NCBI GenBank assembly: GCA_051530055.1
Contig: CM121341.1
Location: 4,256,784 to 4,320,783, forward strand
DNA length: 64,000 bases
Direction: 5' to 3'
Source: Neoechinorhynchus agilis
Taxonomy: Eukaryota; Animalia; Acanthocephala
A program made the position numbers and the translations under genes. Positions within the stretch are counted from its first letter, which is position 1. Every line of letters begins with the position of its first letter. The notes under the pieces are model-generated. The model did no database searches. It was not told the origin of the DNA and was given only the letters and a program-made list of their open reading frames with translations. This document shows positions 1 to 64,000 of the stretch, piece after piece.

Positions 1-692
1 AAATGCGGTCAGCGTCCGGGGGACGATCTCAGCTGTAAAGTAACTAATTAACTTTCTTATAAAATAAAAATTAAACGAGAAAAAAATTGACCAATAGAGC
101 ATTAAACATAATCGTCCACTGTGAGATTGTTCAGAGTTGTCGTTACGAAAAACACCCTTTCAAATATTAAAATCCTTGTTAAAATTTGAGTGCAACGACT
201 TGTTAACGTATGAACATCAAAGTGATTTTTACAATATGTGGAAGTGGGGAAAATTAATTCCTAGATATATAATTATCCCCACTTTCACATACTCATGGAT
301 TTTATCTTTTACCGACTTTTACAAAATCGAATATTTTATGATAAAAAGCTTCAAGTTTCAAAAAAGATACGTACTTCCAAATCTTAATACCTCCGAACAC
401 TAATACCAATTTTGAAATATTTGAGTAATCGGCCGTGGATGAAATCTCCGAATTCAGTTTTGGTCAAGGGCTAGAATTCACCCCCCCTACAGTGGGCTCA
501 TAACAAAATGAGACGAAATATCGCTGATGAGTCCAGTCTTTTCGGGCTGGGTTATCTATTGATCCAGATGGATGATTTTCAAATTATATATATTTTTGAG
601 ATTATTCAAACCTTTTAAGCGGGATCCTCAGGACTTATCAGTGAGTTTCTTGCTTTTGGTTGTACATCCTCGGCGGTAAAGGATTTGAACCC

Positions 693-792
693 GACGAAAT
701 ATTGCTGAAGGATACTCACTGATGAGTCTTGTCTCCTCGAGAGGTGGTATCTGAAGATCCGGGAAGCGGGAATCCTTCAACGATGTTTCGTC
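693..792. repeat. Short foldback, 21-bp imperfect inverted arms
   Basis: gacgaaatattgctgaaggat (693-713) vs atccttcaacgatgtttcgtc (772-792): 3 mismatches, two of them G-U compatible. A related motif sits at 512-534. Confidence 0.7.
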
Positions 793-3609
793 CCCTTTGG
801 TTGTGTTAAGAAACGACCGATTTGATCACATAGCCAGATTGATTAGTCTCAAATTTAAAGAATAAAACAGTCTGAGCCAATTTGCTTTTGATTGAAATAG
901 TATTTATTTCGGCGCATTACTATGAAGAAATCTACTGGATTGGAATTTTTAATCCCGAATTTTTTATATGCTTGCTAACAAACTCTTGATTTAAAAAGAT
1001 CTACGATGACTTAATGCTATAAATTAATTGATTTCAGTCTTTGACTTTTCCCATTGCAGTAGAAAAGAGTTTAAATATACAGCTCTAACCTAATTGGACA
1101 TGAGATTTTTTGACTGTGCGATTTCATGAACGCAATCTAATTATGCATTCATTTGTCTGCTCCTGAAAAGACAAAAGAGAACACGTCGAAAGCTTATGTT
1201 CGTCTTATGACTTGAACTCTAGCTTGTCATATTCTCTTACGTCCTTCTCCTGGCAGCAAAGTTATGATCCTAGAATTATATTAATCAACAAGATAAAATT
1301 ATTAGATGAAAATGTAGTAGTCATAAAGTAACGGATCGTGAAATATTGAATCGATATACGAAATTTCACTAGGAGAAACAACTTTCTCTTTTATCTTCTT
1401 TCGAAATGTCTCAATATTTTCTATCCGGATTAGCATTTGAGAAATCTTTATTTTTCGTACAATTTTTGTACTGGTGGAACGAGAAGTATTCTTTAGAACC
1501 GAATTGTCTGTAAGATTTGATGAATTAGTTCTTTAAATTTGAGGCCGGCTAGGTGGCCTTTTGTTTCTTAACGAACAAAGGATTTTCCATTTTTATGTTT
1601 TCTAAGAACAGTTAAGTCACTTTAACAAATTGAATTTTCACTTAGTAGTGACAGCAAAAAAGTTAGCTCGTTTAAGATGATTTTCTTTTAACCAGTCTAA
1701 AGTTTTTAAGATACGAGATAAACCGTTGTCCTTAAACTCGGAAATCCCGCTTCAATGCATCTTGCCACCCTTTTCATAATCTAAGACACCAACATGTGGA
1801 AAAAGTGTCCAAAAATGAGACCTTCTCGCTTCCTTTGTTTCATACTAACCCAGTGCTCAAACGTTTTGATTTTCTGTCTCCATAATGAGTCTTAGAAAAG
1901 ATCTATAGCACGAATGGAGAACGTGCCACCTAATGGCACATTAGAAAGGTAGATTAAATAATGCAAAGTATTTTGTAAGGTCCAGAAAAGAGAAAGCGCC
2001 GAGCTTATTTTGTTCATAAACCACTAAGATATCCAACTCCATCATCCCGAATGATTTTCTCTCGATGACTGAGAGATGTGTTTCCTTTTGTCATCACACG
2101 CAGTTCTTATTTGCAAATATATCGCTGCTGTTTCCTTCGCGAAATTTCGCCAATCTTGAGCTAATAATAGTTTTTAGCAGGACTCTTATTTTTAACTTTT
2201 TTTAAACCTAAATCCAAACATGCAGTGCTCTTTTAGAGCATCGTTAAAATAGATTTCTTCGTGAAACATTTGAGAAAATATGAAAAACGATATGAAACCA
2301 TTTTTTAATCTTTGCATACACCTCTTTTAGGTCACGAAAACGATAAATCTAAAATATCTTGAAGGTTACTGAATTTTCATTATACGTAAAACTTACCTTT
2401 CATCCTTTTTTCATTTTCAGCTTTAACCTATAGAATCTAAGTTCACAATTCTTTGCCATTCTATCACTGAACATTTTTTAGTGCTGTGAAAATCCCTTTC
2501 TACGGCTAATAATTTTCCTTGGGTATACAGTCGACCGATCTTGGTATCGTAATTTTCATGAAGTGATTAAATCACTTTCTTGGTCCACATCAGCGGTTTG
2601 TTTTCTTAAGGAAAATTATAAGTCGACGAAATTGATGTTCACTACAACATTTAGAGAATAAATGTAGCCGGTTAGCCAGATTTAAGATAAAATAACTCAG
2701 GGATGACTAAAGAAATCTAGAAACAAAGTGTTTGAATTTGCGTCCACACATTGGAATAATCGCTTATTCGCCATCAAATAACTACAATAAATATGCATTC
2801 TATTGAGACCAAGGCATTTCTTTGATTCTCAAACACGGACAGCGTTGCCCTTCTCTGATTCCTTTTCAGATAACCGAAGAAAAGCTTCCTGACGAAGACG
2901 CAAGGCGTCGAAAATTTGAAGCAAGAAATAAATAAAACATCCATTTTCCGTTCGATAATAAATCTGGAACATATATTTCGGTTTCTATATGTGGTTTTTG
3001 ACAGTAACCAGTAGGAAAACCTTTGAGAAACGATTTAATAGTTATACCGGAACGAACCTTTCGCCCGAACTTTTCATTTCGTGTTGCTAAAATCGTTTTG
3101 GAAAGGTGGTCACGGAGTTGAAGAGTTAATTTGTTACACATCAAACAGCATGAGCCATCCACGCAAATCGATGACTTCAGAGGCAGAGTCAGTTCTCGAT
3201 TCTGAGCCTTTTCGGCGTCTTTTTTGTGAGCTGATCTATGAAAAAATACAATGAGAAAAATTCGATGAAAAAGGTATTTTTTTGCTTTCTCTTCTTTACG
3301 TTTCTTAACGCAATTCATGTCCTCTTGCTAGACTTAATGAATTCTCTTTTACTCATAGAGTATAAAGTCTCGTTTTCTCGTCACTTTTTGAGAATACGAG
3401 CGAACAAAAAATTACTACTTATTTAATAAACTAATTAATTAAAGAGATTAATGTTAAGGGGACGAAAAATTGAAAAGATTTGCGTTAAACCATTCTTTGG
3501 ACCCATCGTGTGATTATTCTGGCATAACACAGTCTCATTTTTAAATTCTAATCATAATCACGTTCACTTTATTTTAGCTCAAAAGTGTTCAAATAAATTC
3601 CGGTCGTCT

Positions 3610-4284
3610 TTAAATGTATCGAGGACTTATGCGATAATATTGAAGAAGCATCTTTGAGATGTTTGCGGCTACTCGATTTGTTTTATCTTCATTCAATTCT
3701 GATTTAAGACAGTTCCTGATTCGATAACTAAGATGGTCTTGGTCCATGGGATCGAGGAGGTTCGAAGAAGCTCGATCTGATGAGGATGTGTCGTAAATCT
3801 TACGGTCTAAAAGACTTTTGATCAAACAATCTTCATTGATTGAAGAACTTGATTCGTGGATTGCAGGTTTGAACCATTTATATTTCCTAGCCGAGGGAAT
3901 ACTGTCAAGACTTGTTTGGCCTCTTGACAACATCCCATTACCCTGATCACTATATTCGACTTCACTGTCGGGCATTTGGCTGGTGGATAAAGGCCACATA
4001 GCCATATTCGCTTTCCAATTCGATTCTAAACTAGTATCAATAATATTAACGCTGAAATCAGCTTCCGCTTGGTTTTGTTTTTCCTCATTTAATGCCTCTG
4101 AGAACTTAACTTGTTCTTCGACCCATTTTGAAATCCGATCTTCTTTAACTTCATTGGTACACTCAGTCGGCTTGATGTGTCCGCCATTTAGTCCAGCACT
4201 ACAGTTTCTTGAATCAGCTCGGCGCATAGAAGATGACCGTATTCTGCCCAGCAGCTTGCGAATAAAGTTGGGCATTGTACTCAC
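3610..4284 (-). CDS. Hypothetical Ser-rich protein (orphan ORF, 224 aa)
   Basis: ATG-initiated 224-aa ORF in AT-rich DNA; no family recognised. Confidence 0.35.
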   Translation of the reverse strand: MSTMPNFIRKLLGRIRSSSMRRADSRNCSAGLNGGHIKPTECTNEVKEDRISKWVEEQVKFSEALNEEKQNQAEADFSVNIIDTSLESNWKANMAMWPLSTSQMPDSEVEYSDQGNGMLSRGQTSLDSIPSARKYKWFKPAIHESSSSINEDCLIKSLLDRKIYDTSSSDRASSNLLDPMDQDHLSYRIRNCLKSELNEDKTNRVAANISKMLLQYYRISPRYI

Positions 4285-4886
4285 GGAATATGATTTGAAA
4301 TTTTAGATGGTTTAGTACTAAGCGGTTGCCATGGAAGCGTAAGCCCGAGAAATACTCTTAGATTCAAATTAATATTGCTAATAGCAACCAAACTAAACCG
4401 TTCATGCAACCAAAATACAATCAAATTGTTACTCTTCGGTAAGAGAGCAACGAATTATCTTTTATTTTTAGTAGTGAATTAATTTCTATATACGGTCGAC
4501 TGAGACAAAACAAGCCAATTACATTTATTTCAAAAGCAAAAATTAAACATTTAAAAATCAAAGAATTATTCAAAGGAGAATTATCACTTACTGTTGTAAT
4601 CTTTCACCATTTTTGTGGTATAAATCATGGCAGAGGAAAAAACCGCTTAAAATAACAAAATCTCGTCTTATTCTGTACATGAGTGTTTTAGAGGTTGACA
4701 ATGGAGCGAAAAACTGATGCCGTTCAGATTTTTGTTTGTTTTCAAAGCACAAAAATGATTATAGATGCAAAGTTCCGCTGAAATTCGGGCGCCTCTAGTC
4801 GTTTTCACCGCTGTACGAATGAAGACATCGTAACTGAACCTTTAGAAACGGATAATCTAAACATACTATGTTTTACAAGGAATAAC

Positions 4887-4927
4887 ACAAATTATTGATC
4901 ACAAATTATTGATCACAAATTATTGAT
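4887..4927. repeat. 14-bp minisatellite, ~3 copies (acaaattattgatc)
   Basis: Directly visible tandem copies ~130 bp upstream of the transporter ATG. Confidence 0.85.
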
Positions 4928-5056
4928 TGTATTTGCTTGGATTCAACCACTAAAACGTTCACTTATCCTTGTCTTATCTAAGCATCTCTAAGTTCCGAGC
5001 TGACTTACAACCATTCTTAATTCTACGGTACTGTACCCGAGTTCGAGCGAATTATA

Positions 5057-6143
5057 ATGAGGAGATGGTCCTTCTATGCAACACCAATCATTCTAGCGTT
5101 TCAAAATTCAATTACAACGATCCTTCTCAGACATATGAACTTGAACAAAAATGAATATCCGTACTTAAACATATCTTTCATCATGTTTACAGAGCTACTC
5201 AAACTCTATTTCTGCTTTGTGATGTTCGCATTTAGGCGAGAATCATTAAAAGATTTGGTTAAAAACATGAACCGACTAAACCCATTATCCATTGAAGGTC
5301 TTAAATCCTTTATTCCAGCGATCGGATACAATCTACAAAACTATCTGCTTCTTAAAGCGATCGCTAATCTTGATACAGCTACGTTTCAAGTTCTATACCA
5401 ACTAAAGATATTGAATGCTGCGATATGGCTTCGATTGATGTTAAAAAAACATTTTTCGGTTCTGCAATGGATTACACAGATCAGATTCCGTGAAGTGGAT
5501 TTTCATTTATACACGGAATCGGTTCCATATGCTTGGAGAACTGTTCGGCGGGGTGACATTGGTCCAATTAAACAATGTGGGTCGAACCAAAACAAACGCA
5601 GATATTGATCCCATAGCTGGTTTTCTTTACGTCGTATGCGCTTCCACTTTATCCGGATTTTCAGGCGTTTATACAGAAAAACTGTTGAAAGACTCGACAA
5701 ATCCCGGAACTTGGGCCCGGAATGTGCATCTTTCATTTTATGGATCCTTATTGGCTGGAATAATAGCTGCTATAACGAAAGGAGAAGTGATCAAAAATCA
5801 TGGGATCTTTAATGGATTTGGTCTCCTCACATGGTTTTGCGTATTGAGCCAATCCGTTGGTGGTATTCTTGTCGCTTTAGTTCTTAAATCCCATGACAAT
5901 ATAATAAAAGGATTTACCAATGCTGCATCCCTACTGCTATCAACATTATTGGGTGTCACTTTTTTGGATTCTCAATGTAGCTTGCAGTTCTTTATTGGTC
6001 TTGTGCTTGTCCTCATTAGTATTGTAGTCTATCTTAATTCAGATCATGTGATGAATTGGTTCAAACAGATTCTCCGTTTTATGAATTACGGACCTTCTGA
6101 GGAGACGTTAATATTAGGGCTGGAGGAGCAAACGGCGAATTAA
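5057..6143 (+). CDS. SLC35A: Nucleotide-sugar (UDP-Gal/UDP-GlcNAc-type) transporter, SLC35A family; 2 exons, probable intron 5490-5538
   Basis: Family motifs FQN..., ELLK, IPAIGYNLQNYL, DTATFQVLYQLKIL, GVTLVQL, SGFSGVYTEKLLK, GGILVALVLKSHDNIIKGF. A 49-nt GT..AG intron reconciles the two ORF frames. Confidence 0.88.
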
Positions 6144-6896
6144 TGCTTAGATATCTACAATAAAATCAAGAGTTTATTTTGGATTTTTTGGGATGCGCTA
6201 CTTGTAAACCCCTTCCTCAAAAAAAAGTAATCGTTTGCTAACGGCCTTCAAACTCGACCTAATTGAACAAATCTGACTAATGATTAAAATCGTGTAATGC
6301 GTTTCTAAATCCAGAAAAATTAATCCAATGGAAGCGCAAGTTACTCGTTGATCCACGAATTATATCAACAATATTTAACGGTGCCGAGCAGAGAATCCCA
6401 CAAGCAAAAGATGATTCCTTCCAAAATAAGTACTTGATCTGGTTGAACCCCATTTCTTGTTCTATTTGTAGAAAATCTTATTTACCCAATTCTTGATCCT
6501 AATTTCTTTAAGCATTTGACTGAACAGATCTTTTCTCGTCTATTGTCGCCGCATGTAGAATATCTTTGTGATTTTTTTAACCGAACATGTTCTTAAGAAT
6601 TCCCTGTTGACTTTAATCAAGACGTCCTCCTTCCTTGATGGACGCTAGGTGGCCGACAGTACTATTTGCGAAAAAATAATTTATTTAAACGAGGCCACAT
6701 ACACACTTTAAAAATTAATTTAACAACAATCACAATTTCCGTAAAAGGTGATTGATGCAGAAAAGCAAGATTGAGTCATGGATTGATCTCAAATACCCTA
6801 GTCCTTTCCTGCTGCCTTTAGAAAGATTTAAAAGCTAGAGATCAAGCGCTTGATTTTTCTCCTTGCTTCTTCTTTAGCCCAAATTGAATTTTATCT

Positions 6897-7537
6897 TTAA
6901 AAAACTAGCTTTTTAAAAAAAATATTTAAAGATGATTGCAAAAAGAGTTGAAGCTTATTAACAAAGCTCGGCTCGTGATATAAAGAGTTGATAAAAGCTG
7001 TGATTTTAGAGGGAAAATCGATATTTAAAATTCTGGTGTGTCTTTTAATGTTAAAATGTTTAAGAAATGCAGTAGAATTGATTAGTGAGGTTCTTGGTGT
7101 ATAGGTTTTATTAAGATTAATGATTAAATTGGTTTCCTTTGAACGAGTCGAGCAAAATAACAATGTTTGAAGATTGAATTATTCATGTTTTTATAGGGCG
7201 AAACAAATTAATTGATTGAATTCGATATTTCGGAAAAAACAACGGATTACGGATTCTAAGGTTAACAATTAAAAAACCAGCTTTTTAAAACAAATAAAAT
7301 ATTTAAAGATGATTGCAAAAGGAGTTGAAGCTTATTAACAAAGCTCGGCTCGTGATATAAAGAGTTGATAAAAGCTGTGATTTTACAGGGAAAATCGATA
7401 TTTAAAATTCTGGTGTGTCTTTTAATGTTAAAATGTTTAAGAAATGCAGTAGAATTGATTAGTGAGGTTCTTGGTGTATAAGTTTTATTAAGATTAATGA
7501 TTAAATTGGTTTCCTTTGAACGAGTCGAGCAAAATAA
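6897..7537. repeat. Direct duplication of ~265 bp (6897-7160 and 7269-7537)
   Basis: Near-identical sequence blocks; the ORF track shows the same peptide twice on the minus strand. Confidence 0.85.
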
Positions 7538-7822
7538 AAATATATCATCAACGTCCGAATTTTCTTCACCTTCGTTCTCAATAGGTTCCACTGGTACTTC
7601 ATCTTCATTTACGATCTCACTAGCTTTCCCCTTTGAAAGAGACTTGAAAAAATTATAAATAGCAAAAAAGCCATCGTAAGCAAATCATTTTAAGAATGTC
7701 CTTAAAGTTCAATTGCGTAATGCAGAACACAACAACTATTGAAAATGCCTTAAAAGTGATTTTAAATCTGCGACAGTCCAAATTACAATTTGTTGGTAGC
7801 TTTTTCAAATATATCGTTCCAC

Positions 7823-7914
7823 GCGATTTGCCGGCAGTATTTTATATCCTAGGATTAAAGGAACACAAATTACGGCAAGGAAACCCAATCACAGAACATC
7901 TGATTAATGATGAC
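7823..7914 (+). pseudogene. Relic of the C-terminus of the alkaline-phosphatase-family gene at 14688-15707
   Basis: Encodes DLPAVFYILGLKEHKLRQGNPITEHLINDD vs DILPTVFYLLGLKEHKLWQGKRIKEILIDE; nucleotide similarity visible over ~90 nt, opposite orientation. Confidence 0.7.
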
Positions 7915-8379
7915 AAATTGTTTCGTAAATATTCGAGGTTTTCTTATTTTAATTGCTTAATTTTTGAACCGATCAATCTGGGAAAAACTGGTTGCCAGAA
8001 ATGGATACCATGGAAACCCAAAGAGGTTATTATTGAGTCATAAGATTGAAAAGATGTTACTCAGCCCGGATCTTTCAAATACTCTGATTTTGTTCGGCGA
8101 GTTAGCCGAAAGATGTGTTGATCTCCTTATTGGAATTCTGGATATCATTAAGATCAAAAATCACTTATCTGAGCAAGCGGAATCCATTCATAACTGTGAC
8201 ATTGAATTTGACAGATTTTCCTTTTGTCATCAGGATCATGGATTTAAATATGAATTGGTATTGATTAAGAAACTTTTGAACCTGCCAACGCGCTCAAGGT
8301 AGAATTTTCGCAGAAGCGCGATGGCTGTGCTTTAGAAAATGCCAAAAAGAGAACCAATAATCTCTTAAATCATTTCAAG

Positions 8380-9168
8380 GTGGCTACTAAATTTGACGAA
8401 TCGAAGGAGATACTTGGCATCAGTAGGCAGTTTGAGAAAACAATTAAAGTATTCGAATTAAAGTTGGATTCTCTAAAGAACAAAAAACCAAGCATTCAAG
8501 GGAGCGATCAGCGCCAAATGATCGAACAGATCAAAATGTTCTTGTCTGCCTTTGAAAAAGATGCAAAGTTGGTCATTTGTTATTCGTCTAAACAAATCAA
8601 TGCGACGGATAATTTCAGATTTGTAGCTCCATTGATAGATATGATCGATCTTCTGGAAGGATCAGTAGGTACATTAGAAGCAGTGGTGGCTAAATTGACA
8701 GAAATCGATGGATTTGTGAATCAAAAGAAGAGAGAGACGACCGAACAATCGATTAATCCAATGAGTCGTGAAGAAGTCATGAAAATCAATGCGGAATTAA
8801 ATCGATCAGCTGCCGAACTTGAAGATTATCAGCGTCGGAGGAGTTCCAGTAGCACTTCAACAGCTCGAACCAAATCTGAATTAAAAAACGCAGATTCGAC
8901 GTATCAAGAAATAAAAAGTTATCAGTTGAAGAGAGACGATCAGAATTTTGATGAACAAGGGAGGAAATCAGCAAAGAATGTGCCCGCTGACGTTAAACAG
9001 GAATCAATCACTACGGAAAATTCTGATATTGATAAAATAAAGAAAAATGAACAGAAGGAAGGACAATTAAAAATAGAAAAACAACAAACCGGGCGAAAAA
9101 TATCAAGAATTCGTCGCAAGAAAAGAAAAAGCAGGCCAACTCTCAAAGGCTCTGATCTTTGGAGATAA
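8380..9168 (+). CDS. Hypothetical coiled-coil/charged protein (262 aa; upstream exons possible near 8040-8300)
   Basis: Long open frame with heptad-like, Lys/Glu-rich composition and a basic C-terminus; no family recognised. Confidence 0.4.
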   Translation: MATKFDESKEILGISRQFEKTIKVFELKLDSLKNKKPSIQGSDQRQMIEQIKMFLSAFEKDAKLVICYSSKQINATDNFRFVAPLIDMIDLLEGSVGTLEAVVAKLTEIDGFVNQKKRETTEQSINPMSREEVMKINAELNRSAAELEDYQRRRSSSSTSTARTKSELKNADSTYQEIKSYQLKRDDQNFDEQGRKSAKNVPADVKQESITTENSDIDKIKKNEQKEGQLKIEKQQTGRKISRIRRKKRKSRPTLKGSDLWR

Positions 9169-9751
9169 TATATGGATTCAAATTTTACCATTGCTTTACG
9201 CGTGGCCCTCAAATATAAAAATTATAATTTCACGTGTCATAGATCGAACATACAAAGAATAAAATAATCCTTCTTACAATATGCAAATAATTCGAACTGA
9301 AATTATAAGCTAAAATAATTAAGCGAGTCATTCTGCTGGTTTTAAGCTTTCTAAGACCACTAGCAAATCGCCTTGAATATATTTTGGTTTAGATGCTAAT
9401 TATTTAATTTTTGCTATGTGCCAATTACTCGATAGAGGAAATTTCCAAATTACGGTGATAAAAAATGAATTAAGCCTTGTAAACAACAGTTCTACTTTTT
9501 CTTTTATTGATTTGTGAGTGTCTAATTTGTTTTTAAAATTTAATCAAAAGCTTATGTTAGAGTAGTTTTATAAAGCAACGACTTATTCTTAAATGATTTT
9601 AAATTCATGAAACGAGCAAACGATCACTGAACTGCATAATGTGAATATATTTTGAGCGATTCGATTACAGATTCGGTTTTCATTGTTGAAAAATTAACGT
9701 GTTAGCTAAAATTTAGAGGTATCAAATGGATCAACGGTTCAAGGAAAACTG

Positions 9752-10370
9752 AGAATTGATTTTCAGCGGTCGAAAACTCACTTAAAACAAAAATTTAACT
9801 GTTCATTGCTCACGTCTTTTAAGTTTACTTTTCTTTACATTCACCACCTCCCACCAAATTCCAGCTTTTGTCCTTCCTCGACCGTCGCCATCACGCTGGC
9901 AGCATTGCCCCGTTGTACTGCCAGCGAGATATTTTGTCGAAGAAATAAGCCTGCTCTTGAGTCTCCGGTTGCCTCTCTCAATTTCTTCGAGAGATCCTTG
10001 AGCAGAGAGAGTGCCGAGCTGCCGAGCGCTCCATACGTCTCTACCCCAAAGGGGACAAAATAGTGAGCCCTCGATAGCTGCATATATTTTCGTACCTTCC
10101 TCCCTTCCGCTGCACTGGCGGCACCACCGGCGATTTCGAGGGATATAAGAATTAATGAAAAGGATTTCATTGGAGACGAATTTAAACTCAAAATGATGCT
10201 CACTTCAAACCTTTCCTTGAGCACCGTCTTTATCCATCATCATTTTGAGATTCAATTCGTTTCCAATGAACCCTTCTTCACTACACCTTATATCAATCCC
10301 AATAGACGGGAATATTTAACAGCTTGCTTTTTGTTTTAAGTGAGTTTTCGAGCACCGAAAACGAATTCTT
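9752..10370. mobile_element. Putative non-autonomous TIR element enclosing a CRE-retroelement fragment
   Basis: Perfect 24-bp inverted repeat 9770-9793 / 10328-10351, extending imperfectly to ~42 bp; no clear TSD. Confidence 0.5.
9841..10140 (-). mobile_element. 5'-truncated CRE-clade non-LTR retrotransposon (restriction-like endonuclease C-terminus)
   Basis: AEGRKVRKY...FVPFGVETYG...LRQNISLAVQRGNAASV matches the RLE tail of the near-intact element at 47951-50700. Confidence 0.88.
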
Positions 10371-11343
10371 GATTTTCCTAGAAACTTCGATCCATTTGAT
10401 ATTTTAACTTAGATTACCGTCAAAATCAGCAAATGATTAAAAATGTTCCGTTCATTTTGAATATTTCCAACGGAGAAGCGAGCCAATGAACTCAAAGCAA
10501 GTTTTTTCCTTTAATTGACGAACACACTTTAAAGAACGCGAAATTTGATTTTGTATAACTCGAATTACTAAATCATTGAAGTGGTTCGGTTCAAAACTAA
10601 TGAGAATTTCTGCATCAGTTGATAGGTCATTAGAAAAATTGTAGCTTCCATCAAAACATAACAAAAATTCAAGTCCCAAGGAATATTTCCAAAACGAAAA
10701 TGAAGACTAAACTGCAGACAATATATTGTTATCAACTACTCCAGAATAAAATTTTAAATCAAATATTAGACAAATTTCTTAAATATTAACAACTTAATAA
10801 GAAGTCTTCAATTGTTTTAAGCCTTTCAGTCCCAAAACAATTTTCTTCGACGTCGTAAACTCAAAAACAAGCCCCGTATTCGGGGTATAAAAGATGCTCG
10901 TGTTTGACTAAACATTGACTAATGCATAACGTTCTCAAGGATCGTATTTATCTACTTCTTCATTCATTATAGCTTTTTGGATTAAGACTTCGTTGTTATG
11001 GAAATGTAAACATTTAATAATTCAATGTAATCGTTAATATTGTCAATTGCATGGATGCTCAGTCGGGTTTTTAATATTTCTAGAATTTAAAATATTTTTT
11101 CTCCAGGATATATTTGACAGCTAAAGAACTTTTATGTTCGTTTTAAAGGTTTTAATGTAAACTCTCAAATGCTGGTACTTAGACATGTAATATAAATCCA
11201 CGATGTGTTAAAACTTGTTTCGCAAAAGGACTGGGGGCTTTAAATCATCAATGATCCAGCGCAATCTCTACGTCTCTAGATATTTTTTTCTATAAAATTT
11301 AGTGTTTGAAGATTGAACTGTTCATATTGGTTGTTTTATGGCG

Positions 11344-11416
11344 CGACGAAATTAAAATGATTTTATTTTCAATAATCTGATATTTCGAAGGCAATAAAAT
11401 CATTTTAATTTCTTCG
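11344..11416. repeat. Foldback with 24-bp arms (1 mismatch)
   Basis: cgacgaaattaaaatgattttatt ... aataaaatcattttaatttcttcg. Confidence 0.8.
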
Positions 11417-11666
11417 AACTAGAAAACACCAATAACGTTTAGTTCAATTTTTATCAAACAATTCGAATCATCAATACCATATTCAAAATTGTAGATATTT
11501 GATAGCTTCCGAAAAATTTGGATGATTTGTATAATGCATTAATTTAAATCACATTGCGTTTCAGATTTAACTTGGATAATTTAAAGTTCGTCAATTTTTT
11601 TATAGATAACTGTTTGGACTATTTTGCACAATAACAATCATTATTGAAAAATTATATCGGTCAATA

Positions 11667-14287
11667 ATGTCAGAGGAAACATTTGGTAAAGAACAAATTA
11701 TTGAATTGTTCGACGACGATCAATACATTCATTTACTGAGAAATGAGACGCATAATTTGGAAAATGAGCTTAAAAGTTCTGCGAAATCAGGTTCCGACAT
11801 TTGTGGTATATTAAAAACACCTTATTCCTTCGAAAAACCTAAAGCACGACGAAAAAATATAAAATGGGCTGATGAAGATGGACGAGATATTGAGTCTACG
11901 ATGTTAATTCCGACTCGATATCAAATGGCGGAACTGCATGGATGGTCTTACTATTATAATCCAGATTATCATCCTCGAGAAAATCGGGCAACAATAAGTA
12001 GTGAAGAGAAATCGTGGCTTCGTCGATCGGTTGAAATCCCTGATGATTGGGAATTCTTTGATGCAGACAAGCCATCAAATTGCCCGTTGAGTGAGTTCCC
12101 GATGACTTCTATGTTGTCGACAGGATGCTGCACTGTATCATCTAAAAAGAAAAATGACAAAAAACGAAGACGAGAAAAACCAAAGAGTACGGAACAAATC
12201 GTAAATGGTCTAATGAGTGAAATGCCAGGCAATATGAAGGTGGATGCGGGGAAGAGAAAGTTGCCATCGTTACATGGCGAGCTACCTTCAAAGCAACGAC
12301 GAGAAAATATAAAATGGGCTGATGAAGATGGACGAGATATTGAGTCTACGATGTTAATTCCGACTCGATATCAAATGGCGGAACTGTATGGATGGTCTTA
12401 CTATTATAATCCAGATTATCATCCTCGAGAAAATCGGGCAACAATAAGTAGTGAAGAGAAATCGTGGCTTCGTCGATCGGTTGAAATCCCTGATGATTGG
12501 AAATTCTTTGATGCAGACAAGCCATCAAATTGCCCGTTGAGTGAGTTCCCGATGACTTCTATGTTGTCGACAGGATACTGCACTGTATCATCTAAAAAGA
12601 AAAATGACAAAAAACGAAGACGAGAAAAACCAAAGAGTACGGAACAAATCGTAAATGGTCTAATGAGTGAAATGCCAGGCAATATGAAGGTGGATGCGGG
12701 GAAGAGAAAGTTGCCATCGTTACATGGCGAGCTACCTTCAAAGCAACGACGAGAAAATATAAAATGGGCTGATGAAGATGGACGAGATATTGAGTCTACG
12801 ATGTTAATTCCGACTCGATATCAAATGGCGGAACTGCATGGATGGTCTTACTATTATAATCCAGATTATCATCCTCGAGAAAATCGGGCAACAATAAGTA
12901 GTGAAGAGAAATCGGGCTTCGTCGATCGGTTGAAATCCCTGATGATTGGAAATTCTTTGATGCAGACAAGCCATCAAATTGCCCGTTGAGTGAGTTCCCG
13001 ATGACTTCTATGTTGTCGACAGGATACTGCACTGTATCATCTAAAAGGAAAAATGACAAAAAACGAAGACGAGAAAAACCAAAGAGTACGGAACAAATCG
13101 TAAATGGTCTAATGAGTGAAATGCCAGGCAATATGAAGGTGGATGCGGGGAAGAGAAAGTTGCCATCGTTACATGGCGAGCTACCTTCAAAGCAACGACG
13201 AGAAAATATAAAATGGGCTGATGAAGATGGACGAGATATTGAGTCTACGATGTTAATTCCGACTCGATATCAAATGGCGGAACTGCATGGATGGTCTTAC
13301 TATTATAATCCAGATTATCATCCTCGAGAAAATCGGGCAACAATAAGTAGTGAAGAGAAATCGGGGCTTCGTCGATCGGTTGAAATCCCTGATGATTGGA
13401 AATTCTTTGATGCAGACAAGCCATCAAATTGCCCGTTGAGTGAGTTCCCGATGACTTCTATGTTGTCGACAGGATACTGCACTGTATCATCTAAAAAGAA
13501 AAATGACAAAAAACGAAGACGAGAAAAACCAAAGAGTACGGAACAAATCGTAAATGATCTAATGAATGAAATGCCAGGCAATATGAAGGTGGATGCGGGG
13601 AAGAGAAAGTTGCCATCGTTACATGGCGAGCTACCTTCAAAGCAACGACGAAAAAATATAAAATGGGCTGATGAAGATGGACGAGATATTGAGTCTACGA
13701 TGTTAATTCCGACTCGATATCAAATGGCGGAACTGTATGGATGGTCTTACTATTATAATCCAGATTATCATCCTCGAGAAAATCGGGCAACAATAAGTAG
13801 TGAAGAGAAATCGTGGCTTCGTCGATCGGTTGAAATCCCTGATGATTGGGAATTCTTTGATGCAGACAAGCCATCAAATTGCCCGTTGAGTGAGTTCCCG
13901 ATGACTTCTATGTTGTCGACAGGATGCTGCACTGTATCATCTAAAAAGAAAAATGACAAAAAACGAAGACGAGAAAAAACAAAGAGTACGGAACAAATCG
14001 TAAATGGTCTATTGAGTGAAATGCTAGGCAATATGAAGCTGGATGCGGGGAAGAGAAAGTTGCCATCGTTACATGGCGAGCTACCTTCAAAGCAACAGTG
14101 CTTTAGTATCGCTGAACGATTTACGGAAAGTCGACCAATGTTTAAATTATTTAAATTTTATCCTATGGAACCCAAACATGTTGGAAAAAATGAGGAAAAC
14201 CAATTGATGGAATCATCAGTTGACAAAAAACGAAAATGTAAATTACACCAAAATCCGGATGCGCCATCGATAAAGCAGAAGAAGTAA
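11667..14287 (+). CDS. Tandem-repeat protein with GILK and five (K/E)NIKWAD PP1-docking (SILK/RVxF-type) motifs; one apparent frameshift near 12915
   Basis: Two overlapping ORFs (440 and 433 aa) join if 1 nt is restored at aaatcgggcttc (other units read tcgtggc or tcggggc). Motif CGILK...RRKNIKWADEDG. Confidence 0.7.
11848..14096 (+). repeat. Coding tandem repeat, 5 units of 450 bp (150 aa)
   Basis: Unit starts at ~11848, 12298, 12748, 13197 and 13647; few SNPs between units. Confidence 0.95.
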
Positions 14288-14687
14288 TTAGACTAACTGC
14301 AATGGTCCTTAATGGAACCACAGGGTTCCATTTGTCCATCGCTACAACGAATATGTAAAGCAAGTTTACCATTGAGATCCTTGACTTTGAATCCATGATG
14401 TTTTCGAGAAGTATGCTTTTTAATTTCATGGATTCTGCGATAGTACATATTGGAAATGTAAATCCAGGATCGATAGATTGGGGATTCATTCACTACGAAG
14501 GCTTCCCATTGTGAAATTATGATAAAATGGTCTAATCCATCGATTGCAGAATAATATATAGTTAAACGTTCGATTTTTACGGAATAACTAAGTAGCAGAC
14601 CGGATAGGCGATATACTCAACCATCACAATCTCGCACATATATAAAAATCACGAGAGATATTTGCTGTTAGAAAAAACCTAGAATAT

Positions 14688-15707
14688 TTAGGACACTTCA
14701 TCAATCAGAATTTCTTTGATACGTTTTCCTTGCCATAATTTATGTTCCTTTAATCCCAGGAGATAAAATACCGTCGGCAAAATATCGCCACCGCTGACCC
14801 AGTTCTGGATAATGTAATTCTCCTTCACTCCGGCACCAGCAAACATTACCGGAATCCTCAATGTCTGATCGGATGTCTTTGAATGACCAAACTCTTCACC
14901 GCCATGGTCCGAGGAAAGGACAATGAGCGTTTGGGAAGAGTCGATTTCATCGAGAATTAACCCCAGTGAGTCGTCCACTCTTTTAAGAGCTTCGAGATAT
15001 TCTTGAGAACACCAGCCATGCGAATGACCAGCGGCATCGACTTCATTGAAATATTCTCGAGTAGGTATCGAAAAGGAAGCCTTCGAAACCTTCTCGGCAT
15101 AAATGAACGAATAAGATAACGGAATTTGTTTATCATTCATTACAGTCTTAAGAAACCTCACAGCATTTGTGGCAATCTCCAAACTGTGATCTTTGCATTT
15201 CTCCGATCGATCGCTATAGAATTCCCAATCAATGCTTCCTTTGATCGATTCGCTTCCCAGATACTTAAACCACGGCCAATCATATATCAAAGCTGTTTTA
15301 GCTTTGGGATTGGCTTGTTTTAGAACTCGAAATGCAGTAGGCAAATAACCGCCATCATCGAGTACTGAACTCACCAAATTAGAATGATTGAACGGTGGCC
15401 AAGGTGGAATCCAGGAATTATCGAGCATTCCGGTTCGCTCCACGTTCATTGAACACAACTGAAGCGCCCAGCACGGAGCGCTATAAGTTATTGGAGATGT
15501 GAGCCCCTTCTCAAGGGTCAAGGATCCTCGTCGTCCGATTCGGTGCATTATATTGTCCGGTTTGTTTTGACCAATATCCAAGCAATTCGGTTTGAGGCCA
15601 TCAATTCCGATGTGAAGAACGTGTTTGATTTTAGTAGAGTTTGGCATCGCGCAGGAGCAAGCGATAAGCAATTCCACTACGCCGAGGAGGAGGAAATTCT
15701 TCATCAC
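14688..15707 (-). CDS. Secreted alkaline-phosphatase-superfamily enzyme (type I phosphodiesterase/nucleotide pyrophosphatase-like), intronless, 339 aa
   Basis: Hydrophobic N-terminal signal; metal-binding motifs HIGIDG, EVDAAGHSHG, SSDHGG; candidate nucleophile in YSAPCW. Confidence 0.85.
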   Translation of the reverse strand: MMKNFLLLGVVELLIACSCAMPNSTKIKHVLHIGIDGLKPNCLDIGQNKPDNIMHRIGRRGSLTLEKGLTSPITYSAPCWALQLCSMNVERTGMLDNSWIPPWPPFNHSNLVSSVLDDGGYLPTAFRVLKQANPKAKTALIYDWPWFKYLGSESIKGSIDWEFYSDRSEKCKDHSLEIATNAVRFLKTVMNDKQIPLSYSFIYAEKVSKASFSIPTREYFNEVDAAGHSHGWCSQEYLEALKRVDDSLGLILDEIDSSQTLIVLSSDHGGEEFGHSKTSDQTLRIPVMFAGAGVKENYIIQNWVSGGDILPTVFYLLGLKEHKLWQGKRIKEILIDEVS

Positions 15708-16103
15708 GAATCAGCGATGAGAGGAATTCGCAAACGCAAGAAGTAGGGGATTATTCGCACTTTTGCTATGTGATATATTTTCAAGAAAATGAATGTGTGG
15801 AAAGTTTGGAGGAACAGTAGAAACTCGTTGACATTCATTGTGACTCAGTGATATCACACAGCGAATGTTTCTTGTTTAAAAAATTTGTACTGAAAAATCG
15901 ACAACGATCCGCTTTTGAGGAATTATCAATGCTGACAAAACAATTAAACCTTTTGAATGGACTATTTTTTCGGTCGTCTCTAATTTACTAAAGCCAAAGA
16001 GGGAAGCGCTCTTATTAGACGTTCTAAAGATCATCCGATAAATAGGCATTATTTTTTATAATAAATAATTGTAATTTATTGGACTTTTCCGTAGGGGTTT
16101 AAA

Positions 16104-18626
16104 TTACTTTCTAATTTTCAAGCGCTCCATATCGTCAGCTAATCTATCACGATCATCCTTCTTTGGTTTATAATATCTTGAAATTATGTCTAACACTTCT
16201 CGGAAATCCCTTTCCTTTGCAATCTCATAAGCCGTTTTTCCTAAAAAAAAGGTGTAAGAAAAAAAGTTTGTTCATACCGATCGCGGACCTTCATCATTTT
16301 GAACATTAAGATCAGCGCCTGCTTTAATTAAATATGCTAAAATTTTTGGTTTAGAAAAGAATGCCGCAACCATAGTTGGGGTGTTGTTTCTCATATCAGT
16401 AACGTTCACTTTGGCTCCATGACTGACCAAAATGTCAACACATTCCGGGTCATCAACGATGGCTGTTTTGGCGATATGGATATTTGAGTGGCCCAAAAAT
16501 GACTTAAAATAGTACCTGCAGCTGCAAAATGCAAAGGAGTTCCTCCTCGATCATTTCTGTGATTGGTGTGGATATCGGGTGAACGAAGTAAAATTCTAAA
16601 TTTTTAATTAGAGTTTTTTCCTCGCTTAAGATCAATTACTGGCAAATTCGTTTCCGATTATGGCGAGAAGCAATGCTTAGCGGAGTGTCACCCATGTACA
16701 TAACATTAGGATCCGCTTTAGCGTCGATTAAGACCTCCACACATTCAGGTCGATCGTGGATAACGGCCTTATGGAGAGCAGTCATCGCACTTCGGTCCAA
16801 ATGATTTACATTTGCACCACGTCTTATCATGTACTTCAATAGATCAGCTCGATCTCGTTGCTAATAAAACCGTTATTTTAAAAACAATGAGTTCTTATAG
16901 AATACCCTTAGATTTTGTCCATAGTATTCAGCATCACAAAGTACGTGGATTGGAGTCAAGTGATGCTCACTTTCGGTTTGATTCGGGTCAGCAGATACCT
17001 ATTAGCCGTATTTTCACATTGATTACGATTTTTTGTTCCGGAAAACTAACGTCGAGCAGAAATTTGATCACATCCGGATCACCTTCGAAACATGCAATAA
17101 TAAGTGCCGTAGCTTGTGCAATCGGGCGACCAGTAGCTTCATCCAGAATGTCACATGGATCATTCGGATTAATGTTCTGCCTTACAATCACGTCTTCTAA
17201 CTTGCGCAGCTTTTCAGGAATATTTGCTTGAGTTTTGTCGGTTTCCCATACGGCCCGGAGTAACGGGTGGTGCTTTTCGCGAATGCTGCGGATTCTAGCA
17301 ACGCGAGCAGCACTGTCCTCCTCCTTCTCCCTTCCACTATCACGATGCTGTGATCGTCTATCATGTTCACTAAAACAAACCGATCATCGAAAATGAAGGA
17401 AGATCGAAAAATCAAGAATCCGAGACTTGGTTTCTATGATGTGTAGTCGCTTGGAATACTACTTAACTTTCCAGCCAACCATGATCTTTATTTTAGAGCT
17501 TAAACCGTCTTACGGTTCTAGGGAATAATATTCGTTCTTGTACGCAACATCGAGAGCCGTAATACGGCGAAAGCTCGAAAATAAAACTATTTTTCTATAA
17601 TCATTATAACGGCCCTTTCCCAAATGTCCATTTTTAATCAACAACTTGATCTCATAGTAACACAAATATTTAATCATGGAGAAAGATGAAGTTTTGGAGA
17701 TGATAATAATCAACCCCCATAATAAAAAATATTTTATTGAAGATATTTCGAACGGAGAAGCCTCATCAGTCATTGTAAATTGTTTCGAGTTCAAAATATC
17801 AGCATCGCCGTGTTGAGAGGCAACACTGCAAGCATTCGGGCGACAATTGGGGACGAGGACAAACCAGTGAAACTTTCAAAATAAACGGATTATTTTTATT
17901 GAAAAAGAAATAGTAAAGTTGTTTTTCGCATGAACATTAAATCTTAAAGGGTAGATTTGAGATTTATAGATAAGACGAATACGTCAAACAGGCAGGTTCA
18001 AAAACTAAAAGATAATTTATATCAAAAAGATCTTTTGGAATGGTAAATATTGAATGGTGGTGGTGAACATAATCCCCCCGGTTAAAAATTCGTTTATTAC
18101 TATGAAATCTTTCGAAAGAGGAAACCTCGCCTCATCAAAGTATTTCTTGTAAGTTTTTCACGAGTTTAAATAGTAAAAACTTACAAGAAATGACTGATGA
18201 GGCGAATTTTTAACCAGAGGATTACGTTCATCAGCGTTCAATACCCAAAATCAATACAAAATTGTGTTTAAGATTAATAAACATGGATAGCGATGGGAGT
18301 GAAGATATTATCAGTAAGGATGGGATTATTCGTCGACCCGCCGTTGATTTCAATAGATCGAATAGCAATTGTGGGGCCCAAAAAAGGAAACCACAGAATC
18401 CAATGACATTTTGTGAAAAGCGCTCTAAATGGTATGTAATCTTAAAAAAGCGAGCAGATTTGAGATTTATAGATGTGTCGTTTTAAGCCACAGTTAAATG
18501 GAATGATAAGAATGATAGAATTTAAAGAAAACTGGGATCAGTTGAGATTTAATCGTTTAAGAAAATGACTTACCTGTTTGAGCTGGGTCTTTGGGAAATA
18601 CGCGATCTGCTGCTGGTGCTCGACAT
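16104..18626 (-). CDS. Ankyrin-repeat protein, 7 exons
   Basis: Hand-spliced model with GT-AG introns in consistent phase. Exon 1 18574-18626 (MSSTSSRS, donor CAG/GTAAGT), exon 2 from 17369. Repeats TALIIACFEG, TPIHVLC, TALHKAV, TPLSIAS, TPLHFAA, TPTMVAA, KTAYEIA; stop TAA at 16104-16106. Confidence 0.85.
18127..18205. repeat. Foldback with ~31-bp arms in ankyrin intron 1
   Basis: tcgcctcatca..tatttcttgtaagttttt / aaaaacttacaagaaatgactgatgaggcga; 15 nt of the arm recurs at 17760-17774. Confidence 0.8.
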
Positions 18627-18654
18627 GGCTGTTGTGTTCGTCGATCAAAAACAA

Positions 18655-18692
18655 TAGTAGTAGTAGTGGTGGTGGTGGTGGTGGTGGCGGTG
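18655..18692. repeat. Compound microsatellite (TAG)4(TGG)7 just upstream of the ankyrin ATG
   Basis: Directly visible. Confidence 0.9.
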
Positions 18693-19848
18693 TTGGCTAG
18701 AGTGAACGGAGAAAGGAATCACGGGAAAGAGCACTTTTGAAACGTGGTTTTCTCTCAAAAGTGAAAAAAGACAAGAGTTAGGCACTCACAACGAAACGCG
18801 ACAATGGAGGTGTCGTTGTGCAGTAGCGACATTTAACAAAAAAAACACACGTAAAAGGTTGCTTTTAAAAGTTCATTCAATACAGAATAGACCAGTGCCG
18901 ACGAGAATCGTATTCATTGGTGAACATAAAGACGTGAGTGTGTCTCATGGATGTTCGAGCGTTGGAAATTGAAGCACAAAACACGATAACTAGTACGCGC
19001 TGGAACGAATTGATCCGTAACTTATATCCAATGTCAGCGCCCCGTCATTGTTTGAATTAAAAACGCAAACAAATGGGTCTGAGTTAGCTCATTGCGGATC
19101 ACTTGAAGTAGAGATACAATCTCTTTTATCAACTCTTGATTTGCTAATTAAGGTTGACAAACTTTAACTGAACCGCAAACGCCAATAGTGACTATAAAAA
19201 CAACAACTTTACGTGTATTACTCTTCTAAATATTTCATTGTTTCGTGGATCAATGTGAGTCTTTTTATACTCAATCTTGAACGCTTTATTGAAATCGTTA
19301 TTTCCCTATTCCCACTCCCGGTGAAATTGAACGTTATTAGCGCATCTACATTCTTAAATTTCACGGATCGGCTACAAATGTGTGTTTTTTTCGATTTGTT
19401 TTTCACATCATTGGTCGATAATTGAAAAAAATCGCAAAATAAAACGAAACAGATTGTCTTAAGGACATGATGACTAAGAAACAGTCAAAATCATTTCCGT
19501 TCCGGCAACTTAATGCCGGCCATCTTGAACGATTTTTCAACTGACTTTTCTCTTTGACTTCTATGCAGTGAATTGGCGGTACATACGTGTCGATAATAAG
19601 AACAGATCGTTTCGAGATGTTTAGAAGGTAAATGTAGAAGATATCGACGAGTAACGTGCCATCGATCGTGTGAACCGAGGTATTCCATTCGAAATAATCT
19701 TATTTGTCGTAGTAGTGATGACTTTACAGCCATCGAGGAAACTTATCTGAAATCCGATCGAAACGAGAAAATCTAACGATTTCTTGTCCATCATCAAATT
19801 AGAAAATATTTTTATTTTACCGCATGAATCGGAGATCATCTCGCAAAG

Positions 19849-22800
19849 TCACGATCTATGTTGAATGAAAAAAGAAGCTACCCAATAAGTCTCATCGACT
19901 TTATCAAACCAAACAACGCCAGCTATCATAAGATCACGGACTGCACTATAAGCCCGTTCGTAGCTAATGTCGCAATTCCATCCGCATTGCTCACATAGAT
20001 CGATCAATCGGACTCCACTGGGATTATTAGATAGACAAGCGAGGACGTCGATTTGATCATTACCGAGTTCACTCGGGTAAATTTGAACCATTTTGGTTTT
20101 ACCGGGAATTTCAACGATCTTCACGCCTAGAATGCTCAATTTTGAAACAACACGAAAAATGTCGAATTCCGTCACTTGGTCATTGCGAAGCATCCGCAAT
20201 AATAAATCAGTACGGACCAATCCTCCAGTCCGGTTAGAAAGAGCAAAACATACTTCAAGTACTTGGACACTTAAATCGTAATAAAAATCGCCAAGACCAA
20301 GCAAGTCCGTAAAAAAACCTTTAGGACGCGTTCATACCAAAAGTTGTTTTGAGTGTGGAAAATTGAGGTCTTTGAGTAAAATATTACAGAAAACGTTTTG
20401 GCGTTTTATCATGCGAAATATTTCGAAGCCACAATCTTGTACGCATTCTTTAGAGCGTCTTTTGATAACTGAAAATCTCGATAAAGAAGGCGTACAAGAT
20501 TGTAGCTCCGAAATATTGGACTTAATAAATTTCTACAATTTTTTTATAATATTGCTTTGTTGCGATATTTCGTTTGTCATTTTAGATTTTTTAACTGTTT
20601 TCAAACGCAAAGGACTCCGATGAGAAAATTTAGTGGTAATAAATGCAATGTTTCAACGTTCCCATCGGAATCGTGGGCTTTTTGGATACATTTAAAAAGG
20701 ATAAAATGACAAACGAAATATCGCAACAATAAGAATTTATTATGTCAAATATTTCGAAGCCACAATCTTGTAAGCCTTCTTTAGAGCGTCTTTTAATAAC
20801 TAAAAATCTCGATAAAGAAGGCGTACAAGATTGTAGCTCCGAAATATTGGACTTAATAAATTTCTACAATTTTTTTATAATATTGCTTTGTTGCGATATT
20901 TCGTTTGTCATTTTAGATTTTTTAACTGTTTTCAAACGCAAAGGACTCCGATGAGAAAATTTAGTGGTAATAAATGCAATGTTTCAACGTTCCCATCGGA
21001 ATCGTGGGCTTTTGGATACATTTAAAAAGGATAAAATGACAAACGAAATATCGCAACAATAAGAATTTATTATGTCAAATATTTCGAAGCCACAATCTTG
21101 TAAGCCTTCTTTAGAGCGTCTTTCAATAACTAAAAATCTCGATAAAGAAGGCGTACAAGATTGTAGCTCCGAAATATTGGACTTAATAAATTTCTACAAT
21201 TTTTTTATAATATTGCTTTGTTGCGATATTTCGTTTGTCATTTTAGATTTTTTAACTGTTTTCAAACGCAAAGGACTCCGATGAGAAAATTTAGTGGTAA
21301 TAAATGCAATGTTTCAACGTTCCCATCGGAATCGTGGGCTTTTGGATACATTTAAAAAGGATAAAATGACAAACGAAATATCGCAACAATAAGAATTTAT
21401 TATGTCAAATATTTCGAAGCCACAATCTTGTAAGCCTTCTTTAGAGCGTCTTTTAATAACTAAAAATCTCGATAAAGAAGGCGTACAAGATTGTAGCTCC
21501 GAAATATTGGACTTAATAAATTTCTACAATTTTTTTATAATATTGCTTTGTTGCGATATTTCGTTTGTCATTTTAGATTTTTTAACTGTTTTCAAACGCA
21601 AAGGACTCCGATGAGAAAATTTAGTGGTAATAAATGCAATGTTTCAACGTTCCCATCGGAATCGTGGGCTTTTGGATACATTTAAAAAGGATAAAATGAC
21701 AAACGAAATATCGCAACAATAAGAATTTATTATGTCAAATATTTCGAAGCCACAATCTTGTAAGCCTTCTTTAGAGCGTCTTTTAATAACTAAAAATCTC
21801 GATAAAGAAGGCGTACAAGATTGTAGCTCCGAAATATTGGACTTAATAAATTTCTACAATTTTTTTATAATATTGCTTTGTTGCGATATTTCGTTTGTCA
21901 TTTTAGATTTTTTAACTGTTTTCAAACGCAAAGGACTCCGATGAGAAAATTTAGTGGTAATAAATGCAATGTTTCAACGTTCCCATCGGAATCGTGGGCT
22001 TTTGGATACATTTAAAAAGGATAAAATGACAAACGAAATATCGCAACAATAAGAATTTATTATGTCAAATATTTCGAAGCCACAATCTTGTAAGCCTTCT
22101 TTAGAGCGTCTTTTAAAAACTAAAAATCTCGATAAAGAAGACGTACAAGATTGTAGCTCCGAAATATTGGACTTAATAAATTTCTACAATTTTTTTATAA
22201 TATTGCTTTGTTGCGATATTTCGTTTGTCATTTTAGATTTTTTAACTGTTTTCAAACGCAAAGGACTCCGATGAGAAAATTTAGTGGTAATAAATGCAAT
22301 GTTTCAACGTTCCCATCGGAATCGTGGGCTTTTGGATACATTTAAAAAGGATAAAATGACAAACGAAATATCGCAATAAGAATTTATTATGTCAAATATT
22401 GAAGCCACAATCTTGTACGCATTCTTTAGAGCGTCTTTTAATAACTAAAAATCTCGATAAAGAAGACGTACAAGATTGTAGCTCCGAAATATTGGACTTA
22501 ATAAATTTCTACAATTTTTTTATAATATTGCTTTGTTGCGATATTTCGTTTGTCATTTTAGATTTTTTAACTGTTTTCAAACGCAAAGGACTCCGATGAG
22601 AAATTTAGTGGTAATAAATGCAATGTTTCAACGTTCCCATCGGAATCGTGGGCTTTTGGATACATTTAAAAAGGATAAAATGACAAACGAAATATCGCAA
22701 CAATAAGAATTTATTATGTCAAATATTTCGAAGCCACAATCTTGTACGCATTCTTTAGAGCGTCTTTTAAAAACTAAAAATCTCGATAAAGAAGGCGTAC

Positions 22801-25672
22801 AAGATTGTAGCTCCGAAATATTGGACTTAATAAATTTCTACAATTTTTTTATAATATTGCTTTGTTGCGATATTTCGTTTGTCATTTTAGATTTTTTAAC
22901 TGTTTTCAAACGCAAAGGACTCCGATGAGAAAATTTAGTGGTAATAAATGCAATGTTTCAACGTTCCCATCGGAATCGTGGGCTTTTGGATACATTTAAA
23001 AAGGATAAAATGACAAACGAAATATCGCAACAATAAGAATTTATTATGTCAAATATTTCGAGCCACAATCTGTAAGCCTTCTTTGAGCGTCTTTAAAAAC
23101 TAAAAATCTCGATAAAGAAGACGTACAAGATTGTAGCTCCGAAATATTGGACTTAATAAATTTCTACAATTTTTTTATAATATTGCTTTGTTGCGATATT
23201 TCGTTTGTCATTTTAGATTTTTTAACTGTTTTCAAACGCAAAGGACTCCGATGAGAAAATTTAGTGGTAATAAATGCAATGTTTCAACGTTCCCATCGGA
23301 ATCGTGGGCTTTTGGATACATTTAAAAAGGATAAAATGACAAACGAAATATCGCAACAATAAGAATTTATTATGTCAAATATTTCGAAGCCACAATCTTG
23401 TACGCATTCTTTAGAGCGTCTTTTAATAACTAAAAATCTCGATAAAGAAGGCGTACAAGATTGTAGCTCCGAAATATTGGACTTAATAAATTTCTACAAT
23501 TTTTTTATAATATTGCTTTGTTGCGATATTTCGTTTGTCATTTTAGATTTTTTAACTGTTTTCAAACGCAAAGGACTCCGATGAGAAAATTTAGTGGTAA
23601 TAAATGCAATGTTTCAAGTTCCCATCGGAATCGTGGCTTTTGGATCATTTAAAAGGATAAAATCAAACGAAATATCGCAACAATAAGAATTTATTATGTC
23701 AAATATTTCGAAGCCACAATCTTGTACGCATTCTTTAGAGCGTCTTTTAAAAACTAAAAATCTCGATAAAGAAGACGTACAAGATTGTAGCTCCGAAATA
23801 TTGGACTTAATAAATTTCTACAATTTTTTTATAATATTGCTTTGTTGCGATATTTCGTTTGTCATTTTAGATTTTTTAACTGTTTTCAAACGCAAAGGAC
23901 TCCGATGAGAAAATTTAGTGGTAATAAATGCAATGTTTCAACGTTCCCATCGGAATCGTGGGCTTTTGGATACATTTAAAAAGGATAAAATGACAAACGA
24001 AATATCGCAACAATAAGAATTTATTATGTCAAATATTTCGAAGCCACAATCTTGTAAGCCTTCTTTAGAGCGTCTTTTAAAAACTAAAAATCTCGATAAA
24101 GAAGACGTACAAGATTGTAGCTCCGAAATATTGGACTTAATAAATTTCTACAATTTTTTTATAATATTGCTTTGTTGCGATATTTCGTTTGTCATTTTAG
24201 ATTTTTTAACTGTTTTCAAACGCAAAGGACTCCGATGAGAAAATTTAGTGGTAATAAATGCAATGTTTCAACGTTCCCATCGGAATCGTGGGCTTTTGGA
24301 TACATTTAAAAAGGATAAAATGACAAACGAAATATCGCAACAATAAGAATTTATTATGTCAAATATTTCGAAGCCACAATCTTGTAAGCCTTCTTTAGAT
24401 CGTCTTTTAAAAACTAAAAATCTCGACAAAGAAGACGTACAAGATTGTAGCTCCGAAATATTGGACTTAATAAATTTCTACAATTTTTCACCGTCATCAA
24501 AAAAGGGCACGAACAATTCAATGTTCAAACATTACAAAAATATTTCGTTTAAATGAGCAACACTCGTTAAAAACTTAAGATTTTTCTTAAAATTAAAAGG
24601 AACAGGCAAACTTAACCTAAACTTTTTGTTTTCGACAACAATTTCTAGTATTGAAGGAAGGTTTAAACGGAGTGCGATCGCCGAAAACGTTTTGAGTATT
24701 TTTAGAATGATTATTAAGAGAAAATCCTTTGTGTCTTGGGTTTTGCCACGCTCGCGGGATTTTAAATTCACTAATCTAAAATTTCGGCGATATTTCACTT
24801 ATCGGATAATTGCGCAATTTCATCAAGATTTGTAATTGTTATCAGTGAATTTAAAATCGAAGTGGCAAAATTACAAAAAGAATATCCTTTTGTATGACAG
24901 ACCGGATAGAGAATATTTTATTGAGATATTTTGGAAAACAGGTATAATAACTTTGCTATTTTTCTATAAATTTGTTATTATTTGGCGGTACAACAATTTT
25001 AATCGAAGCCGCCCCCTTCCCACCGGCACCTCACATATCGATATTTGAAAAGATAATTCATTGTTATTTGTCGATAGGAGAAACGCTTTAACAATCGCTG
25101 AAGAAGATCCGAGATAGTGGATCGAAATATCCAACAAATTCTTAATTTCATTTATTTCTCCAATCGACAAATATCGATATTTTTCAATAAAAAGAGGAAA
25201 TCACATAGCGTCGTCAATGTGAGTGGAAAGAAATACTTTACAGGCGCCAATGTACGGAATTCAAAAGATATTTCGCAATTCGATCACAAAAGTTTCAAAA
25301 ATCCATAATGGAATGAACGTGCCATCCGTACGTGAGGCTAAAGGATCAACTCCGGTCAATGCGCACATTTCGAGAAACTTTCTTCTCAAATCACCGTCCT
25401 TCTTTATTTGTTTTCGATGTTTTCGTGCATAAACCGTTAAATGTTCCTTAAATACATTCAATTGCCTTGAAAGCTAAATTGGAGAAAAATGATTTTGAAA
25501 TCAATAATGATCTTAGTTTACCTCCTTTAATTGATTTTGAGCCAATTCTGCTCCTTTCGATGAAAACCGCTCCTAAACACTCTTATACGCAAGGCAGGAA
25601 AATATATTAACAAAAACGTACCTGACTCGCCGTTTGCTTCTTCACCGCTCCCACACCCACAGATCTTCTCAT
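19849..25672 (-). CDS. SNF8: ESCRT-II subunit SNF8/Vps22/EAP30; exons 25622-25672, 25522-25572, 25332-25473, 19849-20318
   Basis: Spliced product MRRSVGVGAVKK...LSRQLNVFKEHL...MCALTGVDPLAS/RFFTDLLGLGDFYYDLSVQVLEVC...GGL...YWVASFF matches SNF8 hallmarks. Introns are 49, 48 and 5013 nt, all GT-AG. Confidence 0.92.
20401..24487. repeat. 330-bp tandem satellite, ~12.3 units, each made of two hairpins; intronic in SNF8
   Basis: Period 330 visible (e.g. 20752, 21082, 21412, 21742, 22072). In unit 2, hairpin A spans 20731-20865 and hairpin B 20888-21059 (perfect 28-bp arms). Confidence 0.95.
25066..25172. mobile_element. ~107-bp MITE-like element with 17-bp TIRs
   Basis: atttgtcgataggagaa ... ttctccaatcgacaaat (1 mismatch); a second diverged copy lies in opposite orientation at ~45280-45365. 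Confidence 0.7.
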
Positions 25673-25774
25673 ACTCTGGCGGAATGTCACGAATGTTCAA
25701 ACAACTCCAACAGCTCACCAAACTACAAGGATGTTCGCTTTATCGACGAAAGGTGAGTAAAATTACGTATAGAA

Positions 25775-28700
25775 GATCTTGTTTTTTGCCGAACTCATTA
25801 TGACGTCATCATTATTCGTTTCATAATTCTGGTTTCTTTCGTCGTGGAAAATGTGACGTGTTTTAGAGGCGTTTTTGAAAGAATAAACGGTGAAACTCGT
25901 ATTTGTTTTTGCATTTTCCCTGTGTAAAGATTACGTTTTTTGCCGAACTCATTATGACGTCATCATTATTCGTTTCATAATTCTGGTTTCTTTCGTCGTG
26001 GAAAATGTGACGTGTTTTAGAGGAGTTTTTGAGAATAAACGGTGAAACTCGTATTTGTTTTTGCATTTTCCCTGTGTAAAGATCACTTTTTTGCCGAACT
26101 CATTATGACGTCATCATTATTCGTTTCATAATTCTGGTTTCTTTCGTCGTGGAAAATGTGACGTGTTTTAGAGGAGTTTTTGAAAGATTAAACGGTACAA
26201 CTCGTATTTGTTTTTGCATTTTTCCTGTGTAAAGATCACTTTTTGCCGAACTCATTATGACGTCATCATTATTCGTTTCATAATTCTGGTTTCTTTCGTC
26301 GTGGAAAATGTGACGTGTTTTAGAGGAGTTTTTGAAAGAATAAACGGTGAAACTCGTATTTGTTTTTGCATTTTCCCTGTGTAAAGATCACTTTTTTTGC
26401 CGAACTCATTATGACGTCATCATTATTCGTTTCATAATTCTGGTTTCTTTCGTCGTGGAAAATGTGACGTGTTTTAGAGGAGTTTTTGAAAGAATAAACG
26501 GTACAACTCGTATTTGTTTTTGCATTTTCCCTGTGTAAAGATCACGTTTTTTGCCGAACTCATTATGACGTCATCATTATTCGTTTCATAATTCTGGTTT
26601 CTTTCGTCGTGGAAAATGTGACGTGTTTTAGAGGAGTTTTTGAAAGATTAAACGGTACAACTCGTATTTGTTTTTGCATTTTCCTGTGTAAAGATCATTT
26701 TTTGCCGAACTCATTATGACGTCATCATTTTTCGTTTCATAATTCTGGTTTCTTTCGTCGTGGAAAATGTGACGTGTTTTAGAGGAGTTTTTGAAAGATT
26801 AAACGGTGAAACTCGTATTTGTTTTTGCATTTTCCCTGTGTAAAGATCACGTTTTTTGCCGAACTCATTATGACGTCATCATTATTCGTTTCATAATTCT
26901 GGTTTCTTTCGTCGTGGAAAATGTGACGTGTTTTAGAGGAGTTTTTGAAAGAATAAACGGTGAAACTCGTATTTGTTTTTGCATTTTCCTGTGTAAAGAT
27001 CACGTTTTTTGCCGAACTCATTATGACGTCATCATTATTCGTTTCATAATTCTGGTTTCTTTCGTCGGTGTTTTTTTTGTGTCTTTTTTGCCGAACTCAT
27101 TATGACGTCATCATTTTGTTTTGGAAAATGTGACGTGTTTTAGAGGAGTTTTTGAAAGATTAAACGGTACAACTCGTATTTGTTTTTGCATTTTTCCCAA
27201 AGATCACTTTTTTCCGAACTCATTATGACGTCATCATTATTCGTTTCATAATTCTGGTTTCTTTCGTCGTGGAAAATGTGACGTGTTTTAGAGGAGTTTT
27301 TGAAAGAATAAACGGTGAAACTCGTATTTGTTTTTGCATTTTCCCTGTGTAAAGATCACGTTTTTTGCCGAACTCATTATGACGTCATCATTATTCGTTT
27401 CATAATTCTGGTTTCTTTCGTCGTGGAAAATGTGACGTGTTTTAGAGGAGTTTTTGAAAGATTAAACGGTGAAACTCGTATTTGTTTTTGCATTTTTCCC
27501 TGTGTAAAGATCACTTTTTTGCCGAACTCATTATGACGTCATCATTATTCGTTTCATAATTCTGGTTTCTTTCGTCGTGGAAAATGTGACGTGTTTTAGA
27601 GGCGTTTTTGAAAGAATAAACGGTACAACTCGTATTTGTTTTAATATTTTCCCTGTGTAAAGATCACGTTTTTTGCCGAACTCATTATGACGTCATCATT
27701 ATTCGTTTCATAATTCTGGTTTCTTTCGTCGTGGAAAATGTGACGTGTTTTAGAGGCGTTTTTGAAAGATTAAACGGTGAAACTCGTATTTGTTTTAGCA
27801 TTTTCCCTGTGTAAAGATCACGTTTTTTGCCGAACTCATTATGACGTCATCATTATTCGTTTCATAATTCTGGTTTCTTTCGTCGTGGAAAATGTGACGT
27901 GTTTTAGAGGAGTTTTTGAAAGATTAAACGGTGAAACTCGTATTTGTTTTAGCATTTTCCTGTGTAAAGATCACGTTTTTTGCCGAACTCATTATGACGT
28001 CATCATTTTTCGTTTCATAATTCTGGTTTCTTTCGTCGTGGAAAATGTGACGTGTTTTAGAGGAGTTTTTGAAAGAATAAACGGTGAAACTCGTATTTGT
28101 TTTTGCATTTTCCCTGTGTAAAGATCACGTTTTTTGCCGAACTCATTATGACGTCATCATTATTCGTTTCATAATTCTGGTTTCTTTCGTCGTGGAAAAT
28201 GTGACGTGTTTTAGAGGAGTTTTTGAAAGAATAAACGGTGAAACTCGTATTTGTTTTTGCATTTTCCCTGTGTAAAGATCACGTTTTTTGCCGAACTCAT
28301 TATGACGTCATCATTTTTCGTTTCATAATTCTGGTTTCTTTCGTCGTGGAAAATGTGACGTGTTTTAGAGGCGTTTTTGAAAGAATAAACGGTACAACTC
28401 GTATTTGTTTTTGCATTTTCCCTGTGTAAAGATCACGTTTTTTGCCGAACTCATTATGACGTCATCATTATTCGTTTCATAATTCTGGTTTCTTTCGTCG
28501 TGGAAAATGTGACGTGTTTTAGAGGCGTTTTTGAAAGAATAAACGGTGAAACTCGTATTTGTTTTTGCATTTTCCCTGTGTAAAGATCACGTTTTTTGCC
28601 GAACTCATTATGACGTCATCATTATTCGTTTCATAATTCTGGTTTCTTTCGTCGTGGAAAATGTGACGTGTTTTAGAGGCGTTTTTGAAAGAATAAACGG

Positions 28701-30115
28701 TAAAACTCGTATTTGTTTTTGCATTTTCCCTGTGTAAAGATCACGTTTTGCCGAACTCATTATGACGTCATCATTATTCGTTTCATAATTCTGGTTTCTT
28801 TCGTCGTGGAAAATGTGACGTGTTTTAGAGGAGTTTTTGAAAGATTAAACGGTGAAACTCGTATTTGTTTTTGCATTTCCCTGTGTAAAGATCACGTTTT
28901 TTGCCGAACTCATTATGACGTCATCATTATTCGTTTCATAATTCTGGTTTCTTTCGTCGTGGAAAATGTGACGTGTTTTAGAGGAGTTTTTGAAAGATTA
29001 AACGGTGAAACTCGTATTTGTTTTAGCATTTCCCTGTGTAAAGATCTCGTTTTTTGCCGAACTCATTATGACGTCATCATTATTCGTTTCATAATTCTGG
29101 TTTCTTTCGTCGTGGAAAATGTGACGTGTTTTAGAGGAGTTTTTGAAAGAATAAACGGTGAAACTCGTATTTGTTTTTGCATTTTCCCTGTGTAAAGATC
29201 ACGTTTTTTGCCGAACTCATTATGACGTCATCATTATTCGTTTCATAATTCTGGTTTCTTTCGTCGTGGAAAATGTGACGTGTTTTAGAGGAGTTTTTGA
29301 AAGAATAAACGGTAAAACTCGTATTTGTTTTTGCATTTTCCCTGTGTAAAGATCACGTTTTTTGCCGAACTCATTATGACGTCATCATTATTCGTTTCAT
29401 AATTCTGGTTTCTTTCGTCGTGGAAAATGTGACGTGTTTTAGAGGAGTTTTTGAAAGATTAAACGGTACAACTCGTATTTGTTTTTGCATTTTCCTGTGT
29501 AAAGATCACTTTTTTTGCCGAACTCATTATGACGTCATCATTTTTCGTTTCATAATTTGGTTTCTTTCGTCGTGGAAAATGTGACGTGTTTTAGAGGGTT
29601 TTTGAAAGATAAACGGTGAAACTCGTATTTGTTTTGCATTCCTGTGTAAAGATCACGTTTTTTGCCGAACTCATTATGACGTCATCATTTTCGTTTTTTT
29701 GGTTTTCGTTGGAAAGTGAGTGTTTTAGAGGGTGTGGTTGTTTTGTTTTTTGTTTCGTTTTATAATTCTGGTTTCTTTCGTCGTGGAAAATGTGACGTGT
29801 TTTAGAGGAGTTTTTGAAAGAATAAACGGTGAAACTCGTATTTGTTTTAACATTTTCCCTGTGTAAAGATCTCTTTTTTGCCGAACTCATTATGACGTCA
29901 TTATTTTTCGTTTCATAATTTTGGTTTCTTTCGTCGTGGAAAAGGTGAAGTGTTTTAGAGGGGTTTTTGAAAGAATAAACGGTGAAACTCGTATTTGTTT
30001 TTGCATTTGCCCTGTGTATTGATGAGGAGATCACTTTTCTGCCGAACTCATTATGACGTCATCATTATTCGTTTTATAATTTTTGTTTCTTTCGTCGTGG
30101 AAAATGTGACGTGTT
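25775..30115. repeat. 154-bp tandem satellite, ~28 units, each with palindrome ATGACGTCAT
   Basis: Period 154 visible (e.g. ORF starts 28084, 28238); degenerate units near 27070, 29700 and at the right end. Confidence 0.95.
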
Positions 30116-30802
30116 CCTGTTTTTTTTAGGATAAAGGATACAACTCGTGTTTGTTTTCTGTCCTCGCAAAGCTCCGAGAAGAACTTAGTTTTGAACTTGA
30201 TGCGAGGTCATTCGATTTAATATTTAGTTTCTTTCGTGGAGGCGATGTCGCACTATATTGATTTTGTTTCAACGTTTTCATTCGAGTTCAATACACGTGG
30301 AATTCAGTGTATTCTTCAACGTGTTATAATTTCAACTTTATCGATTGCAGTGTCGCTTTTAATTATGAAAATCCATTTTGAATTGTTTGGTTCTGTTTCA
30401 CAAGATTTCGTCCGTAGCGTCGGACTTCAGACCAAATATTGTCACAAAACAGAATCAATATCCATATCAGCGAGCAAAATAAATCCACGAACTTCTCTTT
30501 ACAACGAAAAAATGCTAATTCTTTTTCTATTTAATTGTTCTCGTTTTCCTACAAAAAATTATTGTCATTTTTTGAAATTTGACTAGCCGCTTTCTTTTTG
30601 TCCCGCCGATTCATTTGTTAGGGAAGCGCATGAAATCACTTTGTCATCCGTCCGGCTCCTCAAATATTGATTTAGAATCGGTTTAAGAAAATTATTCTGG
30701 TGTCATAGAACTTCGTCTCTACCTTTTGTTTTGCGTCTCAGGAAGAACGCAATGATTGTTTACGTCTCGCTTCCAAACCTTTGTCGTCTTAATAATCCGA
30801 AG

Positions 30803-32645
30803 ATGCCGAGTGAGTGTACGACGATGCCGCATTCAAACGACAACTTGATAAATTCGTTCAGTGTTCAAGATCTCAAAGAGCGGGGCAATGACCATTTCAA
30901 AAATAACGAATTTAAGAAAGCCGTCGAAATGTATGATATGGCAATTGATCGGAGTCCCGATATAGCCATCCTTTACTCTAATCGATCAGCTGCTCATATA
31001 AAGTTAGAGAATTTTGGTTATGCTCTCGCGGACGCTGAGCAAGCCATCAAACTCGATCCAACGTTTGTAAAGGTATGGTTGCCATGGTTACTTTTGAATT
31101 TTTATCGGTACCACTTTGTGGTCAATTGATGCGGCGTGGAAAGCGAGAGTGTAAAAAGGTTCGTTAGACCAGAAAAATTTTTAAAGTCATTTGGCACTTA
31201 TCGATGAACGTAAAGTTCTCTAAAAAAGAAAGTAATGCGATTTCCCGATTTATTAAGTGTGAGTTTTTTACTCATGTACCTTTTTTTCATGCGGTTGTTG
31301 ATTTTTGACAAGTTATTCCTGATGATGAAGCGGTCAACATTTTCTGATGATGGCAAGTCCGGTCGGTTTCGTTCGGGTGGGAGTCTTTCCTTAGGTTCAT
31401 TTCCTTTTACGATGGACCATTTAGGCGTACCATCGAGCTGCAAGCTCATTGACGGCGATGACGAGGTACCGTGAAGCGGTTCAAATGCTCCAAAAAGTAG
31501 ACGAACTCAGACCATCAATGCACATTCGAAAACAACTCGCTTCGTGTCGGAAGCTTGCGACTAGACAAGCGTTTGAGCGAGCGATTCACACCAACTCAGT
31601 AGGCGGAGGAGATGAACAACGAGCTGAGTTTAAGATCGATTTAGACAAGATATCATTCGATGAGAAGAGTTACCGAGGAACCATACTGTCCACGAGCACA
31701 CCTATAAATGAAGATTTTGTTAGTCAACTTTTGTCCGATCTGCGATCTCAAATACGTCTACATGAGAAATTTGCTTATCGTATTCTACTAGAAGCGAGAG
31801 ATGTCTTAAAACGGGAACCTACTCTTGTAAAAGTCAATCTATCTAACCAAGATCGATTGACCATTTGTGGAGACGTACATGGACAATTCTATGACCTTTT
31901 ACATATCTTTGAACAAAACGGCCTTCCTTCAAACAACCGACCCTATATGTTCAATGGAGATTTTGTCGATCGTGGATCGTTTTCCGTCGAATGCATTCTC
32001 ACCCTCTTATGCTTCAAACTCCTCTATCCCAAACGGTTCTATCTTAACCGCGGCAATCATGAAGTCAGTGACCTCAATGAAATATACGGATTTAAAGGTG
32101 AAGTCCAGAGCAAATACTCGCCTGAAATGTACAAACTATTCACCGAAATATTCAACCATCTTCCTTTGTGTCATTTAATCAACGAAAAAGTGCTCGTGGT
32201 GCATGGTGGCATCCCTGCTGATACAAAAACAACCCTAGCCGATATTGCAGCTATCGATAGAAACATGCAACCACCTCCTTTTGGAATTATGGCGGAGCTT
32301 TTATGGAATGATCCTTCTAATGTTAATGGGAAACAACCAAGCAAACGAGGACAAGGATACACTTTCGGGCCTGATATCTCAAAAGAGTTCTGCAACAGAA
32401 ATTCCGTCGAGTACATCGTTAGAAGCCATGAAGTTAAAGAAAATGGATATGAAGTTGAACACGATAAACGGGTCGTCACCGTGTTTTCAGCCCCAAACTA
32501 TTGTGATTGTACCGGCAATGCGGGAGCTTATATACATCTCAACGGAGACAACGTCGAACGACCTTTGTTCAACAAATTCAGGCACTCGCCACATCCTAAT
32601 ATACCTCCAATGGCCTACTCGTCAGATTTCTTTCATCTAGGATAG
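30803..32645 (+). CDS. PPP5C: Serine/threonine protein phosphatase 5 (TPR + PPP catalytic domain); intron 31073-31424; start uncertain
   Basis: TPR LKERGNDHFK...YSNRSAAHIKLENFGYALADA...DPTFVK/AYHRAASS; catalytic GDVHGQ, GDFVDRG, RGNHE, HGG, FSAPNYC; C-terminal HPNIPPMAY. Confidence 0.95.
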
Positions 32646-32759
32646 ACTTAATAAATGAAGGCTTTTTGATGCGATCGAGAAAGGTAGCGTTCTTACTTAT
32701 GCTAGTGGCGGATTTTGGTCAGGGAATTGCCTCATATCACTCAAAAACATCGGCTATCG

Positions 32760-33773
32760 TATGAAATTAGATTTGTAGAGAATATTGTGAGCGTGTTCTG
32801 CTCAGGAACGTGCTGAAAAGAATTTCAAGGGGCGCTGCATCGAGAATATTTCAGAGTTTTCCGCTAGTGATGTTTCAAAGGGATCTCTGACCACAAAAAT
32901 AAAAGAGCGAACAAGATCTTTTAACAAAATTTTTACTCAATGTACATTGGCACGCCTAGTCGACCAATTTGCAGGGGTGCCCTCGCAAAAAGGAAGGTGG
33001 GATTCGTCCCATTGCAACAGGAGCAACTCTCACCATGCAAATCTGACGCTCTGATTTCAATGGTGTTATCCAATATTAATGACTTGCAAATTTAGTGATC
33101 TTTCACTCTTGTGACTATTTACCAAATATGATAATGCGATTTCCGACGCCAATAATACAGCTGTAGTTTATTGATTATGTTCGTGTAGTACATCCCAATG
33201 CGCTGATTCCAAATCTGTTTTCGGATTTGCGATAGCTGTCACAATTCTTGAGTTATTCATCTATCAATTTTTAGACTAATAACCTGTATTATCGATATTA
33301 AAACATCAATAAGTAACAGATCAAATCAACTTTTCTAGATCTACTTTTGACTCTGATTTTGCCAGCAGTAAAGGTTTCTTGTGGCTTCTGAAATCTTTGC
33401 ATTTAGTTTTAAGATTGAAGTTCATAAAAGAGACGTGGTTAATGGTGAAAATTGGCATTAAATTGAATGCTGCTAACTGCGAGATTGTATTGATGAACGT
33501 GAAAGATGAGGCGTCTAGGCAAACTACCGTGAAAGATTTACAAAACCTGGTCCCCGGAATAGAATTGACCACTCTAGGCCGGTTGAGTCTTCTAGGAAGT
33601 TGCATTTTTGGTTCTAATGTTGAAGCAGAGATTGCCGATCTTCAACCGCAACTTTCGGTGCTGTGCGAACGAGCTAATGAATCATCTTCACACGAAGCTC
33701 TGTTCCTGATCAAAAACACCATCTTTATTCCCAAAACTGCTGTATAAGCTGAGCACAGCACCTCTCAAACACG
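32760..33773 (+). mobile_element. Degenerate, internally deleted 5'/RT part of a CRE-clade retrotransposon
   Basis: Matches 55070-55320 and 63770-63910 (ALAKKEGGIRPIA); 33379-33747 encodes KLNAANCEI...LLGSCIF...HEALFLIKNTIFIPK. Confidence 0.75.
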
Positions 33774-36700
33774 TTTTATTATTACTGTGAAAGTAAACAA
33801 TTATACCCGTTCCATGTATCTTTGGTTGCCGCAGTGTAGTTGGTTGTGCTCTTTCCTTCGATTCAGTTACTATTTAAAAATGACTGAGCAGCAGGAAAGA
33901 AGGAATGAAGGTATTAGTTCGCGATTTGTGCGGTTTGAAGGAGCGTTCTATGAGGGTGGGTAACATGGGGAGCGAATTGCGGCGGATAGGACATCAGGCA
34001 TTTGCTCTGCTTTGTGAAAATTGCTAGGAGTGTTTTTTCATGGATAGAAAATCGGCAGAGCAAATTTTGGCAGCTCTCTTATGGAAAACTTCTAGCTTGC
34101 GTAGCTGTGATTTGGAGAGATTGCAGAATGTGGGGTAGCCGTACGTTATGGAAGGGAGAATGTAAGCTAGATAAAATTTCGCTAGATCTGCCGGGATCAC
34201 CCCCAAACGACGAAGGTACGTCTTGAAATTATGATTTCTGAGGGCTAAAGAGACGTGGGAATGCCATTTTAGGTCTTGTTGGAACTGGAGGCCATTCGAA
34301 GGTTAGCGACGCGTTTTATGGCATTTGGTAGATATGATTGTGTGTGGAATGACGGGTTTCCTTTAAGAGCCGGGATCATCTCAGACGATTTCGAGAAATT
34401 GATCGATAATTTCATGCCGTCGTAGAAATCTGTAATGTTTAAGATTTCAGCCAGGGTAACAGACGGTGACCTGTTTGCCGGTGCAATGGTGGCTAGGGTT
34501 ATATCGTCGGCATAAAGAAATAGACGGGTTTCGCTCGAGAGGGGTTTGAGTCTGTTAAGAAAGATGTTGAAGAGGAGTGGGGAGAGGATGGCTCCTTGGG
34601 GGACACCTTTTGATAGAAGCATGGTCCTTGAGGTGGCGGCGTTGCATTTTATGTATTGCGCTCAATTTGTCAAATATGAAAAGATCCATCGAATTTGCCA
34701 AGTATCCAGTCCGAAATCGGAACAGACTTCGATAAGCTTGTGATCTTCCACAGAGTCGAACGCTTTCGATAGATCAAATTGGATAAGGTGTGAGACGAGG
34801 GAAGGTTTGGAATTAATATTTTGGATGAGCGCGGCATAAATGCAGAGTAGAGCATCTGTGGCTGAATATTTAGAGCGAAATCCAATGGAGCTTAAAGCAT
34901 TTTTCAAAGACTTTGGAGAGCGCGGGAAGGATGGAGATGGGACGAAAAGATGAGGAGGATACTGGAAGTCCATTTTTTGGTAATAAGGTTACCCTGGCCA
35001 TCTTTAAACATGATGGATAGATTTCCGATGCTAAACTGTAGTCAACTGGTCAATGATTTCCGGTATGATAAAACGAACAGCCCAGTTAGGAATGTCCGAA
35101 TGTGGGGATCCGTTGCGCGGCAGTTTCTTGAGATGTTGAAACACTTCGAGGGAGGAAACCAGTGGGGTAACTTCGAAGAGTCCATATTTTGTGTATTAGT
35201 TTCAAGTTGGATGTCACCGTCGTTTGGTGAGCATAGCTTTGCGTTGATGGAATCGAGGGTCGCCTTTAATTCAGAGGTTGACAGATATGCGAAGGTTCAG
35301 GGTTCCGTAGCCCAAGGGAACTTTTGATTGTATGTCACCAATGTGCGTTTCTCGTGGAGCGAATTATGGACGAGAGATATTCTTAGCGGGCATTCATTAT
35401 TTTTATAGAAAGCGTGCATTGTAGGCGTGGGAAATCGGGTGAATTTTTATGGTAAGCGGCAATGGTTTGTTGTTGGAGTAGCTTCAGAGTAGGACTGAGC
35501 CAGGGCGGGTCACGGTTAGTGATTTTAACAAATTTCTTGGGGATGCAAGCGGATAAGCAATACCGAATCGCCGAAGTGAGGTCGGACATCGTAACAGAAG
35601 GGTCTTGTGCATTACGAATAGGGATAAAGGGAGCCACAGATTTGAACATTTCTACGAATTTGAAGATGTGATGATCCCGTTTGTCCCACAGGGGAACTGC
35701 TGGATATTTGATACGAGGAGGTGGGCTAGAAGAGGAGACGAGGACGCAGGAGTGATCTGAGTTGGCGAGTGGTGGTAGTTTAGTAGCGATTGTGCAGGCT
35801 TGTATTTTGGAGAACACTTTCTCGGGGCGGGATTTTTGCCGTGCAGGAAATTTGGCGAGTTGATGCAGGTCAGAGAGTGGCGTAAACGGAAAAAGGTTGT
35901 TAAAGTCGTCTGCAATGAGGAAGTGGTGTGAATTGTTGTTGTTGAACAGATCCATCAGTGTTTCTATTTGGGCTTCTGCGACCGAGGGGCGAGAATCGGA
36001 AGGACGGGAGACGCCTGCGACAGAGAACTCTCGAAGGCCGTTTCTTAAGTGGGTGGAGAGATGAATGGTAATGAACTCAAGGTCGGGATGTTGTAGGGAA
36101 CCTATGCGGGATACTGAATAAGGCAGTAGAGTGCGAAAAGATTGAGATTCCTCCCCCTGTTCCGTCTTCGAGATAAGAGTGAAACGCTGAGATCCCGGGC
36201 AGGATTGCGGAGTCCTTGTTCCTAAGGGTAACCCATGTTTCGGTTATTATTATGATATCCGCATTGGTGCTTACTGACATACTTATAACCTCATCGAGTT
36301 TGGGAAGGAGGCTGCGAGCATTTGAGTAAAGTATCCTAGGAAAGTATATTTTCTTCTAGGATTGAGGCGATGATTTAGCTATCGCGGACGTTTAAGGGCT
36401 GGATATTTCGTTAGTATCCGGTAAAATGCTACTGGAGTTGGTATGTTTGTGGAAAATTCCAGAAAGAGGGTTGGGGTTATTTGCATGATTTCTTGGAAGT
36501 GGTGTAGATTGTTCGAGGTATGATCAGTATGTGGGCATTCTGGGATTCCAGAAATGAAGACGCTGCAGGCAGGGGAGTGATGAAGTGGGACAATTCGAGG
36601 CGAGCGAGGTGGGCGAGTCAGGGCTGAGGGAGGCGTGATACATCTCTGAACCGGGGGATTTGTCCTATTTCGGTTCGAGGATTTGGAGTGTCCGGACATT

Positions 36701-37059
36701 GAGAGCACGTCAAGAGTGTCATCCTTTGCAATGGTCAATTGGATGAAGGATAAAGCTGATTCGATTGTTTGTGGCGAATTTTGTTCGGGAGGAGGGGCCG
36801 ATTCAGCGTCCGGTACAGTAATGATAATGTCGGATTCGGCTTGAGTTCGAAGTTGCGGTTTCATGCATATTTCAGTGATTGAGTGTTTAGGGTTTAATTT
36901 CGAGAAGATCCTTTCGCAACAGAACCCACACATGAAGTCTGCAGTAGGATTCTGCGGGATTGTGCCGGAGAGGAGGGTGATTATTGTACAGTCCGGGCTT
37001 GAACACGAAATACGTTTTGTGTTTAGTTTGTTGGATTTTCTGACCGTTTTACAAACTGA
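33774..37059 (-). mobile_element. Compact, apparently full-length but decayed CR1/L2-like LINE (ORF1 + APE-RT) nested in the CRE element
   Basis: APE ILYSNARSLLPKLDE..DIIIITETW; RT FDLSKAFD, GVPQGAILSPLLF, YADD. 5' end TCAGTT, 3' tail TAATAATAAAA; degenerate 8-bp TSD caaacacg (33766-33773) / cgaacgcg (37060-37067). Confidence 0.82.
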
Positions 37060-38080
37060 CGAACGCGGATGAAGGATAAACTGGGAAAATTAGACGAGAC
37101 GTTGAAAGCCTCTTTCGAGAAAATTTTAAATACTCAGCTGTCGGACGAGGCCTAACGTCAAGCGTCCTTGCCTGTCGTCCGGCGGTTTAGTTATCCGAAA
37201 TGCAGCCGTTATTTCTCTGCCAGCCTCTTATTTAGAATCGTATGAAGCAGGCGGCAAAGTAGCTAAATCCGTTCTTGGTGAGAATTCCACCTTGGATGAA
37301 GATTTCGTGGAGGCGCTTAATATTTGGTGTGGAGATTCAGGCAGCGAGCAAGTACCCGTCAGTGGTTGCAAACAATCAGTTTAGGACTTTACCCCTGGTA
37401 GCGAGAATTCATAACTCTTTGATTTCAGATTCTGGTGTTTGGATCAACCCTCTCCCAATCGCTTCTGTGGGTATCCATCTCTCAGACAAGACAGTAAGGA
37501 TTGCAATGTCCCTGATACTTGGGGTACAGATGGGCACATCTCATCGCTGAAGTAGCGGAGCGACCGTGGAACCATCGGGACGAAATGGTCTCGTCTGTCG
37601 GGAATCAGGCGGAAAATACTCACGACGTGCCGAAATGAACGCAATTCCGAGTCGTGCCCTGAATACTGTGAATGCGCCAAACATCCGAGAGCCCAGCAAT
37701 CTTTGCCGACTCGATGGCTGTATACCGGACGGTGTCACAGTATTCCCTTGGCGAGGGGAGGCAAATGCCTAGACTATTAAACCAAGAAGAGCAGCAACCG
37801 CCGCTGAGGACGCAAAAAGACCAAATACAGGAACTCGGGTGAAAATGATTATTTCGTTCTTTTTGGCATCGAGAAACTCTGGTCATTTGGTACCGCGGCA
37901 CAGTACCTGGTCAATAAATTGTCCAAGAAACATGGACGAATCACTGGCGATCCGAAGGCAGGAGCATTCCTCCTCCAAAACAAAAGCCTGGTTGTGCAAC
38001 GGGAAGGAACGCTGCATTCGCCCTTTCGACCGTTACACCAGGACGCAGCTGAGTGATCCAGAGCGGTGGTGTGAATGATT
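37060..38080 (+). mobile_element. 3' part of the interrupted CRE element (post-RT, zinc knuckle, RLE), degenerate
   Basis: LDETLKASFEKILN..QASLP resumes where 33770 stops; ESGVW, RIAMSL, EPSNLCRLDGCIPDGVTVFPW. Confidence 0.82.
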
Positions 38081-38336
38081 TCATTTCAGCTAATAGATTG
38101 AATTTGATTAATAATGGAAAAGTTTGACATTATATTTGATTCATTTTCTAATGCATAATGCAATATTTCCTTTATTTTTACAAGAGGTAATTTTTTGGGT
38201 TAACACAATCACTTGGAATTTGCTTTTCGATTTCAATGAGTTAATTTTAATGCATGTTTTTTTATTAAGACACCCAAATTTCACTAATTATAAAACGAGC
38301 ACATTTATTTCTTAAGCTTAAAACTAACCAAAGCGT

Positions 38337-38774
38337 TCAATCGAGACAAGTACGCACCACCATTCCATTTTCGTCAAACTTTCCAGTCAGTTGTTTGTTT
38401 GCAATGAGTTCTTCAATGAGTCTTTTTGTTTCCTCTACGGACGTCTGCAATGCGTTAGCGACGATTTCAATTGACACTTTGTAATGTATTCTAAAGTATC
38501 GTTCCAAAAAAACTCTTTTGGCACTGTCCACGAAATCTTTCAGTTTTGGTGCCAGTGTTTCGTCCGACTTTATGAATTCGACAGATTCAGCCAAGTATTT
38601 ACCAGCTTCTTTAAAATCGAATTGAACGAATATACAAATAAAGAAATGATGGATGGGATCGTTTCTAAATGCGATCCTTCGTTGCTTGTGGTGATAAAAG
38701 TCCGCTACTGTGTTGATAAGATCAAAATTCTGACCACATTGAATCATTGCATCGATTGCGTATTCGACAGTCAT
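38337..38774 (-). CDS. EIF3E: Truncated eIF3e-like PCI-domain protein, 145 aa
   Basis: DPIHHFFICIFVQFDFKEAGKYL..SDETL...DFVDSAKRVFLERYFRIH..VSIEIVA...LTGKFD parallels eIF3e [20 protein letters not shown]...DFIENARLFIFETFCRIH..ISI (recalled from memory). The N-terminal two-thirds of eIF3e is absent. Confidence 0.75.
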   Translation of the reverse strand: MTVEYAIDAMIQCGQNFDLINTVADFYHHKQRRIAFRNDPIHHFFICIFVQFDFKEAGKYLAESVEFIKSDETLAPKLKDFVDSAKRVFLERYFRIHYKVSIEIVANALQTSVEETKRLIEELIANKQLTGKFDENGMVVRTCLD

Positions 38775-39097
38775 TTTTGGACAGAACTGATAGTGATTGA
38801 GAGTAAAAGTTTGAACCGAGAGTCGACTTATATACTGGGTTTCCTTAGTCTTCGCAGCCAATCAGAGTTCAGGATTTCACTTGTTGGGTTGCACATTGCC
38901 AAAAACCGGAAATTCCCACCAATACCCGCAGCGAATTTTTGAATTTCCAGGCATGGCATCGCTGCGGGTATTGGTGGGAATATCCGGTTTTTGGCAATGT
39001 GCAACCCAACAAGGGAAATCCTGAACTCTGATTGGCTGCGAAGACTAACGAAACCCAGTATATAAGTCAACTCTCGGTTCAAACTTTTATAATCCTT

Positions 39098-39535
39098 GAA
39101 ACTGTCGAAATGCGCAATCGATGCAATGATTCAATGTGGGCAGAATTTTGATCTTATCAACACGATAGCAGACTTTTATCACCATCAGCAACGAAGGATC
39201 GCATCCAATAACGATCCCATCCATCATTTCTTTATTTGTATATTCGTTCAATTCGATTTTAAAGAAGCTGGTAAATATTTAGCAGAATCTGTCGAATTTA
39301 TAAAGTCGGACGAAACGCTGGCACCAAAACTCAAAGATTTCGTGGACAATGCAAAAGAGTTTTTTGGAACGTGCACTTTTAAGAATACGTAAAAGTGTCA
39401 ATTGAAATCATCGCTAACGCAATGCAGACGTCCGTAGAGGAAACAAAAAGTCTCATAGAAAAACTCATTGCAAACAAACAACTGACTGGAAAGTTTGACG
39501 AAAATGGAATGGTGGTGCGTACTTGTCTCGATTGA
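39098..39535 (+). CDS. EIF3E: Truncated eIF3e-like PCI protein, copy with indels (pseudogene or sequencing error)
   Basis: Mirror of 38337-38774; garbled around 39085-39110 and 39365-39395. Confidence 0.55.
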
Positions 39536-40587
39536 ACGCTTTGGTTAGTTTTAAGCTTAAGAAATAAATGTGCTCGTTTTATGATAAGTGGAATTCGGGT
39601 GTCTTAATAAAAAAAACATGCATTAAAATTAACTCATTGAAATCGAAAAGTGAATTTCAAGTGATTGTATTAACATAAAAAATTACCTCCTGTAAAAATA
39701 AAAGAAATATTTTTTTCTATCATAAATTTGGTTGTGGACAATTTATCTTGCTGCGCGGCAGGAGGAACGCTGCATCCGTCCTTTCGACCGTTACATCAAG
39801 ATGGTGGCTGAGCGATACCAGAGCGGTATTGTGAATGATTTTTGCTCCGAGATTAAGTGAACCTTTATAAGATAAGGTTGCCGTTTGTCAAAAAAACTTG
39901 AAAACAACTAAAAAACTGCCAGTTTTTAGCTGGTTATCAGCTTTCGATTTCCGAAGCACCCATAAAATTCGAAAACGATCATAAACTTTAATTTCACTTG
40001 TTCGTTCGTCTAAGTCCGGTGAATCTACGGTCCATGAAGTCGCTCGCCCCTATGCAGTTCAACTATAAATTACGGTTGTGATAACTTTCAAAAAAGGAAA
40101 AAAGAGGTAACTTAAAAAGTTGTCTTTAATATGGGACTTTCTCATGTCCAGCAGGTCACTTTTTGGCCGACTCGCGATTTATTTAGACGTCGAGAGTCGT
40201 ACAAAGAAAGGTTGAGCCGTGCTTATTTTCATGTAAGTTATAAATCGAACTATTTAAATTATATAAAACCTCGTTGCAATAATTGTATTTATATCTTTGT
40301 TATATAACATCTCAACGGCTGAGCGTTCGAAATAATGTTTGCTCAAAGTGAGATTTCCTCAAAAATTAGGGAATAATTCGAAGAAGATACGCCTGAATAT
40401 CTAGGAATCTGACGTACAGTTTCAACATCTTATCAACTAAAGTTCGTTAAAGTACCTACAAATGTTAAAATAGTTTCTAAGACAAGAAGAAAATACATGC
40501 ACTTTTAATTTGGATTCTCAAAGGCTTAAAAATGGGTCTTTCGATCCACATTTAATACTAATTAAATTTCTGCAAGTGAAAATGATT

Positions 40588-41369
40588 TTATCGGTTGCAT
40601 TCACTTTCGTCTAGCTGTTCATTTGATTTAACATCCCAGCTTAAGTCGCTCCAGCAATAAGCGCAAATGGCCTTTGAAACTCCTTTAAGATACAACTGCT
40701 GAAATTCAAGCATCTTGATGTTCGCCACACTTAATAGTTTCATACTCAAGACATCCAATGGATAAGTCCGAGAAATATATAAGCAGGAAAGTCTCCAAGT
40801 GTACTTAAGAGCCAGTGTGACCAACTCATCGCACCGAATATCGCATGTTCCTCGAGACGAATAGCCGCGTCCACCCCAAGGAGGACTAAGAAAAACCAGA
40901 TCAAAGCATTGGGAACGGAAAGGAGGATAATGGCAGTCAGCAAGAACCAAATCGACTGTTTTTTCGGTTTCATAAATAGAAGCATTGTGCTTGGCGTATT
41001 CGAGAGCGACTGGATCGTGGTCGATGCCAATAGTGAAGTATCGGTTTGCGAAATGGATTGCATTTCCACCAACTCCACAGTACATGTCGAGACATAATGC
41101 ACCTTCTTGGAATTGTCGTGGAATCGCTGATTCAGCGATCTGCTTCGCTACGAACTCCGGCGTCACCGAAAAGAAATCAATATCGTCCCGCATTTTAATA
41201 CCGCTGTCGAATTGAGTAAAAAGGTTGTATTTATTCGCATAAGGAGGTTTAGTTGCTTTTGGGCAAGAATCAGGTATCGAGATTGGACAATTCGTATTGT
41301 AATCCGTTGGATCTCACCAAAAAAGTCAGAAACTGTTTCAAAAACTTTGACTCCTTCCCGAAATCCCAT
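40588..41369 (-). CDS. TGS1: Trimethylguanosine synthase (RNA cap hypermethylase); exons 41318-41369 and 40588-41255
   Basis: YNLFTQFDSGI..FFSVTPE, DMYCGVGGNAIHFA, IDHDP, VFLSPPWGG; 62-nt GT-AG intron in phase. Confidence 0.92.
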
Positions 41370-42249
41370 TTTCGAATGCGTATTTATGGGGTTTACTTTG
41401 ACTCTGATATCTCGTAAGAGGTTAGCAATCCAAAGTTCACGAAAATCGTAAAAAGCGCTCTAAAGTTCGATACAAACTGAAAAAATCTTAATTTTTAGGC
41501 GAAAACCACGAATAAAAGTGAATTTCAACATTACTTCGTTTTGGGTGCGTTCGAATGAAAAGATCAACCTGTCTGTAAACAAAGATGAGATCCACTTTCA
41601 TATTTCTCCATTAACTTTACAGTATTTTTGATATAACTAATAAATTTTCTTCGATTGTGAAGCGAATATCCCTCTTGTTCCAAAACATCCAATCCTTCTC
41701 CAGCTGATAATTTCCGCTTTTCATTTAATAATGAATCAGAGCCGTTTGCTTGATTTTCTATATCAAACAAATGATATTCCTTCAATCTCGCAATAATGTA
41801 CTCGTAAATATTCATTTCTGGGTGCAAATAATTAAACTGAATAGGTCCCTTGTGATGGGAAAAGAATCTACGTGGTACAAAGGCTTTCGTGAAAGATAAG
41901 CTCAAATCGTTGTCGAACGTAACATTCATAATGCAATAGGTCATTTTCTGAAAATAAGGAATAAATATATTAAACCAGCATTTGTATCAACTATCAAACG
42001 TCCAAAAAAACAGCAATAAAAAGACTTTGAATTAATTATTATGATGGAATTCAAAAAAAAGGTTTTTTTATTTGGAAAGCAATTGCCCGAGAGCCTACAC
42101 AGGGCTTTAATTTTTCTCAATTTCTCTCTATTTTGGAACCAGTGATTGCGCTACAAAGTGAATCGTTAAGCGATTTAACCTTTGTGGTGATCCAGATAGA
42201 AATTCAATTTTTAGTGTTTAATGGGCGACTTATTATTGTAATGTCAACT

Positions 42250-43350
42250 ACAAGGAAAATTTATTCAGCGTATCCGCGTCGGAGGATAAACGTCGCAAAC
42301 AAAAATCCTTTAGAAACCCAGCCCAATCTTGAGGCAATGAGTCAATGTGCCTGAAAAATCCTTGAATAAAAAGTGGCTTATGTTCGGGAGGGCGACCTCT
42401 AGAATAAAAAACAAGGCTGGCGATAGCCCAAGTTTTCCATAGAGTTCTTACATTATTAAAATTCAGCCCCAATTTGCATTCGATTTTGCTACTTTTAGAA
42501 GTTTTTTCATTTGAGTAATGTCTGTCCTAGGGGACAAATTGACTGTGATCGTGTGTCCGAGAATACGCAGCTTATTGGGCATAAAAGAGTTGTTCGATAC
42601 GGATTGAGAATTGTTGGATAAAAGTGAATAAAAGAATAGTTTGAAGTCTGCGTATTCGGCTTGAGCGGCGTTTAATGATCAATTTTGTTTTCATTAAATT
42701 AAGAGAAAGGTTCATGTGAGGTAGTATGGTGTTTAGATACTTTATGGATTGTTCGATTAAAAGTTTCAGCCTGGCTGCCCTATGAGATTTCATCACAAAA
42801 CTGGTTTCATCTGCATAACAAATCATAGATGCATTAATTTTGAACAATGTATTGAGAAGAAAAAAAGGAATAAAGTGGCGATCCTCGTGGAACATCGTTA
42901 AGAAGGTAATAAAACGTCTTACCAGTATCATCATTTTAATAAAAAGCTTTCGAGAAAAGCTTAGGTTATGTGGAACACTGAAAAATTCCAACATTTCAAC
43001 GACGAAGCTTAGGGAGATTTTGAAAGTGCACGTAGAGGGTACGCATCGTCGCCAAAGTTCGAATAAATATCAGCCCACGCTGAGTGAACAGACTCAGCCT
43101 TTCAAAAAACCATTGGCAGCATTTGGATATGCAGTTGTGCTCCAAGACGAAAAGATTAAGTTTTTGCGCTAGAGCACGTTCGTAGATGGTGACCAATGGG
43201 GTTTGAAAAAAGACCGGGCGGATGTTTTTTCCCATTTTTAACCAAGAAGATGCGCCGTGAAATATTTATATCCCGACAGGCATACGGGGAACACTACAAC
43301 ATCAATTTTGGTATGGCAGAGAGAAGCATTTGGTTCCTGAAGTGCTGCTG
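42250..43350 (-). mobile_element. Decayed RT of an unclassified LINE-like family
   Basis: GKNIRPVFFQTPLVTIYERALAQKL; ICYADET...LSLNLMKTKLII; C-terminal LVFYSRGRPPEHK. Confidence 0.6.
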
Positions 43351-44895
43351 GATGAGGAAATTTTGGGATTAAGGAACCAAACTTTGGCAATATCATTCTG
43401 AGTCAAATCAGAGCAGTTACGGATTGATCTGCGAAATGTGATCGGCGGTGTGATGCCTTTAGAGCAAGAGGAGGCATGAAAATCAAAGATAGAAGTTAGT
43501 ATCTGGTCCAAAGTGGAGGTTTTTAACCAGGAGGTTAGCTCTGATTTCCAATTAATGAATTTCTTACTCGAAATCGTATTCTACCACTTCGAAAAAAAGG
43601 CGCCGCCGAACGCCGTTTGTTGTCTACAGCGAGCTGGCCAGTATTGACTGGAAAGTATTTTGGATTCAAACCTGCAAGGGTCGCGATGCGCGCTAAAATT
43701 GATAAAAATTGCGCTCTACGTTCAGAAAGGAATATACTTGAAGGCAAACTTCGGGATTCTCCGGGTACCCCGGATCGAAAGGTAGTGATTGATCAAGGTT
43801 TGTTTCGGTTTAATGACTCTAACTCCGGTTTTGATGGAGTTTTGGGATCACTACTTTCTCAATGTCAGGTGGATGATCATAAGCAACCGGTTGTGATGGA
43901 GACAAAAGTTCGGCCCGCAAAAGTAGTTATGTCCTTCGTCCTGTAAGGAAAGAGGATTACATAGTGATAATCAAAAATGAAGACCTTTCATCAAAAGAAA
44001 GTAGGATCAAAACAGTCATCAAAGATTTTGGAAAGTCGTTCCCTATGGATTGTAAAATATTTAAAAAAGTTTCTCCAATCAATTCTCGCAAAAAATTGTG
44101 CTTTTCTCCGAGAAATTCAAAAGAGCTTTCATTAAATATTTAACCGAAAAAGAAATTCCTCACTCGGATCTATCAAGGAATTGCAATGTACTCTTGCTCA
44201 ATCCGCCTCCCGAGGTAGATGAAAAACGTAAAATTTTTATGAAAGATACGCTTGGAATTAATTTTATTAAGTATCTGTTTAAACTTAATAGCCAATTCCC
44301 ATACGCAATTCTCGGGCAAACGGACATTGACAACGCAAGTAGAAGAGATAGTACCTCTACTGGTTTTTGTTTATTTCATATAACTTTTGCCGTTTTCAAG
44401 AACCCGATAGTCGAGTACATTTTGTACCGTGAGAATGAGGTAAACTGTACCCATTGCAGTAGAGAGCATTTGTCCAATCAATGTCCCAATAAATCCAGTA
44501 GGAAAGTTGTGAATTGCGGGATGAATCATAAAGCGTATGATCCTAGATGCGGTGAGGCGAAATATTAAAAAAATCATGAATAGTAGCAAAAATAAAATTT
44601 CAGCTTCTGCTATAGTGACTTGTAAATTAATTTTTAAAGAACAAGCTCAAATACATGAGATGAAGAGGGTTGTCTCTGATTTGGAATGTCTAAAGAGAGA
44701 AAATAGTACGTTGAAAGAGGAATTGAAAATATGTCAGAATGTTAACAAGGAACTGTAAATCATCAAACTCAAAAATATTGAGCTTAAGAGCTTATTAAGA
44801 AATTTGATTACGGCACTGAAAAACACATTTTTAATTTGAAAAATATAAAATAAAATGTGTTTGACAAATTCTTGTTTAATTCTTGTCTTCAAATG

Positions 44896-45280
44896 TTATG
44901 TTTGTTCGGCAGCTTCCTTGATGGCCGCGGCATTGCTGCGTTGGATTGCCGCGCTGATTCGCTGCAACAGGAAGCTGCTGGATCGCATATCGCCGGTGGC
45001 ATGTTTTAGCATCCCTCCCAGTCGTGAGAGGAAATAATCGGCTTCTTTTCCGAGACATCCCAGTGTTTCCACCGCAATCGGGATGAAAATATATTGATGC
45101 CCATCGAGCGAGGAGTACTTCTGCTGCTTCTTTTCCTCGCTGAAGCTGGCGACTGCTCCCGCCTTTGAGGTGGCATCCCGTAAGTGGGATGCTGCGAGCG
45201 TGTTGGAGCAGGTGAAATCCAAAACCAGTATTTTCCCGGAGCACCATGGGAGGAGAGTCGCTCCATCAGGGCGTTTACCT
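44896..45280 (-). mobile_element. 5'-truncated CRE-clade copy with intact RLE coding sequence
   Basis: GKRPDGATLLPW..LDFTC..EEKKQQKY..PIAVETLG..QRISAAIQRSNAA. Confidence 0.88.
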
Positions 45281-45365
45281 CGTCGATAGGAGAGATAAAT
45301 GAAATTAAGATTTTATTGGATATTTCGATCCACTATCTCGGATATTCTTCAGCGATTGTTCGCAA
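45280..45365. mobile_element. Second (partial) copy of the MITE-like element at 25066-25172
   Basis: Reverse-complement similarity (gaaattaag...ggatatttcgatccactatctcggat..cttcagcgattgtt). Confidence 0.7.
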
Positions 45366-47950
45366 GTGTTTACGACGTTAGATAGTAGATCGGTGGAAGG
45401 TAATGCTACATGTTTAAAGGAAGAAGAGATGGTCAACAAGGTTGAGGGTAAGATAGTCTATAAGGCTGAAGATGCGCTTAAAAGAGCTCTCTCGATTGCT
45501 AGAATAGAAGCCGCAAAACAGAATTTAGGGCCTTTAAAAAAAGAATAATTTTAAATACCAATAGATAGTGTTTGTTTTGTAACATGCAATATTGGGAAAT
45601 CCAATAAAATATTTGAAGTTGAGGATTTTTTGAGAAATCAACGGGATTTCTATGCTTGTTTTTTACAAGAGACCGGACCATCACCGTCATTTTATCCTTC
45701 GGAATTTGATTGTTTGCTTACACAACCAGTTCGTTCATCTAGGACGAATTACTCTGGTGGTCTACAATCCTTCCACAGGAAAGATATTTGCCCTAAATTA
45801 TTATCCTTTTCTTAACAATAACGATTATGGAGGACCATACAAAATTGTATGGGTAATTTCTTACCGTAATCAAAAATGTAAAATTAATAAATCAATGGAG
45901 GTAGTCGGGGATCTTAGATATTTGGAAGCCTGATATAATTACCGGAGATTCTAATAATAATTTCTTAAATGCATTTAGAGGTTTATTTAAGGGTAATTAT
46001 ATTATTATTCTACCTAAGGAACCCTCGTTCCACAATTGGTCAAGAGGACTACACTCATTCTTAGATGGAGCAATCATCCAAAACGCCTTAATATCTTATT
46101 CTCCCTTGAAATTCAAATGAGGATGCGTTGGCAATCGGGACATAATGTGTTATTTTTTACTAGCTTTGGCCGAAACTCTCAAAAGACCTATAATATCAAT
46201 AACAAATCAATTACTTTGTTCAATAATGTGCCTAACGAAAAGATTCCACGAATTGTTAAACGTGTTGAAGTCCTTACTTGAGTTTAATCGGTTGTGTTGT
46301 TTGGCTCCTGAATTGACTTTAAAGGAGACCAAGAGGTTAGTGGTAAATCAGCCCGATCGTACGTTTAATTATCTTATTAAATTAGAAATATTCGCCAAAG
46401 AAAATGGGTATGATCACATTGCGAAAAATTTTAAATAGAATTATTTTTCCTCACTTTACTGGAGAGAGTTGAATAGGGAGAAAATTCTTTTAAATCGTTC
46501 AATTTATTCAAAGAGATGGTGGAATATTATTTTAAATAAAAAAATTGGTTGATTGGAAGTCAAAAGCTGAGGCATGGATAAGGAGTTCCTCGTTTCCACA
46601 AGTCGTTAGATCTATTTTAGACTTCCATATTGGCGAGATTCGCCCGACCAATCAATTTCAATGACAACCATGAGGATTCCGATTTTTTCCCTACTTTAAA
46701 CGATTTTATAAGAGCTCTTGGGCGCATAATACTTTCTCACTCCCACTTACTATTTTTAAACTGCTAAACGACCAAAATAAAACTAAATTATGCGAGAGCT
46801 TAGTTTTTAACTTGCGAATTCATCAAATAGCGGAAATTAACAAGGTTAAGCGTATTTTTATTCCTAAAAATAATGTTAAGAAGATAACTCAACCTAAAGA
46901 GCTTAGACCAATTTCGATTCAAGACCCCTTAATTTCCGTGTTGGAAAGGGCCATTGCCAGTAAGATCGTAGAATTTCTTAAACATAATCATTTGATTCCT
47001 AGTTTGATACACGGGTCTATTCGTGGCAGATACGTTCATACGCCAATGGAACAGCTCGTGTTTTTTCTAGGGCTAGACAACATTCTGTGAATGTGCTCTT
47101 ACAAATAGACATTTCGAAGGCGTTTGATGAAATCGATCACTCTTAAATTTACAAGGCCATGAGATTTTATAAAATTCCTAGGAAATTATTTTATCATGTA
47201 ATGATACTTTTAGAAACCAAAGGGGCCTTCTTTGAGCTTGATAAGGATAGAATAATCTTTTAACCGTGTGCATGGAGTTCCTCAAGGCTCGCCACTCTCG
47301 CCTATTTTATTCATGATTTACATGGCTATTTTATTTAAAACTTTAGATTGAAACCTACGTCAGAAATCCTAATAAATGCTGATGATATTTCCTTTTTTAC
47401 CACTAAAAGGTTGTCTGGCGAAAAACGAAAAACTTCTACAGAAGGCTCATCTTTCTGTCAATTTTCAAAATTGTTTTATTATTAAGCAACGAATTCGAAA
47501 AGCACCGAACTTTTATCTAGTTTAAGCGAGATGCTTAAAGTGGTCAAAAACAACAAATTGCCCGGATTACAAGTTTCATTGTTGACATATCCTAGATTTG
47601 AATTAGGAAACGATTAGGTTTGAATTTATGGAGAATATTGCTAAAAGAGTCTTATTTCTAGTACTATCTTTTTTTAAAAGAGGAAGAGCGCCGGAGCAAA
47701 GATTTGCAATGTTTTATAAATTTATGAATTATATCAAAAAAATTAAATTTTTATCCCGTGAATCTATGAATTTTCCTTTCTTTTTATCAAAAGTTTGGTT
47801 TTATAATTGTAGATTTAAGTTTGCTAAAAAAATTTCAATTCATAAGATCAGTTGTGTTTGGTGTATCAGAAAGGTAAGTCTGACAAAACGCTTACTCATC
47901 AAATACTTTTGCAGGACAGTGTAAAATAGAATATGGATAGTTAACTTATA

Positions 47951-50700
47951 TTATTCTGAATTGTCCTTCACCGTCCCCAAGACACTCGCTGCGTTTCCTC
48001 GCTGGATAGCTAAGGATATGTTCTGTACTAGGAACGAGCGAGCCCTCCTGTCATTGGTCGAGTTGATCAGTCGATGCCCCAGTTCGAGAACAAAACTCCT
48101 CGCCGCACGTTTGAAAGCTCCTAAGGTTTCCACTGCGAAGGGGACAAAATGATAAGAATTTGTAAAATCGGCGTATTTTGCAACCTTACGAAGCTCAGCT
48201 GCTGATGCGGCTCCCCCAGCCCCGGAGGATGCATCTCGCAGATTGCTGGCAGCAAGGGAGTCGACGCATGTTGCGTCCCATATTAGACATCTGCCCCTGC
48301 TCCAAGGAAAAACGGTAACTCCATCCGGCCTACGGCCATCGATCCTGCAGATGTTGCTAGGCTCGAGGATATTCGGAGAGTTAGCCGTTTTCAAAGCGCG
48401 GCTCAGCAATGCGTTTATTTCGGTGTGTCTAGCAAAACGGCCACTTGAGCGTTTACAGGCTAATCCGTGCCTGCCCGAGGGGTCGACTTCCGTCCCGCAT
48501 CGGCAGGTGTGAGGGATACAAACCGGGAGCCCGAGCCTTAGGGACACTGCGATTCTGAGAGCCTCGCCGTCTAATCTCGAACCGATATTTGCTGATGGTA
48601 CAGCTTTCAACCAGGCGCCGGACTCTTTGCAGGAAACTGCAGTTAATCGCGTTCTATCCACGTCGGAGAGCGAGTCAAAAAGTGAGGTGTGAACACGCTC
48701 CACTAACGGAATGTCCCACGATTTCTGTTTTTCCGGGAGGTCTGGAATCTTGTCGAGGTTAGACAGGGACATCCAAAGATGAAGAGCGGGCTCCAGGCTG
48801 ATGTCCTCCTCAAAATTATGTTTCAAAATCAATCTGGAAAGGCGCTTGGACCTACTAAGAGACGATAGAAAGGCTGGAAGCGCAATGGCTGAGCTGGCAC
48901 GAATACCGATCCCTCCGTAGCTTGTGGGCAAAGATGCCTGGGTCCAGCCAGTGTCGGGGAGCTTAATATTAAGGATCTTGCATAGACCATCCCTTAAAGA
49001 ACCATCAATCTCTCTCAATTCGGGCTGACATTGAAAGGAAGGGGTTGACCGCAGTTTATGGAGGATGCGTGGAATGAAGATGCAATTTTTTAAAAGGAAG
49101 AGAGCATCGTGAGGGAAAAGTTCAGAGGCCCTTGAACAGATGAGATCAATGGAAGGTCTGATTTTCCTGATATCAGCCTGCATATTCTCCTCGAGAACGC
49201 AGCTTCCCAGCAGTTCTAAGCTGGACTTGGTGATAAGTCGGATATTAGGTGCGGCCTTTTCAAACTCTCTCAAAATTTGTGCGCGTTCCTCGTCCCCACA
49301 ATTCAAAACCAAAATTTCGCACTTGCCTAGGTTCAGTTTGAGGCCAATTTTTTTACATTCTTCTAAAAGAACCGTTATATCTTGTAGGACTTCAGACGGG
49401 GAACCTCCTAGAGTAGCGTCATCCAGATACCAGGCGTTGAATGGTGATCGAAGAGATTGCGCCAGATTGTTTGTCGTCAGAGCAAAACCTAAAGGCCCCA
49501 GAGGGTCCCCTTGCTGCACACCCGATTGAGACCAGATTAGTTCATTATTATATACGAGCGAGGTGTGAGAGCAATATGCTGACTGAAAGTAGGGGAGAAG
49601 CTCTGGAATAGTGTTTCCGACTGCTGAGATTAAGATGCCTCGATCAATAGTGTTGAAGGCATTTGCGAAATCGCACTTCAGGATTAAAAGAACGCAGCGC
49701 GTGGACTATAGCCTCTGCTCCACAAGGAGAGCAACATCCGAGCTGGACGGGCCTAAGGATCTGGCCTGCTTTTTCCGCGACCCTTTTTGACAGAATCTTT
49801 CCGGTGAGACGGCGAAGGGTAGTTCCGATTGCTATGGGACGAATCCCACCGTCCTTCTTATTAAGGGCACACAGGGAAGCCGAAAACATGAAGTGTATTC
49901 CAGTGGCATTCGTGTCGCCTCGAGCGATGAGGTTCACTATAGTGGTCAAAGCCTTGGCGACTTTTTCCGCAGCGCAATGCGCTCCCCCCGAGATTAAGTC
50001 CTTTAGATGTTGGGGTCTGAGCCCGTCTAGACCGTGACTTGAACCGCCGGCGAATGAGGAGAGGGCCCTTTTCATTTCGACCACATCTATCGGTTTGAGA
50101 TCTATCGGTGAAGGGGAATGTGAGCTAGGAGGTGGTGGTACGGCTGAAGGTGGGTGTTTTTCCCGCAAAGCGTTCAAAGTGGTAATTGTGTCCCCCGCAA
50201 AAGTATCCGTTGATGAGAGAAGGCGCACGGCTCCACGGATGTCGCCGTCGGATAACTTGGCCGATACGCGTTCTCCTAAGCGTCTAGATGAAAAACGACG
50301 AGGACCTTCAGATTTCGTCGAAAGGGATGTTGGATCCTCGGCAGATTTGAGCACAGCGAGGAAATTATCAGGGAAGTTGACGACTCTGGACTTGACAATT
50401 GATGTCAAGGATTCCTCTGAGGACTCACCGGCGAATAATACGAGTCGAGGGAAGACGTAGCATCGATGCCGGAAGAAGTAGGTTCGCAAAAAGACATTCT
50501 CCAGTACGAGCGTTAGTGAGTTTGTGTGTGTCCTATGGATTGTTTTGGGTTGAATAATTGCTTGTAAGTTTTGCTTTCGGGGTTGACAATTCAGTTTATT
50601 GTCTTTCGTTATTTGCAAGTTTTTTCAACTGCGATCAATGAACGTCCGTCCAATGGCTTTCTGCTTGTAAGTTACGCAAGCGGTACTCTCACGTTTTGAA
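47951..50700 (-). mobile_element. Near-intact CRE-clade non-LTR retrotransposon (RT + CCHC + restriction-like endonuclease); frameshifting deletion near 49690
   Basis: ALNKKDGGIRPIAIG..RRL, QLG..GAEAIVHA, DFANAFN, GVQQGDPLGP, WYLDD; CRCG..GRHGLAC, RHTEIN, DGRRPDG, WDATC, ELRKVAKY, PFAVETLG. Confidence 0.93.
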
Positions 50701-51639
50701 TTGTTTGCGGCCTTTTTGGTTTCCCCTTTTTTAATTTTTTACTTTTTCAATCCAGCTACAGGTCTCGGCTATTTTTGTTTGCTGCATTTCCGAGATAGAT
50801 TTTATCTTCGGAAACTTTAATGATCCAGAAATGGCTGCGTGCAGTAATAAGGGCAACCGATTCCATTGACATTATTTCCTCACCTTTCAGTCGCCATTCT
50901 TTTTGTCCTATTTGGAACTATGCTTATGGAGGAGGAGATGTGCAATTAGACCACTCGATGTCTCCCAGAGATCCCTTTTCCGAAGAGCTGGCCACGATGG
51001 TATCGTGTGGAGTTTTGATTAAAATCTCCTAAACTATTATTCCCAAACGTTCATCTTTTTTAATACGGCTTTAAAATTATTTTTTACCAGCAACAGGAAT
51101 GCTACACTTTGTGAGATAAACAATTTTTAATTTCTGCCATTAGTGACTTCCAAACTAAAGCAAATTAATTGCTTCGATGAAACCCCGCGTGCTCTTTGCC
51201 TTTACGGGAGGAATTAAATTCTGGTCAGCATTATAGTGGCCTTGTAGAGCTCGTTTCCAACTGAACGAGGATAGAGGTAGGATCAAATCATTCCTTCAAA
51301 AATCTTCTCAACGGTGGCGCGTTGTCCATAAAATTGGCAGCAAGCGGCTGAATCATGGATTAAAACCTGAGGCCTCAACAAAGTGGGGAAAACTCTTTGT
51401 GGCTTTCATTCTGAAGAATGCTTACCCGCATTATATGCAGTTTTCTTACCTGTCAAACCAAGACGCCATGATCTTTAAGCCTCTGATATTGTTCAATGGG
51501 AGAGATCAAGAGATAAAATTTCCGATAAGTGCTCATCAATATGCTCGAAATCCACGAATGTACTCGACAAGGTCAATGTGGCCGACACCGCTAAAGTTAT
51601 GGTCATATTGCTCATATGAACCTCTCGAAGCGTATTTTT

Positions 51640-52600
51640 CTCAGCAAAAACGAAGGAGAAAAGGTTGTAGCCGGTGGAGATGTTCGTCCCATATCCACTC
51701 AGAACTCGCTGGTTCAAACTTCGAACGATCACTAGCTAAAGCGTTTTTTACTTTTTGCCTCAAATAATGACTGCATTGAGCGCAGATGCCATCATTTTTT
51801 ACCCCATAAATCCGTTCAGACGGCTTTGTCTGAAATTATCACTAATTTTAATTCGAATCAGAAGTCAATGAACATTTTAATTTCCTTCGATATCTCTAAG
51901 GCTTTTGATAATATTGATATCGCTTTTATAATATAGATCCTTCGTTATTTTCACTTCCCTAATAAACTAGTTGCACGAGTGCACAACACTATGAAGTCTA
52001 AGCAATTTTTTTATCAAGATGACACATCTCACAAGATTTATCATCAAACAAAAGGAGTTCCGCAAGTGTCCCCACTCTCACTCATCCTCTTCTGATTGGC
52101 TTCCCAGTTTCTGCTTAAGAACGGCAGTCTGCAATGAATTGACCCTATATGCAGACGATTTCAATGCGGTGATCAAGGAAACGAACTACCTGGCAGCTAT
52201 AAAGAAACTCTCAGATTTACTGTCATGTCTTAATTCTATTCTCCTTCAGATGGGTCTGTCACTCAACCCTTTAAGGACGAAATTTATTTCAAAACCTTAG
52301 TCGATTTTTGATAAACAACGTGCTCGCGAATTTTATAAACAATTTCTTAATCTGACCTCGTCGTCAGTTTCTAATAAGATCACAATCTTGGGATACACCC
52401 TACGACCTCCGCAAATTCAAAAAACTCTTACCTGTCGCTAAGCTTAAATCCAGAAGAGCATTTTAACTTGGACTCGGCTCTCATGATACCAGAAACATTT
52501 GGAACTCTTGAGCAATCTCGGGCCTAGTTTTTTACTCTATAGGATGACCCCCGAATAACGATTAAAGTACATTAGCACTTTTCAAGAGATTGAGCAAACT
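51640..52600 (+). mobile_element. Decayed RT, third copy of the unclassified family
   Basis: RPISTQNSLVQTFERSLAK, FLPHKSVQTAL, FDISKAFD, KGVPQ, LYADDF, LSLNPLRTK, LVFYSIG*PP. Confidence 0.7.
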
Positions 52601-52744
52601 CCCTTACTCCTGGAAAGAAGCGCTTAAACGGACAGCGGTGATATAACTTTATTACTTTCGAATTATAATTATTCCTACACATAAATTATGTCGGTTAATT
52701 ATCCAATGTCTTCCTTCGAATGAATCTTATGTATGTGATTTTGG

Positions 52745-52930
52745 ATGAATCACAAGGCTAATGATCGTGGACTTGGATATTTCCTAAAATCAGACAATGC
52801 GACTCCTCCAACTCGAGGTAGTCGCGATTCTGTGGGTTTGGATATTTACTCAGCTGAAGATGCGACAATTGAAGCCGGTGGGCGTCTTTAAATAAAAGCG
52901 GATATCGTTGTCTGCATTCCGGACGGCACC
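52745..52930 (+). pseudogene. DUT: dUTPase N-terminal fragment with internal stop, truncated by palindrome copy 2
   Basis: Frame not in the ORF track: MNHK..LKSDNATPPTRGSRDSVGLDIYSAEDATIEAGGRL*IKADIVVCIPDGT matches dUTPase motif 1 (xPTRGS..AGxDLYSA). Confidence 0.8.
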
Positions 52931-52992
52931 CGAATTCCACTAATCATAAAACGAGCACATTTATTTCTTAAGCTTAAAATTAACCAAAGCGT

Positions 52993-53430
52993 TCAATTGA
53001 GACAAGTACACACCACCATTCCAGTTTCGTCAAACTTTCCAGTCAGTTTCTTGGTTGCAATGAGTTCTTCAATGAGTCTTTTTGTTTCCTCGACGGACGT
53101 CTGCATTGCGTTAGCGACGATTTCAATTGACACTTTGTGATGTATTCCAAAGTATCGTTCCAAGAATACTCTTTTGGCACTGTCCACGAAATCTTTCAGT
53201 TTTGGTGCCAGTGTTTCGTCCGACTTTATGAATTCGACTGATTCAGCCAAGTATTTACCAGCTTCTTTAAAATCGAATTGAACAAATATACAAATGAATA
53301 GGTGATGGATGGGATCGTTATTGGATGCGATCCTTCGTTGCTTGTAGTGATAAAATTCCGCTACTGTGTTGATAAGATCAAAATTCTGACCACATTGAAT
53401 CATTGCATCGATTGCGTATTCGACAGTCAT
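52993..53430 (-). CDS. EIF3E: Truncated eIF3e-like PCI-domain protein, 145 aa
   Basis: Intact ORF MTVEY...VCTCLN. Confidence 0.75.
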   Translation of the reverse strand: MTVEYAIDAMIQCGQNFDLINTVAEFYHYKQRRIASNNDPIHHLFICIFVQFDFKEAGKYLAESVEFIKSDETLAPKLKDFVDSAKRVFLERYFGIHHKVSIEIVANAMQTSVEETKRLIEELIATKKLTGKFDETGMVVCTCLN

Positions 53431-53685
53431 TTTTGGACAGAACTGATAGTGATTGAGAGTAAAAGTTTGAACCGAGAGTTGACTTATATACTGGGTTTCG
53501 TTAGTCTTCGCAGCCAATCAGAGTTCAGGATTTCCCTTGTTGGGTTGCACATTGCCAAAAACCGGATATTCCCACCAATACCCGCAGCGATGCCATGCCT
53601 GCAAATTAAAAAATTCGCTGCGGGTATTGGTGGGAATTTCCGGTTTTTGGCAATGTGCAACCCAACAAGGGAAATCCTGAACTCT

Positions 53686-53726
53686 GATTGGCTGCGAAGA
53701 CTAACGAAACCCAGTATATATATAAG
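53686..53726 (+). promoter_or_regulatory. Candidate core promoter (reverse CCAAT + TATA) of the PCI gene, mirrored on each palindrome arm
   Basis: GATTGG at 53686-53691 and TATATATATAAG at 53715-53726, ~55 nt before the ATG at 53779; AATAAA at 54243-54248 after the stop. Confidence 0.55.
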
Positions 53727-53778
53727 TCGACTTTCGGTTCAAACTTTTACTCTCAATCACTATCAGTTCTGTCCAAAA

Positions 53779-54216
53779 ATGACTGTCGAATACGCAATCG
53801 ATGCAATGATTCAATGTGGTAAGAATTTTAGCCTAATCAACACGATAGCAGACTTTTATCACCATCAGCAACGAAGGATCGCATTTAGAAACGATCCCAT
53901 CCATCATTTTTTCATTTGTATATTTGTTCAATTCGATTTTAAAGAAGCTGGTAAATATTTAGCAGAATCAGTCGAATTTATAAAGTCGGACGAAACGCTG
54001 GAACCAAAACTCAAAGATTTCGTGGACAATGCAAAAAGAGTTTTTTTGGAAAGATACTTTAGAATACATCACAAAGTGTCAATTGAAATCGTCGCCAACG
54101 CAATGCAGACGTCCGTAGAGGAAACAAAAAGCCTCATAGAAGAACTCATTGCAAACAAACAACTGACTGGAAAGTTTGACGAAACTGGAATGGTGGTGTG
54201 TACTGGTCTCAATTGA
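53779..54216 (+). CDS. EIF3E: Truncated eIF3e-like PCI-domain protein, 145 aa
   Basis: Intact ORF MTVEY...VCTGLN (C-terminal part of the 304-aa ORF in the track). Confidence 0.75.
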   Translation: MTVEYAIDAMIQCGKNFSLINTIADFYHHQQRRIAFRNDPIHHFFICIFVQFDFKEAGKYLAESVEFIKSDETLEPKLKDFVDNAKRVFLERYFRIHHKVSIEIVANAMQTSVEETKSLIEELIANKQLTGKFDETGMVVCTGLN

Positions 54217-54489
54217 ACGCTTTGGTTAGTTTTAAGCTTAAGAAATAAATGTGCTCGTTTTATAATTAGTGAAATTTGGGTGTCTTAATAAAAAAAAACA
54301 TGCATTAAAATTAATTCATAGAAATCGAAAAGCAAATTCCAAGTGATTGTGTTAACATAAAAAAATTACCTCTTGTAAAAATAAAAGAAATATGATTTAT
54401 GCAATAGAAAATGAATAAAATATAATGTCAAACTTTTCCATTATTAATCAAATTCAATCTATTAGCTGAAATGAAATCATTCACACCAC

Positions 54490-54720
54490 CGCTCTGGATC
54501 ACTCACTCAGTTGCGTCCTGGTGTAAGGGTCGAATGGACGGATGCAGCGTTCCTTCCCGTTGCACAGCCAGGCTTTTGTTTTGGAAGAGGAATGCTCCTG
54601 CGCTCGGATCGCCGATGATTCGTCCATGTTTCTTGGATAATTGGTGCTGTGCCGCGGTACCAAACGACCCGAGTTTCTCGATGCCAAAAAGAACGAAATA
54701 ATCATTTTCACCCGAGTTCC
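54490..54720 (-). mobile_element. Inverted CRE 3' end (RLE tail) on the right flank of palindrome 2
   Basis: Reverse complement of the 37832-38075 / 60541-60780 sequence. Confidence 0.8.
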
Positions 54721-55069
54721 TTCATCGACGACACCGATGCTGTCCGCTCGCTTCGCTCGGGGACGGACGTTCCTCGCTTCGCTCGGAACCTGGATGCTAG
54801 ACCACCATATGAAGACGGAAACTTGGCCGCCCAAAACGAGCCAAGTGAAGAGAACAACGTCAATGTGATTGTTTCAAATTGATCCTACGACCGAGCTTCT
54901 CAACAGGACTCTGTTAGATTTGTGATTGGATTTTCTCCCTGATGAAAACAGGAGTTCTTAAGATCCATGGACCCCTTAATTCACGATGCTGCGGTTCCGG
55001 TTCACCCAAACAAATCCATTGATGGTGTGCGCCAAAATCCTATAACGACATCACCAATACGAAATGAAA

Positions 55070-55690
55070 TTCCATTTGTAGAGAATATTGTGAGCGCGTC
55101 CTGCCCAAGGATGTTCTGAAAAGAATCCCAAGGGCCGCGCGATATCAGGCCGCAAAGAGATTCATCTCTCGATTGACAGACTGCATCGAGATTAAATCAG
55201 AGTTTTCGCTGTTGCGTATCTTTGTTTTCCCTAGACTGGTGCTTTCCGCTGGTGATGTTTCCAAGGGTTCTCTGACCACAAAAATAAAAGAGCGAATAAG
55301 TTTTGTTGGCGAAAATTTGACTCAATGCCTTCGACAGCATGCGAGCTACGTGGGGAGTGTGTCCAGGAGCGTTACCATCGCTGAAACTCAAATCGGTCGC
55401 TTGCTGGCGCGTTTCTTATAAGCTCGCGGACGTAGATGTCAGAGGAGCAGTTCATCTATGATCATCAATGGACAGTCTCGCCAAAGGTAATGAAGAAACG
55501 TTATGAACTCTTCGTTCCAAACATCTCCGTGACGGTTGTCGGCAGTATTTCGAAGTATTATCGTCCTTCGATATGATCCCTTATGTTTTATCATCGAAAT
55601 CAGAATTGAAGATGGCAGTCTTCTCTTTTGCTAACAGATTAGCTCACGAGCTTCACGGGCTCCGGCCCTAACGCCTAAAGGATATGACTT
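55070..55690 (+). mobile_element. Degenerate CRE-clade N-terminal region
   Basis: FVFPRLVLSAGDVSKGSLTTKIKER parallels YVFPRLVLFAGESSEESLTSIVKSR of the 47951-50700 element; duplicated at 63110-63733. Confidence 0.65.
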
Positions 55691-55799
55691 CCTCTCTTCG
55701 TCAACGTCCTCTCTTCGTGTCAACGTTCTCTCCCTCGTCAAACACCTCTACGTACATCAAATCGATTATCGGCGTATTTAGAAACTTACAAGCAATACG

Positions 55800-58700
55800 T
55801 AGAGTTTATTACGAACACCTTCATGGCTGGTAAAAAGTCCCGTAACGCAGCCTCCAAGAGGATCACCTGCTCGTGCCAAGGGTGCTCGATAACAACCCTC
55901 ATCGCCCCAACGCACATCCCAGAACCTTGCCTGTTCTTTATCTTTGGGTTCTGCTGCGCCAAGCTGCTGATCAAATTGACACCAGATCGAATGGCATTGG
56001 AGTTGTCAACAGGGCACTTGCGACCGCGATCGAAGCTAACCTCGAAACATCACTTTCTACCATGCATTTGAACATCACAACAGAAGCCATTACACAGATT
56101 TCTCCCGATCTGCCGATCTCTTTCCTCCCGTTTCACCCGTCACAACACATCCCACTCAACTGACTATATCCCCTGAACACAACCAAACAATTGTCAAAGA
56201 TCCTTTACCAGCTCCCAGAAGCTCGTTAATTTCAAATGTAGTTAATGGCAAAGAGCGTAACCTGTTTCCGTACAGGGCCAACCAACTATCTTGTGACAAC
56301 CCAAACGTGCCAACCACACCCGGAAATGATAAATCGTCTCTGGACCCTCGACTTAACTCAATCCCGATTCTCAAACCTCCGGTTTAGACTCATATTACCT
56401 CCCTCACATCCACTCTCCGCCCAGCTCCTTCTTATCCCGCTCGTCGACTTCCGTCTTTTCAAGACTACGCTCGCTTCTCAACCACGTCTACCCTTCAGCC
56501 TCCCTCTCAGAAGATTTTACAGGAGATAACACCTTCCTCGCCGAAATCTTCTCGCGCACCACAAAATCGTCCGCCTAACAAATCGATGGTTGTTCCTAAC
56601 ACATCCGGCCTTCTCCCTGGCTCCGCCCGACACCACGATCTCTTCATCTCCGGTATTCCTTAAGTTCCGGAATGTCCAATTTCTAGCCATTTCAATGCGT
56701 TGAAACACAATTTGCTACATCTCAACGAAATTACCCGTACGCGCTTCCCTTATAACAACCTTCCGGCGCCTGTATCTATTCACCGCATCCCATCAAATAA
56801 TCCAGCTGACTCTCGTCCACGCCTTCTAAAAGTTAGCTTTCACCTTCGTCACACTGCCTCTGCCTACATCTCCAAACGCTTTCTTTTACTAAAATCATCC
56901 CTCCCTTACCGGATATTTCCAGCCCGACAGTCAATAAGTTATCTTCCGTTCGACACACGCCTTCTCCTTCCGTAAATTTTTGGATACCTCCAAAGGAAAC
57001 CGCTGTTCCTTGGCAGAAATTAGACACACAACCGTTTTCCATCCCTTATCAGAAAATCGTCACACCTCAGACATACTGGTCACCACAGAAACCCGGCTCA
57101 GTGGCTCAAACAAAGACACCGCAGCCATAGCTAACGTCACTCACTTTCACTCTGTCAGAGGTCCAACCTAAAAAAATTAGGACGGCCATGAACAATCCAC
57201 TTGCACCCTAGATGAACAGGCAACCACAACATCACCCGACTTGACACCCATCTCGCCCCTCCAACCCATTTCCTTACTGAGCATCCCACCTAAACATCCG
57301 CCCCTTACATATATTTGCGCCTGAACTAAATTTGGAACGCGAGCAAGTTAACACGTATTTCCGCCTCAACTCCAGCCTATAGAGAAACGGCACTATGTCC
57401 GATGCCATCATCCCCGGATTCTCCTGATTTCATCTAACTAGAGATGATTGTTCTGGAGGAGACGTCTCTATTTACTTGAAGTCATCCTTACCATACACCA
57501 TCTCCACCCCCCGACTATTTTATATCAGAACATCTCGAATCGGTCCACCTTCAACTCTCTCTCTTCGTAACGGCAGCCGTGAAATGACCGTCGCCGGTGT
57601 TTATCGTCCAACTGCCTCAACTCCCGCCGCAGCATCTGAACAAATCGATACCTTAATTAATAACAAACTATCGTTAAATTCTCAACACTTCATGATTCTA
57701 GGAGACTTCAACCGTCTCCCTGCTCCACCGTCACTTTCTGATCTCTTACAACTAGTAAACTTCCCCTCGCGTGGTTCATCCAAACTAGATAAAATCTTTA
57801 CCAATATAGCAAAATATTCCGTTCCCATTAAACTCCCACCCGTAGCGACCTCGGATCACTGCACCATCCTCCTTAGACCAATCGTTCCTCGGAAGCGACA
57901 ATCATCCGACCTTTGCCTGGTCTGGGATAAACGTGACCATCACTCTCACTCCTTCTTCAACAAGGTAAGGGATGCCCTACCCGGAATCCGAAGTTCTATA
58001 TACAGCAACGGCCCGTCTAAAGCCATGGCGACATTGTACAATACTTTAGTCCATTGCATGTCTTTCCCTCGGAAAATGATTCGTATGTCGAATCGTGATC
58101 CACCATGGTTTTCACCTTTACTAAAATCACTGCAAGACAAGGTGAAAAAGTCCTTTCGCTCCCGACATCCCGATTACCCAGAACTCCACAAGAGATTCAC
58201 TGAGCGCCTTCTTCACGCTCGCAAAACCTTCCTTTTTTCCAAACTACCGTCATCCCCTAATCGTTCCTGGTGCAGCGAGATCAAAAATGCCATCGGTCTT
58301 CACAGATCTCAGCCTTTCGCCAATCTGCATAAATGTCAGCTCGAAAAAACCCTCAACTCCATGAACGCTACCATGTGACCTCCCAAATCTTACACTGACA
58401 CAAGCGTCGTACGCCCCTGCGATGATCGCAACCATAGGCCCGGTGTTCCTCATTCACGCGTCTCCTCTCTTGAGGTTCTCCTACTCCTCAAAAAACTACC
58501 ACGTACATCACCCCCTAACGCTTTGATTCCCAACTGGGCCATTCGAATCATCATTTCATTGATCTTTGAGCCTCTAGCTCATATCATAAATTCTAGCTTT
58601 GAAACGAGGATTTTTCCAAGTTGCCTGAAGACTGCTCGCATCATTCCTATGCCTAAGGCGGGGAAACCCGTTTCTCCGACTTCCTTTCGCCCTATCTCTC

Positions 58701-59515
58701 TACTCTCGCCGTTTTCTAAAATTTTAAAAAAATGTTTTAAAACTCGCATCCTCCCCATCTTTTTACAAAACATTTCGTCTAACCAATTCGACTTCCGACC
58801 AGGATTCTGTTGTACCGACGCCCTCTTGTGCATTTACGATTCAATTCTGCGCAATCTTGACCAAGAACCGTCTTTCGCTTGTCGCCTCATCCATGTGGAT
58901 CTTGCCAAGACCTTTGACTCTGTAGATCACGATCTTCTCGTTAAGGCCTGTGGGAAGTTTGGCTTCTTACCCTGGCAAATAAACTGGCTCACTTCTTTCC
59001 TCGCAAACCGGTCGCAATATTTTCAATACGGAAATACCTGCTCAACGACGCTTCCCATACATTGCGGTGTGCCACAAGGAACTATACTATCGCCCTTACT
59101 TTTCGACATCTTCCTCAACGACCTTACACCCCTCTCAACGTCCGCTAAATATTTCCTTTATGCGGACGACCTAGCCATCATAACCCATGCTCCTCCATCA
59201 CTCTCGCTCAGCCTCACGTCCGCAGAGATTGAAAATCTTAAAGATTTTTGCACCACCCATCAACTCTCAATTAATTTCTCCAAATCATTTGAACTTATTC
59301 CGTCGCTTCAAAAACCTAGGACTGATATTCCACCGTTCCCTCTCGATATCCAACGTATCACATCGCTTCGGATTCTGGTCCTAATCTTCCAACAGAACCT
59401 CAAATAGGACATCCACATTAATGGCGTCGTAGCAAAAGCCACTGCTAAATTGCATTTAATCAAGCGCTTGCGTTTCCCCGGAGTCAGCCCACGCGATCTG
59501 GCACATTTCTGTTGG
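55800..59515 (+). mobile_element. Decayed CR1/L2-like LINE (ORF1 + APE-RT), 3'-truncated; relative of 33774-37059
   Basis: ORF1 Cys motif CSCQGC..FCCAK; APE VAGVYRP, MILGDFN, LDKIFTN, SDH; RT FRPISLLS, VDLAKTFD, GVPQGTILSPLLF, YADD. Confidence 0.85.
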
Positions 59516-59521
59516 TCTGTT

Positions 59522-59745
59522 GTGTGCATATTTCAGTGATTGAGTGTTTAGGGGTTAATTTCGAGAAGATCCTTTCGCAACAGAACCCACACATGAAGTC
59601 TGCAGTAGGATTCTGCGGGATTGTGCTGGAGAGGAGGGTGATTATTGTACAGTCCGGGCTTGAACACGAAATACGTTTTGTGTTTAGTTTGTTGGATTTT
59701 CTGACCGTTTTAGAAACTGACGAACGCGGATGGAGGATAAACTGG
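59522..59745 (-). mobile_element. Duplicated 5' end of the 33774-37059 LINE, including its junction with the CRE host
   Basis: Near-identical to 36862-37085. Confidence 0.85.
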
Positions 59746-60780
59746 GAAAATTAGACGAGACGTTGAAAGCCTCTTTCGAGAAAATTTTAAATACTCAGCT
59801 GTCGGACGGGGCCTGGCGTCAAGCGTCCTTGCCTGTCGTCCGGCGGTTTAGTTATCCGAAATGCAGCCGTTATTTCTCTGCCAGCCTCTTATTTGGAATC
59901 GTATGAAGCAGGCTGCAAAGTATTTAAATCCGTTCTTGGTGAGAATTACACTTTGGATGAAGATTTCGTGGAGGCGCTTAATATTTGGTGTGGAGATTCA
60001 GGCAGCGAGCAAGTACCCGTCAGTGGTTGCAAACAATCAGTTTAGGACTTTACCCCTGGTAACGAGAATTCATAACTCTTTAATTTCAGATTCTCGTAAC
60101 CTAATGAACCAAACTCCACTGGCGGCAGTCTATACAAGAGAATCGGGGGTTTGGCTCAACCCTCTCCCAATCGCTTCTGTGGGTATCCTTCTCTCAGACA
60201 AGACAGTAAGGATTGCAATGTCCCTGAGACTTGAGGTACAGATGGGCACATCTCATCGCTGAAGTAGCGGAGCGACCGTGGAACCATCGGGACGAAATGG
60301 TCTCGTCTGTCGGGAATCAGGCGGAAAATACTCACGACGTGCCGAAATGAACGCAATTCCGAGTCGTGCCCTGAATACTGTGAATGCGCCAAACATCCGA
60401 GAGCCCAGCAATCTTTGCCGACTCGATGGCTGTATACCGGACGGTGTCACAGTATTCCCGTGGCGAGGGGAGGCAAATGCCTAGACTATTAAACCAGGAA
60501 GAGCAGCAACCGCCGCTGAGGACGCAAAAAGACTAAATACGGGAACTTGGGTGAAAATAATTATTTCGTTCTTTTTGGCATCGAGAAACTCGGGTCGTTT
60601 GGTACCGCGGCACAGTACCAATTGTCCAAGAAACATGGACGAATCATTGGCGATCCGAGCGCAGGAGCATTCTTCTTCAAAAACAAAAGCCTGGTTGTGC
60701 AACGGGAAGGAACGCCGCATTCGCACTTTCGACCGTTACACCAGGACGCAACTGAGTGAGTGATCCAGAGCGGTGGTGTG
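59746..60780 (+). mobile_element. Duplicated CRE 3' part
   Basis: Near-identical to 37086-38080, with an extra segment near 60095-60145 that is missing from the first copy. Confidence 0.85.
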
Positions 60781-61045
60781 AATGATTTCATTTCAGCTAA
60801 TAGATTGAATTTGATTAGTAATGGAAAAGTTTGACATTATATTTTATTCATTTTCTATTGCATAAATCAATATTTCTTTTATTTTTACAAGAGGTAATTT
60901 TTTTATGTTAACACAATCACTTGGAATTTGCTTTTCGATTTCTATGAATTAATTTTAATGCATGTTTTTTTTATTAAGACGCCCAAATTTCACTAATTAT
61001 AAAACGTGCACATTTATTTCTTAAGCTTAAAATTAACCAAAGCGT

Positions 61046-61483
61046 TCAATTGAGACCAGTACACACCACCATTCTAGTTTCGTCAAACTTTCCAGTCAGT
61101 TGTTTGTTTGCAATGAGTTTTTCTATGAGACTTCTTGTTTCCTCTACGGACGTCTGCATTGCGTTAGCGACGATTTCAATTGACACTTTGTGATGTATTC
61201 TAAAGTATCTTTCCAAAAATACTCTTTTTGCATTGTCCACGAAATCTTTGAGTTTTGGTTCCAGCGTTTCGTCCGACTTTATGAATTCGACAGATTCTGC
61301 TAAATATTTACCAGCTTCTTTAAAATCGAATTGAACGAATATACAAATAAAGAAATGATGGATGGGATCGTTATTGGATGCGATCCTTCGTTGCTTGTGG
61401 TGATAAAAGTCTGCTATCGTGTTGATAAGATCAAAATTCTGCCCACATTGAATCATTGCATCGATTGCGTATTCGACAGTCAT
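61046..61483 (-). CDS. EIF3E: Truncated eIF3e-like PCI-domain protein, 145 aa
   Basis: Intact ORF MTVEY...VCTGLN. Confidence 0.75.
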   Translation of the reverse strand: MTVEYAIDAMIQCGQNFDLINTIADFYHHKQRRIASNNDPIHHFFICIFVQFDFKEAGKYLAESVEFIKSDETLEPKLKDFVDNAKRVFLERYFRIHHKVSIEIVANAMQTSVEETRSLIEKLIANKQLTGKFDETRMVVCTGLN

Positions 61484-61828
61484 TTTTGGACAGAACTGAT
61501 AGTGATTGAGAGTAAAAGTTTGAACCGAGAGTCGACTTATATATATACTGGGTTTCGTTAGTCTTCGCAGCCAATCAGAGTTCAGGATTTCCCTTGTTGG
61601 GTTGCACATTGCCAAAAACCGGAAATTCCCACCAATACCCGCAGCGAATTTTTTAATTTGCAGGCATGGCATCGCTGCGGGTATTGGTGGGAATATCCGG
61701 TTTTTGGCGATAATGCATTTCATTGAAGTCACTTAGCGCTTTCTGATTGGCTAGGGACAACGAAACCCAGTATATAAGTCAACTCTCAGTTCAAACTTTT
61801 ACTCTCAATGCTATCAGTTCTGTCAAAA

Positions 61829-62258
61829 ATGACTGTCAGATAAATCGATCTGTGATTCAATGTGGTATCAGGAACAGCTAATCCAACATTCTTGGACTTT
61901 TATCACCATCAGCAACGAAGGATCATTTAGAAACGATCCCATCCATCATTTCTTTATTTGTATATTCGTTCAATTCGATTTTAAAGAAGCTGGTAAATAT
62001 TTAGCAGAATCTGTCGAATTCATAAAGTCGGACGAAACACTGGCACCAAAACTGAAAGATTTCGTGGACAGTGCAAAAAGAGTTTTTTTGGAAAGATACT
62101 TTAGAATACATCACAAAGTGTCAATTGAAATCGTCGCCAACACAATGCAGACGTCCGTAGAGGAAACAAAAAGCCTCATAGAAGAACTCATTGCAAACAA
62201 ACAACTGACTGGAAAGTTTGACGAAACTGGAATGGTGGTGTGTACTGGTCTCAATTGA
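61829..62258 (+). CDS. EIF3E: Truncated eIF3e-like PCI protein; 5' part garbled
   Basis: 3' part intact (RNDPIHHFF...VCTGLN); many indels at 61720-61920. Confidence 0.55.
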
Positions 62259-63109
62259 ACGCTTTGGTTAATTTTAAGCTTAAGAAATAAATGTGCACGT
62301 TTTATAATTAGTGAAATTTGGGCGTCTTAATAAAAAAAACATGCATTAAAATTAATTCATAGAAATCGAAAAGCAAATTCCAAGTGATTGTGTTAACATA
62401 AAAAAATTACCTCTTGTAAAAATAAAAGAAATATTGATTTATGCAATAGAAAATGAATAAAATATAATGTCAAACTTTTCCATTATTAATCAAATTCAAT
62501 CTATTAGCTGAAATGAAATCATTCACACCACCGCTCTGGATCACTCACTCAGTTGCGTCCTGGTGTAAGGGTCGAATGGACGGATGCAGCGTTCCTTCCC
62601 GTTGCACAGCCAGGCTTTTGTTTTGGAAGAGGAATGCTCCTGCGCTCGGATCGCCGATGATTCGTCCATGTTTCTTGGATAATTGGTGCTGTGCCGCGGT
62701 ACCAAACGACCCGAGTTTCTCGATGCCAAAAAGAACGAAATAATCATTTTCACCCGAGTTCCTTCATCGACGACACCGATGCTGTCCGCTCGCTTCGCTC
62801 GGGGACGGACGTTCCTCGCTTCGCTCGGAACCTGGATGCTAGACCACCATATGAAGACGGAAACTTGGCCGCCCAAAACGAGCCAAGTGAAGAGAACAAC
62901 GTCAATGTGATTGTTTCAAATTGATCCTACGACCGAGCTTCTCAACAGGACTCTGTTAGATTTGTGATTGGATTTTCTCCCTGATGAAAACAGGAGTTCT
63001 TAAGATCCATGGACCCCTTAATTCACGATGCTGCGGTTCCGGTTCACCCAAACAAATCCATTGATGGTGTGCGCCAAAATCCTATAACGACATCACCAAT
63101 ACGAAATGA

Positions 63110-64000
63110 AATTCCATTTGTAGAGAATATTGTGAGCGCGTCCTGCCCAAGGATGTTCTGAAAAGAATCCCAAGGGCCGCGCGATATCAGGCCGCAAAGA
63201 GATTCATCTCTCGATTGACAGACTGCATCGAGATTAAATCAGAGTTTTCGCTGTTGCGTATCTTTGTTTTCCCTAGACTGGTGCTTTCCGCTGGTGATGT
63301 TTCCAAGGGTTCTCTGACCACAAAAATAAAAGAGCGAATAAGTTTTGTTGGCGAAAATTTGACTCAATGCCTTCGACAGCATGCGAGCTACGTGGGGAGT
63401 GTGTCCAGGAGCGTTACCATCGCTGAAACTCAAATCGGTCGCTTGCTGGCGCGTTTCTTATAAGCTCGCGGACGTAGATGTCAGAGGAGCAGTTCATCTA
63501 TGATCATCAATGGACAGTCTCGCCAAAGATAGTGAAGAAACGTTATGAACTCTTCGTTCCAAACATCTGCGTCACGGTTGTCGGCAGTATTTCGAAGTAT
63601 TATCGTCCTTCGATATGATCCCTTATGTTTTATCATCGAAATCAGAATTGAAGATGGCAGTCTTCTCTTTTGCTAACAGATTAGCTCACGAGCTTCACGG
63701 GCTCCGGCCCTAACGCCTAAAGGATATGACTTTCTTTTCAGTAGGTGACGCTGCTCAGTCCCTTGAGGATGCATTGGCACGACTAGTCGACCAATTTGCA
63801 GGGGGGGGAGTTTATTCCGAAAGCAATTGAGTTATTTTTCGGCGCATCTTTGTGTGCCCTCGCAAAAAAGGAAGGTGGGATTCGTCCCATTGCGATTGGA
63901 GCAACTTTGCGCCGCTTAACACCAAAAATTTTAAATAAAAGGATGGCAGAAAAAGTAGGGATGCTGCTTCGCCCTAATGATATTTCAAAAATACATTCAA
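63110..64000 (+). mobile_element. Degenerate CRE-clade N-terminal/RT region running off the window end
   Basis: FVFPRLVL...; ASLCALAKKEGGIRPIAIGATLRRL at ~63845-63920. Confidence 0.75.

Follow-up and report, generated by a model that had tools for sequence, protein, structure and literature searches.

Compact palindromic cassettes in the acanthocephalan Neoechinorhynchus agilis carry a probable amplified family of PCI-only, eIF3e-derived genes

Three inverted-repeat cassettes in an N. agilis chromosome most probably belong to an amplified, lineage-specific family of protein-coding genes, the intronless 145-aa mini-eIF3e genes, and are not a transposon. The window, the whole 64,000-nucleotide stretch that was analysed, lies on chromosome CM121341.1 at about 4.26–4.32 Mb. 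An earlier note on this DNA had described a palindromic unit with two divergent PCI-only genes, present in three copies, and had read it as a mobile or amplifying cassette. The observation is borne out in outline and confirmed in part, and its interpretation is partly supported.

Architecture of the cassettes

Self-comparison of the window sequence finds the three cassettes where they had been placed, each arranged around a 24-nt central spacer (3/3 cassettes). The extent of cassette 3, 60542–62762, also agrees with the earlier note; cassettes 1 and 2 were correctly located but drawn too short, the full arms extending to 37829 and 54721. The features of the three cassettes are as follows.

37829–38934, minus strand: cassette 1 left arm (c1L), full length, with an intact gene at 38337–38774 (minus)
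38935–38958, no strand: cassette 1 spacer
38959–39711, plus strand: cassette 1 right arm (c1R), truncated at arm position 779, with a pseudogene
52927–53590, minus strand: cassette 2 left arm (c2L), truncated at arm position 666, with an intact gene at 52993–53430 (minus)
53591–53614, no strand: cassette 2 spacer, orientation flipped relative to cassettes 1 and 3
53615–54721, plus strand: cassette 2 right arm (c2R), full length, with an intact gene at 53779–54216 (plus)
57476–59407: LINE before the cassette 3 left flank, with APE and RT ORFs
59525–60541, no strand: cassette 3 left flank, common to the cassette 1 left flank at 36864–37828 (97–98%)
60542–61647, minus strand: cassette 3 left arm (c3L), full length at 1106 nt, read outward from the centre; inverted repeat with 61672–62762
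61011–61021, minus strand: AATAAA signal of the c3L gene, ~30 nt past the stop codon
61046–61483, minus strand: c3L gene, mini-eIF3e (PCI-only), an intact ORF of 145 codons and a stop, without introns
61536–61578, minus strand: putative promoter motifs of the c3L gene, Y-box CTGATTGGCT at 61569–61578 and TATATAAG at 61536–61543, ~50 nt upstream of the ATG
61648–61671, no strand: cassette 3 spacer, 24 nt, non-palindromic; the same spacer occurs in all six known cassettes, in either orientation
61672–62762, plus strand: cassette 3 right arm (c3R), strongly diverged at arm positions 38–260
61829–62258, plus strand: disrupted c3R gene, with its ATG at 61829, a stop in place of codon 5 (61841–61843) and several indels
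62763–63732, no strand: cassette 3 right flank, common to the cassette 2 right flank at 54721–55690 (about 95% over the whole 2.8-kb match)

Of the window cassettes, cassette 3 alone is complete in both of its 1.1-kb arms, which are 90.8% identical over 2246 nt (blastn) and 97% complementary across their outer 831 nt. Because positions 38–260 of its right arm have diverged so strongly, the long near-perfect arms do not adjoin the spacer. Cassettes 1 and 2 are lopsided, each retaining one shortened arm. Folded as DNA, the centre of cassette 2 reaches −139 kcal/mol, compared with −28 ± 3 in shuffled sequences (z = −33.7), far beyond chance. No tandem repeats are present in 33–64 kb, so the cassettes do not constitute a regular tandem array; RNA genes are likewise absent from the whole window at Rfam gathering thresholds and in a tRNA scan, and one arm used as a query has no match among phage records, which is unsurprising for animal DNA.

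Each arm had been credited with one intronless 438-nt ORF directed outward. Length, contiguity and direction all stand, but the ORF is intact in only four of the six arms (c1L, c2L, c2R and c3L), and the original count of six genes is therefore too high. In c1R, a 21-nt deletion removes the ATG and a 1-nt frameshift occurs near arm position 421. The broken c3R gene contains an alternative ORF of 132 aa (61860–62258) that is back in frame at NDPIHHFF. The two genes of a cassette begin at the centre and have a 330-bp control region in common. As previously noted for the upstream and AATAAA signals, every arm contains, at constant spacing, CTGATTGGCT, which is a CCAAT box in inverted form, together with TATATAAG and AATAAA. 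The stretch with the putative promoter motifs varies least within the arm, with only 1.2% difference among arms. Each arm probably has its own CCAAT/TATA promoter. The gene models, predicted by BRAKER with RNA-seq guidance, carry only the name 'hypothetical protein'; two of them are odd, one a spliced 166-aa model and the other a 208-aa model running across a cassette centre. RNA-seq data for N. agilis, 74 libraries, are deposited as PRJNA1223661.

The encoded protein and its family

The 145-aa protein is a real derivative of eIF3e, in line with the PCI-only, eIF3e-like label of the earlier note, and four lines of analysis agree on this. First, the Pfam PCI domain (PF01399) matches residues 66–140 of all four intact window copies at 29.9–33.4 bits against a cut-off of 22 (33 bits for the c3L protein), and is the sole Pfam match above the gathering cut-off. 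Second, a phmmer search of the PDB aligns the protein with residues 282–388 of the 445 of eIF3e at an E-value of 1e-13, the next family being eIF3c at about 0.1. Third, the AF2 model of the c3L protein (pLDDT 94.4, pTM 0.89) consists of five helices (residues 3–15, 17–35, 40–51, 54–69 and 75–96) followed by a winged helix of strand-helix-helix-strand-strand order. Fourth, the best eight Foldseek matches of this model in the PDB are all eIF3e chains (E 9e-8 to 4e-5, TM 0.65–0.78), with CSN and Rpn subunits ranking behind them.

The mini-protein corresponds to eIF3e residues of about 252–396, that is, to the last five PCI helices and the winged helix. It does not include the N-terminal ~250 residues with the eIF3_N domain (PF09440) found in canonical eIF3e, nor the ~50-residue C-terminal tail, its ORF stopping 4–5 residues past the last strand. 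At 145 aa rather than about 400–480, and without eIF3_N, helical arm and tail, it is not an eIF3e orthologue of full architecture. Identity to any eIF3e is 21–34%, whereas the same stretch is ~60% alike among metazoan eIF3e proteins. Half of the columns conserved in eIF3e have changed, including the invariant F73 and E117 and the near-invariant W119; these replacements of eIF3e-invariant residues are derived and common to the mini-proteins.

Among 1.8 billion protein representatives, phmmer retrieves only N. agilis mini-proteins and then full-length eIF3e from across eukaryotes, every named full-length match being eIF3e. No free-standing derivative limited to the PCI end of eIF3e is found in this set outside N. 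agilis. The seven short matches from other species that were inspected run on into the C-terminal tail of eIF3e and so represent partial sequences or exon calls of the normal protein, not mini-proteins.

In both size and age the family exceeds what the earlier note saw. It has at least 13 known palindrome-type arms, of which 11 contain an intact 145-aa ORF, and at least 17 known mini-protein genes in all. Amplification of the head-to-head unit is upheld, and the six cassettes differ in their arm combinations. A further cluster at 0.85 Mb comprises a tandem trio and a divergently oriented 121-aa gene, with products 41% and 37% identical to the palindrome-type proteins; these genes have the Y-box core and the CAAAAATG start context in common with the palindrome type. 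All of the mini-proteins form one clade with support of 100/100.

A full-length eIF3e is reported as BUSCO-complete in N. agilis (PMC12256650 main text, Supplementary File 1), the BUSCO table being the only evidence of the gene: N. agilis is absent from the best 120 canonical eIF3e matches to a tardigrade eIF3e query in a word-indexed search, and from the 13 best full-length phmmer matches. The main text of the N. agilis genome paper contains no mention of eIF3, PCI, palindromes or locus tags, and eIF3 and PCI terms are likewise absent from one of its supplements. The founder of the family may have been a 5'-truncated eIF3e retrocopy. The mini-eIF3e genes are intronless, and an A8 run lies ~40 nt past AATAAA, within AT-rich DNA; neither a clear poly(A) remnant nor a target-site duplication is seen at the cassettes.

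Selection, exchange and duplication among the copies

Substitution patterns among the intact palindrome-type copies show the action of purifying selection. Mean dS is 0.178 and mean dN 0.033 (ratio 0.18), diversity at the three codon positions is 4.6, 2.4 and 10.1%, and the minimum changes number 34 synonymous on 88 sites and 34 nonsynonymous on 347 (p = 5e-8). Recent differences within the 0.85-Mb tandem cluster are 2 synonymous and 16 nonsynonymous, and the claim of constraint is therefore limited to the palindrome-type copies. These data bear on the view that the ORFs are decaying eIF3e debris, either dead retrocopies or partial duplicates, drifting neutrally in an unstable repeat-rich region of which the palindromes are by-products. 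Two of the six window copies are indeed broken, satellites and LINEs abound in the region, and the old tandem copies have the pattern just given; however, the exact 145-codon frame survives in 11 of 13 arms at a dS of about 0.18, the excess of synonymous change is strong, the promoter region is the best conserved part of the arm, and subfamilies only 37–41% identical retain the same length and the same predicted fold. Neutral debris is accordingly very unlikely.

Just as improbable is a role as hairpin-RNA loci, in which a read-through transcript would form a 1-kb hairpin and yield small RNAs for the silencing of either eIF3e or the mini-PCI family. Drosophila hpRNA genes arose by inverted duplication of their targets, and the near-perfect inverted arms, 24-nt loop and very stable fold of the cassettes, together with nearby LINE promoters that could read through, would suit such a locus. 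Each arm, however, has its own outward CCAAT/TATA unit and AATAAA signal, the ORFs are under a protein-level constraint that a pure hairpin precursor would not need, and the small-RNA repertoire of acanthocephalans is strongly reduced (PMC12256650).

Comparisons among the copies also show, in the pattern of their variants, that sequence is exchanged by gene conversion and that the centre flips by arm-to-arm recombination. First, the four-gamete test is violated at 726 of 1176 informative site pairs. Second, spacer orientation is opposite in cassette 1 and its 98% duplicate (c4), and again in cassette 2 and c5. Third, c5 and c2 differ by 2 bases in 2.4 kb of flank and by 63 inside the cassette.

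The reading of the palindromes, or of most of their copy number, as artefacts of the assembly, whether from nanopore reads that fold back, from chimeric junctions or from haplotypes left uncollapsed, has an even slimmer chance. The assembly is a MaSuRCA/Flye hybrid built with nanopore reads from a pool of about 50 worms (PMC12690905), and some copies may therefore be alleles and some junctions chimeric; the copy on the unplaced contig L003, the flank of which is 99.9% identical to that of c2, is one such candidate. Also in favour are the recurrence of the break points at arm positions 666 and 779 and the existence of a solo arm. Nevertheless, the arms differ by 3–9% in a coding-type pattern, and differences recur across copies as the earlier note had reported, for example TTTAGA versus CCAATA at arm positions 271–275. 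Within-cassette coding divergence is 3.7–14% (3.7–9.1% where both ORFs are intact), with indels, and is enriched at third codon positions, which a fold-back read of one molecule could not yield. The six cassettes have differing arm combinations, short-read k-mer completeness of the assembly is 96%, and haplotig inflation could take away one or two copies but not the structure.

The mode of spread points to segmental duplication and not to the mobility that had been suggested. Cassette 3 combines a left flank common to cassette 1 with a right flank common to cassette 2; kilobases of flank are likewise common to c4 and c1, and to c5 and c2. No target-site duplication occurs at the ends of cassette 3, and the unit contains no transposase: the mini-PCI gene is the only conserved arm ORF, and a distal-arm ORF has no Pfam match. 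Shared flanks and the lack of both transposition marks argue for segmental duplication rather than transposition. Pfam scans of the flanking ORFs return LINE reverse transcriptase and endonuclease pieces, with nothing to tie them to the cassette. All known cassette copies but one lie within 130 kb of one another, the exception being that on L003. Simple segmental duplication fails to account for c6, the distal arms of which are palindromic but of different sequence. A mobile or selfish foldback-type transposon, spreading by transposition with a captured gene inside its long terminal inverted repeats, is the least probable reading of all, because the long inverted arms, the repeated occurrence in a LINE- and satellite-rich region, and the unique flanks of c6 beside housekeeping genes are outweighed by the flank sharing, the clustering and the missing transposase and target-site duplication.

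The amplified mini-eIF3e gene family is therefore retained as the preferred reading. One gene with its putative promoter is present as inverted duplicates on either side of the 24-nt centre, giving two outward genes. Segmental duplication has multiplied this unit, and rearrangement has left copies that are whole, lopsided or reduced to a solo arm, with gene conversion acting among them and arm-to-arm recombination flipping the centre. Amplification would presumably serve dosage.

Related systems and possible function

The earlier note knew of no precedent for such an element. Duplicated genes in divergent pairs are nevertheless common, and ampliconic palindromes and PCI paralogues are both already known kinds. 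The cassettes have the marks of ampliconic palindromes, namely inverted arms with the same gene in each and several copies. The palindromes of mammalian X and Y chromosomes (human Y P1–P8) likewise have inverted arms that each bear a protein-coding gene copy, and share with the N. agilis cassettes gene conversion between arms and copies, spacer inversion, copy-number change and partial copies (PMC3723533, PMC8327919, PMC3403216). The two differ in size, with arms of 0.7–1.1 kb and a 24-nt spacer in N. agilis versus arms of kilobases to megabases and kilobase-scale spacers in mammals, and in arm identity, the N. agilis arms being 3–9% diverged whereas mammalian palindromes are above 99.9% identical. 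Unlike the mammalian palindromes, the N. agilis gene pair starts at the centre from its common control region, and the organism is an acanthocephalan with a 46-Mb genome.

Drosophila Stellate/Su(Ste) genes are CK2-beta-like and occur in tandem, sex-linked arrays tied to piRNA-based conflict. The mini-eIF3e genes resemble them as shortened or diverged paralogues of a subunit of a conserved complex, multiplied in repeat-rich DNA; the tandem, sex-linked arrangement and the piRNA-based conflict are features of the Stellate arrays. Small PCI proteins also exist: eIF3k, CSN8 and Rpn12 consist of a short helical part and a winged helix, dock edge-on and end the PCI arc. Mini-eIF3e is similarly small and built of the same two parts, and the CSN and Rpn matches in Foldseek fit this likeness. 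Those three proteins, however, are ancient, single-copy and roughly 200–270 aa, with a helical part of their own, whereas mini-eIF3e is 145 aa, derived from eIF3e, lineage-specific and amplified. The best match to the mini-protein by both sequence and structure is eIF3e/Int6 itself, from which it differs in being multi-copy, with a separate full-length eIF3e reported present. MMTV-truncated Int6 (Int6sh) is a naturally occurring piece of eIF3e that is biologically active in its own right (PMC2206715); its truncation is the opposite one, with the N-terminus kept and the PCI lost, where mini-eIF3e keeps the PCI end only.

It is plausible that mini-eIF3e is a free-standing PCI docking module, which would use its winged helix to attach edge-on to a partner in a PCI complex. 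The most likely partner would be the reduced eIF3 of the N. agilis lineage, which is reported to lack the PCI subunits K, L and M and also G (PMC12256650 main text, Supplementary File 1) while retaining eIF3e. Binding to eIF3 partners is a guess, given that half of the eIF3e-conserved columns are replaced. The earlier note had conjectured that the protein could be a competitor or modulator in the assembly of eIF3, CSN or the proteasome lid; its altered surface, with several eIF3e-invariant residues replaced, argues against simple mimicry of eIF3e. A bolder proposal, and an unlikely one, is that the mini-proteins are working parts of a remodelled acanthocephalan eIF3, capping or occupying vacated PCI-arc positions by eIF3e or eIF3c, or tuning eIF3 forms, with the palindromic amplification supplying the dose.

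Should the genes be unexpressed, the cassettes would be a mere curiosity of an unstable repeat-rich region. If the proposal holds, a conserved translation complex would have been rebuilt from fragments of its own subunit, which would be a new way of doing so. A lineage reported to have shed eIF3 subunits offers a natural test of how PCI complexes cope with, or exploit, winged-helix modules that stand alone. The cassettes also represent a compact gene-bearing palindrome, with 1-kb arms and a 24-nt spacer, in which gene conversion and centre flipping take place outside vertebrate sex chromosomes, whole cassettes being short enough for single long reads.

Cassette structure

Three inverted-repeat cassettes are present in the window where the earlier note placed them, each with a 24-nt spacer at its centre, as it had described; the spacer is non-palindromic. 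A full arm extends 1106 nt outward from the centre, and the arms are distributed as follows:

37829–38934, cassette 1 left arm, full
38959–39711, cassette 1 right arm, truncated at arm position 779
52927–53590, cassette 2 left arm, truncated at arm position 666
53615–54721, cassette 2 right arm, full
60542–62762, cassette 3, the sole cassette with two full arms

From the centre outward, every arm has the order decamer, Y-box, TATATAAG, leader, ORF and AATAAA. The decamer GGGAAT[AT]TCC comes first in this order, 18–27 nt from the spacer. The Y-box, CTGATTGGCT, corresponds to the inverted CCAAT that had been noted; TATATAAG lies ~30 nt beyond it, and a ~50-nt leader with CAAAAATG at its end leads into the 438-nt ORF, with AATAAA ~30 nt past the stop. 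The decamer is kappaB-like (sites 38908–38917, 53564–53573 and 61621–61630, plus mirror sites), a second ATTGG occupies positions 10–19 of every arm, and both fall within the most conserved portion of the arm. When folded, the cassette 2 centre forms a near-perfect DNA hairpin (z = -33.7 vs shuffles).

Six genes had been counted in these cassettes, and this number is too high: the ORF is intact in four arms, the left arms of cassettes 1, 2 and 3 and the right arm of cassette 2. In the cassette 1 right arm the ATG is missing and the reading frame is shifted; a stop at codon 5 of the cassette 3 right arm leaves only a 132-aa alternative ORF. Within this last arm, the segment 61709–61930 is far more diverged than the equivalent stretch in any other arm (~1% there); its Y-box and TATA are kept and its coding-sequence start is wrecked. 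It may be a patch from a more distant member of the family, other than those identified here.

The mini-eIF3e protein

The identification of the 145-aa product as an eIF3e-like PCI protein is upheld by Pfam, PDB, HMMER and Foldseek evidence. First, all intact copies exceed the Pfam PCI gathering score. Second, eIF3e chains are the best matches in a PDB sequence search (E 1e-13, residues 282–388 of 445), and the next family is eIF3c (E ~0.1). Third, when 1.84 billion cluster representatives are searched in full with HMMER, the only mini-type hits are from Neoechinorhynchus agilis, followed by full-length eIF3e of very different eukaryotes at 30–38% identity over matched stretches. Fourth, an AlphaFold2 model from an alignment of 39 eIF3e segments and 12 mini-proteins (pLDDT 94.4, pTM 0.89) has five helices and a winged helix; eIF3e provides its eight best Foldseek matches in the PDB (TM 0.65–0.78 on query), ahead of PCI subunits of CSN and the proteasome lid. 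The products are labeled hypothetical proteins in GenBank, and these genes go unmentioned in the main text of the genome paper on N. agilis.

The mini-protein is equivalent to eIF3e residues ~252–396, and the eIF3_N domain, N-terminal helical arm and C-terminal tail are absent. The palindromic subfamily keeps 19 of the 38 columns that are ≥80% conserved in eIF3e, mostly at core positions. Across all three mini subfamilies, other residues stand in place of F73 and E117, which never vary in eIF3e, and of W119 (92% conserved); the invariant R86 is K in the palindromic copies and kept in the other two. The mini-protein is thus derived from eIF3e, but with no N-terminal domain, no tail and multiple copies it does not count as an orthologue, and the surface it exposes probably differs from that of eIF3e. 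Its likeness to eIF3k, CSN8 and Rpn12, the minimal subunits at the ends of the arc, is limited to size and logic, and it is the mirror image of MMTV-truncated Int6, in which the PCI domain is lost (PMC2206715).

A selected gene family amplified as head-to-head pairs

Three further cassettes (c4, c5 and c6) were reached via annotated relatives. Together with a solo arm (c7) and an older mini-PCI cluster, the members outside the window are:

~4.21 Mb (locus L001), c4, within an inverted duplicate of window 34294–47912
Unplaced 20-kb contig (L003), c5
~4.327 Mb (L004:8771–10886), c6, ~6.7 kb past the window end, adjoining a proteasome AAA-ATPase gene
~750 bp beyond the window end, c7, solo arm
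CM121341.1 at ~0.85 Mb (L005:7896–11710), older mini-PCI cluster

The 145-codon ORF is kept in 11 of the 13 palindrome-type arms. The inverted duplicate (L001:854–15026; at least 13.6 kb, ~98% identical) lies on the same chromosome at a distance of ~70 kb. Along with cassette 1/4 it includes a TGS1-like cap guanine-N2 methyltransferase gene (window 40588–41193, minus strand). It could belong to a far larger inverted structure, or have arisen as a duplication in the assembly. The c5 contig matches the cassette 2 left flank at 99.9% (L003:1–3935 vs window 50454–54393) and has different genes beyond the cassette (RBP-receptor-like, VKGC-like); either an allele present among the pooled worms or a duplicate of very recent origin may account for it. 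Cassette c6 forms a clean palindrome, its 1046-nt arms matching at 97% and both its genes intact. The distal 234 nt of these arms are palindromic yet show no relationship to the distal arm sequence of cassettes 1–3, the other ones with full arms, so either the palindrome was rebuilt from one arm around the same centre or an inserted sequence spread from one arm to the other.

The older cluster contains three tandem 144/145-aa genes in a 1271-bp unit (97–98% alike) and a divergently oriented 121-aa gene upstream, with 41% and 37% identity to the palindromic copies, respectively; their Y-box core and start context match those of the palindromic copies. All mini-proteins group in a single clade (100/100) by maximum likelihood, with a long branch separating them from all eIF3e; one ancient truncation event would be the simplest reading. 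Since eIF3e is scored 'Complete' in N. agilis (BUSCO table, Supplementary File 1; PMC12256650) and eIF3 K, L, G and M are reported absent from this lineage (PMC12256650), the mini-proteins are extra genes beside a normal eIF3e in an animal whose eIF3 is reduced. The same table scores PCID2, a PCI-domain protein, as missing in both acanthocephalans and eIF3e as fragmented in P. laevis (PMC12256650).

The palindromic copies are under purifying selection at the protein level. Among the 11 intact copies, mean dS is 0.178 and mean dN 0.033 (ratio 0.18), diversity at codon positions 1, 2 and 3 is 4.6, 2.4 and 10.1%, and a minimum-change count gives 34 synonymous changes on 88 sites and 34 nonsynonymous on 347 (p = 5e-8). 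The changes that separate two copies of the older tandem cluster, 2 synonymous and 16 nonsynonymous, concentrate in residues 12–46 and are too few to interpret. The 164 nt from spacer to ATG differ by only 1.2%, far below third codon positions, which fits either a control region under constraint or a centre that is a hot spot of conversion.

Variants have been shuffled among arms, as all four combinations are seen in 726 of 1176 informative site pairs. Cassettes c5 and 2 differ at 2 bases in 2.4 kb of flank and at 63 within the cassette, and the c5 left gene is closest to the cassette 3 left gene (0.7%, vs 6.8% to that of cassette 2). Spacer orientation is flipped between cassettes 1 and c4 and between 2 and c5, with flanks 98–99.9% alike, exactly the product expected when inverted arms recombine. 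Arm-to-arm conversion and occasional spacer inversion are also features of the gene-bearing palindromes of mammalian sex chromosomes (PMC3723533, PMC8327919, PMC3403216), so the statement that no element of this design had been described is incorrect. The N. agilis cassettes are miniatures by comparison, and differ in scale, arm divergence, predicted central promoters and host.

Other features of the window include:

11667–14287, 450-bp in-frame tandem repeat, ORFs of 440 and 433 aa, 150-aa units 94–100% alike
20349–24623, 330-bp satellite, 13 units, most 99–100% identical
25761–30000, 153-bp satellite, at least 24 units, 62–99% to the reference unit, strong strand bias (AT skew ~-0.28, GC skew ~+0.15)
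31449–32645, PPP5-type Ser/Thr phosphatase, uninterrupted ORF, Metallophos and PPP5 TPR region
34269–34973 (-), 47951–50618 (-) and 57476–59407 (+), non-LTR retrotransposon pieces, endonuclease and reverse-transcriptase ORFs

The non-LTR pieces sit between and beside the cassettes, and one abuts the left flank common to cassettes 1 and 3. Short fragments of the sequence immediately downstream of the phosphatase ORF (32761–33028) recur at 84–92% in the cassette 3 right flank (63106–63906). The repeat ORFs at 11667–14287 have no Pfam domain; this may be a repetitive protein gene.

Cassette 3 has ~1 kb of left flank in common with cassette 1 and ~1 kb of right flank in common with cassette 2, and kilobases of flank are common to c4 and 1 and to c5 and 2. 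There is no target duplication at either end of cassette 3 and no transposase-like sequence in the cassette arms. This is the pattern left when one ancestral locus is segmentally duplicated and rearranged, here amid abundant LINE pieces and satellites. The window derives from chromosome CM121341.1 of the acanthocephalan N. agilis (GCA_051530055.1, ~4,256,784–4,320,783), and its positions 43590–64000 are identical to locus L002, fetched via an annotated protein. For the published 46.2-Mb assembly (three large scaffolds), nanopore reads of ~50 pooled worms and Illumina reads were combined with MaSuRCA/Flye, haplotypes were purged and contigs were Hi-C scaffolded (PMC12690905). Copy counts need care because haplotypes may be left over in such an assembly; they may inflate the number by one or two, with L003 the obvious candidate. 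The mobility proposed earlier is rejected on the shared flanks, the absence of target duplication at cassette 3 and the absence of transposase in the arms. Nor are the palindromes fold-back read artefacts, which predict identical arms after polishing, whereas the coding stretches of the arms differ by 3.7–14%, with indels and a codon-position pattern; the earlier argument from arm differences therefore holds.

Proposed mechanism and function

The family is protein-coding and selected, and has been amplified as head-to-head pairs whose copies recombine; we have high confidence in this structural and evolutionary account. A 5'-truncated retrocopy is a possible founder, as the gene is intronless and starts mid-protein. 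Each arm would have its own CCAAT/TATA promoter, the two firing outward from a common 330-bp centre, and amplification would raise dosage.

In eIF3, CSN and the lid, the arc is made up of PCI subunits whose winged helices meet edge-to-edge. In plants, contact between eIF3e and eIF3l requires the eIF3e PCI domain (PMC13043079). Our best guess, a tentative one, is that the mini-protein might be a free-standing PCI docking module. With eIF3 l, k and m gone from the lineage, the shortened arc could be capped or modulated by a spare winged helix of the eIF3e type. The replacements at conserved residues are a warning that the mini-protein may pair with something other than eIF3. The finding would matter less if the mini-proteins are silent, and much more if they prove to be expressed partners of the reduced eIF3.
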